Shown here piece after piece: positions 1 to 64,000 of a stretch of DNA of 64,000 bases. The stretch is from Acidimicrobiia bacterium. GTDB lineage: Bacteria > Actinomycetota > Acidimicrobiia > Acidimicrobiales > Aldehydirespiratoraceae. The notes under the pieces were generated by a model. It did not search any database. It worked only from the letters and a program-made list of their open reading frames with translations, and had not been told where the DNA came from. Both the position numbers and the translations under genes were made by a program. The stretch spans positions 80,967 through 144,966 of the forward strand of contig JAJEEV010000013.1 in the NCBI GenBank assembly GCA_022820805.1, written 5' to 3'. How positions within the stretch are numbered: the stretch's first letter is position 1; the number at the start of each line of letters is the position of its first letter.

Positions 1-2
1 AG

Positions 3-3000
3 CGGCTGTCACAGTCCTACGCGCTGATGACGCTGGAACGCCTGGGCTGGCAGCGCACCGAGGGCGAGTCGGTGGAGCCGGATGGGCTGCGCGAGCAGCT
101 CGGCGTGCTGCCCGAGCACAGTCGCCTGTTCCGCCGGCTCTTCGAGATGCTGGCCCGAGCGGGCGTGGTCGAAGCCTCCGATGACGGGTTCGTCGTCAGG
201 CCCCGTCCCGAGGATCACAGCCCGCCGACGCTGCCCGCGGACGCCGAGGCGTTCGGGTCGGATATGGCGGACCGCTACGAGCACGGCTCGACCGAGATCG
301 GGCTGTTCCGGCGCAGCGCCGAAGCCCTGAGCGAGGTTCTGGTGGGCGATGCCGATCCGTTGACGCTGCTGTTCAGCAGCGGCGAGCCCACCGCGGCCGA
401 CCTGTACCTGAAGGCACCGGTGGCCAGGGCGGCCAACCAGATGCTGGCCGACGCGGTGGCAACCCTGCTCGAACAGATGCCCGACGGGCGCAGGCTGCGG
501 GTGATCGAGGTCGGGGCAGGCACGGGGTCGGCCACGGCCGCGGTGCTGCCCCAACTGCCCGAGGGTCGCTTCGACTACACCTACACCGATATCTCCGCTG
601 GCTTCTTCGCCGAGGCCGAGGGCCGTTTCGGCGGGCGTGCGGCGTCGATCGAGTACCGGGTGCTCGACATAGAGCAGGACCCGGGCTCCCAGGGCTTCGA
701 CTACCACGCCTACGACCTGGTGATCGCGTCCAACGTGCTGCACGCCACCCGCTACCTGTCCGAGACACTCGAGCACTGCCGGGATCTCCTGGCGCCGTCG
801 GGTCATGTGGTGGCTCTGGAGAACCTGAGAGGGCAGGGCTGGCTGGACCTGACCTTCGGGCAGCTGGACGGCTGGTGGCGCTTCGCCGACTCCTGCCGCC
901 CCCACCATGCCCTGGCCAGTCCCGCGGTCTGGCGGCAGGCACTCGACGACGCCGGCTTCGAGGGGGTCGAGGTCCTGGGCGCCGATGAAGCCGATCCTGA
1001 CGTCGAGCCCGACCGGGGCGTGATCCTGGCCCAGGGTCCGGCCGACGTGACCGAACGGCCCGGAGCGTGGGTCCTGGCCGCGGGCCGGGGCGGCCTGGCC
1101 GCCGAACTGGCCGAGAGGCTGGCGGCCCTCAACCAGACAGTGGTGCTGGCCAGCGGCGAGTCGTCTCCCGACACGGGCTCGGTGCCCGACGGAGTTGCTG
1201 CCGCGGTGATCGACATGGAGAGCCGGACCGAATGGCTCGAACTCCTCGGGACCCTCCCGCCCGGCCTCCCCCTGAACGGGGTCGTGCATCTCGCCGCGAC
1301 CGACGCCCACGGGGCGGGGGCCACCACCGAGCAGATGGCGACCGCAGTGAGGCGGGCCGGCGCCAGCGCGCTGGCGCTGGTGCAGGGCCTGGCCGACGCC
1401 GACGCGACCCCGACCAAGGGCGTGTGGTTCGTCACCCGTGGAGGCCAGGTGCTGGACCACGAGTCCGTCGAGGGCGTGGCCGGCGCGGTGCTGTGGGGCC
1501 TCGGGAAGGTCACAGCCCGCGAGGCCTCCCATCTCCAGCCGAGGATGATCGATCTGGACCCGGCCGCCGCGGAGCTGCCGCCCGACATACAGGACGAGTT
1601 CCTGCATCCCGATTCTGAGACTCACATCGCCTACCGCGTGGGACGCCGCCAAGCAGCCCGGCTGGTCCGGTTCGGCGCCGACGCCGGCGGCGCCGAACGG
1701 CTGAAGCTGCCCGAGCCGGCCGGCGAGACACCCTGGCTGCTCGAGCCCGACGAGGGCGGCGCGCTGGACGGACTGCGTGTGGAGACCGTCCCGGCCCGAC
1801 CGCTGGAACCGGGCGAGGTGCGGGTGGCGGTCGAGGCCACCGGACTCAACTTTTGGGACATGTTCCGATCCCTCGGCGTTATCGACGAGGGCCTGCTGGG
1901 AGGCGAGTTCTGCGGGCGGGTGCTGGAGGCCGGGCCGGGCGTGAGCACAGTCCAGGAGGGAGACCGGGTGGTCGGCCTCGCCTTCGGCACCTTCTCGGCG
2001 GAGGCGGTGATGCGCGAGGAAATGGTGGCACCGGCCCCACCTCACATCGGTGTCACCGCGCTGGCGACCATGCCGACCGCGTTCGTGTCGGCCGCCCTGT
2101 CGTTCGATCTCGCGGAGCTGAAGGCGGGCGACCAGGTGCTCATCCACGCGGCCGCCGGCGGCGTCGGCCTGGCTGCCGTCCAACTGGCCCAGGCCGCCGG
2201 AGCCGAGGTGTTCGCCACCGCCAGCGCTCCGAAGCAGGCCTACCTGCGCTCACTGGGCGTAGAGCACATCTTCGACAGCCGATCGACGGCCTTCGGCGAG
2301 CAGATCCTCGAAGCCACCGGCGGTGAAGGCGTCGATGTGGTGCTCAACAGCCTCACCGGACCAGGCTTCATCGACGCCAGCCTGTCGTGCCTGGCCCGCG
2401 GGGGCCGGTTCGTGGAACTGGCCAGGGTCGACATCCTGAGCCACGACGAGATGTCACAAGGCCGGCCCGACGTGGGCTACTGGATCCTGGAACTGGACGT
2501 CCTGAAGGAGCACGACCCCGCCCGGCCGGGCGACGCCCTCAGGCGGGTGATGCACCGCCTGGCCGCCGGCGAGTTGGCCCCGCTGGTGCACACCAGGTGG
2601 TCGCTGGCCGAGGCCGGTGCAGGCATGGAGTTCATGCGGGCCGCCCGCCACATCGGCAAGATCGTCTTCGCGGCCTCCCCGCTGGAGACAGGGCGGCTGC
2701 GCGGCGACCGGACCTACCTGGTCACTGGAGGCCTGGGCGGGATCGGCTGCACGGTGGCCGGATGGCTGTTCGATCGAGGCGCCGGTGCCATAGTGCTCAA
2801 CGGCCGGCGCGACCCGGACCCCGAAGCCGCCGAGGCCATCGCCGAGCTGCGCGAGCGGGGCGCGACGGTGAGCGTCGAGTTGGCCGACATCACCGACGCT
2901 GGCGCCGTGGACGCCATGCTGGCCCGAGTCTCCGACTCCCTGCCGCCGCTCGCGGGCGTCATCCACAGCGTGGGGGTGCTGTCCGACGCGGCCCTGACCA

Positions 3001-5333
3001 ACCAGAGCTGGGAGAGTTTCGAGAGGGTGCTGTGGCCCAAGGTGCTCGGGGCCTGGCACCTGCACCGGGCGACCGAGGACCGTGACCTCGACATGTTCGT
3101 GCTGTTCTCCAGCGTGGCCGGCGTGCTGGGCAACCCGGGCCAGGCCAACCACGCCGCGGCCAACGCGTTCCTCGACGTGCTCGCAGCCCACCGGCGTTCG
3201 CTGGGATTGGCAGGGCAGTCGATCGCGTGGGGGGCATGGTCGGGGCTGGGCGAGGCCGAGGAGCAGCGCGAGCGGATAGCCGCGCAGCTCGAGGCCGCGG
3301 GCACGGGCTGGATCACCCCCCAGCACGGCATGCGAGCCTTCGACCATCTCGTCCGCCAGGACACGACCGCGCCCATGGTGGCCGCGGTGGACTGGCAGAC
3401 GGTGGCCGACGATCACGAGAGCCGTTCGCCCCTGCTGGAGGACCTGCTGGCCGCGGTGGCCGGCCAGGCCGAAGGCCGCCAGGACTCACAGGCCGACCTG
3501 CTGGCCGAGTTGGGGGCATCGCCCGCGACGGAGCACGAACAGATCCTGGCCGGATTCCTGCAGCGAGAACTGCAGGCGGTGATGCGCCTGCCGGACCTTC
3601 CGGCTCCCTCCGTCGAGTTCGCCGACCTGGGAATGGACTCCCTGATGGCGGTGGAGTTGAGGAACCGCGTCAACCGCGGCTTCGCGGGCGCGTACACCGC
3701 CGGCAACACCGTGGTCTTCGACTACCCGAGCGTCCAGAGCCTCGCGGCCTACCTGGCAGCGGAGCTGGCCGAGTCGGGCGGCATCGAAGCGCCCGACGGC
3801 ACGGGGGAAGGACGCTTCGCCATCCAGGCCCCCGCCGCCACGGGCGGCACCGAGGCGGTCCAGGAGGCTGTTCAGCCGGAGAAGGTCCAGCCGGACCAGG
3901 ATCAACGGGACCAGCAGCAAGCAGACGTGCCGGAGCGTCCGGCACCGAAGGCGGTCGCACCCGTCATGCCGTCTAGTCCAACCGCCAACGACGGGATCGC
4001 CATCGTCGGGATGGCCTGCCGGTTCCCCGGCGCGCCCGACCTGGACAGCTTCTGGCGCATGCTGGAGGCGGGCAAGAACGCAGTAACGGACGGGCGGCCG
4101 GATCCGGGTCCCTGGAACGGCGCGTTCGGGGACCCGGCCAACCGGGATGCCAGCAGCCGAGTCGGTGCCTACGTGGAGGGCATCGACCGGTTCGATGCGG
4201 GCTTCTTCCGGATCAGACCGATCGAGGCCCGCATGATGGACCCGCAGCAGCGCATGCTGCTGGAGACGACCTGGCACGCCCTCGAGGACGCCGACATCGA
4301 CCCCGCCGGCCTGAAGGGGAGCCGCACCGGGGTGTACGCCGGGATCGGCGGCAGCAGCGAGTACCGCAGAGTCATCGCCGCGGCCGGACGGGGCGACAGC
4401 TACTTCGGCACCACCTCGAGCGTGGCCGTCGGGAGGATCGCATTCACACTGGGACTGGCCGGGCCGGCCGTGCCCTTCGACCTGGCCTGCGCGTCGTCGC
4501 TCGTCGCCATTCACCATGCAGTCACCGCGCTCCAGCGGGACGAGGTCGACATGGCTCTGGCCGGAGGGGCGAACGCAGTCCTGTCCCCGTCGATCGCGAG
4601 GTTCCTCGAAGAGACCGGCATGCTGTCGGCCAGCGGGCAGTGCCGAGCCTTCGACGCGGGCGCCGACGGCTACGTTCGAGGCGAGGGCTGCGGCATGGTC
4701 GTGCTCAAGCGACTGGACGATGCCGCCGCCGACGGCGACCGGATCTGGGGCGTCGTGCGGGGCACGGCAGTCAACCAGAATGCAACTGGCCTGGGCCTTA
4801 CGCAACCCAACGGTCCGGCGCAGATGCAAGCGATGGAACAGGCGCTAGAGCGAGCGGCGGTGGCACCTGCAAACGTGGACTATCTGGAGGCGCACGGACC
4901 GGGGTCACCGTTGGGCGACGCGGTCGAGATGAATGCGGCCGCGACCGTCTACGGAACCGGCCGCGACCCTGAGCGGCCGCTCCTGGTCGGATCGGTCAAG
5001 ACCAACATCGGTCACCTGGAGTGCGCGTCGGCCGTCGCCGGTCTCATCAAGGCAGCGCTGGCCATGAACCGGGGAAAGATCCCCAGGCACCTGCACCTGA
5101 GCGAGCCCAGCGAGCAGATCGACTGGGAGCGAATGCCGGTTCGGGTGACGACCGAAGTGACAGACTGGCCGGCCGCTCCTGGTCGGCCCCGGTTGGCCGC
5201 GGTGAACTCGTTCGCCATCTCGGGTGCCAACGCCCACCTCGTGCTCGAGGGTGAGGCCCGACGCCGGATCTCATTGCCGGGCTATCCGTTCCAGCGCCGA
5301 CGGCACTGGGTCGAACCGCTGGGTTCCGAATAA
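3..5333 (+). CDS. Type I polyketide synthase, C-terminal part (N-terminus upstream of window): cMT - structural KR - ER - KR - ACP - terminal KS with no AT
   Basis: Track ORF 27..5333, but the frame is open back to nt 3 (RLSQSYAL precedes the first Met). Motifs in the translation: SAM-MT VIEVGAGTGSAT; ER LIHAAAGGVGLAAVQLA; KR TYLVTGGLGGIG; ACP LGMDSLMAVE (Ser codon 3639-3641). KS motifs: IAIVGMACRFPGA, DLACASS (Cys codon 4488-4490), EAHGPGSPLGD, KTNIGHLE. The protein ends SGANAHLVLEG...PGYPFQRRRHWVEPLGSE. Confidence 0.93.
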   Translation, partial: RLSQSYALMTLERLGWQRTEGESVEPDGLREQLGVLPEHSRLFRRLFEMLARAGVVEASDDGFVVRPRPEDHSPPTLPADAEAFGSDMADRYEHGSTEIGLFRRSAEALSEVLVGDADPLTLLFSSGEPTAADLYLKAPVARAANQMLADAVATLLEQMPDGRRLRVIEVGAGTGSATAAVLPQLPEGRFDYTYTDISAGFFAEAEGRFGGRAASIEYRVLDIEQDPGSQGFDYHAYDLVIASNVLHATRYLSETLEHCRDLLAPSGHVVALENLRGQGWLDLTFGQLDGWWRFADSCRPHHALASPAVWRQALDDAGFEGVEVLGADEADPDVEPDRGVILAQGPADVTERPGAWVLAAGRGGLAAELAERLAALNQTVVLASGESSPDTGSVPDGVAAAVIDMESRTEWLELLGTLPPGLPLNGVVHLAATDAHGAGATTEQMATAVRRAGASALALVQGLADADATPTKGVWFVTRGGQVLDHESVEGVAGAVLWGLGKVTAREASHLQPRMIDLDPAAAELPPDIQDEFLHPDSETHIAYRVGRRQAARLVRFGADAGGAERLKLPEPAGETPWLLEPDEGGALDGLRVETVPARPLEPGEVRVAVEATGLNFWDMFRSLGVIDEGLLGGEFCGRVLEAGPGVSTVQEGDRVVGLAFGTFSAEAVMREEMVAPAPPHIGVTALATMPTAFVSAALSFDLAELKAGDQVLIHAAAGGVGLAAVQLAQAAGAEVFATASAPKQAYLRSLGVEHIFDSRSTAFGEQILEATGGEGVDVVLNSLTGPGFIDASLSCLARGGRFVELARVDILSHDEMSQGRPDVGYWILELDVLKEHDPARPGDALRRVMHRLAAGELAPLVHTRWSLAEAGAGMEFMRAARHIGKIVFAASPLETGRLRGDRTYLVTGGLGGIGCTVAGWLFDRGAGAIVLNGRRDPDPEAAEAIAELRERGATVSVELADITDAGAVDAMLARVSDSLPPLAGVIHSVGVLSDAALTNQSWESFERVLWPKVLGAWHLHRATEDRDLDMFVLFSSVAGVLGNPGQANHAAANAFLDVLAAHRRSLGLAGQSIAWGAWSGLGEAEEQRERIAAQLEAAGTGWITPQHGMRAFDHLVRQDTTAPMVAAVDWQTVADDHESRSPLLEDLLAAVAGQAEGRQDSQADLLAELGASPATEHEQILAGFLQRELQAVMRLPDLPAPSVEFADLGMDSLMAVELRNRVNRGFAGAYTAGNTVVFDYPSVQSLAAYLAAELAESGGIEAPDGTGEGRFAIQAPAATGGTEAVQEAVQPEKVQPDQDQRDQQQADVPERPAPKAVAPVMPSSPTANDGIAIVGMACRFPGAPDLDSFWRMLEAGKNAVTDGRPDPGPWNGAFGDPANRDASSRVGAYVEGIDRFDAGFFRIRPIEARMMDPQQRMLLETTWHALEDADIDPAGLKGSRTGVYAGIGGSSEYRRVIAAAGRGDSYFGTTSSVAVGRIAFTLGLAGPAVPFDLACASSLVAIHHAVTALQRDEVDMALAGGANAVLSPSIARFLEETGMLSASGQCRAFDAGADGYVRGEGCGMVVLKRLDDAAADGDRIWGVVRGTAVNQNATGLGLTQPNGPAQMQAMEQALERAAVAPANVDYLEAHGPGSPLGDAVEMNAAATVYGTGRDPERPLLVGSVKTNIGHLECASAVAGLIKAALAMNRGKIPRHLHLSEPSEQIDWERMPVRVTTEVTDWPAAPGRPRLAAVNSFAISGANAHLVLEGEARRRISLPGYPFQRRRHWVEPLGSE

Positions 5334-5414
5334 TCGCGCCAGTCTTGCCGCACCCCCGGGGACACGGTAGGCTTCGCTGGCCACCAACCACTGATCAACC
5401 AAAGGACACCTGCA

Positions 5415-5660
5415 ATGTCATCTACCGAAGACCGCCTACGCGCCCTCGTGGACTCCAGCCTTGAGATCGAGGGCCGGTCGCAAGGCCAGCCGCTGACTCC
5501 GGACCTCAACATCCTCGATGCGGGCGTCAACTCGACGGATGTGGTGGCGTTCTGGAGACTCGTCTGCGAGGAGTTCGGCATCGAGATTCCGGCCGAGGAG
5601 TTCGCCGAGCTCATGACGACGGGCGATCTGATCGCATACATCGACGCCCGGAGCGGCTGA
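5415..5660 (+). CDS. Discrete acyl carrier protein (phosphopantetheine-binding)
   Basis: 81-aa ORF with an AAAGGA Shine-Dalgarno just upstream. Acidic carrier-protein-like sequence with LDAGVNSTDVV at the usual GxDS attachment site. It lies between a PKS ending in a KS and a PPTase. Confidence 0.72.
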   Translation: MSSTEDRLRALVDSSLEIEGRSQGQPLTPDLNILDAGVNSTDVVAFWRLVCEEFGIEIPAEEFAELMTTGDLIAYIDARSG

Positions 5661-5732
5661 GTTCTCCGGATCGGACAGGCGCCCAGCTCCTGGATACCGA
5701 ACTGCGAGGGCCCGGCAGGGGCCGCTGCCACT

Positions 5733-6443
5733 GTGTCTGCTGGTATGGAGGCCAAGTGGTGGCAGCCGTTCAGGCAGCTTGACGATGTCGAGGTCGTGCA
5801 TGTTGATCTGTGCCCTGACGCGCCCAGAGAGCAGCGCGCCCGGACCTGGCTCGACGATGAGGAGCGCCAGCGAGCGGACCGCTTCCAGCATGAGGGGGCC
5901 AGGCGCCGGTACGTGCTGTGCCGCGCGGCGCTGCGCTCGCTGCTGATTAGCGCGCTCGACTGCCGCAACCAGCAACTCGCCTTCAAGGCGGCCGAGCACG
6001 GAAAGCCCTTCGCAACTGTCGACGGCCAACCGGCGCTGGTCAGCTTCAACGTCAGCCACAGCGGCCGGCACGGCTTGATCGCGCTGACTTGCCGGGGACG
6101 GGTTGGCGTGGATGTCGAGGAGCGGGTGCCGCAGCGCAATCTCGACCTTCTGGTCGGGGCCGTTCTCAGCCCCGAGGAGCGGGCCGAGGTGACCGCCGCC
6201 CGAGGACGCCGTCAGCTCCATCTGTTCCTCGATCTGTGGACGATGAAGGAGGCGCTCAGCAAGGCCCACGGCGAGGGCCTCTCCATGGACGTGGCCGCCT
6301 TCGAGATTCCCCGCCATCTGCGCAACGGCGCCAGGGGCGGGGAGTTCCGGTTCGCAGACGCCCTCGACGCCGCCTGGTGGCTGGAGAACATCGGCACGGA
6401 CCGCTTCGCGGCCGCGGTGGCCCACGAGAGGGACAGACGATGA
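5733..6443 (+). CDS. Sfp-type 4'-phosphopantetheinyl transferase
   Basis: Motifs FNVSHSGRHGLIAL, VGVDVEE and WTMKEALSKAHGEG are typical of group II PPTases. The track start at 5733 is GTG; the ATG at 5745 is an alternative. Confidence 0.85.
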   Translation: MSAGMEAKWWQPFRQLDDVEVVHVDLCPDAPREQRARTWLDDEERQRADRFQHEGARRRYVLCRAALRSLLISALDCRNQQLAFKAAEHGKPFATVDGQPALVSFNVSHSGRHGLIALTCRGRVGVDVEERVPQRNLDLLVGAVLSPEERAEVTAARGRRQLHLFLDLWTMKEALSKAHGEGLSMDVAAFEIPRHLRNGARGGEFRFADALDAAWWLENIGTDRFAAAVAHERDRR

Positions 6444-7369
6444 CCTCCGCCCTGCCCATGCGGGCCGTGACCGATGCCGAGACGGAGGCGTTCCACCGCG
6501 ACGGTGCGGTGCTGCTGCGCGGTGTGCTAGCGGCCGAATGGGTCGAACTGGTGGCCGACGGCCTGGAGGAGTGCTTCACCGAACGCGACCACATGTCCAG
6601 CGAGGTGGTGGCCCAGGGAGCGACCGTGAGGGCCGACCAGTTGCTTGCGGCCCGGTCGGCCAGCCTCCACCGTTTCGCCAACGATTCGCCCGTCGGCGGT
6701 CTCGTGGGCTCGGTCGTGGGCGGCCCGGTGCGCTTCTACATGGACCAGATGTTCTTCCGCCGGGCGGGCGTGATGGCCCCCACTCCCTGGCACCAGGACA
6801 TCAGCTACCACAACGTGGAGGGCACGGACCTGGTACGAGCCTGGACGTCACCCGATCCGGTACCCCGCTCCGCCAGCCTCGAGGTGGTCCGTGGCTCTCA
6901 CCGATGGAACGTCACCTACCGGCCGATGGTGGGTCTCGACCCCGACATGTCCGATGAGGAGAACGCATTGCGGATGGCGCTGGCCCGCAAGCGCGGCGTC
7001 TACGAGAAGGGCGGCGAGGAGTTCGCCTATCGCAGGGTCGTGATGGACAAGTCGTTGCCGGCCACGCCCGACGTGCCCCGCGACCGGGACTCCTTCGACA
7101 TCATGGGATGGGACTACGAGCCCGGTGACGTGATCCTGTTCCACGGGAACCTTCTCCACGGCACAGCCGAGGGCGTGACCCTGCACCGCGACCGGCGGGC
7201 GTATGCCGCCCTGTTCGCCGGTCCGAACGCGCGTTACGTCAAGCGCGTCGGTCAGATGGTCCCGGATCCTCCCGGCCTGGCCGACCACGAACCGCAGACT
7301 GGCCAGACCCTCGACAGCTTCGGTGACGTGTTCCCCCTGGTTTGGGCGCCGGAAGACTGCTTGCGATAG
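6440..7369 (+). CDS. Phytanoyl-CoA dioxygenase (PhyH) family Fe(II)/2-oxoglutarate oxygenase
   Basis: The in-frame ATG at 6440 overlaps the PPTase stop (ATGA at 6440-6443). The 5' part of track ORF 6089..7369 is Arg/Gly-rich out-of-context translation. It has a WHQDISY HxD triad and a distal His in NLLHGT. Confidence 0.8.
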   Translation: MTSALPMRAVTDAETEAFHRDGAVLLRGVLAAEWVELVADGLEECFTERDHMSSEVVAQGATVRADQLLAARSASLHRFANDSPVGGLVGSVVGGPVRFYMDQMFFRRAGVMAPTPWHQDISYHNVEGTDLVRAWTSPDPVPRSASLEVVRGSHRWNVTYRPMVGLDPDMSDEENALRMALARKRGVYEKGGEEFAYRRVVMDKSLPATPDVPRDRDSFDIMGWDYEPGDVILFHGNLLHGTAEGVTLHRDRRAYAALFAGPNARYVKRVGQMVPDPPGLADHEPQTGQTLDSFGDVFPLVWAPEDCLR

Positions 7370-7412
7370 ATGCAAAACGGTCCTTGCCTAGACAGAAAAA
7401 TATCGGTGACTC

Positions 7413-8741
7413 ATGAAAATTAAGGACATGATCGTGGATGATCGGGAGAGGGGTGCATTCAGAGTCCACCGATCGTCCATGACTTCCCCCGACCTGTTCC
7501 GCCTGGAACAGCAACAGATCCTCGACCGGTGCTGGCTCTATGTCGGACACGAGTCGGAGGTGGAGAAGCCCGGAGACTACCGGCGGCGCACCATAGCCGG
7601 TCGTCCGCTCTTCATGATCCGCGGCCGCGACGACCAGGTGCGGGTCCTCCTCAATTCATGCACGCACCGGGGCGCAATGATCTGCCGCCGCGACGCCGGC
7701 AACTCCCGTGTGTTCCAGTGCTTCTATCACGCCTGGACCTTCGACACGGCTGGAAACCTGGTCGGCGTTCCCGGCGACGATGCCTACAGCTCTGACTTCG
7801 ATCGCGCCGCCCTGGGGCTCAAGTCACCGCCCAGGGTGGACAACTACCGGGGCTTCTACTTCGTGAGCTTCAATCCTGATGTGGAGGATCTGGTTACCTA
7901 CCTGGCGGGGGCAAGGGAGTACATCGATCTGGTCCTGGATCAATCAGCCGAGGGCATGCGGGTGATGCCGGGCTCAGACAAGTTCACCGTGAAGGCCAAC
8001 TGGAAGATCGTGGTTGAGAACAGTCTCGACACATACCACGTCAACCCGATGCACCGGACGTACCTCCAATTCCTCGCCAGCTTCGGCACCGACGACAGCG
8101 GGCAGAGCATCGGGGACCGCATTCCCGGTTACGGGAAGGCTTTGGGCAACGGTCACGGAGTGGTTGAAGTCGCGGCGCGAGGGGGACGCCCCGCCGGCCG
8201 ATGGCACCCGATATACGGCGAGGATCTCAGGGATCCGATAGCGAGTCGCCGTCAGCGGTTAGTGGAGAAGCACGGCGAGAGCCGTGCCCACAGGATTGCA
8301 GACACCTACCGGCTGTTGCTGGTCTACCCCAACCTGGTAATCAACGACATCATGGCCACCGTCATCAAGTGCTACGAGCCTCTCGCGGTTGACCGCGTGG
8401 AGAGCTACCACTGGCACCTCGTCGCCAAGGATGAACCTCGGGAGATCCGGTCCATCCGGATGGACTCGTTCTTGACATTCTTCGGACCGGGGGGATTCGC
8501 CACTCCCGATGATGTGGAGGCCTTGGAATCCTGTCAGGCAGGGTTTCGAGCCACCGGGACCGAATGGTCCGATATCTCCAGAGGGATGCTGAGGCCTGTT
8601 CCCCTGGGCACAGATGAACTGCAACTACGCGGATTCTGGCGTCAATGGCACGCGAATGTTCAAGGTCTGAGCGAGACGAACGTACAGGATGGAGTGGCCA
8701 CGGAAGGCGAGATCCCGACGTCGCTGCGTACGGGCCGATGA
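7413..8741 (+). CDS. Rieske non-haem iron ring-hydroxylating oxygenase, alpha subunit
   Basis: Rieske CxH...CxxH motif: CTHRGAMICRR...CFYHAWTF. Mononuclear-iron region ENSLDTYHVNPMHRTY. Preceded by an AT-rich stretch (7372-7412). Confidence 0.9.
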   Translation: MKIKDMIVDDRERGAFRVHRSSMTSPDLFRLEQQQILDRCWLYVGHESEVEKPGDYRRRTIAGRPLFMIRGRDDQVRVLLNSCTHRGAMICRRDAGNSRVFQCFYHAWTFDTAGNLVGVPGDDAYSSDFDRAALGLKSPPRVDNYRGFYFVSFNPDVEDLVTYLAGAREYIDLVLDQSAEGMRVMPGSDKFTVKANWKIVVENSLDTYHVNPMHRTYLQFLASFGTDDSGQSIGDRIPGYGKALGNGHGVVEVAARGGRPAGRWHPIYGEDLRDPIASRRQRLVEKHGESRAHRIADTYRLLLVYPNLVINDIMATVIKCYEPLAVDRVESYHWHLVAKDEPREIRSIRMDSFLTFFGPGGFATPDDVEALESCQAGFRATGTEWSDISRGMLRPVPLGTDELQLRGFWRQWHANVQGLSETNVQDGVATEGEIPTSLRTGR

Positions 8742-8767
8742 TGCTCTCGTTCCTGATCGGGTGAGCG

Positions 8768-9262
8768 ATGGCGGCCGCGGACAAACCGTCATTGCGTGAA
8801 CTGGTAGAAGACTTCCTATTCAGGGAAGCTGCCCTTCTGGATGAATGGCGACTTGACGACTGGAGTGAACTCTTCACCGAGGATGCCCGCTACGTAGTTC
8901 CCACCACCGATCTGCCCGAAGGGGATCCCGAGCACGACCTGGTGTTCGTCAATGACGACATGACCCGTTTGCGCGGCCGGGTAAAGCGGCTCAAGAGCCG
9001 GTTTGCTCATCGAGAGTACCCCTCGTCTCGCACTCGCCGGTTCGTCTCCAATGTCCGGGTTGCAGAAACCGACGACGGTGCGGTCTCGGTCGAGTCGAAC
9101 GTTCTGGTGTATCGGTTCCGAAGCGGCGAGGCCGCGCCTTACGTCGGAAGCATCGCGTATGTCCTGCGCTGGGTCGACGGGGACCTGAAGATCGCCCACC
9201 GCCGAGCCGTGCTGGACCTGGAAGACCTGTCCTGGCACGGCGCTCTCAGCATCATCTTCTAG
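8768..9262 (+). CDS. Ring-hydroxylating oxygenase beta subunit (NTF2/SnoaL-like fold)
   Basis: 164 aa directly downstream of the alpha subunit. N-terminal FLFREAALLDEWRLDDWSELFTEDARYVVP is typical of small subunits. Confidence 0.8.
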   Translation: MAAADKPSLRELVEDFLFREAALLDEWRLDDWSELFTEDARYVVPTTDLPEGDPEHDLVFVNDDMTRLRGRVKRLKSRFAHREYPSSRTRRFVSNVRVAETDDGAVSVESNVLVYRFRSGEAAPYVGSIAYVLRWVDGDLKIAHRRAVLDLEDLSWHGALSIIF

Positions 9263-9295
9263 CGCGCCGGCCGCCGGTCTGGCTACGTTGCGGGG

Positions 9296-10888
9296 GTGGT
9301 CGACAATTGGCCGGTCACCGGCGGCGCAACCGAGATCCCCGAGGGGGTGCTGGCTGCGGCGGCCGCCGGCCAGGCAACGCTTCGCGACAAGCTCGAGGCG
9401 CTGCGCTCGCTGAGCGAGCCGTTCCCCGAGACCGTTGGACCCGCGGCCGGGGACCGTTGGATATCTGACGCCGAGCCACAAGTGGTCGCATCCGGCGCGA
9501 CACCAGCAGCGGATGCGTCACAGGGAGAGGCACCAGGCCGGGCCGGCGATGACCTGGCCGACCTGAGCGCGGCGGCGCTGCTGGAGGGCTACCGGACCGG
9601 GGCGTTCGACCCGATGGAGGTGGTCGACGCCTGCCTGGCCCGGATCGACGGCACCGACGGCGCCATCGGCGCGGTCGTGACCCTCGACCCGACCGCCCGC
9701 CGGCAGGCGGCCCGCTCGACTGAGCGGTGGCACGAAGGAGACGCCGGGCCGCTCGAAGGCGTCCCCGTCGGGGTGAAGGACATCATCGACACCCGCGGGC
9801 TGGCCACCGAGGCCGGGTCGACGCTGTTCGCCGGCAATGTCCCCGCCGCCGATGCCACCGTGGTGGCCCGGCTCCGGGACGCCGGCGCGGTGATCCTGGC
9901 CAAGACCACCACCCCGGAGTTCGCCTTCGGCGACGAGTCCGGCGACGGCGTGGCCAACCCGGGCGCGCCGGGCCGGTGGGCGGGCGGGAGCTCGTCGGGA
10001 TCGGCCGCAGGCCTGGCCGCCGGGCTGTTCCCGGTGGCGCTCGGCAGCGACACCGGCGGATCCATCCGGGTGCCCTCGTCGTACTGCGGTGTGAGCGGGA
10101 TCAAGCCCACGTTCGGGCGGGTGCCCCGCGACGGCGTCTTCGGCGTGTCCTGGACGCTGGACCATGTCGGCCCCATGGCCCGGACGGTCAAGGACCTGGG
10201 TCTGGTGCTGGGCGTCATCGCGGGCGGATGCGACGCCGATCCGTACGCGTCTGGGTGGCCGGTCCCCGACTACGGCCGGACGGCCGGGTCGATCCGGGGG
10301 ACACGCGTCGGCGTGGTCGACGGATGGCTGGCCGAGGGCTCCACCCCGGGCGTGGACGCGGCCCTGGCCGATGCGCTATCGCAGCTGGAAGAGCTCGGCT
10401 GCACCGTCGAGCCGGTGCCGTTCGGCTCCGCCGAACTGGCCGGGATCGTCGCCTGGGTCATCACCGTGGTGGAGTTCGCGGCCCACCACGCCGGCAACAT
10501 GGACCGCATCGGCGAGTTCACCCCCTCGGCGGCCTGCCGGCTGGCGGCCGGCGCCCGCACGAGCGCCTCCGACTACCTGAAGGCGCTGCGGGCCCGGGCT
10601 CTGGTGCAACAGGACCTCGACGCAGCGTTCGAGAAGGTCGACGTGCTGGTCACCGCGGCCACGCCCACCTCGGCCCCCGATCCGGCCACCTTCTTCGACG
10701 ACGGCGACCGGCTGTGGCTCGACAAGGTGGCCCGGACGTTCCTGCCGTTCAACGTGACCGGCCAGCCCGCGCTGGTGCTGCCGGTCGGTCTCGACGAGGA
10801 CCGTCCCGCCGCGGTCCAGGTCGTCGCCCCGCCCCACGCCGACGCCCTGTGCCTGCGGATCGGCACCGCCCTCCAGGGAGCATGCTGA
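9296..10888 (+). CDS. Amidase-signature family amidase (GatA-like)
   Basis: Amidase signature GGSSSGSAAGLAAG, catalytic-Lys region VGVKDIIDTRG, and GSDTGGSIRVPSSYCG. The first ~85 aa of the track ORF have no amidase-like character, so the true start may be downstream. Confidence 0.86.
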   Translation: MVDNWPVTGGATEIPEGVLAAAAAGQATLRDKLEALRSLSEPFPETVGPAAGDRWISDAEPQVVASGATPAADASQGEAPGRAGDDLADLSAAALLEGYRTGAFDPMEVVDACLARIDGTDGAIGAVVTLDPTARRQAARSTERWHEGDAGPLEGVPVGVKDIIDTRGLATEAGSTLFAGNVPAADATVVARLRDAGAVILAKTTTPEFAFGDESGDGVANPGAPGRWAGGSSSGSAAGLAAGLFPVALGSDTGGSIRVPSSYCGVSGIKPTFGRVPRDGVFGVSWTLDHVGPMARTVKDLGLVLGVIAGGCDADPYASGWPVPDYGRTAGSIRGTRVGVVDGWLAEGSTPGVDAALADALSQLEELGCTVEPVPFGSAELAGIVAWVITVVEFAAHHAGNMDRIGEFTPSAACRLAAGARTSASDYLKALRARALVQQDLDAAFEKVDVLVTAATPTSAPDPATFFDDGDRLWLDKVARTFLPFNVTGQPALVLPVGLDEDRPAAVQVVAPPHADALCLRIGTALQGAC

Positions 10889-10950
10889 TCGACAGCAGCA
10901 CGAACCAGACCCGATAGCGGTGATTCTCCAGTATTTTTCATTGATTGATG

Positions 10951-10978
10951 TTGCATCACAGGAACAGCCTGCTACGAT
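10951..10978 (+). promoter_or_regulatory. Candidate sigma-70/SigA-type promoter (-35 TTGCAT, 16-nt spacer, -10 TACGAT)
   Basis: Read directly in an AT-rich island (10921-10980) inside GC-rich DNA. TTGCAT at 10951-10956 and TACGAT at 10973-10978, about 38 nt upstream of the ATG at 11016. Confidence 0.3.
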
Positions 10979-11015
10979 CGCTGCCGTCACGACCGGGCCC
11001 GGAAGGAATGGCGCC

Positions 11016-11216
11016 ATGGAAGCTGCAGGAGTGCCATCGTCCGCCGTCCCGACAGACACGCTGGCCACCACCAAGGACTTGCAGGTTCTCGAGTCGAGAC
11101 TGATCGCCGAACTCCACAAGGAGATCGCAGAGTTGACCAGGACGATGATGAGGGTCGCGTTGATGATGGTCGCCGCTTTCGCGGGAGCGCTGGTCACCGT
11201 CGCGCTCGTCGTGTGA
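11016..11216 (+). CDS. Small coiled-coil protein with C-terminal transmembrane anchor (hypothetical)
   Basis: The ATG at 11016 is in frame with track ORF 10920..11216 and preceded by GGAAGGA. Sequence KDLQVLESRLIAELHKEIAELTRTMM is followed by the hydrophobic tail VALMMVAAFAGALVTVALVV. Confidence 0.5.
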   Translation: MEAAGVPSSAVPTDTLATTKDLQVLESRLIAELHKEIAELTRTMMRVALMMVAAFAGALVTVALVV

Positions 11217-11257
11217 GCAGCGTTCGCAGGAGCCGTGGAGTCGAGAGGAGCAACGCC

Positions 11258-11617
11258 ATGGGAGCGACCCACGTCACCGTCACCGTCCGCAACCCCGCCG
11301 ACCGGGACCGGTCGTGGGAGGGCCTGTTCCTCGTCGACACCGGTACGACCGACAGCCTGGTGCCGCGGCAGCACCTTGAAGCGATCGGTCTGGAACCCCG
11401 AGGCAGCCGCACCTACGAACTGGCTGACGGCAGCGCCGTCCGGTTCGATGTCGCCGGCGCGGACATCGAGTTCATGGGCGAGTACGTCGCGACGACCGTG
11501 CTCTTCGGCGACGACGACACCGAGCCCCTGCTGGGAGTCACTGCGCTGGAGTCGGTTGGCATAGAGGTGGACCCGCGGAACCAGCAACTGAAGCGACGGC
11601 CCGCCGTGCGGCTCTAA
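11258..11617 (+). CDS. Retropepsin-like (clan AA) aspartyl protease family protein
   Basis: ATG at 11258 preceded by GAGAGGAG. DTG active-site motif in LFLVDTGTTDSLVP. The ~119-aa size is typical of single-lobe bacterial retropepsin-like proteins. Confidence 0.72.
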   Translation: MGATHVTVTVRNPADRDRSWEGLFLVDTGTTDSLVPRQHLEAIGLEPRGSRTYELADGSAVRFDVAGADIEFMGEYVATTVLFGDDDTEPLLGVTALESVGIEVDPRNQQLKRRPAVRL

Positions 11618-11771
11618 CTGCTCGACTGGGGTTGGCGTTGATGGCGGCGTTGGACGCGGGAACCCTCCGCAACGAGCCCCGCGCCCGATATGAGGCTGCC
11701 TGAGCCCGCCAACTAGGTTCAGCGGCGCCGGGAACCTCCCCGACGCGCGTCCTCACAGCAAGGAGCAAGCC

Positions 11772-12941
11772 ATGACGGTCCTCACCGACGATCTCCTGGC
11801 CAGCTTCGACGACTCGGTCGGTCCGGTGGACGAGGCCAGGCTGCTGCCGCCGATCCTGTACACGTCGCCGGAGTTCTACGACTTCGAGCGGCGGGCCATA
11901 TTCCAGCGGGAATGGCTCTGCGTGGGCCGGGCCGACCAGCTGAAGGAGCCCGGCGACTACCGCTGCATCACCATCGCGGGCGAGCCCCTCATCGCGGCCC
12001 GGGACGCCGACGGCGAGCTGAGGGTGATGTCGGCGGTGTGCCGGCACCGGGGAATGGTGATCGCGGAGGGTTCGGGCAACTGCCGCCGGTTCACATGCCC
12101 GTACCACCACTGGACCTACGGCCTCGACGGGACGCTGCTCGGGACCCCGGCCATGGACAGGGCCGTGGGATTCGACCGGTCCGAGCATCCGCTGCCCCAG
12201 CTCAAGGTGGAGCTGTGGCAGGGGTTCATCATGGCCAACTTCGATCACGACGCCCGCCCGTTCGGCCCCACCATGACCAAGATCGACGAGATGCTCGTCA
12301 ACTACGGGCTGGAGTCGACGGCCACGCTGGAGGGCAAGACGATCCCGGACCTTCCCTGGAACTGGAAGGTCATGATGGAGAACTTCAACGACCCCTACCA
12401 CGCCAGCCGGCTCCACGGGCCGCTGCAGACGTTCGCACCGAGCCACATGAACGACTTCCTGCCATGGGACGACGACGACGGCGCGGTCGGCCGGATCCAG
12501 CACTTCACCGACATCGACGGATCGTTCAACCCGACCAAGCGCTGCATCCTGCCGGTGTTCGCCAACCTCACCACCGAGCAGCGCAAGCGGGGCGGGTTCG
12601 TGCTCATACCCCCCACCCTGGCCCTGGCCATCGTCCCCGACGAGGTCGCCTACTTCATCATCAGCCCCCAGGGGCCCGGCCACATCACCATCAACATCGG
12701 CTACTGCTTCGAGTCCTCCGCACTGGAGGACCCCATGTTCGAGTACCTGTTCGAAGCGGCCGAGGCCGGCGTCAACAACTTCAACATGCAGGACATCTAC
12801 GCCGACGAGATGACCCAGAAGGGCCTCAACTCGCTGCTGGCTCCCCGGGGCCGCTACTCGTGGCAGGAGGAGACGCTGGTGCAGTTCAACCGCTGGCTGG
12901 TGAGGCGCTACCGCCGGCACTGGCCCTCCAACGGAGCCTGA
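11772..12941 (+). CDS. Rieske non-haem iron oxygenase, alpha-only type (substrate unknown)
   Basis: AAGGAG RBS. Rieske motif CRHRGMVIAEG...CPYHHWTY. Iron site NWKVMMENFNDPYHASRLH. No beta subunit follows. Confidence 0.9.
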   Translation: MTVLTDDLLASFDDSVGPVDEARLLPPILYTSPEFYDFERRAIFQREWLCVGRADQLKEPGDYRCITIAGEPLIAARDADGELRVMSAVCRHRGMVIAEGSGNCRRFTCPYHHWTYGLDGTLLGTPAMDRAVGFDRSEHPLPQLKVELWQGFIMANFDHDARPFGPTMTKIDEMLVNYGLESTATLEGKTIPDLPWNWKVMMENFNDPYHASRLHGPLQTFAPSHMNDFLPWDDDDGAVGRIQHFTDIDGSFNPTKRCILPVFANLTTEQRKRGGFVLIPPTLALAIVPDEVAYFIISPQGPGHITINIGYCFESSALEDPMFEYLFEAAEAGVNNFNMQDIYADEMTQKGLNSLLAPRGRYSWQEETLVQFNRWLVRRYRRHWPSNGA

Positions 12942-12973
12942 GCGCAGCCGGACGACCAGGGAGCACCCCGAGC

Positions 12974-13651
12974 ATGGACCCGGACCGCACCATCACCTTC
13001 GACCCTGGCGAGAACCAGCCCATGGACCGCCAGTTCATGCTGTCGCAGCTGGTGGTTCCCCGGCCCATCGCCATGGTCTCGACCCGCAGCCCCGACGGGG
13101 TCGCCAACATCGCTCCCATGAGCTACTACCTGCCCATAACCGGCGACCCCATGCTGCTGGGAATCACCATGGGCCTGCGCGAGGACGGGCAGCTCAAGCA
13201 CACCTACCTCAACGCCATGGCCAGCGGCGACTTCGTCGTCAACGTCACCAGCGAGGCGTTCCGCGACGACATCGAGACCGTGGCCATGGAGTGCCCGGGC
13301 AACGTCGACGAGTTCGACCTGGCGGGGTGGACCACGGTTCCGGCCACCAAGGTGAGTTCGCCCGCCATCGGGGAGGCCCTGGCCCGCCTGGAGTGCGTGG
13401 TGCACAAGGTGGTGGACCTGGGGACGCCGGACCGGGTGTTCGGGGAAGTCCACCTCGTGATCGGCGAGGTGGTGTGGGTGGCCTACGACTCGGCCATCTG
13501 CGGCCCCAATGGCCGCATCGACCCGCTGCGCCTGGGCGCGATCGCACGCCTGGGCCTGCGCACCTTCCTGCGCACCGTGGACGAGGGCGCCTATTCCCTG
13601 CAGCGCACGCCATGGGCCGACTTCGTCGCGGCCGACGGCTCGACCAGCTAG
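12974..13651 (+). CDS. Flavin reductase-like FMN-binding (split-barrel) protein
   Basis: ATG at 12974 (AGGGAG RBS) in frame with the 3' part of track ORF 11912..13651. VVPRPIAMVSTRSPDGVANIAPMSYY is the typical flavin-reductase-domain core. Confidence 0.8.
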   Translation: MDPDRTITFDPGENQPMDRQFMLSQLVVPRPIAMVSTRSPDGVANIAPMSYYLPITGDPMLLGITMGLREDGQLKHTYLNAMASGDFVVNVTSEAFRDDIETVAMECPGNVDEFDLAGWTTVPATKVSSPAIGEALARLECVVHKVVDLGTPDRVFGEVHLVIGEVVWVAYDSAICGPNGRIDPLRLGAIARLGLRTFLRTVDEGAYSLQRTPWADFVAADGSTS

Positions 13652-13717
13652 CGGTCCCCGGCGAACTAGCTGATGGCGAGGGCTGCTGGGTAGCGTCACC
13701 GTCAGGCTCGGAGAATC

Positions 13718-14712
<995 letters not shown>

Positions 14713-14716
<4 letters not shown>

Positions 14717-15756
14717 CCGCGGCCGACACCGCCGCCCCGAAGCGGGCGGCCCGCACTCCCCGCAAGGCCCGGGACCGGGTCCGCAAGGTCGCCTTCACCC
14801 GGGCCCTCAACGATGCGCTGGACCTGGCCATGTCCAAGCACGACGAGATGTTCGTCATCGGCGAGGACATCGCCGAGATGGGCGGCGACTTCGGCGTCAC
14901 CAAGGGTCTGCTGGCCAAGTACGGGCCCGAGCGGGTGCGAGACACGCCCCTGTCGGAGGCGGCCATCATCGGCACCTGCGCGGGCGCGGCCATGGTCGGC
15001 ATGCGCCCGGTGGCCGAGATCATGTTCGCCGACTTCATCGCCGAGTGCTACGACCAGGTCGTCAACAACGTGGCCAAGATGCACTACATGTTCGACGGGC
15101 AGTTCAAGGCGCCGCTGGTGATCCGCACCGCCTGCGGGGGCGGGTTCGGCGGCGGGCCGCACCACTCCCAGAGCGTGGAGGGCTGGTTCCTGAACGTGCC
15201 CGGCATCGTGATCGTGGCCCCGTCCAACCCGGTCGACGCCAAGGGCCTGCTGCTGGCATCGATCGACAGCGACGACCCGGTCCTGTTCCTGGAGCACAAG
15301 GCCCTGTACCGCAGCCGGGCCGAGGTGCCCCCCGAGTACTACACCACCCCGCTGGGGCAGGCTGCCATCGCCCGCGAGGGCAGCGACGTGACCGTGGTCG
15401 CGGCCATGCGGATGGTGCCCATGGCGCTGGAGGCCGCCGAAGAGGCCGCCGACGCCGGCGTCGCGGTGGAGGTCGTGGACCTCAGGACCATCCGGCCCTA
15501 CGACGCCGAGACGGTGCTGGCCTCGGCAGCCAAGACCGGCCGGGTGGTGGTGGCCAACGAGGCGCCCAAGATCGGCGGGCTCGGCGCCGAGCTCAGCGCT
15601 CGCATCAGCGAGGAGTGCTTCAGCGACCTGAAGGGACCGGTGGTGCGCGTCGACGGCCTCGACACCCCCATCCCCTTCTCGGTGCCCCTGGAGGACGTGG
15701 TCCTGCCCGACGCGCAGGACATCGCGGCCGCCGTCAGCACCGCAGCCCAGTACTGA
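14713..15756 (+). CDS. 2-oxoacid/acetoin dehydrogenase E1 beta subunit
   Basis: The ATG at 14713 overlaps the E1-alpha stop (ATGA). VFVIGEDIAEMGGDFGVTKGLLAKYGPERVRDTPLSEAAIIG and a C-terminal transketolase-like domain. The 5' part of track ORF 14461.. is out of context. Confidence 0.92.
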
Positions 15757-15787
15757 CCCAGAACACGAAGACCATTAGGAGGGCCAG

Positions 15788-16057
15788 ATGGCCACCGATG
15801 TGATCCTGCCCAAGTGGGGCCTGACCATGGAGGACGGCACCGTCGTCGCGTGGTATGTGGACGAGGGCGACCATGTAGTGGAGGGCGAAGTGATCGCCGA
15901 AGTGGAGACCGAGAAGGTGGAGAACGAGCTGGAAGCACCCTGCGCCGGAGTGGTGGCCCGGATACTCGTGGACGAGGATGAGACCGTCGATGTGGGCACC
16001 GTGCTGGCGGTGATCGCCGGCAACGAGGCCGAGGCCGCAGCCATCGCTGGGGGTTGA
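15788..16057 (+). CDS. Free-standing lipoyl-attachment domain protein (E2 N-terminal domain only)
   Basis: 89 aa, AGGAGGG RBS. Lipoyl-lysine context VIAEVETEKVENELEAP (Lys codon 15914-15916). The stop at 16055-16057 is immediately overlapped by the next gene. No acyltransferase core follows. Confidence 0.85.
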   Translation: MATDVILPKWGLTMEDGTVVAWYVDEGDHVVEGEVIAEVETEKVENELEAPCAGVVARILVDEDETVDVGTVLAVIAGNEAEAAAIAGG

Positions 16058-16836
16058 TGATGAGACCTGATCGCTTCACAGGCGACACCGTGTTGATCAC
16101 CGGCTCGTCGCGGGGGATCGGTGCGGCCACGGCCCAGGCCTTCGCGGCCGAGGGAGCCAAGGTGGCGGTCAACTACCGCAGCGACGCCGCGGGCGCGGCG
16201 GCCACCCACCAGGCCATCGTCGACGCCGGCGGGGTCGCCGAGGTGTTCCAGGCCGACATCGGAAACGAGGCCGACGTGGCCCGTCTCGCCCGGCAGGTGG
16301 AGGACTCGCTGGGCCCGGTGTCGATCCTAGTCAACAACGCCGCCCTCATCGACCGGTCGTCGATGTCTGACCTGTCGCTGGAGGCGTTCGACACCGTCTG
16401 GCAGGCCAATGTGAGAGGGCTGTTCCAGCTCAGCCAGCTGGTGGCGTCCGGCATGGTGGAGCGGGGCCGGGGAGCCATCGTGAACCTCAGCTCGATCCTG
16501 GCCCGGCTGGGAGTGGCCAACCGCTGCGCCTACATCGCGTCCAAGGGCGCGGTGGAGGGCCTGACCCGGGCCATGGCGCTGGAACTGGGCCCCAGGGGCG
16601 TGCGGGTCAACGCGGTGGCCCCGGGCCTGATCGCCACCGAGGCGCTGCTGGCCGGGATGCCCGACCCTGAGGTGCAGACCGCGATCCAGCGTCACATCCC
16701 CGAGGGCCGGTTCGGCCGGCCCTCCGAGATCACCGCGGCCATCCTGTTCGCGGCGTCGCCGGAGGCCAGCTACGTCAACGGCTCCGTCATCGCGGTGGAC
16801 GCCGCCCTCGGCGCCCGCGAGTCCACCCCCGCCTGA
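16057..16836 (+). CDS. Short-chain dehydrogenase/reductase (FabG / butanediol-dehydrogenase-like)
   Basis: TGSSRGIG cofactor motif, NNAAL, and catalytic YIASKGAVEGLTRAMA. The track start is TTG at 16054; ATGs at 16057/16060 are more likely. Confidence 0.9.
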   Translation: MMRPDRFTGDTVLITGSSRGIGAATAQAFAAEGAKVAVNYRSDAAGAAATHQAIVDAGGVAEVFQADIGNEADVARLARQVEDSLGPVSILVNNAALIDRSSMSDLSLEAFDTVWQANVRGLFQLSQLVASGMVERGRGAIVNLSSILARLGVANRCAYIASKGAVEGLTRAMALELGPRGVRVNAVAPGLIATEALLAGMPDPEVQTAIQRHIPEGRFGRPSEITAAILFAASPEASYVNGSVIAVDAALGARESTPA

Positions 16837-16868
16837 GGGGGCTCCGGCATGCGAGTCAGGAGCCGACC

Positions 16869-17828
16869 ATGATCAGCATCAACCGTGAAGCCATGAAGAC
16901 GGTGCGGCTCATCCTGGATGAGGCCGACGCACTGGGCGTGACCGTCGACCGGCTCGACAACGGCAGCACCGTCATCGACATGGGCCTGCACGCCAAGGGA
17001 GGCTGGCGGGCCGCCCAGCTCTACACCCTGGCCAGCCTGGGCGGGCTCGGCACCGTGAGCTACGAGCCCTTCGAGCTGGCTGGACGGATGCTCACCGCGG
17101 TGCGGGTGATGATCGATCACCCCATCGAGGGCTGCGTGGCGTCGCAGATCGCAGGATGGCGCCTGCAAGCCCCCGGCACCGAGCACGCCGCCATCCTCGC
17201 CGGGCCGGGCCGGGCCCTGAACCGCGACAGCCTGGACCACTACTTCGAGTGGATCGACTACCGCGACGAGCATCACGAGGCGGTGGTGGCCATCCAGACC
17301 TCCGAGCCGGTCCCGGTGGAGATGGCCGACATGATCGCGTCGTCGTGCCGGATCGATCCCGGCGACCTCTACGTGCTGTTCGCCCCCAACCGCAGCCTGG
17401 TGACCGCGGTGCAGGTGGCGGCCCGGATCGTGGAGCAGTCCCTGCACCGGCTGGCCGAGGAGGGCATGGACCTGCGGGGACTGCGCTACGCGTACGGCCT
17501 GGGCGTGGTGCCGCCGCTGGTGGACGACGACCTGGTCTCGATGGGCCGCATCAACGACAGCCTCCTGTACGGGGGGATCTCCAACGTCACCGTGGACGGC
17601 GACGACGCCCAGTGCGCGGAGATCGTGGAGCGGGTGGTGTCGGTGGCCTGCGAGGCCTACGGCCGCCCGTTCATCGAGATCTACGAGGACGCCGGGCGGG
17701 ACTTCTACGAGATTCCCATTGAGCTGCACTCCCCGGCCGAGATCCACCTCACCAACCTGGCCAGCGGAAACACCTTCAGCGCCGGACACATCAACCACGA
17801 GGTGCTGACCGCCTCATTCTTCAGCTAA
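16869..17828 (+). CDS. mch: Methenyltetrahydromethanopterin cyclohydrolase (Mch) family protein
   Basis: AGGAG RBS. End-to-end resemblance to remembered archaeal/methylotroph Mch. The N-terminus ISINREAMKTVRLILDEADALGVTVDRLDNGSTVIDMG matches the pattern VSVN.EA...V..MIE.A.EL...V..L.NG.TVID.G. The C-terminus matches as well: GRPFIEIYEDAGRDFYEIP...NLASGNTFSAG.IN.E.L. ~320 aa, as for Mch. Confidence 0.82.
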   Translation: MISINREAMKTVRLILDEADALGVTVDRLDNGSTVIDMGLHAKGGWRAAQLYTLASLGGLGTVSYEPFELAGRMLTAVRVMIDHPIEGCVASQIAGWRLQAPGTEHAAILAGPGRALNRDSLDHYFEWIDYRDEHHEAVVAIQTSEPVPVEMADMIASSCRIDPGDLYVLFAPNRSLVTAVQVAARIVEQSLHRLAEEGMDLRGLRYAYGLGVVPPLVDDDLVSMGRINDSLLYGGISNVTVDGDDAQCAEIVERVVSVACEAYGRPFIEIYEDAGRDFYEIPIELHSPAEIHLTNLASGNTFSAGHINHEVLTASFFS

Positions 17829-17857
17829 TGGTTGAGGATGCATTCAAAAGCATTGTG

Positions 17858-17886
17858 TTGCATTGAACTGTGTCACAGCTTAGGGT
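17858..17886 (+). promoter_or_regulatory. Candidate promoter (-35 TTGCAT, 17-nt spacer, -10 TAGGGT) driving a possibly leaderless small gene
   Basis: TTGCAT at 17858-17863 and TAGGGT at 17881-17886. The GTG at 17893 lies 7 nt after the -10. It sits in an AT-rich island containing GCATT at 17840, 17850 and 17860 (exact 10-bp phasing). Confidence 0.3.
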
Positions 17887-17892
17887 GGGGGC

Positions 17893-18231
17893 GTGGCAGC
17901 ACCGGAAGCGCTCAGCGTCCCAGGCGACAGCACCGCTGCCGGGCCGGAGGTCGTCGTGCGGGCCGCTTCGCAACGGATGCCGCAGCTCATCCCCATCGCC
18001 CAGTTGGTCGCCGTCGTGCTCGGAGTGTTCGCCATCATCTGGCACCAGCAACAGACCACCGACAATCTGCGCACCGAGCTGATGGCCGAGATTGGTGGCG
18101 TCGAGACCGGGCTGGGCGCCGAGATCACCTCACTGCGGGCTGAGGTGGCCGAGAACGGGCAGCGGCTGGCCCGCATCGAGGGGTTCCTCGGGATCGGGGT
18201 CCCCGACGTTTCGCCACCATCGAATCCGTGA
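17893..18231 (+). CDS. Small membrane-anchored coiled-coil protein (hypothetical)
   Basis: Track ORF. Hydrophobic segment LIPIAQLVAVVLGVFAIIW followed by LRTELMAEIGGVETGLGAEITSLRAEVAENGQRLARIEGFLG. Its stop overlaps the next gene's start (GTGA). The alternative start is the ATG at 17977. Confidence 0.5.
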   Translation: MAAPEALSVPGDSTAAGPEVVVRAASQRMPQLIPIAQLVAVVLGVFAIIWHQQQTTDNLRTELMAEIGGVETGLGAEITSLRAEVAENGQRLARIEGFLGIGVPDVSPPSNP

Positions 18232-18950
18232 CACTGCAGCACCCTCTCGTGGCGGTCGTTACTGGCGCCGGGTCGGGGATCGGACTTGCCTGCGCGGGGG
18301 CGCTGGCGACTCGGGGCGCTCACTGCGTACTGGTGGGGCGCCGGCAGGACAGGCTTGAGGCCGCCGCGGCCGCGCTGGACAGCCCCGCGGCCGTTCTGCC
18401 CGCCGACCTGGCCGAGCCGAACGAGGCCGGGCGGATCGTTGCCGAGACGCTGGCCGCGTACGGCCGTATCGACGTGATCGTGCACAGCGCCGGCGTCTTC
18501 GAGAAAGCGCACGTGCCGGAGGTGACCGAGGACCACTGGCAGCGCGTCATGGACGTCAACCTCGGAGCGGTGATGGCCCTCACCGGCGCCGCCTGGGAAC
18601 CGCTGGCCGCGTCCAGCGGGCAGATCGTGCTCATAAGCAGCGTCGCCGCGGTGCAGGCCTTCGAGGGCAACGCGGCCTACGCGGCGTCGAAGGGCGGGCT
18701 GAACGCGCTGGGGGAGGTGCTGCGGCTGGAGGGGCGCGACAGGGGCATCAGGGTGATCACGCTGTCCCCCGCTCAGATCGACACGGCGCTCTGGGATGAC
18801 AAGGCCCCCGACCGCGTCAGGGCCCGTATGATGCCCGCCACCGGGGTGGGCGAACTGGTGGCCGACCTGGTGGGAACCGACCGGCGCATCGACATCGCCC
18901 CCGTCGTCATACGGCCGGTTCGCGACCCTTGGGTAGAGCCCGAGCCATGA
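18228..18950 (+). CDS. Short-chain dehydrogenase/reductase
   Basis: VAVVTGAGSGIGLA Rossmann motif and catalytic YAASKGGLNALGEVLRLE. Confidence 0.88.
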   Translation: MTLQHPLVAVVTGAGSGIGLACAGALATRGAHCVLVGRRQDRLEAAAAALDSPAAVLPADLAEPNEAGRIVAETLAAYGRIDVIVHSAGVFEKAHVPEVTEDHWQRVMDVNLGAVMALTGAAWEPLAASSGQIVLISSVAAVQAFEGNAAYAASKGGLNALGEVLRLEGRDRGIRVITLSPAQIDTALWDDKAPDRVRARMMPATGVGELVADLVGTDRRIDIAPVVIRPVRDPWVEPEP

Positions 18951-18984
18951 GCACACCGAGCGACCTGCCGGCGGTGACACTGCC

Positions 18985-19995
18985 ATGAGCACCGACCAGA
19001 TTGCTCTGGGACTGCAGATCGTCCCGACCATGGGCTCGGCCGAGTTGATCGACACGATCGTGGTGGCCGAGGAATTGGGCTACTCGTACTGCATGGTGGC
19101 CGACGAGGGCTTGATGCTCGACGTGTACGCGGTGCTGGGCGCCGCGGCCCGCATCACCAGCACAATCCGGCTGGGGGCGGTCACCAACCCCTACACCCGC
19201 CACCCGGCCGCCACCGCGGCCGCCCTGGCCACCGTCGACGAGATGAGCGGGGGCCGGGCCTTCGTGACCCTGGTGGCGGGCGGCACCATGGTGCTGCACC
19301 CCATGGGACTCCAGCGGTCGGCGCCCCTGGCCCTGATGGCCGACACCATCACCGCCCTGCGGCTGCTGTGGCGGGGGGAGCCGGTCACCTGGCAGGGACG
19401 GCGGCTGTCGCTGGAAGGGGCCCAGCTCACCACCGGCACCCACTCGATCCCGATCTGGGTCGCGGCCCGGGGCGAGAGGATGCTGGAGCTGGCCGGCACC
19501 CACGCCGACGGCCTGATGCTGATGGTCAAGTCCGATCTCGGCGACGCCTTCGGCATCGCCGAGCAGGCCCGGCAGGCGGCCGGGACGCAGGCCGGTGATG
19601 GACGCGGGGGCGCCCCGCTCATGCGGGCCTACCTCGACCGGCTGGCGTACCGGCCCGAGATGATCGAGGAGGCCAAGCACCTCTACGGCTACGCCATCAT
19701 GGACAGCCCGCCCCGGATCCTCAGGAACCTGGGCCTCGACGACGATGAGATCGCCGGCTTGAAGCACGCCTTCGCCCAGGGCGGCCCCGAGGCTGTGGGC
19801 CAGCTCGTGACCGACGAGCTGGTGGCCTCCTACCAGATCGCGGGCACTCCCGCCGAGTGCCGCGACCAGCTGGAGCACCTGATCGGCGCGCACCGGCTCG
19901 ACGCCTTCTTCGTGAACATCATCTCGCCGGGCCTGCCCGCCAACCGTGATCTGCTCACCGAGGTGAAGGCGATAGCCGCGGAAGCCTTGCGATAA
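18985..19995 (+). CDS. Luciferase-like monooxygenase (LLM) class oxidoreductase, F420-dependent methylene-H4MPT reductase (Mer)-like
   Basis: N-terminal TIM-barrel LLM pattern LGLQIVP...AEELGYSYCMVADE. VTNPYTRHPAATAAALATVDEMSGGRA closely matches the Mer-type NPYTRHP segment as remembered from archaeal Mer. That segment is shared by many actinobacterial F420 LLMs. Confidence 0.85.
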   Translation: MSTDQIALGLQIVPTMGSAELIDTIVVAEELGYSYCMVADEGLMLDVYAVLGAAARITSTIRLGAVTNPYTRHPAATAAALATVDEMSGGRAFVTLVAGGTMVLHPMGLQRSAPLALMADTITALRLLWRGEPVTWQGRRLSLEGAQLTTGTHSIPIWVAARGERMLELAGTHADGLMLMVKSDLGDAFGIAEQARQAAGTQAGDGRGGAPLMRAYLDRLAYRPEMIEEAKHLYGYAIMDSPPRILRNLGLDDDEIAGLKHAFAQGGPEAVGQLVTDELVASYQIAGTPAECRDQLEHLIGAHRLDAFFVNIISPGLPANRDLLTEVKAIAAEALR

Positions 19996-20002
19996 TCCTG
20001 GC

Positions 20003-20020
20003 GCGGCGGCACACCGCCGC
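20003..20020. terminator. GC hairpin between convergent genes (possible bidirectional terminator)
   Basis: gcggcgg (20003-20009) / caca loop / ccgccgc (20014-20020), between the stops at 19995 (+) and 20034 (-). No U-tract. Confidence 0.3.
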
Positions 20021-20033
20021 ACTCAGCGCTGCG

Positions 20034-21356
20034 TCATGAGGTGGTCAGCGAGGCGAGGTCCGACGCTTCGTGGTCGGCCGCGGCTGTGCCGAAGCGGCGC
20101 ACCCGGATGTCGGCCTGCGCCTGGTGGCCGGCGAAGTTCTCTATCGCGCACAGCCGGCTGCAGTACTCCCCGATGAGGGCGCTCGACGCCGGATCGGTGA
20201 CCCGCTGGTAGGTCACCGTCTTGAGGAACTTCCCCACCCACAGGCCGCCCGTGTAGCGAGCCGCGCCCTGCGTCGGGAGGGTGTGGTTGGTGCCGATCAC
20301 CTTGTCGCCGTAGGAGACATTGGTCATCGGACCCAGGAACAGGGCGCCGTAGTTCGTCAGGTTGTCGAGGAAGTAGTCGTCGTCGCCGGTCATCACCGAC
20401 ACATGCTCGAACGCCAACTCGTCAGCGAGGCGGAGCATCTCGGCCTTGTCCTCGCACACGATGACCCGCCCGTAGTCGGCCCACGACACGGACGCGACGT
20501 CGGCGGTCGGCAGGGTCTCGAGCTGGCGGTTGACCTCGGCGATCGTGTCCGCCGCCAACTGCCGTGACGTGGTGAGCAGGACGGCGGGTGACGTCGGCCC
20601 GTGCTCCGCCTGGCCCAGCAGGTCGGTGGCGCAGATCTCGCCGTCGGCGCTGTCGTCCGCGATCAGCAGCGTCTCGGTCGGGCCTGCGAGCAGGTCGATG
20701 CCCACCCGGCCGTAGAGCTGCCGCTTGGCCTCGGCCACGAACGCATTGCCCGGACCGACCAGCACGTCCACCCGGTCGACGAACTCGGTCCCCAGCGCCA
20801 GCGAGGCAACCGCCTGGACCCCGCCGAGCAGGTAGATCTCGTCCGCGCCGGCGAGGTGCATGGCGGCGACCGTCTCGGCCGGCACGCCGCTGTTGATCGG
20901 CGGAGTGCATGCGGCCACTCGCGGCACGCCCGCGACCTTGGCCGTGAGCACGCTCATGTGAGCCGACGCAACCATCGGGTAGCGACCTCCCGGGACGTAG
21001 GCCCCCACCGACGAGACGGGCAGGTGCTTGTGTCCCAGCGTCACACCCGGCAGCGTCTCCACTTCGACTTCTCGCATCGAGTCGAGCTGGACCTGGGCGA
21101 AGTTGCGGATCTGGGCCTGCGCGAAGCGGATGTCGTCCAGGGTTCCGGGGTCGACGCCCGCCACGATCCCGTCGATCTGCTCCGCGCTCAGCCGGAACTC
21201 CTCCGGCGCCCAGTCGTCGAACTCCTTCGACAGCTCCCGCACGGCCCGCTCGCCGCGCTCGGAGACGTCCGCGAGCAGGGTGCTCACCCGTTCGGCCAGC
21301 GCGGCGTCCGCTCCGTGAGCGCCCTTGCGGGCGGCTTCCTTCAATACCTCAGCCAT
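20034..21356 (-). CDS. Histidinol dehydrogenase family NAD-dependent dehydrogenase (HisD-like, not in a his operon)
   Basis: The ATG at 21356 gives [12 protein letters not shown]. Family motifs [28 protein letters not shown] and [15 protein letters not shown]. The track ORF extends 23 codons further upstream. Confidence 0.87.
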
Positions 21357-21541
21357 CGGGTCCTCCGTGTCGCCCTGCCCGTCCGGCCCGGAGCTCGCGA
21401 CGGCTCCGCTCCGGCAAATGAACAAGCGGTCAAGTATGCCGCCGCCGGGAGTTGATCCTTGCTCCCTGCGGCCGCTCGCCCCACCCGTGCCGGATCAGCC
21501 GACGTGACATCGGCGGCCCGGCGGCGGCAAGCTGTTCAGTC

Positions 21542-22414
21542 ATGAACGCTGCGGCAAGGCGCCCGACCCCGCGACCGGTGTTCGACCGGCCCACGGTCCT
21601 TCCTGCGTCGGACAGAGGCCGCCACGTCTGGGGCGACTCCGAGTCGGGCTTCGTGCTCGACCGCGTCCACCTGTCGTCGGAGATGCTGCACGTGCTGGAG
21701 TTCTCCATGCCACCCGGGGGGCGGTTCGGGCACTCCCCCGACAACCCCACGATCTTCGCGGCCGACGAGCTGCTGTACGTGCTCGAAGGGGTGCTGATGC
21801 TCAGTGACCCCTCGACCGGCGAGACCCAGAGGGCGGTTGCCGGCGAGGCGGTCTTCTTCCGCCGGGACACCTGGCACCACGGCCGGGCCGCCGGTGACGA
21901 GGGTGTGCGGGTGCTGGAGTTCTTCTCGCCCACTCCCGCCACCGGGGCCTCCAGCGCCTACGGCCGGACCCAGCCCTACCTGGAGCGCACCTCCACCGTC
22001 GACCAGCGGCTGCTCGGCTCCTGGCCCATGGCTTCCGGGCAGATCGAGCATCGCCTCACGCCGGTGCGGGAGCACGATGTGGCGTGGGCGACCCGGGGAG
22101 CACTCGAACTCGGGTTCCTGGCCGCCACCGAGCACCTGACCGTGCTGCGATGCCACCTTCGAGCCGGGGCCGCGTCCGCCGAGGAGCAGCATCCCGGAGA
22201 GGAGTTCGTGCTGCTGCTCTCGGGAAGCCTGGTGGTCATGACGCCCGCGGCTGAGGACGCCAACTGCCTGTACCTGGACGCGGGCGACGCCGCCGTGCTG
22301 CCGCCGGGCACGCAGCACTCGTACCTGTCGGCCGGCGACAGCCAGGCCGTCTGGCTGTGCGGGATCGGGCCCGGCTGGACCAGCACCGGCGACATCGGTC
22401 CCGATCCCGGCTGA
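21542..22414 (+). CDS. Bicupin domain protein
   Basis: ATG at 21542 within track ORF 21452..22414. Two cupin-like halves: LEFSMPPGGRFGHS...LYVLEGVLML and HLRAGAASAEEQHPGEEFVLLLSGSLVV. Confidence 0.68.
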   Translation: MNAAARRPTPRPVFDRPTVLPASDRGRHVWGDSESGFVLDRVHLSSEMLHVLEFSMPPGGRFGHSPDNPTIFAADELLYVLEGVLMLSDPSTGETQRAVAGEAVFFRRDTWHHGRAAGDEGVRVLEFFSPTPATGASSAYGRTQPYLERTSTVDQRLLGSWPMASGQIEHRLTPVREHDVAWATRGALELGFLAATEHLTVLRCHLRAGAASAEEQHPGEEFVLLLSGSLVVMTPAAEDANCLYLDAGDAAVLPPGTQHSYLSAGDSQAVWLCGIGPGWTSTGDIGPDPG

Positions 22415-22418
22415 CCCC

Positions 22419-23306
22419 ATGACGCGGGCCGCAGTGGGCGTCGATGTAGGCGGCACCAAGATCGCCGGCGCGGTCGTGGCCGCCAACGGAGGGGTACGCG
22501 ACCACGAGACGGTGGCCACACCCCATGACGGCGACGACGGCAGCGCCTCGGCGGTGCTGGCGCTCATCGACCACCTGGCCCGCCGGGCCGCCGACGAGGG
22601 CGTCGCCGTCGAGCGGGCCGGGGTGGGCGTTCCCGAGTACGTCACACCGCAAGGGCAGGTCAACAGCGCGCTCGTTCTGCCATCGATGCGGACACTGCCC
22701 GCTGTCACCGAGTCCGGTCTCGGGGTGGTGATCGACTCCGACGTGCGCTGCGCGGCCCGGGCCGAGTCCCGCCTCGGTCACGGGCGGGATGTGCCCAGCT
22801 TCGTGTTCGCGATCATCGGCACCGGCATCTCATCGACGCTGGTGATCGACGGCCGCCCTTGGGCCGGCCACCGGGGCGAGGCGATCGCGCTGGGCGAGCT
22901 CGGCGTGGACCCCGCGCTCGCGGTGCGACCCGAGGCTCCCCTCACTGTGGAGGAGCAGGCCTCGGGACGAGCCATCGGCGCGGCCGCCGATGCCCAGGCC
23001 GGTCGGGTCGATCCGGCCGGGACAGCTGCAATCCGGGACAGGATCGAGGCCCGGGCAGGACAGATCGTGGCAACCGCTCTGCAGAGCGCCGTGCACCTGC
23101 TGGATCCCGCCGCAGTGATCGTCGGTGGCGGCCTCGGCGCCAGCAGCGGCACCTTCTCCGACTCGCTGTCACGGCACTACCGGGAGCTCACCGCAGGCCG
23201 GCCGGACCCACCGCCGCTGATGCAGGCTCGGCTGGGGCCGCGCGCCGGTGTCATCGGCGCGGGCCTGCTGACCCTTGAAGGAGACTCAACCCGCTCGGCC
23301 TCTTGA
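22419..23306 (+). CDS. ROK family sugar kinase/regulator-like protein
   Basis: N-terminal ATP-binding AVGVDVGGTKIAGAVV. The size and layout fit ROK proteins. The last 6 codons are built from sequence resembling the 3' end of the repeat element. Confidence 0.82.
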   Translation: MTRAAVGVDVGGTKIAGAVVAANGGVRDHETVATPHDGDDGSASAVLALIDHLARRAADEGVAVERAGVGVPEYVTPQGQVNSALVLPSMRTLPAVTESGLGVVIDSDVRCAARAESRLGHGRDVPSFVFAIIGTGISSTLVIDGRPWAGHRGEAIALGELGVDPALAVRPEAPLTVEEQASGRAIGAAADAQAGRVDPAGTAAIRDRIEARAGQIVATALQSAVHLLDPAAVIVGGGLGASSGTFSDSLSRHYRELTAGRPDPPPLMQARLGPRAGVIGAGLLTLEGDSTRSAS

Positions 23307-23350
23307 GGGGCCCCGCGGGCAGGTGGGAGCCGATCGCGGTGCAGCGGTGT

Positions 23351-23446
23351 CATTCCCGCTCCTGTTCGCTGCGCTCACGGGCCGCTCGGGCCACGGCCTC
23401 GCGCCGTATGGACCCGCGTGTCCCGTCAACCCGCTCGGCCTCTTAG
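23351..23446 (+). repeat. Intergenic repeat element, copy 1 (~96 bp)
   Basis: Shares the invariant 36-nt core cgctgcgctcacgggccgctcgggccacggcctcgc (23367-23402) with copies at 29617-29713 and 51338-51430. The 19-nt end tcaacccgctcggcctctt (23426-23444) is also present at 23287-23305. The element lies between convergent genes. Confidence 0.85.
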
Positions 23447-24744
23447 ACCGGGAGGAGACGCTCGGGGAGGTAGTCGCGGTGGGCGTGGGCCATCTCGGCG
23501 TAGAGCCGCTCGGCCTTGTCGATCGAGCGGACCAGCGGGTGCGACGCCAGCGCCTGGACCGCCTCGTGGCTCGTCCCGCTCCAGGCCGCGTCGGCCGCGG
23601 CCTGCTGGTAGTAGCCCAGCGCCTCCACCAGACCCCGCGTGTGCGGCGGCAGGCTCGGCATCTCGATGGACCGCACCCCGGCCGCGTCGCAGCGACCGAG
23701 GGTCTCCACCACCAGCGTGTCCTCGAAGCCGGCGACGCTGCCGTTGTTGGCCACGTTGACGGTCATCACCTCGTCACGGTCGTTGAACACCGCGTCCATG
23801 CAGTCGATGGCCAACTCCAGTTCGTGGATGCCTCCACGTGACCTTGCCGGATCGAGTTCGGGATCGTCGCTCAGAGCCTGCTCCCGGTAGTGCGACCAGT
23901 ACGACGGCACCTCGGCCAGGATGTCCTCGGCCCGGGTGGTCCCCTTGGCGTGGTACTCGGCGAGGATCTCCTCCTCGAAGTAGTAGTACTGGAAGTAACC
24001 GCTGGGAACCGAGTCCATGGTGGCCGCAAGCTGGAGCATCCTGCGTTCCTGCCCCCCGAGGCTGGGATCTGCGGCTTCCTCGCTCCACTTCTCGCGCAGC
24101 AGCGGCAGCAGCGGCTCGCCGTCGTAGGTGTGGCTCACCGACCACGAGCCGTGGTTGAGGCCCACGCTGGCCACATCGAGCTTGTCGGGATCAAGGCCCA
24201 CCGCCTCGGCCAGCATCCGGGGGTAGACGATCGGCCCCTCGCACAGCGACACGATGCTGGCGTCGGAGTTGTCCGAGACGGCCTGGGAGACGATGTTGAC
24301 CGGGTTGGTGTAGTTGAAGATCGTGGCACCCGGGCATGCCGTTTCCATGTCGACGAGGATGTCCTTCATCGCCGCGATCGACCGCAGCGCCATGAAGAAC
24401 CCGCCCGGCCCCTGGGTCTCCTGGCCGATCACGTTGTGCGACAGCGGGATGCGCTCGTCGAGGACCCGAGCCTCGAAGCCGCCCGGCCGGTAGCTGGTGA
24501 GCACCGCGTCGCAACTGTCGAGCCCAGCCAGCCGGTCGGTGGTGGCCTTGACGGTGATGTCCAGGCCCCTCGCCGCCATCATCCGCTGCGCGATCTCCCT
24601 CGCCAGCGCGAGACGCTCGGCGTCCAGGTCGATCAGCACGACCTCGGAGCCGTCGAAGTTCTCCCCCTGATGGGCGAAGCTCGCCATCGTGCCCGGCGCG
24701 CGGGTCGATCCGCCCCCTATGTAGGCGAGCTTGATCCGTGCCAC
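23443..24744 (-). CDS. Glycoside hydrolase family 4 (NAD/Mn-dependent 6-phospho-glycosidase type)
   Basis: KLAYIGGGSTRAP Rossmann N-terminus. GH4 motifs FNYTNPVNIV, SLCEGPI and VGLNHGSW. Confidence 0.9.
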   Translation of the reverse strand: MARIKLAYIGGGSTRAPGTMASFAHQGENFDGSEVVLIDLDAERLALAREIAQRMMAARGLDITVKATTDRLAGLDSCDAVLTSYRPGGFEARVLDERIPLSHNVIGQETQGPGGFFMALRSIAAMKDILVDMETACPGATIFNYTNPVNIVSQAVSDNSDASIVSLCEGPIVYPRMLAEAVGLDPDKLDVASVGLNHGSWSVSHTYDGEPLLPLLREKWSEEAADPSLGGQERRMLQLAATMDSVPSGYFQYYYFEEEILAEYHAKGTTRAEDILAEVPSYWSHYREQALSDDPELDPARSRGGIHELELAIDCMDAVFNDRDEVMTVNVANNGSVAGFEDTLVVETLGRCDAAGVRSIEMPSLPPHTRGLVEALGYYQQAAADAAWSGTSHEAVQALASHPLVRSIDKAERLYAEMAHAHRDYLPERLLPV

Positions 24745-24792
24745 TACGCACCTCCCGGCGGCCTGGGCATGAGTCCCGTCACCGGCCCAACC

Positions 24793-25779
24793 CTACGCCC
24801 GCGGGCCGTCGTGCGAGGCTCGGAAGTCGACGAGAGAGCCGTTCAGCGCCTCGGCGTCGGAATCCAAACCGAGCCGGTCCCGGGCCAGCATCACCGCCCC
24901 GACCACCGGCGGCAGCGTGGTGCGAACCGGCACGGCGGCGGCCAGCTCGCTCATCACCGCATCGACCAGCACGGTGCTGGGATGCCGGAACAGACCGCCG
25001 CCCATCACCACGGTGGCGCCGGCCACGTCCATCTCGACCCGCTCGGCCGACGCCCGGCCCTGACCGCCCATGGCCCGGCCGGCGGCCGTCACGATCCCCG
25101 CGGCGACGGGGTCGCCCAGCGCGGCCTCATCGAGCAGCACCGGACTCATGCGCACCAGCTCAGCGGGCCCGTACCCGTCGCGCCGGGTGAACCGGTGCTG
25201 CAACTCGATGGGGTCGGCCGCGCCGTAGAGCGCCAGCGCCCGACCGGTGAGTGACGTGGCCGGACCCAGCCCCAGGTGGGCGCGCAGCACGGCGTCGAGC
25301 GCACCGCGGCTGAGTTTGGCCGCGCCGACGGTGTCGGGCCAGAAGCCGAGGTGGAACACCCTGCCGTCACCGCGCCGGGCCCCGACCGCGTTGCCGGTGC
25401 CGCAGATGACCGCGATCCCCTCCCATGACGGCGACCCGAGCCTGAGCCCGCCCATGGAGTCGTTCACGACGACCGGCTCGAAGCCGAACCCGCCGCCGGC
25501 GAGGTGGCTTCGCAGGTAGTCGTGATCCTCGGGCCAGTCGGCGCCGGCGAGGCTGAACACCCCGGCCCGCAGATCGGTGGCGCCCAGCCCGGCCTGGCGC
25601 AGCGCGGCCGACACGATGCGGTCCAGCTCGTGAAGGGCGTCCGGCGGCGATGCCACCCCGTATATGTCGGTGCAGCCGCCCTCACCGACCCCGACGACGT
25701 CCCCTGAGCCGTCCACCACCACCGCGGTCGTGCTCGTGTTGCCTCCGTCGACCCCTATGACGTGGATGCCCGAGCCCAT
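24793..25779 (-). CDS. BadF/BadG/BcrA/BcrD-type ATPase (N-acetylglucosamine-kinase-like)
   Basis: VIGVDGGNTSTTAVVVD phosphate-1 motif and CGTGNAVGAR. ~328 aa. Confidence 0.8.
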   Translation of the reverse strand: MGSGIHVIGVDGGNTSTTAVVVDGSGDVVGVGEGGCTDIYGVASPPDALHELDRIVSAALRQAGLGATDLRAGVFSLAGADWPEDHDYLRSHLAGGGFGFEPVVVNDSMGGLRLGSPSWEGIAVICGTGNAVGARRGDGRVFHLGFWPDTVGAAKLSRGALDAVLRAHLGLGPATSLTGRALALYGAADPIELQHRFTRRDGYGPAELVRMSPVLLDEAALGDPVAAGIVTAAGRAMGGQGRASAERVEMDVAGATVVMGGGLFRHPSTVLVDAVMSELAAAVPVRTTLPPVVGAVMLARDRLGLDSDAEALNGSLVDFRASHDGPRA

Positions 25780-25793
25780 GGAACGCCCGCCTG

Positions 25794-26954
25794 CTAGTCG
25801 TCGCGGTGGCGGCGGATCCGGTAGTCGTGTCCCACCTTGCCGCCGCGCTGGACGTAGATCGCCTCAGGATCGTAGGGCACCGGGTCGATGGTGCTCGACA
25901 CCGTCTGCACCTCCCCGGAGGACGCCGCCAGTTGCGCCTTGACCATCACCTCCAGGCAGTGGTAGGCGTGCTCGGGACGCACGAGCAGCTCCGCCCCGTC
26001 GAGGGCGCAGTCCACCAGGTGCCGCAGCCCCGCAGTCCACGGCCAGGCCGGGTCGACTTCGGCGTAGGTGGTCCAGCCGGCTGAGTCGGCCCGCACGATC
26101 TCGTACCCCTGCGGGGCCCAGTCGTCTCCCAGCATCTGAGCCACGCCACTGGTGCCGTACAGCTCGATCGCCGGCGAGCGGTACTCATGCATCGTGAACC
26201 CGGTCGTGACCGCGGCGAAGCGGGCGTCGCCGAAGTCGAGCAGCACCTGGTAGTTGTCGGGGTTGCGGACTTCGATCGTCTCGCCGTCCACCTCGCGCCG
26301 GGGTACCGCCGTGCCCGCCAGCGCAGCGACACGCCTGACGCTTCCCATCAGCCCGGTGAGCGAGGTGATGTTGTAGACGCCCAGATCGAACAGCGGGCCG
26401 CCGCCGGTGTCGTAGTACCAGCGTCCCCAAGTCGGACCCGACCAGCCGTATCGGGCCCGGGCGGTGAGCACCGTCCCGATCTCACCCTCGTCGACGACCC
26501 GCTTCCACAGAGCCTGGTAGGTGGGGCTGAGCACCACGTGGGGCGCACACATGAGCAGGCCGGGCACGGTCCCGGCCTTGGCCACGAGCTCGGCCGCCTC
26601 GTCCAGATGGACCGACATCGGCTTCTCCACAAGCACGTGCTTGCCGGCATCGAGCGCAGCGGCGGCGATCTCGCCGTGGCTGGGCATGGCCGTGAGCACC
26701 AGCACCGCGTCCACGTCGTCGCGCGCCACCACATCGGCGTAGTCGGTGCTGAACGCCGCGTCCTGGTGCAGGAAGTCGCGAACCCTGCGGGCACGGCCGG
26801 CCACGATGTCGCACGCCGCGACCACTTCGACCCGTCCGTAGTAGCGCAGCTCCCGGATCAGCGTCGCGTAGGGCTCGAACACGCTGCCCAGCCCGACGAT
26901 CCCGAGCCGCACCCTCGATGAAGACCCCATGCCGGCGGCGGCAGCACCGCTCAT
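25794..26954 (-). CDS. Gfo/Idh/MocA family oxidoreductase
   Basis: The ATG at 26954 overlaps the upstream gene's stop (ATGA). VRLGIVGLGSV Rossmann motif and HVLVEKPMS (EKP motif). Confidence 0.87.
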   Translation of the reverse strand: MSGAAAAGMGSSSRVRLGIVGLGSVFEPYATLIRELRYYGRVEVVAACDIVAGRARRVRDFLHQDAAFSTDYADVVARDDVDAVLVLTAMPSHGEIAAAALDAGKHVLVEKPMSVHLDEAAELVAKAGTVPGLLMCAPHVVLSPTYQALWKRVVDEGEIGTVLTARARYGWSGPTWGRWYYDTGGGPLFDLGVYNITSLTGLMGSVRRVAALAGTAVPRREVDGETIEVRNPDNYQVLLDFGDARFAAVTTGFTMHEYRSPAIELYGTSGVAQMLGDDWAPQGYEIVRADSAGWTTYAEVDPAWPWTAGLRHLVDCALDGAELLVRPEHAYHCLEVMVKAQLAASSGEVQTVSSTIDPVPYDPEAIYVQRGGKVGHDYRIRRHRDD

Positions 26955-27748
26955 GGCGCGCCTCCCCTCTCGGCGCCGGCATCGCTCCAGACGACGGCGC
27001 CCGGACATTCGTGTATGAACGTCGCCGGCCAGGCCGGATCATGGCCCGCCGCGGCCAGCACCCGCCGCAGCGACTCAGCCTTGTCCGCCCCGTGGAGCAC
27101 CAGCCACACAGAGCGCGACAGCGACCGGATCGTGCCCAGGCCCACCGACACGCCGTGGGTGGGAACCTCCCCGACCGAGGCGAACTCGGGGAACGTGACA
27201 AGGTTGTCGGCCCGGGTCGACGGGGCCAGCTCCACGATGGCACTGGCCCCGTCGAGGTCCGACTCCGGGCCGCAGAAGGCGACGTGCCCGTCCGACGCCC
27301 CGCTGGCCGCGATGAACACATCGACGCCGCCCGCGTCCGCGATGCGCCCGTCGTAGGCCGGGGGGTCGAGCGGATCCGGGAACCACACCGACTCGCCGGC
27401 CACGGCCCGCCAGGCCGGCAGCCCGCGGTTGATCACCAGGCGGATCTCCTGCTCCGCGAAGCGCCGGCAGGAGTTGTGAGCATCGCGCGAGACCGGTTCA
27501 GGTGTCGCGGAGTCGGGATCGAGGTAGTCGTCCATCATCACCAGCACCACCCCGGAGCAGTCGATCCCATCGCGATCACAGATGCGGCCCAGCTCGGCGT
27601 AGATGGGCTTGGGTGTCCGGCCTCCAGGGCACCCCAGAAGGTACGGGCGACCCGCCGCCCGGCTCCCGGCTATCCCGGCCGCGATCTCCGCGGCCGCGGC
27701 GGCTCCGAGTTCTAGCGGCGTGCCGAAGCGTCTGTGGCGGACCGTCAT
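26951..27748 (-). CDS. Glucosamine-6-phosphate deaminase / 6-phosphogluconolactonase (NagB) superfamily protein
   Basis: The ATG at 27748 overlaps the permease stop (ATGA). LLGCPGGRTPKPIY and VFIAASGASDGHVAF motifs. The rest of track ORF 26951..28405 is out-of-frame read-through of the permease gene. Confidence 0.8.
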   Translation of the reverse strand: MTVRHRRFGTPLELGAAAAAEIAAGIAGSRAAGRPYLLGCPGGRTPKPIYAELGRICDRDGIDCSGVVLVMMDDYLDPDSATPEPVSRDAHNSCRRFAEQEIRLVINRGLPAWRAVAGESVWFPDPLDPPAYDGRIADAGGVDVFIAASGASDGHVAFCGPESDLDGASAIVELAPSTRADNLVTFPEFASVGEVPTHGVSVGLGTIRSLSRSVWLVLHGADKAESLRRVLAAAGHDPAWPATFIHECPGAVVWSDAGAERGGAP

Positions 27749-28578
27749 CCCTTGGTGGCTCCGGTGGTGATCCCCTGGATGAAGCGCCGCTGCATGAAGA
27801 TGTAGACGATCAGCACCGGGAACGCCACCAGCAGCGCCGCCGCCGCGATCGTCGACGGCTCGCCGCCGCGTCGCAGCCCCGCGAAGAACGAGAGCGCCAG
27901 CGGAGCTGTCTGCGCCGCCTCGTTCTGGGGCAGCAGCACCAGCGCGAGCAGGAAGTCGTTCCACGCGAACAGGAACAGCAGCGCCGACAGCGACATGACC
28001 GCCGGGCCGCTGACCGGCAGCAGCACCCGTCTCAGGATGTCCCAGGTGTTGGCGCCGTCGAGTTGGGCTGCCTCCACCAGCGCGCCGCCCGACTGGGCCC
28101 AGAAGGCGGTGCGCATCCAGAACGTCCCGAACGACACGCTGAAGCCGATCTGCGGGAGGATCACGGCCCAGCGCGAGTCGAGCAGGCCGAGCGACCTGAA
28201 GTCGAAGTACAGCGGGACGATCAGCGCCTCGTAGGGCAGCATCAGCCCGGCGAGCAGGATCACGAACAGCGTGTTGCGCAGCGGGAAGCGCATCGTTGCG
28301 AACGCGTAGCCCGCCAGGATCGAGAAGGCCACGCTCGCGGCCACGACGGTCACCGCCACCACCGCGCTCGAGAACAACGCCTGCGCGAAGTTGCCTCGCT
28401 GCCACGCCAGCGTGAAGTTCTCGAATGAGATCGTGCTCGGGATGGTGAACCCGCTGACACGCTTGCCGGGCGGGTTCAGCGCCAGCAGCAGGATCGACAC
28501 GAACGGGTAGAGAGCGATCATGCTGGCGCCGAGCAGCACCAGATGGACGAAGCGGCGCTCGTGGCGGCTCTCGATCAC
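27745..28578 (-). CDS. Carbohydrate ABC transporter permease (MalG-like)
   Basis: Six-TM pattern. EAA loop VEAAQLDGANTWDILRRVLLPVSGPA. Confidence 0.9.
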   Translation of the reverse strand: MIESRHERRFVHLVLLGASMIALYPFVSILLLALNPPGKRVSGFTIPSTISFENFTLAWQRGNFAQALFSSAVVAVTVVAASVAFSILAGYAFATMRFPLRNTLFVILLAGLMLPYEALIVPLYFDFRSLGLLDSRWAVILPQIGFSVSFGTFWMRTAFWAQSGGALVEAAQLDGANTWDILRRVLLPVSGPAVMSLSALLFLFAWNDFLLALVLLPQNEAAQTAPLALSFFAGLRRGGEPSTIAAAALLVAFPVLIVYIFMQRRFIQGITTGATKG

Positions 28579-28642
28579 AGCAGCCGCTCCCCAGCCGCCC
28601 TGCCCCGGCCCGTGTCGCCTGCCCGGCCTGCGACCAGCGGGC

Positions 28643-29611
28643 TCATGCGGAGAGATCGCCGCGGCGGCGGTACCACAGCACGGCCAGGTTAACCGCCAGC
28701 AGCTCCAGCATCAGGATCACGCCGATGGCTGCGCCGAGGCCGATCGAGCGGATCTGGAACACTGAGCGGTAGATGAACATCGACGGGACCTCAGTGTTGG
28801 TCCCGGGGCCGCCGCGGGTCATCACGAACACGAGGTCGAAGTTGCGCAGCGCCGCGGTGACGGTGAGGATCAGCGCCACTGTGATCTCGCCGCGCAGAGC
28901 GGGCAGCGTCACCGCGAAGAACTCGCGGACCATGTTGGCGCCGTCGATGCGGGCCGACTCGTAGAGCTGCGACGGGATCTTCTGAACGCCCGCGGCGAAC
29001 AGTACGAACACGAGGCCGAAGGTCACCCAGGTGCCGACCATGCCCATCGACGGCAGCGCGAACGTGAAGTCGCCGAGCCATGCCCGGCTGACGAAGTCCA
29101 GCCCGATCAGGTCGAGCCCGAAGTTCAGCGGCCCGTCCGGCGCGTACACCCAGCGCCACGCCACGGCAACGACAGTCAACGGCAGGATCGTCGGCACGAA
29201 CAGCACCGCCCGGAACGCCGTCCGGCCCCGGATCCGGACCCTCGCCATCAGCCCGACGATCACCAGGGCGACGCAGATCGGCAGCACCGCGTAGAAGACG
29301 ATCAGGATGACCGAGTTCCACAGCGCGGCGCGCACATGGGGGTCGGTGAACACGGTGACGTAGTTGTCGAGGCCCACCCACACCTGATCGGTGATGCCGT
29401 TCCACTCGTAGAACGACAGCTTGAACGCGTGGACCAGCGGCGCCACCGCGAACACCGCGAAGAACGCGAACGCCGGAAGCAGGTACAGGTACGCGACCGG
29501 CTGGACGCGCCCTGACGGACCGCGGCGGACCGGGCGGGCCGGGCGGCTTGGACGGCTCAACTGGGGCGGCCTTAAAGGTGCGCGGGTAGGTGCAAGCCCG
29601 TCGCGTTGCAT
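28643..29611 (-). CDS. Carbohydrate ABC transporter permease (MalF-like)
   Basis: EAA loop YESARIDGANMVREFFAVTLPALRGE. The Arg/Pro-rich first ~40 aa look non-native, so an internal TTG start is possible. Confidence 0.87.
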   Translation of the reverse strand: MQRDGLAPTRAPLRPPQLSRPSRPARPVRRGPSGRVQPVAYLYLLPAFAFFAVFAVAPLVHAFKLSFYEWNGITDQVWVGLDNYVTVFTDPHVRAALWNSVILIVFYAVLPICVALVIVGLMARVRIRGRTAFRAVLFVPTILPLTVVAVAWRWVYAPDGPLNFGLDLIGLDFVSRAWLGDFTFALPSMGMVGTWVTFGLVFVLFAAGVQKIPSQLYESARIDGANMVREFFAVTLPALRGEITVALILTVTAALRNFDLVFVMTRGGPGTNTEVPSMFIYRSVFQIRSIGLGAAIGVILMLELLAVNLAVLWYRRRGDLSA

Positions 29612-29616
29612 CGGGG

Positions 29617-29713
29617 TCTTCCCCGCTCTTGTCCGCTGCGCTCACGGGCCGCTCGGGCCACGGCCTCGCGCCGTATGGGCCGCGTCATCCCCGCCTACTC
29701 GCTCGGCCTCTTA
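29617..29713 (+). repeat. Intergenic repeat element, copy 2 (~97 bp)
   Basis: Invariant core at 29633-29668. It lies between the SBP gene and the first permease gene of a minus-strand operon. Its 3' end gctcggcc (29700-29707) can pair with ggccgagc (29722-29729). Confidence 0.85.
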
Positions 29714-29790
29714 GGGGCCGCTGGCCGAGCCCCGACTGCTCCACGCCTTCAAGGCGATACGCAGCGGGGCCCGGCCGGGATCAGTCGGGG

Positions 29791-31086
29791 CTAGCCGTTG
29801 GCGGCGTCCCAGTCGGACTGCACGTCGTTGAGGAACTGCTCGCCGTCGATCTGGCCGCCGAGGAGCTCCTGGGTCTTCGACGTGAGCGTGTCGAACATCG
29901 TCGGCGTGGCCCAGTCGGCGTACAGCGTGACGCCCTCGTCGGCGATCACGGCCGCGGCGCCCGCGGTCACCTCTGCGAGCAGGCCCTCGATCTCGGTGTC
30001 CGACGACCGTGCGGCGACACGGCCCACCGACGCCAGATCATCCGCGAACTCCTCGCTGACGAGCAGGTTGATGAACTCCGCCGCCAGGTCGGGATCCTCG
30101 GCGCTGGTGGTGATGTGCCACGGAAGGGCCAGCGCCGCGGTGCCGCCGACAATCCCGCTGGGGCCGACCGGCATGGCGAAGTAGCCGGCGTTGGCGCCCA
30201 TTCCCTCGTCGAGGGTGGCCGTGTTCCAGTTGCCCGCGATCATGAACACGCCCTCGCCGGCGATGAAGTTGGCCACCGAGTCGTCGTAGGCGATGCCGTT
30301 GACGCCCTCGGGGAAGTAGCCGTTGTCGCGCCACTCCTCGAACTTGGCGGCGGCCTGCCGCTCGGTGTCGGTGACGACGGTCGCGCCCGGCTCGCCGAAG
30401 ACCCAGTCGCGAATCTCCGCCGCGGGCCGGTAGGCGGCCTCGACCATGCCGTAGACGTGCAGCGCGGGCCAGCCCTCGGCATTGCCGAGCTGGATCGGCA
30501 CCTCGCCGGCGTCCTTGGCCGCCGCGAGCAGAGCGTCGAACTCCTCGAAGGTGGCGGGCAGGCCGCCCAGCGCTGCGAGCTTCTCCTTGTTGTAGTAGAC
30601 GCCCACGAACTCGGCGACGCCGTTGATGCCCCAGAGGATGCCGTTGCCGAAGTCGGTGCCGTCCTCGGTGAACCGGTACTGGTCGAGCGTGCCGTCACCG
30701 AACGCATCGACCCAGCCGTACTGCGCCGCATAGTCGTCGAGCGGCAGGATCAAGCCGCCCTGTACGAGCAGGCCGTCGATCGTGTAGCCCTGGTTGCCGT
30801 GGGCGATGTCGGGCGGATCGTCGCTGGAGAGTATCCCCGGCGCGATCTGCATGTAGTCGTCGAAGGCGCGCAGCGTGATGTTGAAACTCACGTGCGGGTA
30901 CATCTCGGTGAACTGCGCCGTGGCGAGTTCGAGTGTGGCCTCGTCGCCGGCCTCGGCCAGCACGTCGAGAACAACCGGACCGGCCGTGGCGTCGTCATCG
31001 TCGCCGCTGCAGGCGGCCGAGATGAGCATGAACGCGAGGATCACAGTCAGGATCCTCACGACACGAGGAAGGGAGCGGCTCCTCAT
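29791..31086 (-). CDS. Carbohydrate ABC transporter substrate-binding lipoprotein
   Basis: ATG at 31086 with an AAAGGAGAAG RBS. Signal peptide plus lipobox MRSRSLPRVVRILTVILAFMLISAAC-SG. The 5' part of track ORF 29791..31533 is read-through. Confidence 0.88.
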   Translation of the reverse strand: MRSRSLPRVVRILTVILAFMLISAACSGDDDDATAGPVVLDVLAEAGDEATLELATAQFTEMYPHVSFNITLRAFDDYMQIAPGILSSDDPPDIAHGNQGYTIDGLLVQGGLILPLDDYAAQYGWVDAFGDGTLDQYRFTEDGTDFGNGILWGINGVAEFVGVYYNKEKLAALGGLPATFEEFDALLAAAKDAGEVPIQLGNAEGWPALHVYGMVEAAYRPAAEIRDWVFGEPGATVVTDTERQAAAKFEEWRDNGYFPEGVNGIAYDDSVANFIAGEGVFMIAGNWNTATLDEGMGANAGYFAMPVGPSGIVGGTAALALPWHITTSAEDPDLAAEFINLLVSEEFADDLASVGRVAARSSDTEIEGLLAEVTAGAAAVIADEGVTLYADWATPTMFDTLTSKTQELLGGQIDGEQFLNDVQSDWDAANG

Positions 31087-31144
31087 TACTTCTCCTTTGG
31101 ATTGCGTTTTGCTCAACGAACGGTGCTCGTCAAGGGCCAGACAC

Positions 31145-31166
31145 AAGCCCGGGCATCCCTGGGCTT
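31145..31166 (-). terminator. Hairpin downstream of the esterase gene (terminator candidate)
   Basis: aagcccggg / catc / ccctgggctt forms 9 bp including one G-U, 33 nt after the stop at 31199. No U-tract. Confidence 0.35.
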
Positions 31167-31198
31167 CACTGCTCGGCACACGGAGTGTATACCGTTGC

Positions 31199-32122
31199 TC
31201 AGTTCGCCAAGAAAGCGGCCAGGTCGTCGAGAGCCCGGCAAGCCTCCGGGACGCGGTACTGGAGCTGCCACCCGTGCCACAAGCCGTCCCAGACGTGCAG
31301 CGCGACCTCGGCGCCGGCGCGGCGGAGCGCGCCCTCCAGCAGGCAGGAGTCCGACAGCAGGATCTCGCGGCTGCCGGTCTGGATGAGCGACGGGGGCAGG
31401 GCGGCCAGATCGGCGAACAGCGGGGACGATCTGGGATCGGACGTGTCGGCACCCGCGTAGGCAGCCGCGAAGGAGGGCGGATCCAGAGGGCCCAGCACGG
31501 GGTCGGCCGCTGCCAGCGAGCGGTAGGTGTCACCCGAACAGGTCATGTCGACCCACGGCGACAGCAGCCCCAGCCGGGACGGCAACGGTGCGCCCCGATC
31601 GCGCAGCGCCACCGCTGCGGCCAGGCTGAGGTTGGCCCCGGCCGACTCGCCGAACACCGCCACGACCGACCGCGACGCCGCCAGCTCGTGGCACACGCGC
31701 ACGATGTCATCGAGCCCGGCCGGGCACGGATGCTCGGGAGCCAGGCGGTAGTCGACCGACACCACCGGCAACCCCGTGCGCTGGGCCACACCCACGGCCA
31801 GAGCGGCGCTGGCGGTCGGGGAGCCCAGCACGAACGCCCCGCCGTGGAGGTGCACGATCACACCGTCGGCACCCAGGGCGTGCTCGCCGGTGGCGAAGGC
31901 CACCACCGGCACGCCGGCGACCGTTGAAGGACGGCTGATCCACGGCCCCGGCAGCCCCTCGTTGTGGGCGACCCACCCGGCGAGGGATCCCCGGCGAGCC
32001 GCGGCCACCGCTTCGAGATCCCCCAGATCGAGCTCTGCGCCGACGACCCGGTAGTTCGTCAAGAACTCCCGGGCCTGCGAGCTCAAGTGCGAGGCCGGCT
32101 CCACGAGACCCATCGGCGCCAC
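31199..32122 (-). CDS. Alpha/beta hydrolase, hormone-sensitive-lipase-like esterase
   Basis: Oxyanion motif VHLHGGAFVLG and nucleophile elbow GESAGANL. Confidence 0.85.
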   Translation of the reverse strand: MAPMGLVEPASHLSSQAREFLTNYRVVGAELDLGDLEAVAAARRGSLAGWVAHNEGLPGPWISRPSTVAGVPVVAFATGEHALGADGVIVHLHGGAFVLGSPTASAALAVGVAQRTGLPVVSVDYRLAPEHPCPAGLDDIVRVCHELAASRSVVAVFGESAGANLSLAAAVALRDRGAPLPSRLGLLSPWVDMTCSGDTYRSLAAADPVLGPLDPPSFAAAYAGADTSDPRSSPLFADLAALPPSLIQTGSREILLSDSCLLEGALRRAGAEVALHVWDGLWHGWQLQYRVPEACRALDDLAAFLAN

Positions 32123-32145
32123 CCTACTGACCGGCGGACTCGTGC

Positions 32146-32754
32146 TCAGTCCCGGAGATCGGCCAGCGATGCCCTCACCAGGAAGTCGTCGTCGGAGCCG
32201 GGCTGCGTGTCGTCGCCGGGGTACTCGAGCCGGACCAGTCCGATCAGCCGGAACTGCTCGTCGGCGGGCTGGCCGGCGACATCGATCGAGAACCGGGCCG
32301 ACGACCCGTCGAGGCTCCCCTCGCAGGCGCCCGCATCGATCTGCTGCCTCGGCACTGTGTTCGGGTCGAAGGCGTAGGAACGAGCCTCCGAGACGGGCGG
32401 GCCGCCATCAGTGACGTTGGTCAGGCGGCAGATCACCCCGCCGTCGGTGAAGGCGTTGGCGGCCTCGACATAGAACTCGGCCGTCCACGCCAGATCCGGA
32501 CCGAGGTCCGGTGCCTCGGTGAGCCGCAGTTCGACCATCAACGCTCCATCGTCGGGTTGCCAGAGGTTGATCGCGGTGATGTCAGCCCCGGCATCGCAGG
32601 ACTCGCCCCTGTCGAGGCCGGCCTCGCGGCAGTCGCCCAGAGGGTCGTCCGCCTCCAGCCCCCGAGGCGTCTCGGGGGGAGCGAACGGGCCGAGGTCGAG
32701 AAGGGCGGCCGTGCCGAGAGCCAGGACCGCGAGCGCGCCCAGAGCCATTACCAC
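32146..32754 (-). CDS. Hypothetical secreted/membrane-anchored protein
   Basis: N-terminal hydrophobic MVMALGALAVLALGTAALL. Four Cys and no recognisable motif. GC3-rich frame. Confidence 0.5.
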   Translation of the reverse strand: MVMALGALAVLALGTAALLDLGPFAPPETPRGLEADDPLGDCREAGLDRGESCDAGADITAINLWQPDDGALMVELRLTEAPDLGPDLAWTAEFYVEAANAFTDGGVICRLTNVTDGGPPVSEARSYAFDPNTVPRQQIDAGACEGSLDGSSARFSIDVAGQPADEQFRLIGLVRLEYPGDDTQPGSDDDFLVRASLADLRD

Positions 32755-32791
32755 CGCGGCTAGCAGCAGGACGGCCCACCGCCCCCGCCCC

Positions 32792-33796
32792 TCAGGAATC
32801 CGCGTCGTCCTCGATCATGGACGCCGACTTGGCGGCGATCCACTCGCCCGACACCACCGGCTCGTAGCGGGCGGGGCGCTCCGGCGTGATGGTGGTCGGG
32901 ATGGTCTCGATGATCGCCCGGTACGACGGCTGGAAGAAGAACGGCACCGACATCCGGTCCCGACCCCGGTCGCCGCCCTCCGGGATGACCACCCGATGCA
33001 GCGTCGAGACCCAGCGGTCGTTGGTCCAGCGAGCCATCAGGTCGCCGAGGTTCACCACGAAGCCGCCCGGGACCATCGGCACATCGGCCCAGTCGCCGTT
33101 CGATCGGATCTGCAGACCGGGGATCTGCTCGGCCGCCACCACGGTGAACGCCCCGTAGTCGGTGTGCGCACCCCGGCGCAGCTGGCCGGGGCGGGCTGCT
33201 CCGGCCACTGGCGGGTACCAGTTGAACAGCAGCAGGGCGGTGTGGTCCCGCACCTTGTCGTCGAACCATCCGTCGGGAAGATCCAGTGCCCGGGCGAAGA
33301 GCGGCAGCATCTGCATGCACAGCCGCTCCAGCACCGCGTAGTAGTGCTCGAACAATGGCCGCAGCCCCGCAGGCTCCTCCGGCCACCGGTTGGGACAGAA
33401 CGTCGCCTCGCCACCGGCGACGAAGGCCCGGGCCCGGATTTCGGGATCGTCGAAGCGGCCCACGTTGAAGGACTCGCACAAATCGGGCGGGGTCTCGTTG
33501 TCGCCCAGGGTGGCCGCCAGCGAGGTGGTGTCCAGGCCCAGGAAGCCGCGGTAGTCCTCGAAGGTCGGCGGCGCCACCTTCGACTTCTCCTCGAACGGGA
33601 GCCGGAAGAAGTCCCGGGCCATGGCCATGGTCTCGTCCACCAGACCCGGCTCCACACCGTGCCCCACCGCTATGAAGAACCCGCTGTTCACGCAGGCCGT
33701 GTCGACCTGGTGGGCCACCGCATCCATCGCGCCGGGATCACCGGCCAGCGCGCCGCTGATGTCGACTGTGGGGACCGAGGATGCGGCGTCGCCCAT
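32792..33796 (-). CDS. 2-oxoglutarate/Fe(II)-dependent oxygenase (isopenicillin-N-synthase-like)
   Basis: N-terminal VPTVDISG...GFFIAVGHGV. Facial triad GAHTDYGAFTVV and distal WVSTLHRVV. Confidence 0.85.
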   Translation of the reverse strand: MGDAASSVPTVDISGALAGDPGAMDAVAHQVDTACVNSGFFIAVGHGVEPGLVDETMAMARDFFRLPFEEKSKVAPPTFEDYRGFLGLDTTSLAATLGDNETPPDLCESFNVGRFDDPEIRARAFVAGGEATFCPNRWPEEPAGLRPLFEHYYAVLERLCMQMLPLFARALDLPDGWFDDKVRDHTALLLFNWYPPVAGAARPGQLRRGAHTDYGAFTVVAAEQIPGLQIRSNGDWADVPMVPGGFVVNLGDLMARWTNDRWVSTLHRVVIPEGGDRGRDRMSVPFFFQPSYRAIIETIPTTITPERPARYEPVVSGEWIAAKSASMIEDDADS

Positions 33797-33815
33797 ATGC
33801 AGCTCGGTGAGGATC

Positions 33816-34751
33816 TCAGGTGAGGCCGCGGACGAAGGGCTGGGCCAGTGCCCGCGGCTCCCGGGTGCGGTGGGCGAAGAACGTCACCGTCACGATGGTC
33901 ACCACGAACGGTGCGGCCGACAGCAGCTCGGAGTTGAGCTCGTGGCCCACGGTGGGCAGCGTCAGCCGGAACGAGTTCACCGTGCCGAACAGCAGGCACC
34001 CGCCGATCACTCCCCGCATGGTCCATCCGCCGAAGATGACCGCCGCGATGGCGATGAACCCCTGGCCTCCCACGACCGCGTCCTCGAATCGCCCGATCTG
34101 GCCCAGTACCAGGTAGCCGCCGCCCAGGCCCGAGGTGAGCCCCGCGATGTAGATGGACTGGCGGCGACGCTTGTTCACGTCTATGCCCGACACGTCGGCC
34201 GACTGCGGGTTCTCGCCGACGGCCCGCACTTCGAGACCCCAGCGGGTGCGGTACAGCAGCCACCACGCGGCGGGAACCATCGGGTAAACCAGGTACAGGG
34301 GCCACGGCTGGTTGAAGAGAGCGTCGCCCACCAGGGGGATCTCCGCCACACCCGGGATCTTGAAGCGGTGGGCGGCCTTCGACACGGGCTGGATGCTGGT
34401 GTTCAGGAAGCTGGCGATACCGAGTACCAGCGTGTTGAGGGCCAGGCCGACCACGAACTGGTTGGCGGTGAGCCGGTGGCTCATGTTGGCCTGCACCGAA
34501 GCCACCAAGGCCCCGATCACAGTGGCGAAGATGAGCCCCACGGTCACCGACTCCGTCAGGTGCATTCCGAGCGCCCCCGCGAAGGCCCCGCCGAGCACCA
34601 TCCCCTCCAGGGAGATGTTGAGCGTGCCGGCCTTCTCGGCGATGGTCTCGCCGATGGCGGCGAAGGCCAGCAGGGCGGCGAAGCGCATGGCCCCCGAGTA
34701 GGTCACCTCATTGGTGACCACATCACCTATTGCCGAGAAGAAGCCGCCCAT
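33816..34751 (-). CDS. ABC transporter permease (BMP/nucleoside-type system)
   Basis: Polytopic hydrophobic 311-aa protein in an operon with the BMP-family SBP and a duplicated ATPase. Confidence 0.85.
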   Translation of the reverse strand: MGGFFSAIGDVVTNEVTYSGAMRFAALLAFAAIGETIAEKAGTLNISLEGMVLGGAFAGALGMHLTESVTVGLIFATVIGALVASVQANMSHRLTANQFVVGLALNTLVLGIASFLNTSIQPVSKAAHRFKIPGVAEIPLVGDALFNQPWPLYLVYPMVPAAWWLLYRTRWGLEVRAVGENPQSADVSGIDVNKRRRQSIYIAGLTSGLGGGYLVLGQIGRFEDAVVGGQGFIAIAAVIFGGWTMRGVIGGCLLFGTVNSFRLTLPTVGHELNSELLSAAPFVVTIVTVTFFAHRTREPRALAQPFVRGLT

Positions 34752-34754
34752 CGA

Positions 34755-35909
34755 TCAGGTCCTGTCTCTCGTGGCCGACAGCGCGCGGCGGCGCTCGCGG
34801 ATGAACAGGATCGCCGGAGGAACCAGCAGGGCCAGCACGAGGAGGGCCAGGACCACCTGGGAGATCTCGCGCTCCACGCCGGTGGCCGCCAGGAAGCCGG
34901 AGCCGGCGCGCAGTCCGGCGAAGCTGAAGGCCACGATGACGATCCCCACCGGGTGGGAGCGGGCCACCAGGGCCACCAGGAGCCCCTCCCAGCCGATGTT
35001 GTTGGCGAAGCCGGGCGTGAACCGGTAGTTGCCGAAGTCGCCGCCCGAGAGCATCAACGCCCCGGCCAGGCCCGCGCACGCGCCGGAGATCAGCATGGCG
35101 TTGGTGCCGTACTTGACGGTGGACACCCCGGCCCGCTGCGCGGTGCGGGCGTTGCGACCCAGCATCCTCATCCGGAAGCCCCACACGCTGCGCTTGAACA
35201 GCAGGAACACGATCACGGCCATCAGCACCACCGCGATGGCGCTGATCGGGAAGTCGTTGCCCCAGATGTCGATGCGGGGCAGCCGGGTGTCACCTGCGAG
35301 CTGATCGCTCACTTGGTTGCGGACCGAGCGGTCCTCCCGGAACGGAGCCAGCAGCAGCCAGTCGACCTTCAACGCGTAGCCGCTGATCTGGGAGGCCACC
35401 GTTATCAGCAGCAGCGTGGTGAGCACCTCCGGCACCCGCCGCCAGTACAGGAGCCAGCTGGCGATGCCGGCCCACATGGCCCCGGCCAGAGCCCCCACGA
35501 TGAGCAGGCACACGATCACCACCGGACCCGGGCCGCCCATGCGCACACCTACGTAGGTGGCGAAGGCCGTGCCCATCATCAACTGGCCCTCCTGGCCGAT
35601 GTTGACCACGCCGGCCCGACCGTTGATGGCCGTCCCCAGGGCCACCACCACCAGGGGGATGGCGATGCCGATGGTCTCGCCCCAGCGCCCCGGGGCCCGC
35701 AGGCTGCCGTCGAGAAGGGCCGAGAAGACGGCCTGCCACGAGCCCCCGGTCAGCCACACGATGACCGCTGAGATCAGCAGGGCTGCGGCGATGCAGCCCA
35801 GATACATCCCCGCAGCCACCCCGGCCTCACGCAGCCGCGACGGCGCCGGAGCAGTCGCGGCCGGCTCGGCACTCTTGGCGGCCGGCTGCGGAACCTGCTG
35901 TTCGCTCAT
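34755..35909 (-). CDS. ABC transporter permease (BMP/nucleoside-type system)
   Basis: Polytopic 384-aa protein, 3 nt upstream of the second permease. Confidence 0.85.
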   Translation of the reverse strand: MSEQQVPQPAAKSAEPAATAPAPSRLREAGVAAGMYLGCIAAALLISAVIVWLTGGSWQAVFSALLDGSLRAPGRWGETIGIAIPLVVVALGTAINGRAGVVNIGQEGQLMMGTAFATYVGVRMGGPGPVVIVCLLIVGALAGAMWAGIASWLLYWRRVPEVLTTLLLITVASQISGYALKVDWLLLAPFREDRSVRNQVSDQLAGDTRLPRIDIWGNDFPISAIAVVLMAVIVFLLFKRSVWGFRMRMLGRNARTAQRAGVSTVKYGTNAMLISGACAGLAGALMLSGGDFGNYRFTPGFANNIGWEGLLVALVARSHPVGIVIVAFSFAGLRAGSGFLAATGVEREISQVVLALLVLALLVPPAILFIRERRRALSATRDRT

Positions 35910-35927
35910 GCTGACACGCGACCGGAA

Positions 35928-37541
35928 CTAAGCAGCGGCCTCGGCGCCGGCGCCTCCCAGCAGGAGGCCCAGCTCCTCGAGGTCCACATCGGCCCGGTCC
36001 ATCTCGCCGATGATCCGACCCCGGAACAGCACCACGACGCGGTCCGAGAGTTGCAGGATCTCCTCCAACTCGCTCGAGATGAGCAGCACGCCGACACCGC
36101 TGTCGGCCACCTGGCGGAGACGGTCGGTCATCCATTCGATGGCGCCCACGTCGAGCCCTCGGGTGGGCTGGGCCGCCACCAGCACCTTGGGCGAGTAGCT
36201 CAGCTCCCGGGCGAGCACCACCCGCTGCTGGTTGCCGCCCGACAACGACCAGAACGGGGCGTCGGGACCAGCGGTCTGGATCTCGAAGTCCTCGATGAGG
36301 CGGGTCGCGTCCTGACGCATCACCGCCGGGTCGTAGATCCCGTGGGTGGAGATCCGTTCAATGTCGACCAGGAAGAGGTTCTCGGCCACGGTCATGTCGA
36401 GGACGCATCCGGAGGCGTGCCGGTCCTCGGGAATTACGGCCACCCCCGCGCCGGACATCGCGCCGGGCCGTCCGGGCTGCACCGCGACGCCGTCCACCTC
36501 GACCGTTCCGGCGTCGACACCCATGAGGCTCGACAGCAAGTCGGTCAAGGCTGACTGGCCGTTGCCCTCCACGCCGGCAACGCCCACGATCTCGGAGTCG
36601 AAGACATCGACACTCAGGCCGTCGAGCGAGACCCGCCCGTCGAGACCGCGGGCCACGATGTCGCGCAGGCGCAGCGCGGGCACCCGCGTCCCGGAGTCTG
36701 CGACGCCCCCGGTCTCGGAGTGGTGGGCGTCCTCGTCCTCGCCCGCGCTGGCCGCCACCGTCTCGATGAGGCCCAGGGCCGATGCCTCCGAACGGAGAGA
36801 CACCTCCCGGCCGACCATCGCCCTGGCCAGCATGGGCGCGTCGGCGTCGGCGGTCTCCATGCGCCGGACGACGGCACCGGCCCGCATGATGGTCACCTCG
36901 TCGGTGGCGTGCAGGATCTCGTCGAGCTTGTGGCTGACGAGGGCCACCGCCCGGTTCTCGTCGCGCACCGCCAGGCGCAAGACGTCGAAGAGCCGCTCGG
37001 ACTCGCCCGGGGTGAGCACGGAGGTGGGCTCGTCGAAGATAAGGATGCTGGGGTCGCGGCGCAGGCACTTGATGATCTCCACCCGCTGGCGGACCCCGGC
37101 CGAGAGGTCGCCCACCTTGGCGTCGGCGTCCACGCCCAGGCCGTAGTGCTCGCTGATCTCGGCCACCCGCCGGCGGGCGGCCGTCGCGTCGAACCGGCCG
37201 GTGTCGCCCAGCATCACGTTCTCCCACACCGTGAGCGGCTCCACCAGGCTGAAGTGCTGATGGACCATGGCGATGCCACGGCCCGCGGCGTCGTGGGGGT
37301 CGCGGATCTGGCACCGCTCGCCGTCCACCTCGATGGTGCCCCGGTCGGGGAGCACCAGCCCGATGAGCACCTTCATCAGCGTGGACTTGCCCGCGCCGTT
37401 CTCTCCGAGGAGGCCGTGGATGCGGCCCCGATGCAGGGCCAGGTCGACCTGGTCGCAGGCCACGATGGCCCCGAACGACTTGGAGATCGAGGTGAGCCGG
37501 ACGGCGGGAACGTCGGTTCCCGCCGTCCGTTGATCAGCCAT
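35928..37541 (-). CDS. ABC transporter ATP-binding protein with two fused ATPase domains
   Basis: Walker A GENGAGKST and the degenerate second site GVEGNGQS. Signatures LSAGVRQRV and LSGGNQQRV. Confidence 0.93.
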   Translation of the reverse strand: MADQRTAGTDVPAVRLTSISKSFGAIVACDQVDLALHRGRIHGLLGENGAGKSTLMKVLIGLVLPDRGTIEVDGERCQIRDPHDAAGRGIAMVHQHFSLVEPLTVWENVMLGDTGRFDATAARRRVAEISEHYGLGVDADAKVGDLSAGVRQRVEIIKCLRRDPSILIFDEPTSVLTPGESERLFDVLRLAVRDENRAVALVSHKLDEILHATDEVTIMRAGAVVRRMETADADAPMLARAMVGREVSLRSEASALGLIETVAASAGEDEDAHHSETGGVADSGTRVPALRLRDIVARGLDGRVSLDGLSVDVFDSEIVGVAGVEGNGQSALTDLLSSLMGVDAGTVEVDGVAVQPGRPGAMSGAGVAVIPEDRHASGCVLDMTVAENLFLVDIERISTHGIYDPAVMRQDATRLIEDFEIQTAGPDAPFWSLSGGNQQRVVLARELSYSPKVLVAAQPTRGLDVGAIEWMTDRLRQVADSGVGVLLISSELEEILQLSDRVVVLFRGRIIGEMDRADVDLEELGLLLGGAGAEAAA

Positions 37542-37586
37542 GCTGGTCCCGGGTCCGACTGCGGGGTGTGGAGCTCTAGGGAGCGC

Positions 37587-38873
37587 TCAGGCGTCCGAGC
37601 AGACCAGCGGAGCGTCGAGGTCGGCGCCGCCGTAGGCGATGGCCCGGATGGTGTCGAACTCAGCCAGGCAGTAGCCGTTCAGGACATCGGCGTGGGCCTG
37701 GTCGAGCAGCTCCTTCTGCTCCGGCGTGGGATTGCAGATCAGCGCGCCGACCTCCGGATCCCGGCCGACCGAGAACTTGTAGATGCTGCCCTCCTCGAAC
37801 TGACCCGACACGATCAGCGGGAACACTGCCCGGGCGAAGTCGCCGCCATCGAACAGTGCGGCCATGTCCCAATGCAGGTCGGTCCGCGAGCACACGTCGG
37901 ATGCGCCCGCGCTCGTCACCGGGATGTTGTGCTCGTTGGCCAACTGGACCAGGGGCTCGTGGGCGCCGCCCAGGTACGGGTAGACGAGGTCCATGCCCGC
38001 GTCGAGGGCGACGTTGAACGCCTCGGTAGCCCCGGCCACGTTGTCGAAGTCGAACGGGAAGTTGCCCGTCGGCGTGTAGACGACGTCATAGCTGGGATCC
38101 ACGGCCTTCATGCCGAGCCGCATCGCCAACTCGGTCTCGACCTCGAAGCCGAGCTCGCAGCAGCCGATCATGTACGCGGTGTCACCGCCCCGCTCCTGGA
38201 GGATCAGGCCGGCGGCCACGCCGACGACGTACTCGATCTCAGCCCCGTCGTTGGTGCTGAGGGCCACGCCGTCCATCTGCGGGAAGCCTGTGCCGCAGTT
38301 GCAGTACCAGAAGATGTCGGGATACTGCGCGACCAGGTCGGGCAGCGGGTCGGAGATCTCGCCCGCACCGACCGCGATGATGTCGACGCCCTGCGCGGCC
38401 AGGTTCTCCAGCTCGGTGGCGGCCACGGCCGGCTCGATGTTGTCAACCACGATCGGCGCCTCCCAGCCCTGTGCCGCCGAGATCTCCTCAGCCGCATCGA
38501 CCAGGGCCTGGTAGTAGGCGCCGTCGTCGCGGGGACCGGCGGCGGCCACGCCCAGGATGACCTTGCCGTCGCCGTTCGTGTCCATGTCAATGGTCGCGAC
38601 GTCTGTGATGTCGGATTCCTCGATGGCCTCGGTGATCTCCTCCTCCTCGGTCATCGGCTCCTCTTCAGCCATCGGCTCCTCTTCAGCCATCGGCTCTTCC
38701 TCAGCCATCGGCTCCTCTTCAGCCATCGGCTCTTCCTCAGCCATCGGCTCCTCTTCAGCCATCGGCTCGTCGGGGGTGACCGTCGTCTCGGCGTCGTCGT
38801 CTCCGCAGGAGGCGGCGACCAACGCGAACACCGCGAGCGCTGCTGCTAGCCATCTGAACGAATGTCGTCTCAT
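37587..38873 (-). CDS. BMP-family ABC substrate-binding lipoprotein with an acidic tandem-repeat linker
   Basis: GGAGGGA RBS. Lipobox LVAASC-GDDD, then seven EEPMA/T-E units, then a periplasmic-binding-protein fold (ILGVAAAGPRDDGAYYQ...). Confidence 0.9.
   Translation of the reverse strand: MRRHSFRWLAAALAVFALVAASCGDDDAETTVTPDEPMAEEEPMAEEEPMAEEEPMAEEEPMAEEEPMAEEEPMTEEEEITEAIEESDITDVATIDMDTNGDGKVILGVAAAGPRDDGAYYQALVDAAEEISAAQGWEAPIVVDNIEPAVAATELENLAAQGVDIIAVGAGEISDPLPDLVAQYPDIFWYCNCGTGFPQMDGVALSTNDGAEIEYVVGVAAGLILQERGGDTAYMIGCCELGFEVETELAMRLGMKAVDPSYDVVYTPTGNFPFDFDNVAGATEAFNVALDAGMDLVYPYLGGAHEPLVQLANEHNIPVTSAGASDVCSRTDLHWDMAALFDGGDFARAVFPLIVSGQFEEGSIYKFSVGRDPEVGALICNPTPEQKELLDQAHADVLNGYCLAEFDTIRAIAYGGADLDAPLVCSDA
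38652..38771 (-). repeat. 18-bp in-frame tandem repeat, about 6.7 copies
   Basis: Units start at 38652, 38670, 38688, 38706, 38724, 38742 and 38760 (plus-strand catcggctc...). Two synonymous variants alternate: ctcctcttcagc and ctcttcctcagc. It encodes PMAEEE repeats. Confidence 0.95.
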
Positions 38874-38899
38874 GTTCCCTCCAGTGTGGAACCGCTTGC

Positions 38900-38933
38900 G
38901 CCCCGGCGACTCTGCGCCGGGGCCTGTATACAG
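38900..38933. promoter_or_regulatory. 9-bp GC hairpin plus adjacent 10-bp perfect palindrome in a divergent intergenic region
   Basis: gccccggcg (38900-38908) / actctg / cgccggggc (38915-38923), followed by ctgtatacag (38924-38933). It lies 27 nt upstream of the BMP SBP start codon on the minus strand. Confidence 0.3.
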
Positions 38934-39012
38934 CCGACGTTAGCATTGCTGAGGCTTCGATGTCCTGCCGGGCCGAGCCGCACGACGACCGTGAGGAGAC
39001 CGCCCGAGGCGG

Positions 39013-39537
39013 GTGACCGGTTTCGCAGCGGGAGCAGCCCCTACAGTCGCGGGCGTGATCGTCAGGCTGACCGTCAACGGAGCCCAGACGACAGTCGACG
39101 CGGCCCCTGCAGGCAGGCTCTTGGACGTGCTGCGCGACCATCTGGGCCTCATCGGCACCAAGGAGGCCTGCGGCCGGGGCGACTGCGGAGCGTGCACCGT
39201 GCTGGTAGGCGAACGGGCCGTGCCATCGTGCCTGGTGCTGGCAGCCCGGGTGGACGAGCCGGTGCGCACCGTCGAGGGAATAGCCGCCGAGGCGGCCCGC
39301 CTGCGGCAGGCGTTGGCTGACTCGGGCGGGCTCCAGTGCGGCTACTGCACGCCCGGGCTGGTGGTGCGGGCCTACCAGCTCATCGCCTCCGGGGAGTGCG
39401 ACGGGACCGACCGCGACGCTGTCGGGCGGGCGCTGGCCGGGAACTTCTGCCGCTGCACCGGGTACAGCGGCGTCTTCGCAGCGGTGGCCGAGGCCGCCGG
39501 CAGCGTGACCGTCGAAACGACCGGAGACGGCCGTTGA
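39013..39537 (+). CDS. Xanthine dehydrogenase/CO dehydrogenase family [2Fe-2S] small subunit
   Basis: Cys clusters CGRGDCGACTV and QCGYCTPG...CRCTGY. The GTG at 39013 is the track start; the GTG at 39055 (VIVRLTVNG) is an alternative. Confidence 0.9.
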   Translation: MTGFAAGAAPTVAGVIVRLTVNGAQTTVDAAPAGRLLDVLRDHLGLIGTKEACGRGDCGACTVLVGERAVPSCLVLAARVDEPVRTVEGIAAEAARLRQALADSGGLQCGYCTPGLVVRAYQLIASGECDGTDRDAVGRALAGNFCRCTGYSGVFAAVAEAAGSVTVETTGDGR

Positions 39538-42500
39538 CGGCCCTCGGCCAACGGGTCCGGCCCGACCAGTGGGACGAACGGACCTCGGGAACGGCCGTCT
39601 ACACGACGGACATAGCGCTGCCCGGCATGCTCGAGGCCCGGATCCTGCGCAGCCCCCACCCCCACGCCGACATCCGCGGCATCGACACCTCCCGGGCCGA
39701 GGCCACCATCGGCGTGGCTGCGGTGATCACCGCCGACGACCTGCCCCACCACACCTACCTGCACCTGGGAGAGCCGTTCAGCGACCGCTGCGCGCTGGCA
39801 CGGGACCGGGTCCGCTTCATCGGTGAGGAAGTGGCGGCGGTGGCGGCCCGCACCCGGGCCGAAGCCGATGCGGCCCTGGACCTGATCGACGTCGACTACC
39901 AGCGGCGCGACAGCGTGCTCACCACCTCGCAAGCCCGTCTCATCGGCGCGGCCACGGTGCACGACGACACCGAAGGCAACCTGGCCCTCCAGACCGTGCG
40001 ATCCTACGGCGATCCCGACGAGGCCCGCTCGGACGCTGAGGCCTCGGTCAGCGGCACGTACGTCTACGCGCCCGCGGCCCACGTCTGCCTGGAGCGTCAC
40101 TCGACGGTGGCCCGCTGGGATCCGGGCCTGCAGCGACTCGACCTGTGGGTCTCGACCCAGGCGCCCTACTTCGTGCGCAAGGAAGTAGCCCACATGCTCG
40201 ACCTGCGCCCCGAGCAGATCCGCACCCACCCGGTGGCCGTGGGCGGCGGCTTCGGAGCGAAGGCCAAGGCCGGCTGCCACGAGGTGATCGCGGCGGCGCT
40301 CGCCATGCGGACCAAGCGGCCGGTGCGGCTGGTGCTCGACCGGGACGAGGAGTTCGCGGCCACCGCCGTGCGCCACTCCTTCAGCGTCGATCTCGCCACC
40401 GGCGCCCGCTCGGACGGAACCCTCACCCACCGCGACGGCTACGTCACGGTGGACAACGGCGCCTACAACCACGCCGGCCCCTCGGTGGCCGTCTACGCCA
40501 CCATGCTGGCCGCCGGCCCCTACCGTCTCGGCGGCTGCTCGACGGCCGTGTCGCTCGTCTACACCAACAAGCAGCCGGGAGCGTCGTTCCGGGGCTACGG
40601 CAACCCGCAGATGACCTTCGCGATGGAGTCGCAGATCGACGAGCTGGCCGACCGCCTCGGCATGGACCCGATCGACCTGCGGCTGCTCAACGCGCCCGAG
40701 TCGGGAGACGTGACCCTCGCCGGCTGGCGGCTGGGATCGGCCCGCCTGGCCGAGTGCCTCCAGCGGGCCCGCGACGAGATCGGCTGGGATGCCAAGCGGG
40801 CGCTCGGCGGCCGCGGGCGGGGAGTGGGGGTGGCCGCCGCCGTTCACGTGTCGGGCGCCAACGCCTTCGAGCACTCCGAGCTGAGCGAGGCCGCGGTGGA
40901 GCTCCACGACGATGGCACCGTCCGGGTGTGCTTCGCGGGCGCCGATGCCGGCACGGGCCAGGCTGCGTTGCTGCGACAGATCGCGGCCGACGAACTGGGA
41001 GTCGCCTTCGAGGACGTGGACGTGACCATGATGGACAGCCACGACGCCCCCCAGGACCTGGGGGCGTGGTCGTCGCGGGGGACCATGTGGAGCGGCCACG
41101 CCACCGCCGACGCGGCCCGCAATGCGGCCCGGTCCCTCAAGGACGCGGCCGCGGCCAAGTTCGGAACCGACCCGGCCCGGGTGCAGCTGGCCGGCGGCGA
41201 GGCTCGCTGCGGCGCCGACGCGGTGCCGATCGGCGATCTCGTGGCCCTTGCAGCGGACTCGACCGGGGGCGGCCTGCGGGCCGAGGGCAGCTACCTGACC
41301 GACGTAGACAAGATGGACAAGGAGCACGGCCGGGGCCACTTCTCCCCCGCGTACTCGTTCTGCGTGCAGGCGGTGGAGGTCGAGGTCGACTACGCCACCG
41401 GCCAGGTCGCCGTGCTGGACGCGGTCACGGTGCATGACTCGGGCGCGGCCCTCAATCCGGCTGCGGCCGAGGGCCAGGCGGTCGGGGCCATGACCATGGG
41501 ACTGGGCGCGGCTCTCAGCGAAGAGCTGGTGTACGAGCAGGGCCGCCTGGTCAATCCCAGCCTGCTCGAGTATCGGGCGCCACGAGCCGCCGACCTGCCC
41601 CCAGTCCGGGCTGTGCTCCTCGACGGCCACGACCCGGCCGGACCCTACGGAGCCAAGGGCATCGGCGAGATCGGAGTGGTGCCCACGCCCGCGGCGGTGG
41701 CCAACGCGGTGGCCCACGCCACCGGCCTGCGCGTCCGCGAGGTGCCCATAACCCCCGACAAGCTGCTACCCCGCCTGAGTCCTCACACGTCCACGGCCCG
41801 GACTACGCGCCGGCGGCCTCCGCCCGACGCCTACGGACTGGCGATGATCGGGGTGCTCTGGATCGACTTCGTACGGGCCCTCTACGGCATGGGCCTGTTC
41901 AAGCTCCTCGAACGCCTGTCCCGCCGACGCAGAGCGAAGCGGGGCCGGCGGGCGCCTGTCCCGCCGATCGAGTCGATCGAGCGGCCCACGGAACCCGAGG
42001 CGGCCACCGCCGCCTGCTCGGACCGCGACGCCGGCACCCGCTACATCGCGGGGGGAACCGACCTGCTGGTGGCCCGCCAGCAGCGGCTGGCCACACCGGT
42101 GCGCCTGGTCGACACCACCTCCATCAAGGAGCTCCGGCGGCTGGACGAGACTCCGGACGGCGACCTGCGCGTCGGTGCGGCCGTGACTCTCGAAGACCTG
42201 CGTCGCCGGCTCGCCCAGGGCGACGCCATGCCCGGCGACGCCATGCTGGCCGAGCTGCTGGCCGAGCTCGCCACCAGCGGGATCCGGGAGCTGGCCACGG
42301 TGGGCGGCAACCTGCTCCAGGACAAGCGCTGCGCCTTCTACCGCAACGGCTTCGGGTGCTACAAGCGCAACGGCCGGACTGCTCCGTGCTACGCGGTGCT
42401 GGGCGACAACCGGTTCCATCACGCCGTGCTGGGCGCCCACCGCTGCCAGGCCGTCACCCCGTCGGACCTGGCCACCGGCCTGCTGGCCCTCGACGCGGTG

Positions 42501-42956
42501 GCCCACAGCGTCCTGCCCGGGTCGAAGCCGCCCCGCGGCCGTGCCGTGGACCAGCTCTACTCGGGGCCGGGCGAACCCGATCTGGTCGCCGGGGAGCTGC
42601 TCACCACGGTCGAGGTGCCCGCGGCGGCCCGGGCCCGTCCGGCCGCCTTCGAGAAGCTGAGGCTCTACGCCGGCGACTTCGCGGTGTGCTCGGCCGCGGT
42701 GTCCGTCGAACTCGCCGGCGACGGGGCCGCCATCGCGGAGGCCAGGGTCTCGCTGGGGGCGGTAGCGCCGACGCCGTACCGGGCCGAGCGCAGCGAGAAG
42801 CGGCTGGCCGGCGTCCGGCTCGACGATCAGGCCGGTCTCAAGGAGGCGTCATGGGCGTGGGTCCGCGACACCAACCCCCTGCCCGGCAACCGGTGGAAGG
42901 TCGAGGCCACCTGCGGCCTGCTCCTCCGAGCCCTCAACCGCCTGGCGGTCGTCTAG
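39534..42956 (+). CDS. Molybdopterin-binding large subunit fused in frame to the FAD-binding (CoxM-like) subunit
   Basis: The TTG at 39534 overlaps the small-subunit stop. Hammerhead region LEARILRSPHPHADIRGID. Moco-domain motifs VGGGFGAKA, FRGYGNPQ and GAKGIGEIGVVP. After a ~70-aa linker come the FAD-domain motifs YIAGGTDLLV and ATVGGNLL. No stop codon separates the two parts. Confidence 0.85.
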   Translation: MTALGQRVRPDQWDERTSGTAVYTTDIALPGMLEARILRSPHPHADIRGIDTSRAEATIGVAAVITADDLPHHTYLHLGEPFSDRCALARDRVRFIGEEVAAVAARTRAEADAALDLIDVDYQRRDSVLTTSQARLIGAATVHDDTEGNLALQTVRSYGDPDEARSDAEASVSGTYVYAPAAHVCLERHSTVARWDPGLQRLDLWVSTQAPYFVRKEVAHMLDLRPEQIRTHPVAVGGGFGAKAKAGCHEVIAAALAMRTKRPVRLVLDRDEEFAATAVRHSFSVDLATGARSDGTLTHRDGYVTVDNGAYNHAGPSVAVYATMLAAGPYRLGGCSTAVSLVYTNKQPGASFRGYGNPQMTFAMESQIDELADRLGMDPIDLRLLNAPESGDVTLAGWRLGSARLAECLQRARDEIGWDAKRALGGRGRGVGVAAAVHVSGANAFEHSELSEAAVELHDDGTVRVCFAGADAGTGQAALLRQIAADELGVAFEDVDVTMMDSHDAPQDLGAWSSRGTMWSGHATADAARNAARSLKDAAAAKFGTDPARVQLAGGEARCGADAVPIGDLVALAADSTGGGLRAEGSYLTDVDKMDKEHGRGHFSPAYSFCVQAVEVEVDYATGQVAVLDAVTVHDSGAALNPAAAEGQAVGAMTMGLGAALSEELVYEQGRLVNPSLLEYRAPRAADLPPVRAVLLDGHDPAGPYGAKGIGEIGVVPTPAAVANAVAHATGLRVREVPITPDKLLPRLSPHTSTARTTRRRPPPDAYGLAMIGVLWIDFVRALYGMGLFKLLERLSRRRRAKRGRRAPVPPIESIERPTEPEAATAACSDRDAGTRYIAGGTDLLVARQQRLATPVRLVDTTSIKELRRLDETPDGDLRVGAAVTLEDLRRRLAQGDAMPGDAMLAELLAELATSGIRELATVGGNLLQDKRCAFYRNGFGCYKRNGRTAPCYAVLGDNRFHHAVLGAHRCQAVTPSDLATGLLALDAVAHSVLPGSKPPRGRAVDQLYSGPGEPDLVAGELLTTVEVPAAARARPAAFEKLRLYAGDFAVCSAAVSVELAGDGAAIAEARVSLGAVAPTPYRAERSEKRLAGVRLDDQAGLKEASWAWVRDTNPLPGNRWKVEATCGLLLRALNRLAVV

Positions 42957-44503
42957 GGGACTGGGGCGGAGGCCTGTTCGGCTAGGAGGAACTTGCGAAT
43001 CTTGCCGACGCTGGTGCGGGGCAGTTCGTCGATGAGGGTGATGGTTGCCGGCCGTTTGGCCTTGGCCAGCCGCTGCTCGCACCAGGCGTGCAGTTCGTCG
43101 AGCGTGGGCACCGCCGACGGGTCGGCCGCCACCACGAAGGCCACAGGCACCTCGTCGCGGATGTCGTCGGCCCGTCCCACCACCGCAGCCTCCAGCACCG
43201 CGGGGTGCTCGGACAGGGTGGACTCGACCTCGACGATGGAGACGTTCTCGCCGGACACCTTCAGCACATCGGAGCGTCGCCCGTCGAAGTAGTGGCGCCC
43301 GGTCCCGTCGCGAACGGCACGGTCGCCGGTCAGGAACCAGTCCCCCCGGAAGCTGGCCTCGGTGATGCCGGGGGCGTCGAGATAGCCGGCGAACAGGGTG
43401 ATGCCGGGCTCGCCGCCCACAACGACCTCTCCGACCACCCCGGGCTCGACCGACGCGCCGGTCGCATCCTGGACGTCGACCGAGCAGCCCGGCGAGACCC
43501 GGCCCATGGATGCGTGGTGGGGGTCGGCGGCCTCATCGGTCAGGACCGCGGGGATGGTCTCGGTCATGCCGTAGAGCTGGCGGGGCCGGCAGCCGAACCA
43601 CTCCGCCACCGTCGCGTGCTGGTCGGCCGAGATGTTCTGCGCGTACCAGCAGTGGCGCAGGCGCAGGCCGCTCACAGGCCCGCCGCGGGCCAGGATCATG
43701 CGGATCGGCGCCGCGAACAGGCTGGCGCAGGTGGCCGAGTGCCGGGCCGCGGCCGGCAGGAACCCCGACGCCGAGAAGGCCGGCATCAGAGCCACGCTGG
43801 CACCGGTCCAGATGGCCGACGCGAACGAGTAGTACTGCGCGTTGGCGTGGAACAGGGGCAGCACCACCAGCTGGCGGTCGTCGGGGGTCAGCCCGGCCGC
43901 CTCCGCCATGACCTTGCCCGCGAAGGCGTAGTTGGCCTGGGTCACCTCGACCCCCTTGGGCCGCCCGGTGGTGCCGGAGGTGAACATCACCGCGGCCCGA
44001 TCGTGCAGGTCCGGCTCGGACCGATCGGTCGAGGCCAGCGGCGAGGCGTCGAAGGGTGCGAGGGTCGTGTCGGCCTCGTCGATCTCGATCACGGCCAGAT
44101 CGCCCCGTCCCGCCTCCGCGACCGCGGCCCGGTAGATGCCGGCCCTGTCACCGGCGCAGAGGCCCACTGCGGGGCGGGTGCACCCGATATGGCCGGCCAG
44201 CTCGGGAGTGCGGCCCAAGGGGTCCGACGGGACGATCCACGCACCCAGGCGGGAGGCGGCCAGCCACACCGCGATGAACGTCGGCGAGTTGGTCAGAGCC
44301 AGATGGACGGCCGAGCCCGGCCCGGCACCGAGCACGCCCAGCGTGCCCGCGACCCGATCGACAGCAGCGTCGAAGTCACCATAGGACCAGCGGGCCACAT
44401 CGCCGGAGGGCGCCTCGAAGATCAGGAACGTCTCGTCGGCCCGGCCGGCCACGGCCCGGTCCCACACCGAGGCGAAGGACACGGGCGCGGCCCAGGCCTT
44501 CAC
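42953..44503 (-). CDS. AMP-dependent acyl-CoA synthetase/ligase
   Basis: AMP-binding motif MFTSGTTGRPKGV, plus GDWFLTGD and the C-terminal PRTSVGKIRK. Its stop overlaps the convergent XDH stop (CTAG at 42953-42956). Confidence 0.9.
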   Translation of the reverse strand: MKAWAAPVSFASVWDRAVAGRADETFLIFEAPSGDVARWSYGDFDAAVDRVAGTLGVLGAGPGSAVHLALTNSPTFIAVWLAASRLGAWIVPSDPLGRTPELAGHIGCTRPAVGLCAGDRAGIYRAAVAEAGRGDLAVIEIDEADTTLAPFDASPLASTDRSEPDLHDRAAVMFTSGTTGRPKGVEVTQANYAFAGKVMAEAAGLTPDDRQLVVLPLFHANAQYYSFASAIWTGASVALMPAFSASGFLPAAARHSATCASLFAAPIRMILARGGPVSGLRLRHCWYAQNISADQHATVAEWFGCRPRQLYGMTETIPAVLTDEAADPHHASMGRVSPGCSVDVQDATGASVEPGVVGEVVVGGEPGITLFAGYLDAPGITEASFRGDWFLTGDRAVRDGTGRHYFDGRRSDVLKVSGENVSIVEVESTLSEHPAVLEAAVVGRADDIRDEVPVAFVVAADPSAVPTLDELHAWCEQRLAKAKRPATITLIDELPRTSVGKIRKFLLAEQASAPVP

Positions 44504-46137
44504 GACGTGACCGGCAGATCCTGATCTCGGGTGCTGGCCCCCGGCAAGCCGTACCCGCCGCCTCCGGGCAGCTCCAAGCGCACCGTGTCGCCGGGCTGGA
44601 GCGTGATGCGGGTCTGGGTGGTGACCGGCTCCCCGTTCACCCGGAACGACCCGGGCGCGCCGGGCTCACCGCCGAAGATGCCCTGGGGCGGCTCGGTGAG
44701 GCGGCTGGTCACCGCGTTGAGCTGCCAGGGCCGGGCCGTGTCCACTTCGAACTCGATCACCTGGCCCAGGCCGCCGGGCTGCTCGCCGGCCCCTCCCGAA
44801 CCGGGGCGCAGCGCCTTCTGCAGGAACCGCACCGGGGCGGACGCCTCCACCACCTCTATGGGCACGGCCGACACCCCGGTGGGATAGGAGCAGGCGTCGA
44901 GCCCGGGCTTGGCGGCCCGGGCGCCCACCCCGCCCGCGTACGTGAACATGGCGGTGATGAAGGGGGATCCGTCCTCGTGGTGGCCGTTCACCTGCATCGT
45001 CCACACCGCTCCCGCACCCTCGGCCATCGCACCGTCGGGCTTCACCTGCGCCAGGGCCTTCAGCAGCGCGTTGGGCAGGAACATGCCCACCACATGGCGG
45101 GCGGTGCCGGGCTGCGGGGGCACGGCGTGCACGACCGACCCCTCGGGCGCCCGCATCCTGATGGGCGCCAGGCTCCCGTGATTGTTGGGTATGTCCGGAT
45201 TGAGGACCGAGCGCACCGTGAAGGTGGTGTAGGCGTGGGTGTAGTTGCGCACCACGTTGATGCCCCACGGGCTGGCGTCGCTGGAACCCTCGTAGTCGAC
45301 GACGATCTCGCCGGCGTCAGGATCCACCGTCATGGAGCAGACGATGTCGACCCGGCTCCCGTCGGCCAGGTCCAGAATGGCCGACGCGTCGTGGGTTCCC
45401 GCTCCGAGCTCGCGGATGGTGGCCCTGGTGGCCGCCTCGGACCGCTCGATGATCTCGTCGGCCAGATCCTCGACGTCGTCGAGGCCGTGGCTGTCGCACA
45501 GCGTGGCCAGCCGCTGGGCCCCGACCTCGCCCGACGCCATCTGGGCGTGCAGGTCGCCGGCCATGTGGTCGGGCTGGCGGACATTGGAGAGGATGAACTT
45601 CCAGACGTCGCCATTGCGCTCCGAGCCGCCGGCGCCGTCGCCTGTCATCAGCTTGCAGATCGGGATCCACAGCCCCTCCTCGAAGCAGTCGCGTCCCCCG
45701 GCGCCGATGCCGTAGCCGCCCACGTCGGTGTGGTGGATCGTGGACCCGAACAGGGCGATGAGTCGGGGCTCGCCGCCCGAGGCCGGCGTGCGCCAGGCGG
45801 GCACGAGCACGGTGACGTCGAGGAGCTGGCCCGCAGTCTTGTAGGGGTCGTTGGTGATGAGCACGTCGCCGGGAACCAGGGAGTCCACCGGGTACTCCTC
45901 GAGCATGGCGGCCGCGCCGAGGGCCAGGCTGTTGATGTGCCCGGGCGTGCCGGTGACGGCCTGGGCCACCATCCGACCCCGGCGGTCGAACACCGCGTTG
46001 GCCAGGTCGCCCGCCTCCCGAACGATGGGGCTGAAGGCTGCCCGCTGCAAGGCCCGGGCCTGCTCGTTCACGGTGGAGATCAGCGACTGCCACAGGATCT
46101 CCAGCTCGACCGGGTCGAAGTCCCGAACCGCGCTCAC
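44500..46137 (-). CDS. Hydantoinase B / oxoprolinase family protein
   Basis: The GTG at 46137 overlaps the HyuA-type stop (TAGTG). FDPVELEILWQSLISTVNEQARALQRAAFSPIVREAGD is the typical family N-terminus. The rest of the 1394-aa track ORF is read-through in another gene's space. Confidence 0.9.
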   Translation of the reverse strand: MSAVRDFDPVELEILWQSLISTVNEQARALQRAAFSPIVREAGDLANAVFDRRGRMVAQAVTGTPGHINSLALGAAAMLEEYPVDSLVPGDVLITNDPYKTAGQLLDVTVLVPAWRTPASGGEPRLIALFGSTIHHTDVGGYGIGAGGRDCFEEGLWIPICKLMTGDGAGGSERNGDVWKFILSNVRQPDHMAGDLHAQMASGEVGAQRLATLCDSHGLDDVEDLADEIIERSEAATRATIRELGAGTHDASAILDLADGSRVDIVCSMTVDPDAGEIVVDYEGSSDASPWGINVVRNYTHAYTTFTVRSVLNPDIPNNHGSLAPIRMRAPEGSVVHAVPPQPGTARHVVGMFLPNALLKALAQVKPDGAMAEGAGAVWTMQVNGHHEDGSPFITAMFTYAGGVGARAAKPGLDACSYPTGVSAVPIEVVEASAPVRFLQKALRPGSGGAGEQPGGLGQVIEFEVDTARPWQLNAVTSRLTEPPQGIFGGEPGAPGSFRVNGEPVTTQTRITLQPGDTVRLELPGGGGYGLPGASTRDQDLPVTS

Positions 46138-48218
46138 TATGGGCTCCTCTCCGCCACCAGGCTGCCGTCGGGGGCCACCTCGGCCCGCCAGCCGGAGCGG
46201 ATGACCGTGGTGGTCTCGCGTTCCTCCACGATGGCCGGCCCCGCGAACGCCGCTCCCACGCTCAGATCCTGCCGCCGGTACACGGGCACCACCAGCGGGT
46301 CGGCGCCCCGCTCGAACACTGCGGGCCGCCGCGCCACCGGCTCGACCGGTCCGCCGCCGGCGCCGGCCGCCACTTCGGGGGTCACGGCGGACTCCTCGGC
46401 GTAGGCCGACAGCCGCCAGGTCACGGCCTCGACCGGGACATCGGGAATGGTCATCCCGTAGATGCGCCGGTACTCCGCCTCGAAGCCCTCCAGTACCTCG
46501 GAGTCCGAGGCGGGCCACGACTCCCCGGTTCCCAGCCACACGGTGATCTCGTTCCCCTGCCCCGCGTACCGGGCGTCCAGCCCGTACCGGAACCGCACCT
46601 CGGCTTCGGGCACCCCGGCGGCCAGCAGCACCCTGCGGCCCTCGCCGCGGAGCTCGTCCAGCAGGCCGTCCCGCTCGGTGCCGTCGATGCCGTGCAGCAG
46701 CCGGGGCATGGACCGGGCCAGATCGATCCGCACCGGCGACACCAGCGTCCCGAACGCCGACAGCACGCTGGCGTTGGGCGGGAAGATGATCTTGTCGCTC
46801 TCGAGGAGATCGGCCACACCGCAGGCATGGACCGGTCCGGCGCCGCCGAAGGCGAGGATGGTCACGCCGCGCAGGTCCACACCCTGCTCGACCCCGTGCA
46901 TCCGGGCGGCCGCGGCCATGTTCTGGTCGACCACCTCGGAGATGCCGGCCGCAGTGTCCATGACCGGCAGCCCGAGTCCCGCCGCGGTGCGGGCGACCGC
47001 AGCATCGGCCGCGGCGCGGTCGAGCGGCATGTCCCCGCCCAGGAAGGCGTCGGGGTCGAGGAGGCCCAGCACCACGTCGGCGTCGGTCACGGCCGCCGTC
47101 GTGCCACCCCGGCCGTAGGACGCCGGACCCGGATCGGCGCCCGCGGACTCCGGGCCGACCTTGAGCAGGCCGAACCGGTCCAGGTGGGCCAGCGACCCCC
47201 CGCCTGCGCCGATCTCGACCAGATCCACCGACGGCACCGACACCGGGAAGCCCGATCCCTTCTTGAACCGGTAGATCCTGGCCACCTCGAAGGTGTTGGT
47301 CAGGGCCGGTTCGCCGTCGGTGATCATGCAGGCCTTGGCCGTGGTGCCGCCCATGTCGAAACAGAGCAGCCGCTCCGTTCCGAGCCGGTCGGCGTACCAC
47401 TTGCCGGCCAGTGCGCCGGCCGCCGGACCGGACTCCACCAGCCGGATCGGGCCCCTGGCCGCGTCGTCGGCCGACACCACGCCGCCGTTGGACAGCATCA
47501 TCAGCACCGACCCACCGAACCCCTCGGCCGCCAGCCACTTCTGCAGCTCGTCCAGGTAGGGGCCGATCACCGGCATGGTGGCCGCGTTGCACGCCGCGGT
47601 GATCATGCGGGGGTACTCGCGGATCTGTGGCGAGATCTCCGCCGAGATGCACACCGGCACGCCCAGATCCCTGCGCAGGCGGGCCGCCACCGCCTGCTCG
47701 TTGGCCGGGTTCACGTAGGAGTTGAGCAGGCACACCGCCACCGACTCGACGCCGGCCGCGGCCAGCTCGGAGCAGAGTCTCCCGAGATCCGCCTCGTCCG
47801 GCTCGGCCAGCACCGCGCCGGTTGCCGACGTGCGCTCGTCTATCTCGAAGGTGAGGTCCCGGCCGATGGGGGGATCCGGGAACTCGATCTGCAGGTCGTA
47901 CATGTCGTAGCGGTGCTCGTCGCGGATCAGCAACGTGTCGCCGAAACCGGTGGTCGTGACCAGCCCGGCCCGGCCCGTGCGTCCGGTGATCAGCGAGTTC
48001 GTGATCAGCGTGGTGGCGTGCACGATGGGTGCGGTGATGTCCGGCGGCGCCACGCCGGCCTTGGCCAGCAGGGCGGTGACCCCCGTCCTCACCCCTTCGA
48101 GGGGCGCCTCGGGGGTGGTGAGCGTCTTGTCCACCACGACCCGGCCGGAGGCGGCGTCGAGCAGCACGACATCGGTGAAGGTCCCCCCGATGTCGACAGC
48201 CAGCCGCCAGTCGGCCAT
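46137..48218 (-). CDS. Hydantoinase A / oxoprolinase family protein
   Basis: ATP-binding N-terminus WRLAVDIGGTFTDVVLLD and a second motif CFDMGGTTAKA. 693 aa. Confidence 0.92.
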   Translation of the reverse strand: MADWRLAVDIGGTFTDVVLLDAASGRVVVDKTLTTPEAPLEGVRTGVTALLAKAGVAPPDITAPIVHATTLITNSLITGRTGRAGLVTTTGFGDTLLIRDEHRYDMYDLQIEFPDPPIGRDLTFEIDERTSATGAVLAEPDEADLGRLCSELAAAGVESVAVCLLNSYVNPANEQAVAARLRRDLGVPVCISAEISPQIREYPRMITAACNAATMPVIGPYLDELQKWLAAEGFGGSVLMMLSNGGVVSADDAARGPIRLVESGPAAGALAGKWYADRLGTERLLCFDMGGTTAKACMITDGEPALTNTFEVARIYRFKKGSGFPVSVPSVDLVEIGAGGGSLAHLDRFGLLKVGPESAGADPGPASYGRGGTTAAVTDADVVLGLLDPDAFLGGDMPLDRAAADAAVARTAAGLGLPVMDTAAGISEVVDQNMAAAARMHGVEQGVDLRGVTILAFGGAGPVHACGVADLLESDKIIFPPNASVLSAFGTLVSPVRIDLARSMPRLLHGIDGTERDGLLDELRGEGRRVLLAAGVPEAEVRFRYGLDARYAGQGNEITVWLGTGESWPASDSEVLEGFEAEYRRIYGMTIPDVPVEAVTWRLSAYAEESAVTPEVAAGAGGGPVEPVARRPAVFERGADPLVVPVYRRQDLSVGAAFAGPAIVEERETTTVIRSGWRAEVAPDGSLVAERSP

Positions 48219-48227
48219 GGTCAGGAC

Positions 48228-48626
48228 TCAGCCGGTGGTGGCGAGGTCGGCCCGGGGCGGCGCGAACACGTCGAGGATCCAGCACTCCCCGTACGTCTCG
48301 TCCCCTATGAAGACCGAGTCGCCGTGCCACACCGATCGGGGCGCCAGGTAAGAGTCGCCCTCGCTGAGCACGATGCGCTCGTCGTTGTCGCCCTCGGGTC
48401 CGATGCGGAAGTCGAGCTTGCCCTTCATGATGATTCCGAGCTGCTCGTTCTCGGTGTGGTTGTGCAGCACCGACCCTGAGGCGCCGCCGGCGATGCGCCA
48501 GAAGCAGAACTGGAGGTGCTCGCCGGTGATGACCCGGTGCCTGAAGCCGGGACGGGCCGTCTCGACGAATGCGTCGTCGTCGAGGAAGTAGCAGTACGGG
48601 TTGCCGAGGCTTTCGGCGATGCTCAT
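48228..48626 (-). CDS. Cupin domain protein
   Basis: The ATG at 48626 gives MSIAESLG. Cupin motifs GSVLHNHTENEQLGIIMKG and SVWHGDS. Confidence 0.7.
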   Translation of the reverse strand: MSIAESLGNPYCYFLDDDAFVETARPGFRHRVITGEHLQFCFWRIAGGASGSVLHNHTENEQLGIIMKGKLDFRIGPEGDNDERIVLSEGDSYLAPRSVWHGDSVFIGDETYGECWILDVFAPPRADLATTG

Positions 48627-48649
48627 TGACGGTGCTCCTTCGTGTGCGC

Positions 48650-49123
48650 TCAGCCGAGCGCTGCGATACGCGCTCTGTCGGCATCGAGGTCGAGGGGGCG
48701 GATGATGGCCTGATGCTCCTCGTCGCCCCAGTACTGCGGAGGCACCAGCCACATGACCTCGAACTCCAGGCCGTCGGGATCCTTGGCGTACAGGCTCTTG
48801 TTGGGTCCGTGGTCGCTCTGGCCGACCAGGGCCCGGGCCGAGATCAGCCGGTCGCGCATTTCGGCCAGCTCGTCGAGACTGCCCACCTCCCAGGCGATGT
48901 GGTAGAGGCCGACCGTGCTGCGCCCGGCCTCAGAAGCGCCGGCGGACTCACCGATCGAGAAGAAGACGATGTCGTGGTGATTCTGCGAGCCTGGGGCCCG
49001 CATGAAGACGTAGGCGCCGGGCCCGTCTATCACCGTGGTGAAGCCGAGCACGTCGGCGTAGAACTCCTGATGACGGCGGGCGTCGCGTACATACAGGACG
49101 GCGTGGTTCATTCCCGAGATCAT
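48650..49123 (-). CDS. VOC (glyoxalase/bleomycin-resistance/extradiol dioxygenase) family protein
   Basis: MNHAVLYVRDARRHQEFYADVLGF and the second module LYHIAWEV... Confidence 0.85.
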   Translation of the reverse strand: MISGMNHAVLYVRDARRHQEFYADVLGFTTVIDGPGAYVFMRAPGSQNHHDIVFFSIGESAGASEAGRSTVGLYHIAWEVGSLDELAEMRDRLISARALVGQSDHGPNKSLYAKDPDGLEFEVMWLVPPQYWGDEEHQAIIRPLDLDADRARIAALG

Positions 49124-49226
49124 CGTTGCCCGCCCCTCAGAGCCGAAGCCATGGACCTGAGTGACGATACGCCCGGCCGGTCATCTCGGCAAAGCCCGGC
49201 CCGGGCCGCGCCGCCGGCTCATTCGG

Positions 49227-49991
49227 CTAGTTGATGTGGCGGGCCGGGCACCAGTTGAAGTCGGTGAGGACCAGCCGGCGCGACACCGGCCCGAAGGCCG
49301 TGACGGAGGCGAGGCTCACCCGCAGGCGCATGATCATCTCAGCGCCGCCGCCGAGCAGCCACACCACGGCCGATTTGATGGGGGTGGCGTGGGTCACCAC
49401 CAGAATGTTGCTCGTCGTGGCCTCCTCGGCGAGCTCCGCCACCGCCTCCCCGACCCGCCCGTGCAGGCAGGCCATCGACTCGCCCCCGGGCGGCATGTAG
49501 GATATGTCGGAGGCCCACGCCGCCCCGAGCTCGGCCATGACTTCGGAGATCCGGCGGTCGTCATAGGCACCGAAGTCGATCTCCATCCACCGGTCGTCGA
49601 CCGTGGTCGGCGCATCGGCCAGACCAGCCGCCCGCGCCGTCTGCTGGGTGCGACGGCGCGACGACACCACCACCCGGTCCACCGGCCAGCGCTCCCGCAG
49701 AGCCTCCCCCACCAGTGCAGACTGCTCGAGACCGACCTCGTCGAGAGGCGAGTCGAACTGGCCCTGGAGCCGCGCCTGGGCGTTGTTGGGCGTTCGGCCG
49801 TGACGCAGGAGGATCAGGATGAACCGATGGTAGATGGCGGAGTCGTGGCTCGCCCCGCCCCCGCGCGGCGACGGCCGTACCGGCCCTGATGGCCCGCGGT
49901 TCGTCGCGAACTGCCTGACAGTGGCAATAATCGGGGCATGGCATCCGTGGCCGGCGCCGATCCCGACCCTGGCAGAGAGCGCATAGAACAT
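49227..49991 (-). CDS. Histidine phosphatase (phosphoglycerate-mutase-like) family protein; start unresolved
   Basis: RHG motif ILILLRHGRTPNN and a second His in LVVTHATPIK. The only in-frame ATG/GTG/TTG upstream of RHG is the ATG at 49991. That start adds ~60 non-family residues and overlaps the divergent regulator's annotated start. Confidence 0.65.
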   Translation of the reverse strand: MFYALSARVGIGAGHGCHAPIIATVRQFATNRGPSGPVRPSPRGGGASHDSAIYHRFILILLRHGRTPNNAQARLQGQFDSPLDEVGLEQSALVGEALRERWPVDRVVVSSRRRTQQTARAAGLADAPTTVDDRWMEIDFGAYDDRRISEVMAELGAAWASDISYMPPGGESMACLHGRVGEAVAELAEEATTSNILVVTHATPIKSAVVWLLGGGAEMIMRLRVSLASVTAFGPVSRRLVLTDFNWCPARHIN

Positions 49992-50618
49992 CGGCTCAGC
50001 GAGGCTCTCGGCTCGCCGGTCTCCGCCGCGGAGCTGTGCCGGGTGGTGGGCAGCCGGGTCCGGGAGCTGCGCCAGGCGATGAACATGACGATGTCGGCCT
50101 TCGCCGCGGAGGCCGACATCTCGCTGGGGATGCTCTCCAAGATCGAGCACGGCCAGAGCGCGCCGAGCCTGTCGACGCTGGTGCGGCTGGCCGCGACGGC
50201 GCGGGTGCCGGTCACCGCGCTGTTCAGAGGACTCGACGAGGAGCACGACCTGGTGATCGTGAGATCCGGCGAGGGCCACGAGATCCACCACCAGGGCGGC
50301 GGCCCCGGTCGGCTCTACCAGGACCTCGGCACCCTGCGCGGCCCCAACCGGGTGATCGAGCCGATGATCACCACCATCACCGAGCCGGGCGGCGTCTTCC
50401 CGCTCTACCAGCATCCCGGCGTCGAGTTCCTGCACGTGCTCGAGGGATGCCTGGACTACGGCTACGGCGGGACCGCCTACCGCCTGAACGCGGGCGACAC
50501 CATGCAGATCCACGGCGAGGTGGCCCACGGTCCGGTCGAGCTGGTGCAGTTGCCGATCCGGTTCATCTCAATAAAGGTGTACCCGGCCACCGAGCCGCGG
50601 GCCGCGGCAGGAGGATGA
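49938..50618 (+). CDS. XRE-family HTH transcriptional regulator with C-terminal cupin sensor domain
   Basis: HTH region VGSRVRELRQAMNMTMSAFAAEADISLGMLSKIEHG. Cupin region YQHPGVEFLHVLEG...MQIHGEVAHG. The GTG at 50043 is an alternative start that removes the overlap with the phosphatase gene. Confidence 0.85.
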   Translation: MASVAGADPDPGRERIEHRLSEALGSPVSAAELCRVVGSRVRELRQAMNMTMSAFAAEADISLGMLSKIEHGQSAPSLSTLVRLAATARVPVTALFRGLDEEHDLVIVRSGEGHEIHHQGGGPGRLYQDLGTLRGPNRVIEPMITTITEPGGVFPLYQHPGVEFLHVLEGCLDYGYGGTAYRLNAGDTMQIHGEVAHGPVELVQLPIRFISIKVYPATEPRAAAGG

Positions 50619-50664
50619 ACGCCATGGGGCTCCTGTCCCTCTCCGCCAGGACCAGGGTGAAACT

Positions 50665-50892
50665 GTGGGCCTGCTGATCGTCGTCGACTGGATCAGCGAC
50701 ACCGGCGGTGCCCGCAGCAACATCGTCCTCTGGATCATGCTGGCCGCGGCCGTGGGTCTCACGGTCTGGGAGTGCCGCGAGCGGGGCTACCGGACCATGG
50801 TGCTGTTGTGGTGGGTTAGCTTCGTGGCCATCACCCATGTGTTAGGATACATCATCCTGCGCTTCTTCGTCCGCCCGCCCCGCGGGGACTGA
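50665..50892 (+). CDS. Small two-TM membrane protein (hypothetical)
   Basis: GTG start and a GC3-rich frame. Hydrophobic segments IVLWIMLAAAVGLTVW and MVLLWWVSFVAITHVLGYIIL. Confidence 0.5.
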   Translation: MGLLIVVDWISDTGGARSNIVLWIMLAAAVGLTVWECRERGYRTMVLLWWVSFVAITHVLGYIILRFFVRPPRGD

Positions 50893-50894
50893 CC

Positions 50895-51308
50895 ATGCCC
50901 CTCCTGCCAGCGCGGCCAGACCCTGAACCGGCCGGCGGGCGGCCGACCAACCCATTCATGCGGTTGGTCAGGCTGCCAGGGCGCACCAAGCTGCTCATAG
51001 CGCTCGGGGTGCTGCTGGTGGTCATCTTTGCAACCCGGAGCTGCTCGGGCGTGGACATCACCCAGGAGGAGGCGATCGCGGCCGCCCGCACCGCGCTGGC
51101 GGCCCACCCGGACGCGTTCGAGCCCGCCAGGGTCGAGGCCAAGGTGCTGCGCCAGGGCTTCCCGCCCGATCCCGTGTGGGTCGTGGTGCTAACCGTCGCC
51201 GATCCCGACGGCAGTTCCGAGGACTTCCTTCACCACGCCGGGATCTGGGTGGACGCCAAGACGGCCCAAGTCCGCCAGATCGACATCAGCGGCTCCGCCC
51301 AGGGCTAG
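50895..51308 (+). CDS. Membrane-anchored PepSY-like domain protein (hypothetical)
   Basis: One TM (LLIALGVLLVVIF), then ITQEEAIAAARTAL...GIWVDAKTAQVRQIDISG, which resembles PepSY-type domains. It starts 2 nt after the previous stop. Confidence 0.5.
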   Translation: MPLLPARPDPEPAGGRPTNPFMRLVRLPGRTKLLIALGVLLVVIFATRSCSGVDITQEEAIAAARTALAAHPDAFEPARVEAKVLRQGFPPDPVWVVVLTVADPDGSSEDFLHHAGIWVDAKTAQVRQIDISGSAQG

Positions 51309-51337
51309 CGCCTCCCCTCGGCCCGCTGGCGCGGGAT

Positions 51338-51430
51338 GTTTCCCGCTCTTGTTCGCTGCGCTCACGGGCCGCTCGGGCCACGGCCTCGCCCGTTTGGAGC
51401 GAATTCGCTCGCCTACCCGCTCGGCCTCGG
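51338..51430 (+). repeat. Intergenic repeat element, copy 3 (~93 bp)
   Basis: Invariant core at 51354-51389. The 3' part diverges and contains the perfect palindrome gagcgaattcgctc (51397-51410). It lies upstream of amt. Confidence 0.85.
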
Positions 51431-51569
51431 TCGCGAATCTGAGGAAAGGATCGCGAACGCTCGGAAAGGTCTCACGGGCCCGAAGAGAACCGGCCGCAAC
51501 GACTGTGCTACTGTTTGCGGATTCCGGCCTGACCGGTCGGAACGGACAAGAGGAATTGGGGGTGAGTCA

Positions 51570-52958
51570 ATGAGCACAGCTATTGTGTTCACTGAGGCTT
51601 ACTACTTCTTCACTGTCGCGCTCATGTGGTTCTTGCACGTGGGCTTCATGACATATGAAGCCGGTGTATCACGGCGCAAGAACATCATGTCAACGGCAAT
51701 GAAGAACATCATGACGATAGCCGTCGTCACGCCGACGTTCTACTATTTCGGCTGGTACGTGTACTTCTGCATGCAGGAGGGCCTCAAGTTCACGGTGTCG
51801 GCCAACGGAGGCAGCCCCGCAGGACTTGAGGGGCTCTACTTCTGCGGCGACGGCTACGGACTGCCGTGGGACGGCTCCGCAGGACCGAACCTCGGCGACA
51901 ACATCACCGGCGTGTTCTGGGCGGCATTCGTGCTGTTCTCCTGGACCACCGGATCCATCATGTCGGGCGCGGTGCTGGAGCGCATCCGCATCTCGGCCTA
52001 CCTCTGGCTGACCGCCCTGATGGGCGGCATCGTGTGGGTCGTCGCGGCGGCCTGGGGCTGGAGCTACGGAGGCTGGTTGACGGTTCATTTCGGCTACCAC
52101 GACTTCGCGGCGTCCGGCGTGGTCCACGGCATCTCGGGCATCTTCGCTCTGGGCGTGCTGTTGAACCTCGGACCGAGGATCGGGCGGTACGATGCCGACG
52201 GCAACGCGAGAACGTTCAAACCCCACAACGTGCACATGACACTGATGGGGCTGATGATCATCTTCTCGGCGTTCTACGCGTTCTACGCGGCGTGCCTGGC
52301 GATCACCGCCGACACCACTCCGGGTTGGGCCAACATCTACTTCAGCCCGACCACGCTGTCGGCCATCACCTACACCATCACCATGGGCTTCGCGGGCGGC
52401 TTCGCCGGCGGCTACATCTTCTCGCGGGGAGATCCCTTCTGGACCATTTCCGGAGGCCTCGCCGGTGTTGTGACCGTCTCGGCAGGAGCCGACATCTACA
52501 GCCCGAACCTGGTCCTGGTCCTCGCCTTCGTCTCGGCCGGGATCGCCTTCCACGTCGGCAACTGGTTCGACACGAAGGCCCGCATCGACGATGCGGTAGG
52601 GGCGGTGACCGTCCACGGCGTGATGGGCTTCATCGGTGTGATCTGCGTCGGCATCTTCGCAGCCGGGTACCCGACCGGTCCGGCCGGCGTGGAGACCAGC
52701 TTCCTGGGCCAGCTCGTCGGAGCTACCGCTCTGATACCGCTGGCGTTCTTCACGGGTTACATCGCCTCGTGGATCCTCAAGAAACTGAACCTCTTGAGGG
52801 TGCCGGCCGAGGTCGAGGTCGAGGGCCTCGACATGGCCGAGTACGGCATGGACTTCTTCCCGGAGCACGGCCGAGCCGACGAGACGATCATCCAGGCCGA
52901 CGGCACCGAAGTGGTCTCTGCGGGCGTCCTGCAGGGCGACTTCAACTCCAACCGCTAG
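51570..52958 (+). CDS. amt: Ammonium (possibly methylammonium) transporter, Amt/MEP/Rh family
   Basis: ATG at 51570 inside track ORF 51336... Family motifs LHVGFMTYEAGVSRRKN and DFAASGVVHGISGIFALGVLLNLGPRIGRY. About 11 TM segments. Confidence 0.92.
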   Translation: MSTAIVFTEAYYFFTVALMWFLHVGFMTYEAGVSRRKNIMSTAMKNIMTIAVVTPTFYYFGWYVYFCMQEGLKFTVSANGGSPAGLEGLYFCGDGYGLPWDGSAGPNLGDNITGVFWAAFVLFSWTTGSIMSGAVLERIRISAYLWLTALMGGIVWVVAAAWGWSYGGWLTVHFGYHDFAASGVVHGISGIFALGVLLNLGPRIGRYDADGNARTFKPHNVHMTLMGLMIIFSAFYAFYAACLAITADTTPGWANIYFSPTTLSAITYTITMGFAGGFAGGYIFSRGDPFWTISGGLAGVVTVSAGADIYSPNLVLVLAFVSAGIAFHVGNWFDTKARIDDAVGAVTVHGVMGFIGVICVGIFAAGYPTGPAGVETSFLGQLVGATALIPLAFFTGYIASWILKKLNLLRVPAEVEVEGLDMAEYGMDFFPEHGRADETIIQADGTEVVSAGVLQGDFNSNR

Positions 52959-53116
52959 CGCCGGGTGTCCGCCTCATGGCTGCAGTTCGCAGGCGCCGTG
53001 GCCCTCATGTACGCGGTGGTCCTCGCCGCCGGGTACTGGGGCAAGCGCAAGCGTACACAGCAGCAGGAGGCGCACCAACGCAACGACCGACTTCGTTCAC
53101 GTAACAGGAGGACTGA

Positions 53117-53341
53117 ATGAACACCTTCCCATACGACAGCTGGGAGGCCGCGCTGGAAGCAGCGGACGGCACCACCGGGTACTTCACCTGGGGACCCGGC
53201 GGCAACACTGGCTCGGTGGTCCTGGCCATCCTCGGCATCGCCGTCTCGGTGGTGATGGCCGTGATGATTACCGCCCGCGAGAACAAGATTCTCAACGACG
53301 CGGCTGACCAGCTCGCCGACAAGTACAACTCGGAGGGCTGA
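53117..53341 (+). CDS. Small single-TM protein (hypothetical)
   Basis: Strong AGGAGGA RBS and a GC3-rich frame. TM segment VVLAILGIAVSVVMAVMI. Confidence 0.6.
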   Translation: MNTFPYDSWEAALEAADGTTGYFTWGPGGNTGSVVLAILGIAVSVVMAVMITARENKILNDAADQLADKYNSEG

Positions 53342-53342
53342 C

Positions 53343-53465
53343 ATGGCCAACAAGCAGTTTGAGCTCAAGGGCAAGCAGGGCCACGACAAGGGCATCGAGA
53401 TGGCCATTGTCGTTGTCTGCCTGGCCATGGTCGTCTTCACGATCATCGCCATCCAGGCTCTCTGA
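53343..53465 (+). CDS. 40-aa micro membrane protein (hypothetical; below the ORF-track cutoff)
   Basis: My own reading: the ATG at 53343, 1 nt after the previous stop and preceded by GGAGGG, gives MANKQFELKGKQGHDKGIEMAIVVVCLAMVVFTIIAIQAL, with the stop at 53463-53465. Confidence 0.42.
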   Translation: MANKQFELKGKQGHDKGIEMAIVVVCLAMVVFTIIAIQAL

Positions 53466-53490
53466 CGACTGACTCACCCCAATCAAGGCA

Positions 53491-53529
53491 GGCTGGCGCC
53501 GCGTCGTCCATGACGATGCGGCGCCAGCC
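53491..53529 (+). terminator. Very stable 18-bp hairpin ending the amt / small-gene unit
   Basis: ggctggcgccgcgtcgtc / cat / gacgatgcggcgccagcc. It has 12 perfect GC-rich bp plus 6 more with one G-U, 26 nt after the stop at 53465. No U-tract. Confidence 0.55.
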
Positions 53530-53566
53530 CCTGCATTCAGGGATTTGACCTGATTGACCTGCGGCT

Positions 53567-53980
53567 GTGAACCTCCCACGTAAGCGGATCGCCCAGGTGT
53601 GCGGGGCCGTCGCGGCCCTGACGACGTTCCTGCCGTGGCAGACGACCGCCGGAGCCAGCGGCGCGGAATCGGTGGCCGGCACCAGCACCAGCGCGGGACA
53701 GCTCGTCCTGGTCGTGTGCCTCGTCACGGTCGGGCTGGTGCAGGTGGGCTGGCGGCCCGCGTGGATCGGTGCCGGCTTCGGGGCCGCCACCGCGATCCGC
53801 GAGCTGTTCGACCGCGAGGCCGACCCCGCGTGGGGTCTCGGCGTAGTGATCGCCGCCTGTGTTGTGGCCACGGTCCTGCTGGTCTGGGACATGTTCGCCA
53901 ACGTCGCCGGTCCGGGCGACGACCCCGGCGGGCCCGGAGGACGGGGACTGTCGGGACCCCTGGGCCGGCGCCGAGGCTGA
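53567..53980 (+). CDS. Hypothetical polytopic membrane protein
   Basis: Track ORF with a GTG start. Hydrophobic segments VCGAVAALTTFLPW, LVLVVCLVTVGLV and GVVIAACVVATVLLVW, with a Gly/Pro/Arg tail. Confidence 0.42.
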   Translation: MNLPRKRIAQVCGAVAALTTFLPWQTTAGASGAESVAGTSTSAGQLVLVVCLVTVGLVQVGWRPAWIGAGFGAATAIRELFDREADPAWGLGVVIAACVVATVLLVWDMFANVAGPGDDPGGPGGRGLSGPLGRRRG

Positions 53981-54046
53981 ATCTGTTGCACCGGTGAGAC
54001 TCCGCCGCGAGACTGGCTGGAGCGCACACACTCTCGGGAGGCGGCC

Positions 54047-56440
54047 ATGACGGCGATTGTGTTGGAGCAGCCCCGGGTCCTGGTGCCCGGGCTGTTGATG
54101 GTTGAACCCGGCGTGGAGCGCTACCGGGTGACCGGAGGCGGCGCGACCGTGCTGGCGCTCGCGGCCGGTGACGAACTGGAGGTGGTGGACCCAGAGGGGC
54201 GCCAGCGCTGCGAGCTGGTCGCCTTCGACGCGGACGGGCGGTCCGACCCTGGATTGCTCCGCCCAGCCAGATCCGGGGGGAACGGCTCCAGCCCAGCATC
54301 AACCCACGAGCCCGCCGCTCTCGACATCCTGTCGGCCGACCTCAAGGACGCACGACGGGTGCGGGCCGGTCTCGAGCGGGCCGGCATCGACCTGACGGCT
54401 GTGCGTGCAGCCCGCCCCCTGAGGCTGCTCGACAGCGACACGCCCCCGGGGACCCGAGCCCGGGTGGTGGCTCACGCCGACGTGGCCTGCGTGGTGGCGG
54501 CTCCGGGCGAGGCCATGTCGTCCCACGGCGGGGTCCCGCCCACCGACCTGATCGCATACGTGCACCGCCACGACCCGGCCGCCAACGACGGCAGACCCCT
54601 GCTTCCCGCTCCGCTGGCCGACCCCAGCCAGGACTTCATCATCGAGCACAGCACCGCCGTCGCCTACCAGGTGGCCAAGGGAGACTGGTTCCAGGTGCTC
54701 GACATCGAGGGCCGGCAGTGCTCGGACTTCCAGTGCTTCGCGACAGCCGATCTCGAAGCGGGCGCCGAGCTCTCCCTCGACGCCACCATCACCCGCACCC
54801 TCATGGGCGCCACCTGCCCTGCTCCCGGCCTGTACTCGAAGTTCTACAACGCCAGGATGCAGCCCCTCGTGGAGGTGGTCCAGGACACCGTTGGCCGCCA
54901 CGACACGTTCAACACGGCCTGCAACGCCCGGTACTACGAGGAGATGGGCTACCCCGGCCACGTCAACTGCACCGAGAACATCAACGGCGTGCTCAGCCCC
55001 TACGGCGTGGCTCGCCGCCGGGGTTGGGAGGCCATCAACTTCTTCTACAACACCCAGCTGGACGACGCCAACCAGATCTACCTCGACGAGCCGTGGTCCC
55101 GTCCCGGCGACTATGTGCTGCTGCGAGCCCTGGAGGATCTGGTGTGCGTGTCCACCTCGTGCCCCGACGACGTCGACGCGGCCAACGGCTGGAACCCCAC
55201 CGACATCGCGGTGCGCGTCTACCCGGCCGCCAACCGGTTCAAGAAAGCGACGGCTGTTCGAATGACTGCAGACTCCGAGGCAAAGCTCACCGCCGAGACC
55301 GGGTTCCACCCCCGCACGTCGGCCCTGACCCGCAGCTTCACCGAGTACTGCGGCTACTGGCTGGCCGACTCCTACACGGGGCACGGCCCCATCAACGAGT
55401 ACTGGGCCTGCCGGCAGGCCGCGGCGGCCATCGACCTGTCGCCGCTGCGCAAGTACGAGGTGACCGGGCCCGACGCCGAGCTGCTGATGCAGACCTGCGT
55501 CACCCGCAATGTCCGCAAGCTGGCCGACGGCCAGGTGTCCTACACCGCGATGTGCCTCGACACCGGCGGCATGATCGACGACGGCACCGTGTTCCGGCTC
55601 GGGCAACAGAACTTCCGCTGGATCGGGGGGCAGCTCGGGTACAGCGGTGTGTGGCTCCGGGAGCAGGCCCAGCGCCTGGGGCTGCAGGTCTGGGTGCGCA
55701 GCTCCACCGAGCAGCTCCACAACCTGCAGGTCCAGGGCCCCAACAGCCGCCGCATCCTCGAGCAGGTCGTCTGGACCCGGCCCGACCAGCCGACGATCGC
55801 CGAGCTCGGATGGTTCCGGTTCACCATCGCACGCATCGGCGACTTCGACGGGATCCCGCTGGTGGTGTCCCGCACGGGCTACACCGGCGAACTCGGGTAC
55901 GAGGTGTTCTGCCACCCCTCCGACGCCCCGGCGGTATGGGACGCCGTCTTTGAGGCCGGCGCCGACCACGGCCTGGTGCCGATGGGGCTGGCCGCGCTCG
56001 ACATCCTGCGCATCGAGTCCGGCCTGGTGTTCGCCGGCTACGAGTTCTGCGACCAGACCGACCCCTACGAGGCCGGCATCGGCTTCACCGTGCCGCTCAA
56101 GACCAAGGAGGACGACTTCATCGGCCGCGACGCCCTCCTGGGGCGCCGTGACAACCCGCAGCGCCGTCTGGTGGGGCTGGAGGTGGCCGGGGGCGAACCG
56201 GCCGCCCACGGCGACGGTGTGTACGTCGGGCGCAACCAGGTCGGCGTCGTCACCAGCGCCACCATCTCGCCCATCCTCCGCAAGAACATCGCGCTGTGCC
56301 GCATGGCGGTGGAGCACTCCGAGATCGGCACCGGTGTCGAGGTCGGCAAGCTCGACGGACACGAGAAGCGCATCGCGGCCGAGGTGGTGCGGTACCCGTT
56401 CTACGACCCGGAAAAGACCAGGGTCCGCGGCCTGTCCTGA
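54047..56440 (+). CDS. tdm: Trimethylamine-N-oxide demethylase-like protein: DUF1989 region fused to a GcvT-type aminomethyltransferase (tetrahydrofolate-binding) domain
   Basis: GGGAGG RBS. DUF1989-type core KGDWFQVLDIEGRQCSDFQCF...GRHDTFNTACNARYYEEMGYPGH. The C-terminal half carries GcvT folds (YEVTGPDAELLMQ..., SRTGYTGELGYEVF). This two-part architecture is that of characterised Tdm. Confidence 0.82.
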   Translation: MTAIVLEQPRVLVPGLLMVEPGVERYRVTGGGATVLALAAGDELEVVDPEGRQRCELVAFDADGRSDPGLLRPARSGGNGSSPASTHEPAALDILSADLKDARRVRAGLERAGIDLTAVRAARPLRLLDSDTPPGTRARVVAHADVACVVAAPGEAMSSHGGVPPTDLIAYVHRHDPAANDGRPLLPAPLADPSQDFIIEHSTAVAYQVAKGDWFQVLDIEGRQCSDFQCFATADLEAGAELSLDATITRTLMGATCPAPGLYSKFYNARMQPLVEVVQDTVGRHDTFNTACNARYYEEMGYPGHVNCTENINGVLSPYGVARRRGWEAINFFYNTQLDDANQIYLDEPWSRPGDYVLLRALEDLVCVSTSCPDDVDAANGWNPTDIAVRVYPAANRFKKATAVRMTADSEAKLTAETGFHPRTSALTRSFTEYCGYWLADSYTGHGPINEYWACRQAAAAIDLSPLRKYEVTGPDAELLMQTCVTRNVRKLADGQVSYTAMCLDTGGMIDDGTVFRLGQQNFRWIGGQLGYSGVWLREQAQRLGLQVWVRSSTEQLHNLQVQGPNSRRILEQVVWTRPDQPTIAELGWFRFTIARIGDFDGIPLVVSRTGYTGELGYEVFCHPSDAPAVWDAVFEAGADHGLVPMGLAALDILRIESGLVFAGYEFCDQTDPYEAGIGFTVPLKTKEDDFIGRDALLGRRDNPQRRLVGLEVAGGEPAAHGDGVYVGRNQVGVVTSATISPILRKNIALCRMAVEHSEIGTGVEVGKLDGHEKRIAAEVVRYPFYDPEKTRVRGLS

Positions 56441-56443
56441 CCG

Positions 56444-56471
56444 CAGCCCGCAGCCCGCTGCCCGCTGCCCG
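56444..56471. repeat. Heptanucleotide tandem repeat (cagcccg x2, ctgcccg x2)
   Basis: Read directly between the convergent stops at 56440 (+) and 56479 (-). It overlaps a hairpin ccgctg...cagcgg (56462-56485). Confidence 0.85.
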
Positions 56472-56478
56472 GGCGGGG

Positions 56479-57363
56479 TCAGCGGCGCAGGACCTTGGGC
56501 ACGATCGTGCCGAAGTCCGACGGCAGCTTCACGATCGTCACGCCGCACTCCCGCATGAGCTGGACCTTCTCGGCCGCCGACTCGCCCACGGTGGAGACGA
56601 TGGCCCCGGCGTGGCCCATGGTCCGCCCCCTGGGCGCGGTGAGCCCCGCGATGTAGCCCACCACCGGCTTGTGCATGTGATCACGGGCGTACTGGGCGGC
56701 CTGCGCCTCCTGGAGCCCGCCGATCTCGCCGATCATCACGATCGCCTCGGTGTCGCCGTCCCTCTCGAACCGCTTGAGGTGATCCATGAAGGAGCTGCCG
56801 TTGATGGGGTCGCCGCCGATGCCGACGCTGGTGCTCACCCCGATGCCGACTGCTTTGAGCTGTGATGCCGCCTCGTAGCCGAGGGTCCCGGACCGGCTGA
56901 CGATGCCGACGGGACCCCGCTCGTAGATGTGCGGGGGCATGATGCCCATCATCGCCCGATCCGGGCTGATCACCCCGGCGCAGTTCGGTCCGATCAGGCA
57001 CATCCGGCCGGCGTGCTGGTAGCGCCGCTGGTAGCGCTTCACCTTGATCATGTCCTGGACCGGGATGCCCTCGGTGATGCACACGCAGTACTCGATCCCG
57101 GCGTCGGCCGCCTCCATGATGGCGTCGGCCGCGAAGGGCGGCGGCACGAACACGATGCTGGCGGTCGCCTCCGTGGCTGCCACTGCCTGCTTCATGGTGT
57201 CGAACACGTCGACGCCGCAGTGGCTGCTGCCGCCCCGTCCCGGGGTCACCCCGCCCACCACGTTGGTCCCGTACTCGAGCATCTCGGTTGTGTGGAAGGT
57301 GGCTATCCGTCCGGTTATGCCCTGCACCAGCACCGGCGTCTGCTCATCGAGGATGATGCTCAT
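56479..57363 (-). CDS. mtkB: Malate-CoA ligase (malate thiokinase) alpha subunit, SucD-like
   Basis: [18 protein letters not shown]..., [11 protein letters not shown] and [22 protein letters not shown]. From memory it is closer to Methylorubrum MtkB than to SucD. It lies next to mcl. The start overlaps the mtkA stop (ATGA). Confidence 0.8.
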
Positions 57364-58535
57364 CTGGCCGCGCTCCCTTCCAGGGACTCCACCGCTCTCA
57401 CTCCGGCCTCGGCCAGCGAGTCCGCGGTCACCACCCCGACTCCGGCCTCGGACAGGATGCGCCGTCCCTCCTCGACGTTGGTCCCCGACAGCCGCACCAC
57501 CACCGGGACCTTGGGCTCGAGCTGCTGCACGGCTTGGACCACACCATCCGCCACCCAGTCGCAGCGGTTGATGCCAGCGAAGATGTTGACCAGCACGGCC
57601 TCGACGTTCTCGTCGGAGAGCACCAGCCGGAAGGCCTTCAGGACCCGTTCGGGCGAGGCACCGCCCCCGATGTCGAGGAAGTTGGCCGGCTCGCCGCCCG
57701 CGTGCTTGATCATGTCCAGGGTGGCCATGGCCAACCCGGCGCCGTTGATGATGCAGCCGATGCTGCCGTCGAGCCCCACGTAGCTGAGACCGCGGTCGAT
57801 GGCAGTCCGCTCCCGGGGGTCCTCCTGGGACTTGTCCCGCAGCTCGGACACGTCCTGGTGCCGGAACAGGGCGTTGTCGTCGAAGGTCATCTTGGCGTCC
57901 AGAGCCACCAGACGGCCGTCGGAGGTGACCGCCAGCGGGTTGATCTCGAGCATGGTGGCGTCCAGATCGCCGAAGGTGCGGTAGCAGGCCGACATGACCT
58001 GGACCGCCTGCGGGACCAGCGCCGCCTCGAGTCCCACCGCGAAGGCGATCTCGCGGGCCTCGAACGCCTGGAGTCCCACCGCCGGCTCGACGTTCACCCG
58101 CACGATGCCGGCGGGATCGCGGGCCGCGATCTCCTCGATGTCCATCCCGCCCTCGGCGGAGGCCACGACCATCACCCGCTCGGCCGAGCGGTCGAGCACG
58201 AACCCCAGGTAGATCTCCCGCTCAGCGGCGACGGCGGCCTCGACATAGAGCCGGTACACGCCTATGCCCCGCTCGCCGGTCTGCTGGGTCACCAGCCGCT
58301 TCCCGAGCAGGTCGTCGGCCGCGTCCCAGACCTCCCGCTCGTTGCTGCACATCCTGATCCCGCCGGCCTGGCCCCGGGCGCCGGTATGGACCTGAGCCTT
58401 GACGACCCACTGCTCGCCACCGATCTCCGAGGCCCGGTAGGTCGCCTGCTCGGGGCTGTAGGCCAGACCTCCCTCGGGAATGGCCACGCCGTAGTCGGCC
58501 AGGATCGCCTTGGCCTGATACTCGTGAATCTCCAT
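57360..58535 (-). CDS. mtkA: Malate-CoA ligase (malate thiokinase) beta subunit, SucC-like
   Basis: ATG at 58535 with an [23 protein letters not shown].... The segment [17 protein letters not shown] matches the MtkA form (SucC has NIFGGIVRCD). [27 protein letters not shown] is likewise MtkA-like. Confidence 0.82.
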
Positions 58536-58597
58536 GAACGTCCCTCCTGTCGCTCGATCCCTGTGCGCTCGCCGCGGAGACCGCCTGCGATCCCGCT

Positions 58598-59542
58598 TCA
58601 GCACCCCCGGGCCGAGATGGCCCCGGCCGTCTCGACCACGTTGGCGGCCATCCGGGCTGAGGCCGCGTCGATCATGCGGCCGTCGAGCTGGGCGGCGCCC
58701 CGGCCGGCCGCGGCCGCCTCCTCCAGTGCTTGGAGCACCCGGCGGGCCTGATCCACCTCGGCGGGTGGAGGGGTGAACACCTCGTTGGCCAGATCGACCT
58801 GCGACGGGTGGATGGCCCACTTGCCGTCATAGCCGAGAGCCGCGGCCCGGCGGGCCCCCGCGGTGAAGCCCTCGGGATCACCGAAGTCCCCGAAGGGTCC
58901 GTCGATGGCGCGCAGCCCGTTGGCCCGGCACGCCACCAGCATGCGCGACAGCGCCGAATGCCACTGGTCGCCCGGATAGTCGGGGTTGAGCCCTCCGATG
59001 GTGATCGTGCGAGCACGGCACGAGGCTGCGTAGTCCGCCACCCCGAAGTGGAGCGCCTCGAGCCGCGGGCTCGACGCGGCCACCGCCTCCACGTTGGCCA
59101 TTCCCAGCGCCGTCTCGATGAGGGCCTCCACGCCGATGCGGTGGTCCAGGCCCACCGCCTGCTCGATCTGGGTGACGATCGCGTCGACGGTGTAGATGTC
59201 GCCGGGCACCCCCACCTTGGGGACCAGGATCGTGTCGAGCCGAGCCCCGGCCTGCTCCACCACATCGATCAGATCGCGGTACATGTAAGGCGTGTCGAGG
59301 CCGTTGATCCGCACCGACACCGTCTTCTTGGCCCGGTGCCAGTCGATGTTGCCCAGGGCCTCGATGACGTTGCGCCGGGCCGCTTCCTTGTCGTCGGGAG
59401 CGACCGCGTCCTCCAGGTCCAGGAAGACGTAGTCGGCCCGGCCGGCCGCGGCCTTCTCGAACAACTCGGGCCGCGAGCCGGGCACCGCCAACTCGCTGCG
59501 GTGCAGCCGACGCTTCGCCTCGGTGATCTGATGATGGCTCAT
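58598..59542 (-). CDS. mcl: L-malyl-CoA / beta-methylmalyl-CoA lyase (HpcH/CitE family)
   Basis: The ATG at 59542 gives [23 protein letters not shown].... [26 protein letters not shown] and [19 protein letters not shown] track the remembered MclA sequence almost motif for motif. Confidence 0.87.
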
Positions 59543-59652
59543 ACTCGACGCCTCCCCGTCTGTCATCGAGGTACCCCGGTTGACGGCCAACGGCGAGAAT
59601 GGACCCGCACATCGGCCGTCTCTCTTGCGACCTCCAAGCCTGAACCACTACT

Positions 59653-59668
59653 GTGATGAAAGTATCAC
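59653..59668. promoter_or_regulatory. 16-bp palindrome GTGATgaaagtATCAC in the mcl / aminotransferase divergent intergenic region
   Basis: Perfect 5-bp arms with a 6-bp spacer inside an AT-rich patch (59641-59680), between divergent starts at 59542 (-) and 59693 (+). Confidence 0.3.
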
Positions 59669-59692
59669 TAATTGGATGGGTGGTCCAGTCCG

Positions 59693-60787
59693 ATGCAGCA
59701 CGCCGAAAGAATCCTCATGGGCCCAGGCCCGTCGAATCCCTATCCAGAGGTCATCGAGGCCTTCACCCGGCCGGTGATGGGCCACCTGGACGGCGACTTC
59801 CTCGAGTTGCTCGACGACACCTGCGACCGCCTGCGAGCGGTGTTCCGCACACAGAACGCCCTGACCTTTCCCGTGTCGGGAACCGGGTCGGCCGGTATGG
59901 AGGCCGCGTTCGTGAACCTGGTCTCCGGAGGCGAGACAGTGGTCGTGGGCGTGAACGGGGTGTTCGGCGAGCGCATGTGCGACGCAGCAGCCCGGTGCGG
60001 CGCGCGAGTCGTGCGAGTGGACGAGGAATGGGGCACGCCGCTGGAGCCGCAGCGCATCCTGGAAGCTCATCCCGACCCGGCCGTGATCGCGGTCGTCCAC
60101 GCGGAGACATCCACCGGGGTTCGCAACGATCTGGCCGGGCTGGGCTCGGCCAAGGGGGACGCGCTGCTGCTGGCGGACTGCGTCACGTCGCTCGGCGGGA
60201 TCGACGTTCGCCTCGACGACTGGGGCGTGGACATCGCCTTCAGCGGAACCCAGAAGTGCCTCGGGGTGCCGCCGGGCCTGGCGCCCGTCAGCGTCTCGCC
60301 CCGGGCCGTCGAGCGGATGCACTGCCGGCCCCAGTCGTGGTACTTCGACATGGGGATGATCGCCGACTACGTCAACGGCGCCGGCGCGAGGGCCTATCAC
60401 CACACCGCTCCGATCTCGATGATCTACGCGCTCCACGCCGGCCTGGGCGTGGTGCTGGACGAGGGGCTGGAGGAAGCCCACGCCCGGCACCAGGAATGCG
60501 GGGACATGCTCCAGGCCGGACTCGAGGCCCGGGGATTCGACCTGGTGGCTCCGAGCGAGGCCCGCCTGCCCCAGCTCACCTCGGTGCACGTGCCCGAGGC
60601 GCGCCTGCCACCAGACACGGGCGAGGCCGACATCCGCCGAGTGCTGCTCGAGCGCTACGGCATCGAGATCGGCGGCGGGCTGGGTGCCCTGGCGGGCAAG
60701 TGCTGGCGTATCGGTTGCATGGGACACACCGCCCGGGCCCGCAACGTGACGCTGGTTCTGGCAGCCCTCGACGAGGTGCTCGCCTAG
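59693..60787 (+). CDS. Class V aminotransferase, alanine/serine-glyoxylate aminotransferase type
   Basis: The ATG at 59693 gives MQHAERILMGPGPSN; the track start at 59672 is TTG. PLP-lysine context FSGTQKCLG and the C-terminal WRIGCMGH are typical of the AGXT/Sga family. Confidence 0.85.
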   Translation: MQHAERILMGPGPSNPYPEVIEAFTRPVMGHLDGDFLELLDDTCDRLRAVFRTQNALTFPVSGTGSAGMEAAFVNLVSGGETVVVGVNGVFGERMCDAAARCGARVVRVDEEWGTPLEPQRILEAHPDPAVIAVVHAETSTGVRNDLAGLGSAKGDALLLADCVTSLGGIDVRLDDWGVDIAFSGTQKCLGVPPGLAPVSVSPRAVERMHCRPQSWYFDMGMIADYVNGAGARAYHHTAPISMIYALHAGLGVVLDEGLEEAHARHQECGDMLQAGLEARGFDLVAPSEARLPQLTSVHVPEARLPPDTGEADIRRVLLERYGIEIGGGLGALAGKCWRIGCMGHTARARNVTLVLAALDEVLA

Positions 60788-60875
60788 CGGCTAGTTTCGC
60801 CCCCGCGCGTTGGCATCAGGGTGCGCTAGGTTTTACTGTCACTACCGATACACATAATCACAGGGGGGATTCTCC

Positions 60876-62222
60876 ATGACTCGAGTAGCTGTCATCGGTG
60901 CCGGGCCGTGCGGGCTGTCGCAGTTGCATGCCTTCGCCAGCGATTCCGGGGCAGGCGGCGCAGACGCGCCCGAGATCGTCTGCTACGAGAAGCAGTCCGA
61001 CTGGGGCGGGCTCTGGAACTACGACTGGCGCACCGGGCTCGATGAGCACGGCGAGCCCTGCCACGCCAGTATGTACCGCTACCTGTGGTCCAACGGCCCC
61101 AAGGAGTGCCTGGAGTTCGCCGACTACAGCTTCGAGGAGCACTTCGGCAAGCCGATCGCGTCGTTCCCGCCCCGCGAGGTCCTCTACGACTACATCATCG
61201 GACGGGCCAGCCGCAGCGGCTTCCGCGACCAGATCCGCTTCAACCATCCGGTGCGCCGCGTCAGCCGCTCGGCCGGTGGCGACGGGTTCACGGTCACTGC
61301 CCACGACCAGGCCAACGACACCGACACCAGCGAGGACTTCGACTACGTGGTGGTGTCCACCGGGCACTTCTCCATCCCCAACATGCCCCACTACCCCGGC
61401 TACGAGACCTTCGGCGGCACGCTGCTGCACGCCCACGACTTCCGCGACGCAGTGCAGTTCGAGGACCGGAACGTCCTCGTGATCGGATCGAGCTACTCGG
61501 CCGAGGACATCGCCTCACAGCTCTGGAAGTACGGCGCCCGCTCGGTGATCTGCACGTCCCGCAGCGGCCCAATGGGCTTCGACTGGCCCGACGGCATCAC
61601 TGAGAGGCCCATCCTGACCCATGTCGACGGCCGCACCGTGCACTTCGTCGACGGGTCCACTGCCGACGTGGACGCCATCGTCTCCTGCACCGGCTACCTG
61701 CACCACTTCCCGTTCGTGGACGACGACCTGCGCCTGGTCACCGCCAACCGGCTGGCCACCTCCATGCTGTACCGCGGCGTGGTGTTCCAGCCCGAGAACC
61801 GGATCCTCTACCTGGGGATGCAGGACCAGTGGTACACGTTCAACATGTTCGACGCCCAGGCCTGGTACGCCCGCGACGTGATCCTGGGCCGCATCGAGCT
61901 GCCCGGCGCGGCCGAGCAGGCCCGCTGGATCGAGGAGCGCCAGGCAGAGGAGGACGCGCTGGCAGACGACTACGCGTGCATCGACTTCCAGGGCGCCTAC
62001 ACCCAGGACCTGGTGGACCAGACCGACTATCCCGACTTCAACACGCCGCTGGTCAACCAGATGTTCTACGACTGGAAGAAGCACAAGAAGCAGTCGATCA
62101 TCGGCTACCGCGACCACGGGCACACCTCGCCGCTGACGGGCACGGTGGCACCCATCCACCACACGTCGTGGGAGGACGCCCTCGACGACTCGCTGGAGTC
62201 CTACCTGGCCGACTCGGCCTGA
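60876..62222 (+). CDS. tmm: Trimethylamine monooxygenase (bacterial flavin-containing monooxygenase)
   Basis: AGGGGGGA RBS. FAD motif VIGAGPCG, FMO motif FGGTLLHAHDF and NADPH motif VIGSSYSAEDI. The stretch CYEKQSDWGGLWNYDWRTGLDEHGEPCHASMYRYLWSNGPKECLEFADYSFEEHFGKPI is near-identical in pattern to remembered Tmm sequences. Confidence 0.9.
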   Translation: MTRVAVIGAGPCGLSQLHAFASDSGAGGADAPEIVCYEKQSDWGGLWNYDWRTGLDEHGEPCHASMYRYLWSNGPKECLEFADYSFEEHFGKPIASFPPREVLYDYIIGRASRSGFRDQIRFNHPVRRVSRSAGGDGFTVTAHDQANDTDTSEDFDYVVVSTGHFSIPNMPHYPGYETFGGTLLHAHDFRDAVQFEDRNVLVIGSSYSAEDIASQLWKYGARSVICTSRSGPMGFDWPDGITERPILTHVDGRTVHFVDGSTADVDAIVSCTGYLHHFPFVDDDLRLVTANRLATSMLYRGVVFQPENRILYLGMQDQWYTFNMFDAQAWYARDVILGRIELPGAAEQARWIEERQAEEDALADDYACIDFQGAYTQDLVDQTDYPDFNTPLVNQMFYDWKKHKKQSIIGYRDHGHTSPLTGTVAPIHHTSWEDALDDSLESYLADSA

Positions 62223-62250
62223 GAGGCCGAGCAGTCCCAACCTGCCCGCC

Positions 62251-63504
62251 ATGGACGATGTGATCATCGTCGGGGGCGGGATCGGCGGGCTCACGCTGGC
62301 GCTCATGCTGCACGAGCGCGGCATCGGCGCACGCGTCTACGAGGCCGCGCCGGAGATCAAGCCCATCGGGGTGGGGATCAGCCTGCTTCCCCACGCCAGC
62401 AAGGAGCTGGGTCTGCTGGGACTCACCGGCGCCCTGGCCGACGTGGCCGTGACCACCAGGGAGTCCTGCTTCTTCAACCGGTTCGGGCAGTTCGTCTACT
62501 CCGAGCCCGTGGGCCGCTACGCCGGCTACGACTGGCCCCAGTTCCAGATCCACCGGGGCGATCTGCAGCAGGTGCTGTACGAGGCCTACGTCGAACGGGT
62601 CGTCGGGGGCGCCGGGCGAGTGCTGACCGGGCATCGCTGCACCGGCACCGACTCGGACGCCCGGGGAGCGGTGGCCCACTTCGTCGACTCCAGCACCGGC
62701 GCCCGGCTGCAGGCGGCGCGGGGCGCCGCGGTCATCGGCTGCGACGGCATTCACTCCGCGGTGCGGAGGCAGTTCTTCGGTGACGAGGGCCCGCCCGTCT
62801 ACTCCGGTGTCAACATGTGGCGGGGCACCACCGTCTGGGAGCCGTTCCTCAGCGGGTCCACCTACCTCAGGGCCGGCTGGCTGACAGTCGGAAAGATGGT
62901 GATCTACCCGATCCGCCACAACGTCGACGGCCGGGGCCGCCAGCTCGTCAACTGGGTGGCCGAGGTGCAGACCGACTCCTACAACGAGCAGGACTGGAAC
63001 CGGGTCGGCCGCCTCGAGGACTTCCACCACGTCTTCGCCGACTGGACCTTCGACTGGCTCGATGTGGCCGGGCTGATCCGGGACTCCGAGCAGATCCTCG
63101 AGTATCCGATGGTGGACCGGGATCCGCTGCCGAGATGGACCCACGGACGGGTGACGCTGCTGGGCGACGCGGCCCATCCCATGTACCCGCGCGGCTCCAA
63201 CGGCGCGGGCCAAGCCATCCTGGACGCAAGGGCGCTGGCCGACGCCCTGCAGTCGCGAGGGTCGGTGACCGAAGCCCTGCAGGCCTACGAGGACCAGCGA
63301 CTCGCAGCCACCGCCGCAGTGGTGCACGCCAGCCGGTCGGCGCCCCCCGACGTGATCCTGAAGGCGGTCCACGAGCGCACCGGGGACCGCCCCTTCGGGC
63401 GCATCGACGACGTGATCACCGCGCAGGAGATGGCGGCCCTGTCCGACAGCTACAAGCGAGTCGCCGGGTACCACCGCGACTCCCTCGCGACACCCTCGTC
63501 CTAG
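62251..63504 (+). CDS. FAD-dependent aromatic-ring-hydroxylase-like monooxygenase
   Basis: IIVGGGIGGLTLA dinucleotide fold, GCDGIHSAVR, and LLGDAAHPMYPRGSNGAGQAILDA. Confidence 0.85.
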   Translation: MDDVIIVGGGIGGLTLALMLHERGIGARVYEAAPEIKPIGVGISLLPHASKELGLLGLTGALADVAVTTRESCFFNRFGQFVYSEPVGRYAGYDWPQFQIHRGDLQQVLYEAYVERVVGGAGRVLTGHRCTGTDSDARGAVAHFVDSSTGARLQAARGAAVIGCDGIHSAVRRQFFGDEGPPVYSGVNMWRGTTVWEPFLSGSTYLRAGWLTVGKMVIYPIRHNVDGRGRQLVNWVAEVQTDSYNEQDWNRVGRLEDFHHVFADWTFDWLDVAGLIRDSEQILEYPMVDRDPLPRWTHGRVTLLGDAAHPMYPRGSNGAGQAILDARALADALQSRGSVTEALQAYEDQRLAATAAVVHASRSAPPDVILKAVHERTGDRPFGRIDDVITAQEMAALSDSYKRVAGYHRDSLATPSS

Positions 63505-63552
63505 CCGCAAGGCCGATTGGGTCGAGCCGCTAAGCCTCTTACGCTTGGGCGA

Positions 63553-64000
63553 ATGCGTGCCGGTTCACTTGAGATCGCTCCTCCCCTCTATGAGTTCATC
63601 GCTGTCGAGGCCCTTCCGGGAACCGGCGTGCAGATCGACGAGTTCTGGAGCGCGCTGCAGTCCATCCTGACCGACCTCGGACCCCGCAACGCCGCGCTGT
63701 TGAGCCGGCGCGACGAACTGCAGTCCCAGATCGACGACTGGCACCGGGCGGCCCGGGCCGAGGGCCGGGACAGCGACGGCGAGGCCTACGCCAACTTCCT
63801 GCGCGACATCGGCTACCTGCGCTACATGGACGGGTCGGTCACCGCCACGACGGCCAATGTGGACGCCGAGATCGCCGAGGTGGCCGGACCGCAGCTGGTG
63901 GTGCCCCTCGACAACGCCCGCTACGCGCTGAACGCGGCCAACGCCCGCTGGGGAAGCCTCTACGACGCGCTGTACGGCACCGACGTGCTCAGCGAGTCGG
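63553..64000 (+). CDS. glcB: Malate synthase G, N-terminal part (3' end beyond the window)
   Basis: ALPGTGVQIDEFW... and GPQLVVPLDNARYALNAANARWGSLYDALYGTDV match the GlcB N-terminus. The reading frame runs off the window. Confidence 0.87.
   Translation, partial: MRAGSLEIAPPLYEFIAVEALPGTGVQIDEFWSALQSILTDLGPRNAALLSRRDELQSQIDDWHRAARAEGRDSDGEAYANFLRDIGYLRYMDGSVTATTANVDAEIAEVAGPQLVVPLDNARYALNAANARWGSLYDALYGTDVLSES

Follow-up and report, generated by a model that had tools for sequence, protein, structure and literature searches.

The stretch of DNA analyzed here (64 kb; hereafter the window) appears to carry the 5' half of an island, about 35 kb long, for the catabolism of methylated amines in a sponge-associated Acidimicrobiia bacterium. 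Judging from homology and gene order, it is likely that Tmm and Tdm are combined in this island with a link to the serine cycle and with gmaS-mgs genes, the dimethylamine (DMA) step being either missing or taken by DAO408, a flavoprotein of the DAO family. In the proposed route, Tmm would oxidize trimethylamine (TMA) to trimethylamine N-oxide (TMAO), which Tdm would demethylate to DMA, passing the methyl carbon to tetrahydrofolate (THF) via its GcvT domain. The conversion of DMA to monomethylamine (MMA) would be either absent or carried out by DAO408, a candidate only, encoded directly after tmm in most Acidimicrobiia; gmaS-mgsABC and a SoxB-like flavoprotein would then convert MMA to glutamate, a C1 unit and ammonium. 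A divergent Amt channel, four small membrane proteins and an XRE-cupin regulator would complete the conserved core.

Source and comparison set

Essentially every coding-pattern ORF of the window was covered by a Pfam/NCBIfam scan. The window was compared with 80 other tdm genomes, in which the neighbourhood within 10 kb of tdm was searched, and counts are given over 35 Acidimicrobiia and 46 proteobacterial loci. The actinobacterial host proposed in the first-pass annotation is confirmed and the contig, which belongs to sponge-associated Acidimicrobiia, is not proteobacterial: its GC content is 66-73%, and by comparison of Tdm across GTDB species genomes the nearest genomes are all Acidimicrobiia. 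The closest 35 Tdm loci in these species genomes are all Acidimicrobiia except one, and the nearest named genomes by Tdm are 'Ca. Aldehydirespirator' (85-91%) followed by 'Ca. Poriferisodalis' (81-83%). Phylogenies had been proposed as a check for horizontal transfer; in the neighbor-joining trees of Tdm and of Tmm the Acidimicrobiia sequences group in a single clade each time, the one exception being a contig with an odd label among the Tdm sequences. Hence, recent transfer of tdm and tmm is ruled out on the basis of these trees. FMO transcripts of sponge Actinobacteria have been reported earlier (PMC9999580).

Across the 35 loci the following gene order recurs: HTH-cupin, s75, s131, amt, s73, s139, tdm, (mtkBA, mcl, sga), tmm, (FADmo, glcB), DAO408, (soxB-like, c4, mgsCBA, gmaS).

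Tdm and Tmm

54047..56440, forward strand: tdm, TMAO demethylase (TMAO to DMA plus formaldehyde/5,10-methylene-THF), by NF053776, Pfam domains and PDB 9Q59
60827..60870, forward strand: conserved block 5' of tmm (TAGGTTTTACT...CACCTAAYCACAGGGGGGAT), RBS included, by comparison of tmm upstream regions
60876..62222, forward strand: tmm, trimethylamine monooxygenase (TMA + NADPH + O2 to TMAO), by NF058570, solved structures and motifs

Tdm scores 1187 bits against the NCBIfam equivalog NF053776 'trimethylamine N-oxide demethylase' (cut-off 1100), contains the Pfam domains DUF1989, GCV_T and GCV_T_C, and is matched at 893 bits by a TMAO demethylase structure (PDB 9Q59). Every Cys, His and Asp residue that is conserved in 81 Tdm sequences is kept in it. 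Tmm reaches 738 bits against NF058570 'trimethylamine monooxygenase' (cut-off 675), is matched at 611-645 bits by the solved bacterial FMO/Tmm structures 8B2D, 2XVE, 2VQ7 and 5IPY, and displays the motifs GAGPCG (8), FGGTLLHAHDF (179) and GSSYSA (204). This strong orthology argues that both are true orthologues and bona fide enzymes, Tmm not being one of the non-TMA FMOs, nor the DUF1989-GcvT protein one of the non-Tdm paralogues. The two homologues had been placed about 4.4 kb apart, and with coordinates that proved right, equivalog cut-offs passed and structures matched, this stands; the gap of 4,435 bp holds mtkB, mtkA, mcl and a class-V aminotransferase gene. The accompanying statement that Tmm had been characterized in Proteobacteria has to be widened, given that the enzyme of Myroides profundi (Bacteroidota) has been characterized as well (PMC7997507); its structure, PDB 7D4K, is among the structure matches of the Tmm studied here. 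The block upstream of tmm is retained whichever gene precedes it (tdm, sga or other) and is presumably a promoter/operator.

Amt channel, small membrane proteins and regulator

49938..50618, forward strand: XRE-type HTH plus cupin transcription regulator (PuuR-like), by PF01381 HTH_3 and PF07883 Cupin_2
50665..50892, forward strand: s75, small conserved membrane protein with two hydrophobic segments, by hydropathy scan; 14 Acidimicrobiia loci
50895..51308, forward strand: s131, small membrane-anchored protein with an N-terminal TM segment and a domain of ~80 aa; 20 Acidimicrobiia loci
51504..51542, forward strand: amt leader, -10-like TGTGCTAYTGT followed by a GC-rich hairpin, conserved upstream of amt
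51570..52958, forward strand: amt, divergent Amt-family channel, by PF00909 (217 bits)
53117..53341, forward strand: s73, small conserved single-TM protein; 24 Acidimicrobiia loci
53597..53980, forward strand: s139, small conserved multi-TM protein; 17 Acidimicrobiia loci

Amt falls below the NCBIfam amt cut-off (231 vs 343), and its best PDB matches, the Amt-like 6EU6 and 8QJ3, give only 94-108 bits. The twin His residues are retained, and the protein has AFYAAC where the aligned 6EU6 has GFNGGS, the usual Amt motif; a variant of this motif is found in all 36 tdm-linked Amts. The amt gene is linked to tdm/gmaS genes in Acidimicrobiia and Gammaproteobacteria alike; its product is a candidate methylated-amine/ammonium channel. 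The leader block is conserved in Aldehydirespirator-type loci and its hairpin has a predicted energy of -17.5 kcal/mol; an Rfam search with 51504..51542 gave no match, and a function is presumed for it. The HTH-cupin protein, whose best NCBIfam matches (PuuR and a benzoate-catabolism regulator, ~36 bits) lie under the cut-offs, is encoded in synteny with tdm in 23 of the 35 Acidimicrobiia loci, distant ones included, and is probably the regulator of the island. No Pfam match was obtained for s75, s131 or s73, and neither a Pfam nor an NCBIfam match for s139.

Continuation of the island beyond the window

A scaffold of the same strain (L087) overlaps the window by 8.2 kb with 100% identity and carries, past the window, genes for DAO408, which sits just beyond the window end, STAS, RR-PP2C, an RsbW-like kinase, SBP, a TorS-like HK, MMPL and MPAB, with a SoxB-like gene after them. 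In L085, which is a close relative, the TorS-like HK gene (91% nucleotide identity) is joined to soxB-like, c4, mgsC, mgsB, mgsA and gmaS. The gmaS-mgsABC genes and the SoxB-like gene are thereby placed about 12-19 kb past the 3' end of the window, partially in the same strain and completely in the relative; the complete gmaS-mgs set is seen only in this 91%-identical relative, the window's own strain being covered as far as the SoxB-like gene. The first-pass annotation had listed gamma-glutamylmethylamide and N-methylglutamate genes as lacking. This is true of the 64-kb window, in which the Pfam/NCBIfam scan found neither a type III glutamine-synthetase-like GmaS nor MgsABC, but the island continues to the SoxB-like gene in the same strain and to mgsCBA-gmaS in L085, and the N-methylglutamate pathway is not missing. 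The same scan of the window found no glycine-betaine-type TmoX, in agreement with the earlier remark that it contains no TMAO-specific ABC transporter.

The dimethylamine step

No DUF3445/DmmA/PDR set was found in the 64-kb window by the Pfam/NCBIfam ORF scan, and tblastn with the reference DmmD, DmmA, DmmB and DmmC (Rhizobium pRLG202) gave the GcvT half of Tdm as its sole match. The DmmA, DmmB and DmmC references matched nothing in the window, nor anything up to 10 kb from tdm at the 80 other loci. The reported lack of a dmmDABC-type DMA monooxygenase in the window is therefore upheld, and it extends to the surroundings of tdm in the relatives.

Of the Acidimicrobiia loci, 28 could be assessed, and DAO408 follows tmm in 22 of them; it is absent from all 46 proteobacterial loci. 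Among its neighbours in fold and sequence are oxidizers of secondary amines and N-methyl groups, namely proline dehydrogenase beta, SoxB, MSOX, MTOX and DMGO. The predicted structure is of only moderate confidence (pLDDT 73), carboxylated amines are the substrates of the closest relatives of known structure, and no diagnostic residue pointing to DMA was found in DAO408, which we regard as the best candidate for DMA oxidation.

It is possible, if rather doubtful, that the pathway is truncated, with TMA oxidized to DMA only and the DMA excreted, so that one C1 unit is harvested per TMA or TMAO is made or removed; gmaS-mgs would then serve exogenous MMA and DAO408 would act on another substrate. 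Such a pathway would resemble the 'DMA bottleneck' of SAR11, which has tmm, tdm and gmaS but no dmmDABC, a combination common in marine bacteria, all SAR11 included (Lidbury et al. 2017, PMC5520151). Similarly, DmmDABC was not found in the window or at any of the 35 Acidimicrobiia tdm loci, and DAO408 is missing from 6 of the 28 assessable ones. However, the position of DAO408 directly after tmm is kept across two sponge-associated lineages and is not seen at proteobacterial tdm loci, and the island has two amine oxidoreductases of the DAO family, which is exactly the number of oxidative N-demethylations left unassigned, those of DMA and N-methylglutamate. Further, nitrogen extraction is suggested by the presence beside tdm of an Amt channel and of a full route from MMA to ammonium.

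Elsewhere in the genome there could be a Dmm or a DMA dehydrogenase, which would count against the assignment of this step to DAO408.

Putative serine-cycle genes and glyoxylate genes

56479..57363, reverse strand: mtkB, malate--CoA ligase alpha subunit (SucD-like), by CoA_binding and Ligase_CoA; NF004230 429 bits
57360..58535, reverse strand: mtkA, malate--CoA ligase (malate thiokinase) beta subunit, by NF010647
58598..59542, reverse strand: mcl, malyl-CoA lyase, by PF03328 and PDB 5UGR, 4L9Y
59645..59672, no strand: two direct repeats (A/C)CACTA(A/C)T, ~20 nt apart, in the divergent mcl-sga promoter region, by cross-locus comparison
59693..60787, forward strand: probable sga, class-V glyoxylate aminotransferase of the AGT/SGAT family, by PF00266 and PDB 1VJO, 1H0C
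63553..64000, forward strand: glcB, malate synthase G, truncated at the window end, by N-terminal matches to NF002825 and TIGR01345

The 'C2 genes' noted earlier between tdm and tmm are present and can be specified as a putative serine-cycle set, mtkAB, mcl and sga. MtkA scores 667.7 bits against NF010647 'malate--CoA ligase subunit beta' (cut-off 604) and lower, 528, as SucC; co-translation of mtkB and mtkA is suggested by their 4-bp overlap. Mcl gives 423 bits to PDB 5UGR (malyl-CoA/beta-methylmalyl-CoA lyase, M. extorquens-type) and 327 bits to 4L9Y. The product of 59693..60787 is probably a serine--glyoxylate aminotransferase, with 311 bits to PDB 1VJO (alanine-glyoxylate aminotransferase), 224 bits to 1H0C and a score under the BhcA cut-off (208 vs 650). 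The repeat pair between mcl and sga recurs in the window, L007, L008, L021 and L022 and is a possible operator.

Through this cassette, malate would be converted to malyl-CoA and further to glyoxylate and acetyl-CoA, the glyoxylate being transaminated to glycine. Glycine accepts methylene-THF; thus, as gene content and position suggest, TMA-derived C1 units could enter a serine-cycle-type route, and the cassette would connect logically with the C1 unit released by Tdm. Clustering of mtkAB, mcl and sga is the signature of serine-cycle methylotrophs. Hydroxypyruvate reductase, glycerate kinase and PEP carboxylase were not found within the 64-kb window. The glcB gene is complete in L001 and L087 (734 aa in the latter, the same strain's scaffold), and a malate synthase G beside the Mtk/Mcl pair would, on co-expression of all three, create a loop that wastes ATP, which would count against the proposed reading.

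That mtkAB-mcl-sga and glcB are instead general glyoxylate/C2/C4 genes in a permissive intergenic site, uncoupled from TMA oxidation, is considered unlikely. The cassette is present in just ~11 of the 35 Acidimicrobiia loci (about a third), tdm and tmm being adjacent elsewhere, and tmm retains its own upstream block whatever stands before it. It is missing from L004, the closest relative, and from every Poriferisodalis locus. Its position may be coincidental, because the tdm-tmm junction takes unrelated cargo: in L025 this is a HaeIII-type R-M pair, in L032 a group of sigma-factor/peroxidase genes. On the other hand, sga stands alone between tdm and tmm in two distant Acidimicrobiia (L029 and L033), and 12 of the 35 loci have glcB behind tmm; hence, the linkage of glyoxylate genes to tdm/tmm seems to be old and to have come about repeatedly. 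The methylotroph-type clustering and the need of methylene-THF from Tdm for glycine, made from glyoxylate, in its assimilation also favor the serine-cycle link.

Other oxygenase functions

Recent surveys describe the oxidation of DMS to DMSO by Tmm (PMC13280387), but a main role in the sponge as a dimethylsulfide or general soft-nucleophile oxygenase, rather than in TMA catabolism, is very improbable, since the linkage of tmm to tdm, the tdm-type Amt and the N-methylglutamate genes is tight, ancient and class-wide and indicates that selection has favored a role in amine catabolism.

62251..63504, forward strand: group-A FAD monooxygenase, PhzS-like, by NF005720 (569 bits) and PDB 2RGJ/3C96 (293 bits)

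Rieske oxygenases such as GbcA and CntA demethylate quaternary amines. It had been suggested that DMA might be oxidized by this FAD monooxygenase, which begins 29 bp past tmm and is probably co-transcribed with it, or by a Rieske/flavin-reductase pair at 11772-13651; both proposals are weak and the chance that either is a DMA monooxygenase is slight, as the former resembles a PhzS-like aromatic hydroxylase (293 bits to 2RGJ) and occurs in 10 of the 35 Acidimicrobiia loci, in one subclade only, whereas the Rieske protein of the latter scores 120 bits against a GbcA cut-off of 670, through the Rieske domain only, and is encoded 38 kb away; in no relative does its gene come within 10 kb of tdm. 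The FAD monooxygenase would be a lineage-specific passenger, unlikely to have a role in DMA oxidation.

For the biology of the organism, the locus would mean that a sponge-associated actinobacterium possesses genuine trimethylamine-breakdown genes which, without the usual DMA enzyme at the locus, are joined to genes for carbon assimilation.

Gene organization of the tdm-tmm region

The G+C content is 66-73% across the whole window, and open reading frames (ORFs) were chosen by the codon-position G+C pattern of high-GC genomes before being assigned by Pfam and NCBIfam scans. The flagged region (51570-62222) starts with amt and ends with tmm, in exact agreement with the amt start and the tmm stop of the first-pass annotation, and the distance between tdm and tmm, placed there at about 4.4 kb, was measured as 4,435 bp.

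Genes of the flagged region and its 3' flank (Pfam and NCBIfam scans)
51570-52958, plus strand, amt
54047-56440, plus strand, tdm (trimethylamine N-oxide (TMAO) demethylase)
56479-57363, minus strand, mtkB
57360-58535, minus strand, mtkA
58598-59542, minus strand, mcl
59693-60787, plus strand, class-V aminotransferase (sga)
60876-62222, plus strand, tmm (trimethylamine (TMA) monooxygenase)
62251-63504, plus strand, FAD monooxygenase
from 63553, plus strand, malate synthase G (glcB; start only)

The gene amt is bracketed by the genes of four small proteins, s75, s131, s73 and s139 (50665-51308 and 53117-53980), which have one to several hydrophobic segments each and no Pfam family; their conservation extends to 14-24 Acidimicrobiia loci, and no proteobacterial locus has them. 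A tRNA-Asn called by ARAGORN at 53055-53138 on the minus strand is probably false: it is 84 nt long, overlaps the start of s73, is missing in six relatives and finds no support in Rfam. At the other end of the window, positions 3-6443 hold a large piece of a modular polyketide synthase (MT-ER-KR-ACP-KS), after which a phosphopantetheinyl transferase is encoded.

For the study of synteny, ORFs were called in 81 loci with a heuristic made for this analysis, clustered by BLASTP and checked by tblastn with the window proteins; the taxon labels are those in the public records. The recurrent order in Acidimicrobiia was found to be XRE-cupin regulator, s75, s131, amt, s73, s139, tdm, then the optional cassette mtkB, mtkA, mcl, sga, then tmm, optionally the FAD monooxygenase and glcB, and finally DAO408, a gene for a DAO-family flavoprotein situated just outside the window. 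In many loci this is followed on the opposite strand by a SoxB-like gene, a 150-aa gene, mgsC, mgsB, mgsA and gmaS.

Presence of island genes among the 35 Acidimicrobiia tdm loci
tmm, 32 of 35
amt, 24 of 35
XRE-cupin regulator, 23 of 35
DAO408, 22 of 35
glcB, 12 of 35
cassette genes, 9-11 of 35
FAD monooxygenase, 10 of 35
gmaS or mgs genes within 10 kb, 8-10 of 35

Identity of Tmm and Tdm

NCBIfam equivalog models in current use recognise both enzymes. Tmm scores 738.4 bits against NF058570 (cut-off 675) over residues 3-445 of 448, and it carries the FAD motif GxGxxG as GAGPCG at 8, the FMO motif FxGxxxHxxx(Y/F) as FGGTLLHAHDF at 179 and the NADPH motif GxSxxA as GSSYSA at 204. It matches the solved Tmm/FMO structures 8B2D, 2XVE/2VQ7, 5IPY/5GSN, 7D4K and 6KBW with 535-645 bits, and other FMOs with at most 183 bits. 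Tdm is composed of a DUF1989 domain (PF09347, 199-366), a GcvT folate-binding domain (PF01571, 421-680) and a GcvT_C domain (PF08669, 706-787). It scores 1187 bits against the TMAO demethylase equivalog NF053776 (cut-off 1100) and aligns end to end with the solved TMAO demethylase 9Q59 (893 bits, as against 195 bits for plain GcvT). Nine residues (D219, C225, D227, H285, C292, H305, C308, C367 and C372), each present in at least 97% of 81 aligned Tdm sequences, form a Cys/His/Asp set defined by conservation in the DUF1989 metal-binding region. Judged from these scores, structural matches and motifs, the window proteins are true Tmm and Tdm, as the first-pass annotation had held in calling them clear homologues, and neither groups with non-TMA paralogues.

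Host and descent

The same Tmm protein was found on metagenome scaffolds KELL22-1, which match the window over 13 kb at 99.6-100% identity. On scanning one genome per GTDB species for Tdm, it was found that the best 35 loci are all from Acidimicrobiia, except for one contig labelled Acidiferrobacterales. Identity to the window protein is 85-91% in 'Ca. Aldehydirespirator', 81-83% in 'Ca. Poriferisodalis' and 65-75% in other Acidimicrobiales; proteobacterial loci come next after the Acidimicrobiia, at 57-64%. Sponge-symbiont lineages have been described within both Poriferisodalaceae and Aldehydirespiratoraceae (PMC11706023).

In neighbour-joining trees, built without support values, the Tdm sequences of Acidimicrobiia group in a single clade, as do their Tmm sequences, and the internal structure of the two clades is congruent. 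The Acidiferrobacterales-labelled contig falls inside the Acidimicrobiia clade in the Tdm tree only. Hence, it was concluded that both genes are old residents of the class and not a recent import. The Tmm and Tdm phylogenies that the first-pass annotation had proposed gave no sign of recent transfer, and its picture of an actinobacterial genome with tmm and tdm was borne out by the Tdm scan and the trees, the contig not being proteobacterial. Two loci are anomalous: a contig binned as Acidiferrobacterales (L028) combines an Acidimicrobiia-type Tdm with a proteobacterial-type Tmm, and one binned as Streptomycetaceae (L060) is Methyloceanibacter-like in Tdm, Tmm and synteny. Mis-binning or transfer may account for both.

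The dimethylamine step

Tdm leaves dimethylamine (DMA) to be oxidised. The absence of dmmDABC from the window, noted in the first-pass annotation, was confirmed by tblastn with four proteins of Rhizobium leguminosarum pRLG202, in which tdm, tmm and dmm form an annotated cluster: DmmD, DmmA, the DUF3445 subunit and the PDR-type reductase. DmmA, DmmB and DmmC had no match in the window or in any Acidimicrobiia tdm locus, and across the 80 other tdm loci the only match was a weak one to a reductase domain in a Methyloceanibacter locus; the DmmD query matched only the GcvT (C-terminal) half of Tdm. The tdm neighbours in three proteobacterial loci (L052, L073 and L076), scanned for dmm, were instead sulfatase, MFS, HAD, UvrC and similar genes. 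The combination of tmm, tdm and gmaS without dmm has been reported for all SAR11, where it was called a metabolic bottleneck (Lidbury et al. 2017, PMC5520151).

Several candidates for this step were rejected. The two suggested in the first-pass annotation, the Rieske/flavin-reductase pair at 11772-13651 and the FAD monooxygenase, did not survive the scores and the synteny. The Rieske protein at 11772 reaches 120 bits against a glycine-betaine monooxygenase (GbcA) cut-off of 670, in the Rieske domain only, and the pair is never near tdm in relatives; the FAD monooxygenase is PhzS-like (293 bits to 2RGJ) and confined to one subclade. Beside gmaS in relatives, a luciferase-like protein is a generic MsnO8-type LLM and an MFS protein is a DHA2 efflux pump, and both are weak candidates. 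In the Acidimicrobiia loci without DAO408, and in L025, the genes between or after tdm and tmm (a restriction-modification pair, sigma factor, peroxidase, amidase, amidohydrolase and GATase) include no alternative DMA enzyme.

DAO408 encodes a DAO-family flavoprotein of 403 aa. It lies directly after tmm, or after tmm, the FAD monooxygenase and glcB in the lineage of the window, and it is present in 22 of the 28 Acidimicrobiia loci with enough flank and in none of 46 proteobacterial loci. Its best NCBIfam matches, N-methyltryptophan oxidase, monomeric sarcosine oxidase and SoxB, are all below cut-off (best 126 bits against 257), and its best PDB match is the beta subunit of L-proline dehydrogenase (1Y56_B). 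An AlphaFold model (pLDDT 73) was compared by Foldseek with known structures. TM values of 0.6-0.67 were obtained for proline dehydrogenase, sarcosine oxidases, MTOX and dimethylglycine oxidase, and the fit to D-arginine dehydrogenase and glycine oxidase was just as good. The predicted model and its Foldseek matches thus confirm only the general DAO fold.

DAO408 shares the FAD fold of the sarcosine oxidase beta subunit, monomeric sarcosine oxidase, MTOX and the proline dehydrogenase beta subunit. The best sequence and fold matches are 1Y56_B, 3AD9_B, 1EL5, 2UZZ and 1PJ5, with glycine oxidase and D-arginine dehydrogenase alongside, and several of these relatives act on secondary or tertiary amines by oxidising a C-N bond. 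Unlike those enzymes, to which it is only 20-25% identical in the fold alignments, DAO408 occurs with tmm and tdm and not with sarcosine or proline genes. All 120 homologues among the matches listed are at least 71% identical to it, and about five full-length representatives with more than 43% identity were found among 1.8 billion 50%-cluster representatives; by sequence, it is a narrow subfamily. The contigs of two distant relatives (P0406 and P0409) are only 1.7-2.3 kb long and carry no tmm remnant upstream.

Two oxidative N-demethylations, those of DMA and N-methylglutamate, are without an assigned enzyme in the island, which has two DAO-family amine oxidoreductases, DAO408 and the SoxB-like protein (24% identical to each other). 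Position and chemistry make DAO408 the best candidate for oxidising DMA, a tentative assignment read from gene order only. It is conceivable, if rather doubtful, that Acidimicrobiia close the DMA bottleneck independently of Dmm in this way, with DAO408 converting DMA to methylamine and formaldehyde and the C1 units passing to a serine-cycle-type assimilation.

N-methylglutamate genes beyond the window

In the Poriferisodalis loci, DAO408 is followed by genes for GmaS (type III glutamine-synthetase-like), MgsA (class-II amidotransferase), MgsB (GXGXG protein), MgsC (glutamate-synthase FMN-domain), a 150-aa protein without family match and the SoxB-like flavoprotein. A scaffold of the window's own strain (L087), 100% identical to the window over 8.2 kb, continues with glcB, DAO408, STAS, a response-regulator/PP2C phosphatase, an RsbW-like kinase, a Peripla_BP_6 binding protein and a 779-aa histidine kinase, and thereafter, on the minus strand, with MMPL, a 141-aa protein, MPAB and the SoxB-like gene, at which the stretch read ends. 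In window-equivalent positions, DAO408 occupies about 65.8-67.0 kb, the end of the kinase gene falls at about 72.7 kb and the SoxB-like gene starts at about 76.3 kb.

In a close relative (L085), whose kinase gene has 91% nucleotide identity to that of L087, gmaS, mgsA, mgsB, mgsC, the 150-aa gene, the SoxB-like gene, MPAB, MMPL and the kinase lie in one piece, and eight more related contigs keep the same order from gmaS to MMPL. When compared with its counterparts from those relatives, the partial SoxB-like protein of L087 shows 90-95.5% identity. In one relative, gmaS, Tmm (93%) and DAO408 (86%) probably share a 60.5-kb contig. GmaS and MgsABC are not encoded in the window, and the same-strain scaffold reaches the SoxB-like gene that precedes them in relatives; gmaS of the window's strain should be found at about 82-83 kb window-equivalent. 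The first-pass statement that gamma-glutamylmethylamide and N-methylglutamate genes are missing is thus right for the window and probably wrong for the locus, which L087 follows as far as the SoxB-like gene; the full gmaS-mgsABC set is seen in L085.

The four-subunit MgdABCD was not found beside mgsC, where only the SoxB-like protein (443 aa) and the 150-aa protein are encoded. The former scores 70 bits against a SoxB cut-off of 529. As its gene travels with gmaS-mgsABC also in three proteobacterial loci (L064, L065 and L075), the SoxB-like protein is the more likely N-methylglutamate dehydrogenase. A conserved protein of 143-156 aa is encoded after mgsC in 24 loci from both phyla (for example L010:16472-16939 and L085:14657-15112); it has no Pfam or NCBIfam match and may have an overlooked part in the N-methylglutamate pathway.

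The genes directly after DAO408 (L087:11284-16939, about 67.1-72.7 kb window-equivalent) begin with STAS, the response-regulator/PP2C phosphatase and the RsbW-like kinase. The Peripla_BP_6 gene overlaps that of the 779-aa kinase, whose best NCBIfam match is the TMAO sensor TorS (156 bits, in the sensor region and far below cut-off). The two may form a TorT/TorS-like amine-oxide sensor feeding a partner-switching module.

The putative serine-cycle cassette

The genes mtkAB and mcl and the putative sga are serine-cycle-specific. MtkA scores 667.7 bits against NF010647 (malate--CoA ligase beta; cut-off 604), which exceeds its own succinyl-CoA synthetase score; MtkB, the alpha subunit, is SucD-like, and its gene overlaps mtkA by 4 bp. 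Mcl matches the malyl-CoA lyases 5UGR (423 bits) and 4L9Y (327 bits). The sga product is a member of the AGT/SGAT/SPT class-V family and a probable serine--glyoxylate aminotransferase. Hydroxypyruvate reductase, glycerate 2-kinase and PEP carboxylase were not recognised among the annotated ORFs of the window. The cassette would convert malate to glyoxylate and acetyl-CoA, and glyoxylate to glycine, the acceptor for methylene-THF; Tdm would free a C1 unit of the methylene-THF type as input to this glycine route.

The window, L005-L009, L020-L023 and L027 have the cassette between tdm and tmm. In the nearest relative (L004), in L016 and in all Poriferisodalis loci, only about 80 bp separate the two genes, and two distant Acidimicrobiia (L029 and L033) have sga alone between them; a block of about 45 nt upstream of tmm is kept regardless of the preceding gene. 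Since glyoxylate genes recur around tdm and tmm, we read the cassette as functionally linked to them. It may instead, though less probably, have been inserted at this junction by coincidence, for the junction houses unrelated genes elsewhere. In L025 (Aldehydirespiratoraceae), genes for a D12-class adenine methyltransferase and a HaeIII-type restriction endonuclease lie between tdm and tmm (12279-14116), and the junction therefore tolerates insertions; other unrelated genes are found there in L032.

The divergent intergenic region between mcl and sga carries two direct repeats of (A/C)CACTA(A/C)T about 20 nt apart (59645-59672, and also in L007, L008, L021 and L022), which may be an operator. 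Elsewhere in the window, H4MPT/F420-type C1 genes were observed, namely Mch (16671-17828, plus strand; 274 bits against an equivalog cut-off of 228.8) and an F420-type luciferase-like protein (18937-19995, plus strand) with Mer as its best match (178 bits against 276), the two being flanked by two SDRs. Such genes are unusual in an Acidimicrobiia symbiont and could handle free formaldehyde.

In Methylobacterium (Methylorubrum) extorquens, the serine-cycle genes are sga, hprA, mtdA, fch, mtkAB, ppc and mcl. The cassette resembles these in that MtkA passes the malate--CoA ligase equivalog, Mcl is nearest to the M. extorquens-type 5UGR and an AGT/SGAT aminotransferase adjoins. It differs in that the window has four genes only, hprA, gckA, ppc, mtdA and fch not being seen there, and in that the host is an actinobacterium. 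To our knowledge, cultured actinobacterial methylotrophs use the RuMP pathway, and we know of no report of serine-cycle-type C1 assimilation in Actinomycetota; no paper ascribing a serine cycle to Acidimicrobiia was found.

Amt and uptake

The Amt protein scores 217 bits against PF00909 and stays below the curated cut-off of TIGR00836 (231 bits against 343). Its best solved relatives are the Amt-like 6EU6 and 8QJ3 (about 100 bits). Both pore histidines are conserved, and in place of the usual Amt ammonium-recruitment motif, GFNGGS in the aligned 6EU6, it has AFYAAC. All 36 of the tdm- or gmaS-linked Amts compared (L004-L073, from Acidimicrobiia and Gammaproteobacteria) keep the pore histidines and have the variant FYAAC, FYVAC or FLGAC. 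Speculatively, these variant Amts could form a subfamily of their own that serves methylated amines or sensing.

The first-pass annotation had seen no TMAO-specific ABC transporter in the window, and a scan of the ABC systems agreed: TmoXWV is not among them, and those present are of the SBP_bac_1 sugar type and the Bmp/PnrA type, none adjoining tdm or tmm. Rfam, promoter and terminator scans gave nothing above chance. The leader of amt (51504-51542) is conserved, with a -10-like TGTGCTAYTGT followed by a GC-rich hairpin (-17.5 kcal/mol), and belongs to no Rfam family.

Comparison with known pathways

The aerobic TMA clusters of Ruegeria pomeroyi DSS-3, Methylocella silvestris BL2 and Rhizobium pRLG202 were used for comparison; their gene set is tmm, tdm, dmmDABC, gmaS, mgsABC, mgdABCD, tmoXWV and amtB. 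The Acidimicrobiia island shares with them orthologous Tmm (57-66% identity) and Tdm (57-64%), linkage of an Amt-family gene and gmaS-mgsABC, and the same chemistry from TMA through TMAO to DMA and from monomethylamine (MMA) to N-methylglutamate. Unlike these clusters, it lacks dmmDABC, has the SoxB-like gene and the 150-aa gene in place of an adjoining mgdABCD, shows no TmoXWV in the window and has four small membrane proteins around amt; serine-cycle genes and malate synthase are embedded in it, and an extra DAO flavoprotein follows tmm. The regulator is of the XRE-cupin type, whereas the AraC-type TmaR and TmoR were described in 2026 (PMC13390433).

SAR11 oxidises C1 units for energy. Members of this group (Pelagibacterales) have tmm, tdm, gmaS and tmoX and no dmmDABC, that is, the same DMA hole in an otherwise complete pathway (PMC5520151). 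The present bacteria differ from SAR11 in phylum, in their host-associated lifestyle and in the embedded serine-cycle genes.

TMA catabolism and its regulators TmaR and TmoR have been studied in Alpha- and Gammaproteobacteria (PMC13390433). The first-pass remark that Tmm and Tdm were characterised in Proteobacteria fits the literature consulted, in which TMA and TMAO turnover is described for these two classes only, with the correction that Tmm has also been characterised in one species of Bacteroidota, Myroides profundi. In a sponge metatranscriptome, cntAB and FMO transcripts were attributed to Actinobacteria, and tdm and dmm to Alphaproteobacteria (PMC9999580). No paper was found that ties Acidimicrobiia to Tdm, to serine-cycle genes or to the N-methylglutamate pathway. 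The novelty lies in the DAO408 flavoprotein, the pathway as such being well known.

Biological significance

These results describe an old, vertically kept version of the TMA/TMAO pathway in a whole class of Actinomycetota, to which dominant sponge symbionts belong, as do some planktonic lineages of the sea. The DMA step is a recognised gap in marine bacteria, termed a 'metabolic bottleneck' by Lidbury et al. (2017), and DAO408, conserved and in exactly the right place, offers a concrete means of testing for a different enzyme at this step. With mtkAB, mcl and sga embedded in the island, it is possible that an actinobacterium assimilates C1 units by a serine cycle. Carnitine-related compounds yielding TMA have been reported in sponges (PMC9999580); the symbionts may therefore be a real sink for the methylated amines of the host, and may recycle the nitrogen and carbon of these host-derived compounds.

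What the first reader, a model, noticed from the sequence alone, without database searches (positions are those of the whole stretch)
56479..64000. Serine-cycle-type genes (mtkAB, mcl, glyoxylate aminotransferase) placed beside malate synthase G: a potential futile loop
Malate thiokinase plus malyl-CoA lyase convert malate to glyoxylate and acetyl-CoA at the cost of ATP. Malate synthase G catalyses the opposite condensation. Finding both within 7 kb, interleaved with tmm and next to tdm, implies tight reciprocal regulation or a specific flux design. One such design is glyoxylate regeneration for C1 assimilation via serine/glycine during growth on methylated amines, with GlcB used in other conditions. 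Hydroxypyruvate reductase, glycerate kinase and serine hydroxymethyltransferase are not in the window.
Basis: partly seen in the sequence, partly recalled or inferred. Interest (0 to 1): 0.6.

Follow-up and report, generated by a model that had tools for sequence, protein, structure and literature searches.

The report
Serine-cycle cassette inside trimethylamine gene island
The genes are real: a marine Acidimicrobiia bacterium carries a small, losable cassette (malate thiokinase, malyl-CoA lyase, glyoxylate aminotransferase) wedged between its trimethylamine-oxidation genes. The neighbouring malate synthase is simply the genus's only copy, and it sits beside tmm whether or not the cassette is present.

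Summary
Observation confirmed. Between tdm and tmm lie mcl-mtkA-mtkB (minus strand) and a divergent class-V glyoxylate aminotransferase. Next come tmm, a PhzS-like FAD monooxygenase and a complete glcB (746 aa, running past the window end).

The ligase is malate thiokinase, not the cell's succinyl-CoA synthetase:
- MtkA passes NCBIfam's malate--CoA ligase equivalog.
- A separate housekeeping sucCD sits on another contig in a pcrA-sucCD-purH setting.

The lyase is about 63% identical to the solved Methylobacterium Mcl.

The "designed futile loop" is only partly supported:
- glcB is the sole malate synthase of the genome and of each genus-mate that has one.
- glcB lies downstream of tmm in 20 of 21 tmm-bearing genus-mates, but only 9 of 24 carry the cassette.
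- One genus-mate shows a clean deletion scar where the cassette was.
- Other Acidimicrobiia genera keep tdm|mcl-mtkAB|agt-tmm without glcB, or pair mcl-mtkAB with ppc.
- All five other mtkAB genomes tested also encode a malate synthase elsewhere.

Best reading: a minimal, mobile serine-cycle cassette (malate to glyoxylate plus acetyl-CoA, then glyoxylate to glycine). It would supply the C1 acceptor for TMA-derived methylene-THF and rely on housekeeping GlyA, Ppc, Mdh, GlxK and ICL. No dedicated hpr or gck was found.

MtkA is rare in the class (3 of 400 genomes). The aminotransferase is AGXT-type, not Sga-type.

Earlier notes in this scan report similar cassettes in other genomes.

The parts
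49938..50618 (+). XRE (HTH_3)-cupin regulator at the left border of the TMA island
   Evidence: Pfam HTH_3 plus Cupin_2. Kept at the island border in G002, G017, G022, G010 and G024. XRE-family regulators are reported as conserved in methylamine clusters (PMC13199381). A role here is inferred.
51336..52958 (+). Amt-family transporter, probably for methylated amine or ammonium uptake
   Evidence: PF00909, 217 bits. Syntenic with tdm in genus-mates and in L014 and L118.
54047..56440 (+). tdm, trimethylamine N-oxide demethylase (DUF1989 plus a GcvT-type folate-binding domain)
   Evidence: NF053776 equivalog, 1187 bits against a cut-off of 1100. Pfam domains.
56479..57363 (-). mtkB, malate thiokinase alpha (SucD-like) subunit
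   Evidence: CoA_binding plus Ligase_CoA domains. 46% identical to the cell's own SucD on C51 but 62-71% identical to proteobacterial MtkB. Its start overlaps the mtkA stop by 4 nt.
57360..58535 (-). mtkA, malate thiokinase beta (SucC-like) subunit
   Evidence: NF010647 malate--CoA ligase beta, 667.7 bits against a cut-off of 604; SucC model 528 bits. 43% identical to own SucC and 69% to Leisingera MtkA. Tree.
58598..59542 (-). mcl, L-malyl-CoA/beta-methylmalyl-CoA lyase (314 aa from the conserved ATG at 59542)
   Evidence: HpcH_HpaI. 5UGR 422 bits over the full length and 4L9Y 327 bits. The conserved start was seen in the spacer alignment.
59646..59672 (.). Conserved direct repeat CCACTAnT-N13-CCACTAAT in the mcl/agt divergent spacer; candidate operator
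Evidence: The only block conserved across 11 Acidimicrobiia spacers from several genera. Only 3 such sites occur genome-wide, against about 4.7 expected.
59693..60787 (+). agt, class-V (AGXT-type) glyoxylate aminotransferase
   Evidence: Best PDB match 1VJO, 313 bits, then AGXT, PucG and related enzymes. Only 28% identical to Leisingera Sga. BhcA model 208 bits against a 650 cut-off. Co-varies with mtkA across the genus.
60876..62222 (+). tmm, trimethylamine monooxygenase
   Evidence: NF058570 equivalog, 738 bits against a cut-off of 675.
62251..63504 (+). PhzS-like class A FAD monooxygenase, substrate unknown
   Evidence: NF005720, 569 bits. Best PDB matches 2RGJ and 3C96, 293 bits. Lies between tmm and glcB in most genus-mates.
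63517..64000 (+). glcB, malate synthase G, 5' part. The likely start is the ATG at 63553. The gene ends at G000:C14:146720 (L001:84-2324)
   Evidence: NF002825, 1112 bits, and TIGR01345, 1013 bits against a 989 cut-off, on the full 746-aa ORF. It is the only PF01274 hit in the genome.

Best explanation
mcl-mtkA-mtkB and the divergent AGXT-type aminotransferase form one four-gene cassette that is gained and lost as a unit. It is inserted between tdm and tmm in a trimethylamine (TMA) island of an Acidimicrobiia genome.

Proposed mechanism:
1. MtkAB activates malate to malyl-CoA at the cost of ATP.
2. Mcl cleaves malyl-CoA to glyoxylate plus acetyl-CoA.
3. The aminotransferase converts glyoxylate to glycine.
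4. Glycine is the acceptor with which housekeeping GlyA traps the methylene-THF released by Tmm/Tdm-driven TMA demethylation, giving serine.

The rest of an ICL-plus serine cycle would run on housekeeping genes elsewhere in the genome: ppc, mdh, a GlxK-type glycerate kinase, an unassigned 2-hydroxyacid dehydrogenase, and isocitrate lyase.

GlcB is not part of this cassette. It is the genus's single malate synthase, and its position downstream of tmm predates the cassette or is independent of it. The ATP-wasting loop with MtkAB/Mcl is therefore a side-effect to be controlled, as in other mtkAB-bearing bacteria, and not a design.

Shown: gene identities, the unit character of the cassette, its distribution, and the independence of glcB. 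Inferred: direction of flux, use of serine as amino donor, completion of the cycle, and regulation.
For: The housekeeping sucCD lies elsewhere, in a pcrA-sucC-sucD...purH setting.

The cassette behaves as a unit:
- In 24 genus-mates, mtkA is found in 9 and agt in 9, with 8 shared.
- G005 carries a deletion scar that joins the last 30 codons of agt to mtkB residue 62.
- G007 has tdm directly followed by tmm.

Links to C1 release and to carboxylation:
- The layout tdm|mcl-mtkAB|agt-tmm is kept in L012-L015 and L118, which represent other genera.
- In L016-L018 and L120, the native-type ppc is divergent from mcl-mtkAB, with the same agt about 4 kb away.
- tdm lies within 2-8 kb of mcl/mtkAB in about ten proteobacterial loci.
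- In Alphaproteobacteria the serine cycle is experimentally required for growth on methylamines and uses sga-mcl-mtkBA clusters (PMC13199381).

Other pathway parts in this genome:
- glyA, ppc, GlxK-type glycerate kinase.
- ICL, 729 bits against a 562 cut-off.
- A single mdh/ldh gene.

ICL is present in 9 of 9 MtkA-bearing genus-mates against 8 of 15 without MtkA. These genomes are kin and not independent.

glcB is independent of the cassette.

From established knowledge: glyoxylate aminotransferase equilibria lie far towards glycine, which fits Mcl acting as the glyoxylate producer.
Against: - No dedicated hydroxypyruvate reductase was found. Seven D-2-hydroxyacid dehydrogenases exist, but none reaches an equivalog cut-off.
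- No MOFRL-type glycerate 2-kinase was found.
- The aminotransferase is not of the methylotroph Sga type, and its amino donor is unknown.
- tmm and tdm occur in many genus-mates without the cassette, so it is not needed for TMA oxidation. Marine heterotrophs often use TMA only for energy and nitrogen.
- In this genome tmm, the monooxygenase, glcB and the following oxidase are separated by only 28-48 bp. glcB may therefore be co-transcribed with tmm and expressed together with the divergent mcl-mtkAB operon, which would drive the ATP-wasting loop.
- There are no expression or enzyme data, and the organism is known only as a draft genome.
Confidence: 0.55

Rival explanations
1. Glycine-supply module only. 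The cassette makes glyoxylate and then glycine, plus acetyl-CoA, from malate. This keeps GlyA supplied with a C1 acceptor, or meets glycine demand. No closed assimilatory serine cycle runs; serine is used directly for biosynthesis or degraded by other routes.
For: - The conserved core in all Acidimicrobiia versions is only mcl-mtkAB plus agt, sometimes with ppc; hpr and gck are never present.
- No assignable Hpr and no MOFRL-type Gck were found in the genome.
- The cassette is dispensable for TMA oxidation in the genus.
Against: - A GlxK-type glycerate kinase, seven candidate 2-hydroxyacid dehydrogenases, ppc, mdh and ICL are all present, so closure of the cycle is possible.
- No Fe-S serine dehydratase and no clear PEP synthase or PPDK were found for an alternative serine-to-PEP route.
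- ICL co-occurs with the cassette in 10 of 10 genomes.
Confidence: 0.22
2. Reverse operation. Mcl condenses glyoxylate with acetyl-CoA, and MtkAB converts malyl-CoA to malate while making ATP. This would be an energy-conserving alternative to GlcB. The two routes would then run in parallel, with no futile loop.
For: - Both reactions are reversible in principle, by analogy with succinyl-CoA synthetase; Mcl works in the condensing direction in the ethylmalonyl-CoA pathway (established knowledge).
- G024 has ICL and the cassette but no malate synthase.
- ICL is present in every cassette-bearing genome.
Against: - The cassette always travels with a glyoxylate aminotransferase, whose equilibrium removes glyoxylate towards glycine (established knowledge).
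- In a sister clade it is paired with ppc, which feeds malate and does not consume it.
- Its homologues in Alphaproteobacteria function in the serine cycle (PMC13199381).
- G024 is equally consistent with an ICL-plus serine cycle, which needs no malate synthase.
Confidence: 0.1
3. Mis-assigned enzymes. The ligase is a second succinyl-CoA (or other dicarboxyl-CoA) synthetase, and the lyase acts on citramalyl-CoA, citryl-CoA or beta-methylmalyl-CoA in an unrelated pathway.
For: - MtkB has no specific model and matches SucD models.
- Mcl-family enzymes are promiscuous; the 5UGR entry is named malyl-CoA/beta-methylmalyl-CoA lyase.
- No NCBIfam lyase equivalog is passed.
Against: - MtkA passes the malate--CoA ligase equivalog and outscores the SucC model.
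- A housekeeping sucCD exists elsewhere.
- Mcl is about 63% identical over its full length to the solved M. extorquens enzyme.
- A separate CitE/RipC-like lyase with a CoA-transferase is on C20.
- No ccr was found, so an ethylmalonyl-CoA pathway is unlikely to use the beta-methylmalyl-CoA activity.
Confidence: 0.05

Closest known systems
Alphaproteobacterial serine-cycle clusters used for growth on methylamines (Aminobacter sp. [quoted passage not shown]
   Same: - The same mcl and mtkAB enzymes: 61% and 69% identity to Leisingera.
- An aminotransferase gene is next to them.
- The same functional pairing with TMA, DMA and MMA catabolism.
- tdm lies a few kb away in several Rhodobacteraceae loci.
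- An XRE-type regulator is in the methylamine cluster.
   Different: - No hpr, gck, ppc or glyA in the cluster.
- No SecR regulator.
- The aminotransferase is AGXT-type, only 28% identical to Sga.
- The cassette sits inside the tmm/tdm operon pair.
- The host is Actinomycetota, not Pseudomonadota.
Methylobacterium (Methylorubrum) extorquens AM1 serine cycle, sga-hpr-mtdA-fch-mtkAB-ppc-mcl (Mcl structure 5UGR)
   Same: - Mcl is about 63% identical across the whole chain.
- MtkA matches the malate--CoA ligase equivalog.
- The ppc-mcl-mtkAB linkage is seen in a sister Acidimicrobiia clade.
   Different: - M. extorquens regenerates glyoxylate through the ethylmalonyl-CoA pathway and lacks a classical malate synthase (established knowledge).
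- This genome has ICL and GlcB and no ccr.
Glyoxylate shunt (isocitrate lyase plus malate synthase G)
   Same: GlcB is complete and canonical, and ICL is present on C29.
   Different: - glcB is placed in the TMA island downstream of tmm throughout the genus.
- Seven genus-mates have glcB but no ICL, so GlcB there must use glyoxylate from another source.
Engineered 'modified serine cycle' in E. coli (Mtk, Mcl, alanine-glyoxylate aminotransferase, serine deaminase, Pps, Ppc, Mdh; recalled from memory, Yu and Liao 2018, not checked here)
   Same: It uses an AGT-type aminotransferase together with Mtk and Mcl, without hydroxypyruvate reductase or glycerate kinase.
   Different: This genome shows no Fe-S serine dehydratase and no clear PEP synthase or PPDK, so the pyruvate branch of that design is not supported.

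Membership tests
Malate thiokinase MtkAB (malate--CoA ligase, EC 6.2.1.9) | The beta subunit scores above the curated equivalog cut-off and above the SucC model | tested here: met
   NF010647 scores 667.7 bits against a cut-off of 604; the SucC model NF001913 scores 528. The cell's own SucC on C51 shows the opposite pattern, 474 against 363.
Malate thiokinase MtkAB (malate--CoA ligase, EC 6.2.1.9) | A separate housekeeping succinyl-CoA synthetase exists in the genome | tested here: met
   sucCD at C51:31625-33651, 43-46% identical, flanked by pcrA and purH.
Malate thiokinase MtkAB (malate--CoA ligase, EC 6.2.1.9) | Two adjacent, translationally coupled subunit genes linked to mcl | tested here: met
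   mtkA and mtkB overlap by 4 nt. mcl lies 62 bp upstream on the same strand. The arrangement is conserved in 15 Acidimicrobiia loci.
Malate thiokinase MtkAB (malate--CoA ligase, EC 6.2.1.9) | Malate-dependent CoA ligase activity | not testable with these tools
   Needs an enzyme assay.
L-malyl-CoA/beta-methylmalyl-CoA lyase (Mcl, EC 4.1.3.24) | HpcH/HpaI fold, closest to characterised Mcl and not to CitE or CLYBL | tested here: met
   PF03328, 145 bits. 5UGR 422 bits and 4L9Y 327 bits, against 133 bits or less for citrate-lyase-like chains.
L-malyl-CoA/beta-methylmalyl-CoA lyase (Mcl, EC 4.1.3.24) | Passes a curated Mcl equivalog model | tested here: not met
   The only Mcl model in NCBIfam is the haloarchaeal one (NF041626): 133 bits against a cut-off of 500. 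That model is lineage-specific, so this result carries little weight.
Serine cycle (complete pathway) | Sga-type serine--glyoxylate aminotransferase | tested here: not met
   The adjacent aminotransferase is AGXT-type and 28% identical to Leisingera Sga. No other Sga hit was found in the genome.
Serine cycle (complete pathway) | Hydroxypyruvate reductase | tested here: inconclusive
   Seven D-2-hydroxyacid dehydrogenases were found, and none reaches an equivalog cut-off. The best match to Leisingera Hpr is 36% over 238 aa, in a serA-like gene.
Serine cycle (complete pathway) | Glycerate kinase | tested here: met
   A GlxK-type kinase at C3:25005-26060, TIGR00045 240 bits against a cut-off of 168. 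The MOFRL-type Gck used by methylotrophs was not found.
Serine cycle (complete pathway) | glyA, ppc and mdh present | tested here: met
   All three are on other contigs and are of housekeeping type.
Serine cycle (complete pathway) | A glyoxylate-regeneration route (ICL or the ethylmalonyl-CoA pathway) | tested here: met
   ICL scores 729 bits against a cut-off of 562. ccr is not found; the best hit is 82 bits against a cut-off of 379.
Malate synthase G | Full-length protein above the equivalog cut-offs | tested here: met
   746 aa. NF002825 scores 1112 against 565; TIGR01345 scores 1013 against 989.

The most novel reading that the evidence does not exclude
In these Acidimicrobiia, Mcl and MtkAB may run backwards as an ATP-conserving malate synthase (glyoxylate plus acetyl-CoA to malyl-CoA, then to malate plus ATP). 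This would run in parallel with the irreversible GlcB. The apparent futile loop would then be two alternative routes in the same direction. In G024, which has ICL and the cassette but no malate synthase, the cassette would complete the glyoxylate shunt.

A less radical novel reading is my best explanation itself: the first serine-cycle-type C1 assimilation in Actinomycetota, built from a shared mcl-mtkAB pair and a native AGXT-type aminotransferase.
Probability: 0.1. Interest if true: 0.7.

Novelty: new variant of a known kind. Interest (0 to 1): 0.4.

Why it matters
TMA and TMAO are major marine nitrogen-containing osmolytes. Whether bacteria only burn their methyl groups or also build biomass from them affects carbon budgets and, if the host is a sponge symbiont as earlier scan notes suggest, host-symbiont exchange.

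Serine-cycle use of methylamines is documented for Alphaproteobacteria. I found no paper in the searchable library that links Acidimicrobiia with the serine cycle or with malyl-CoA enzymes.

The cassette described here has four features of interest:
- It is stripped down to four genes.
- It uses a different aminotransferase family from the known clusters.
- It is rare in the class, in 3 of 400 sampled genomes.
- It is visibly gained and lost inside one genus.

That makes it a tidy natural system for asking what minimal gene set turns C1 dissimilation into assimilation.

The specific claim of a designed futile loop with glcB is, by contrast, ordinary. The adjacency is a genus-level accident of gene order.

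Tried and rejected
- **Palindrome as operator.** A direct repeat that overlaps it is conserved. With one mismatch allowed, the palindrome pattern has only one further site in the window, which is at the chance level.
- **Riboswitch near glcB or agt.** I looked for a glycine or other riboswitch. There was no Rfam match at E of 0.1 or below in 49000-64000.
- **Promoter and terminator scan.** It found no sigma-70-like promoter and only chance-level terminator-like sites. One weak hairpin follows agt at 60805-60826.
- **SecR-type regulator, MOFRL Gck, Sga and Hpr of the alphaproteobacterial type.** tblastn with Leisingera proteins found none.
- **Ethylmalonyl-CoA pathway.** No ccr was found.
- **Serine-to-pyruvate-to-PEP variant.** No Fe-S serine dehydratase was found. 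The only PPDK_N hit is weak, at 48 bits.
- **Donor of mcl-mtkAB.** The tree places the Acidimicrobiia clade (SH-aLRT 84) as sister to a proteobacterial and Gemmatimonadota clade. It is not nested inside that clade, and the SucC outgroup branch is very long. Direction and donor are therefore unresolved.
- **Regulon search.** The direct-repeat motif occurs at only two other genomic sites, none near serine-cycle genes, against about 4.7 expected by chance.
- **Literature.** Searches for the tmm/tdm-mtk-mcl linkage outside Alphaproteobacteria and for Acidimicrobiia found nothing.
- **Not run.** I ran no structure or complex prediction, because no claim here depends on one.

Full report
**What is there**

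The window is G000:C14:80967-144966, from a 3.4-Mb, 70% GC draft genome that is 94.8% complete. In and around 56479-64000 the coding frames were picked by third-position GC and by family matches. The genes are:

| Coordinates | Strand | Gene | Main evidence |
|---|---|---|---|
| 54047-56440 | + | tdm | equivalog passed |
| 56479-57363 | - | mtkB | SucD-like family |
| 57360-58535 | - | mtkA | 4-nt overlap with mtkB |
| 58598-59542 | - | mcl | closest to solved Mcl |
| 59693-60787 | + | class-V aminotransferase (agt) | AGXT-type |
| 60876-62222 | + | tmm | equivalog passed |
| 62251-63504 | + | PhzS-like FAD monooxygenase | |
| from 63517 or 63553 | + | glcB | 746 aa, above both equivalog cut-offs |

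glcB runs on past the window end. It is followed after 41 bp by a sarcosine/glycine-oxidase-like FAD enzyme, called sox403 here.

**Are these really Mtk and Mcl?**

- MtkA scores 667.7 bits on NCBIfam's malate--CoA ligase beta equivalog (cut-off 604) and 528 on the SucC model.
- The genome has a second SucCD pair on C51. It is 43-46% identical, scores best on the SucC model (474 bits against 363 on the Mtk model), and lies between pcrA and purH. By my knowledge that is the usual actinobacterial position, but this was not tested here.
- Mcl aligns over its whole length with the solved M. extorquens malyl-CoA lyase 5UGR (422 bits, about 63% identity) and with R. sphaeroides Mcl1 4L9Y (327 bits). 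Citrate-lyase-like chains score 133 bits or less.
- A separate CitE/RipC-like lyase with a CaiB-type CoA-transferase sits on C20.
- Among the aminotransferase's best solved relatives are several that use glyoxylate as amino acceptor: Nostoc AGT 1VJO, mosquito AGT, PucG, human AGXT and ureidoglycine-glyoxylate aminotransferase. It is not the methylotroph Sga type; it is 28% identical to Leisingera Sga.

**The cassette is a unit and is mobile within the lineage**

The closest public relatives of MtkA (83-90% identity) are Acidimicrobiia MAGs (record titles). Results for 24 genomes of the same genus:

| Gene | Genus-mates with it |
|---|---|
| mtkA | 9 |
| agt | 9 (8 shared with mtkA) |
| tmm | 21 |
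| glcB | 23 |

Fetched regions show the following layouts:

- G016, G002, G022 and G010 have the full window layout.
- G011 lacks only agt.
- G007 has tdm directly followed by tmm.
- G005 has a deletion scar. The last 30 codons of agt are joined to mtkB from residue 62, so one deletion of about 3.9 kb removed the cassette.

Outside the genus the patterns are:

- L013-L015 and L118 keep tdm|mcl-mtkAB|agt...tmm-sox403.
- L119 has agt|mcl-mtkAB alone.
- L016-L018 and L120 have a native-type ppc (58-60% identical to this genome's ppc, 32-33% to Leisingera's) divergent from mcl-mtkAB, with the same agt about 4 kb away.

In an even draw of 400 Acidimicrobiia genomes, only 3 carry such an MtkA. Orthologues of the aminotransferase, by contrast, are common in the order without MtkA. 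In a maximum-likelihood tree the Acidimicrobiia MtkAs form one clade that is sister to a proteobacterial and Gemmatimonadota clade. The patchiness and the 65-75% identity to proteobacterial enzymes suggest lateral spread, but no donor is resolved.

**What about glcB?**

- glcB is the only PF01274 gene in this genome and in every genus-mate that has one.
- From the coordinates, glcB lies downstream of tmm in 20 of 21 tmm-bearing genus-mates. The distance is 0.2-1.6 kb in 15 genomes and 13-14 kb in 5. This holds irrespective of the cassette.
- The string glcB-sox403-response regulator-RsbW-like-SBP-kinase also occurs in G009 and G012, where no tmm was found. In G004 it lies about 13 kb from tmm.
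- G024, a single 4.6-Mb contig, has the cassette and ICL but no malate synthase.
- In the other genera the cassette-bearing locus has no glcB. The L014 genome has its only malate synthase about 2.2 Mb away.
- Leisingera aquimarina, Paracoccus methylarcula, Kiloniella spongiae and Yoonia sediminilitoris all carry mtkAB and also encode a malate synthase elsewhere.

The potential ATP-wasting loop is therefore common to mtkAB-bearing bacteria. The 7-kb proximity seen here follows from where the cassette landed and is not a conserved design.

One caveat remains. In this genome the gaps between tmm, the monooxygenase, glcB and sox403 are only 28-48 bp. glcB may therefore be co-transcribed with tmm while mcl-mtkAB is read divergently from the same region. 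Control would then have to be post-transcriptional or kinetic. This cannot be settled computationally.

**How it most likely works**

The conserved core is mcl-mtkAB plus a glyoxylate aminotransferase. It is linked either to tdm and tmm or to ppc. This fits the second half of the serine cycle: PEP to oxaloacetate to malate to malyl-CoA to glyoxylate plus acetyl-CoA, and then glyoxylate to glycine.

Tdm carries a GcvT-type folate domain. By established knowledge its C1 unit can therefore enter as methylene-THF. GlyA (C17) would join it to glycine.

Elsewhere the genome has:

- ppc;
- one mdh/ldh gene;
- a GlxK-type glycerate kinase;
- isocitrate lyase;
- seven unassigned D-2-hydroxyacid dehydrogenases.

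It lacks ccr, a MOFRL-type Gck, a SecR regulator and an Fe-S serine dehydratase.

All ten cassette-bearing genomes of the genus have ICL, against 8 of 15 without the cassette. A hypergeometric test gives p of about 0.013, but these genomes are kin and not independent.

I therefore favour an ICL-plus, minimal serine-cycle cassette (confidence 0.55). The rivals are a glycine-supply-only version (0.22), reverse ATP-conserving operation (0.10) and mis-assigned enzymes (0.05).

**Comparison with what is known**

[quoted passage not shown] I verified the Leisingera layout in L044.

The present cassette differs in four ways:

- phylum;
- size (four genes, no hpr, gck or secR);
- aminotransferase family;
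- position, embedded between tdm and tmm.

Library searches found no paper that links Acidimicrobiia with the serine cycle, malyl-CoA enzymes or these TMA genes. This shows absence from that library and not a proof of novelty.

Earlier notes of this scan mention related cassettes in other genomes, including an unverified SAR11 case (e1-2763031) and sga-mtkAB modules.

**Verdict**

The gene identification is sound. As a claim about a futile loop designed around glcB, the finding is ordinary. As a minimal, losable serine-cycle variant in Acidimicrobiia it is moderately interesting, a new variant of a known kind.

Noticed in passing
window 59646-59672: The mcl/agt spacer holds a direct repeat, CCACTAnT-N13-CCACTAAT. 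It is the only block conserved across 11 Acidimicrobiia loci from several genera, and it lies about 20-45 bp upstream of the agt start. It is a likely operator or promoter element, and the regulator is unknown.
   Followed up: partly
L001:2366-3577 (G000:C14:146765-147976): A sarcosine/glycine-oxidase-like FAD enzyme (sox403; best PDB 1Y56_B) follows glcB throughout the genus. In other genera it directly follows tmm. Seven genus-mates have glcB and sox403 but no ICL. The enzyme may supply glyoxylate to GlcB, or it may be the missing secondary-amine (DMA/MMA) oxidation step.
   Followed up: partly
window 62251-63504: A PhzS-like class A flavin monooxygenase (2RGJ, 293 bits) is kept between tmm and glcB in most genus-mates and in L012. 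It has no obvious substrate in TMA metabolism.
   Followed up: partly
L109 (G005:C1:3806000-3825999) 14615-15415: A clean deletion scar: the last 30 codons of agt abut mtkB from residue 62. This documents recent loss of agt, mcl, mtkA and the 5' part of mtkB in one event.
   Followed up: yes
G024 (L114 and whole genome): A single-contig genus-mate with the cassette, tmm, tdm and ICL, but with no malate synthase detectable by either protein or Pfam search.
   Followed up: partly
L106/L107 (G017); also G015, G020, G004 and G006 by coordinates: An insertion of about 12-14 kb separates tmm/fadmo from glcB in five genus-mates. Its content was not examined.
   Followed up: no
L016:12075-14698: In a MAG labelled Proteobacteria UBA7447, whose MtkA groups with the Acidimicrobiia clade, mtkB is followed by a PALP-family enzyme and an MttB-family methyltransferase. 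This is another methylated-amine link for the cassette.
   Followed up: no
L003 (G000:C20) 439-3680: A second CitE/RipC-like lyase lies near a CaiB-type CoA-transferase (best model: succinyl-CoA:mesaconate CoA-transferase). It is probably an itaconate or mesaconate-type degradation unit, separate from Mcl.
   Followed up: no
G011 (C1:2035946-2043342 and C3:1153-8491): The tmm-glcB-mtkA region appears twice at near-identical identity. This is either a real duplication or an assembly artefact.
   Followed up: no
window 50895-51308 and 53567-53980: Two small ORFs with no family match flank the Amt-type transporter. Both are conserved in position across the genus, at 54-73% identity.
   Followed up: no
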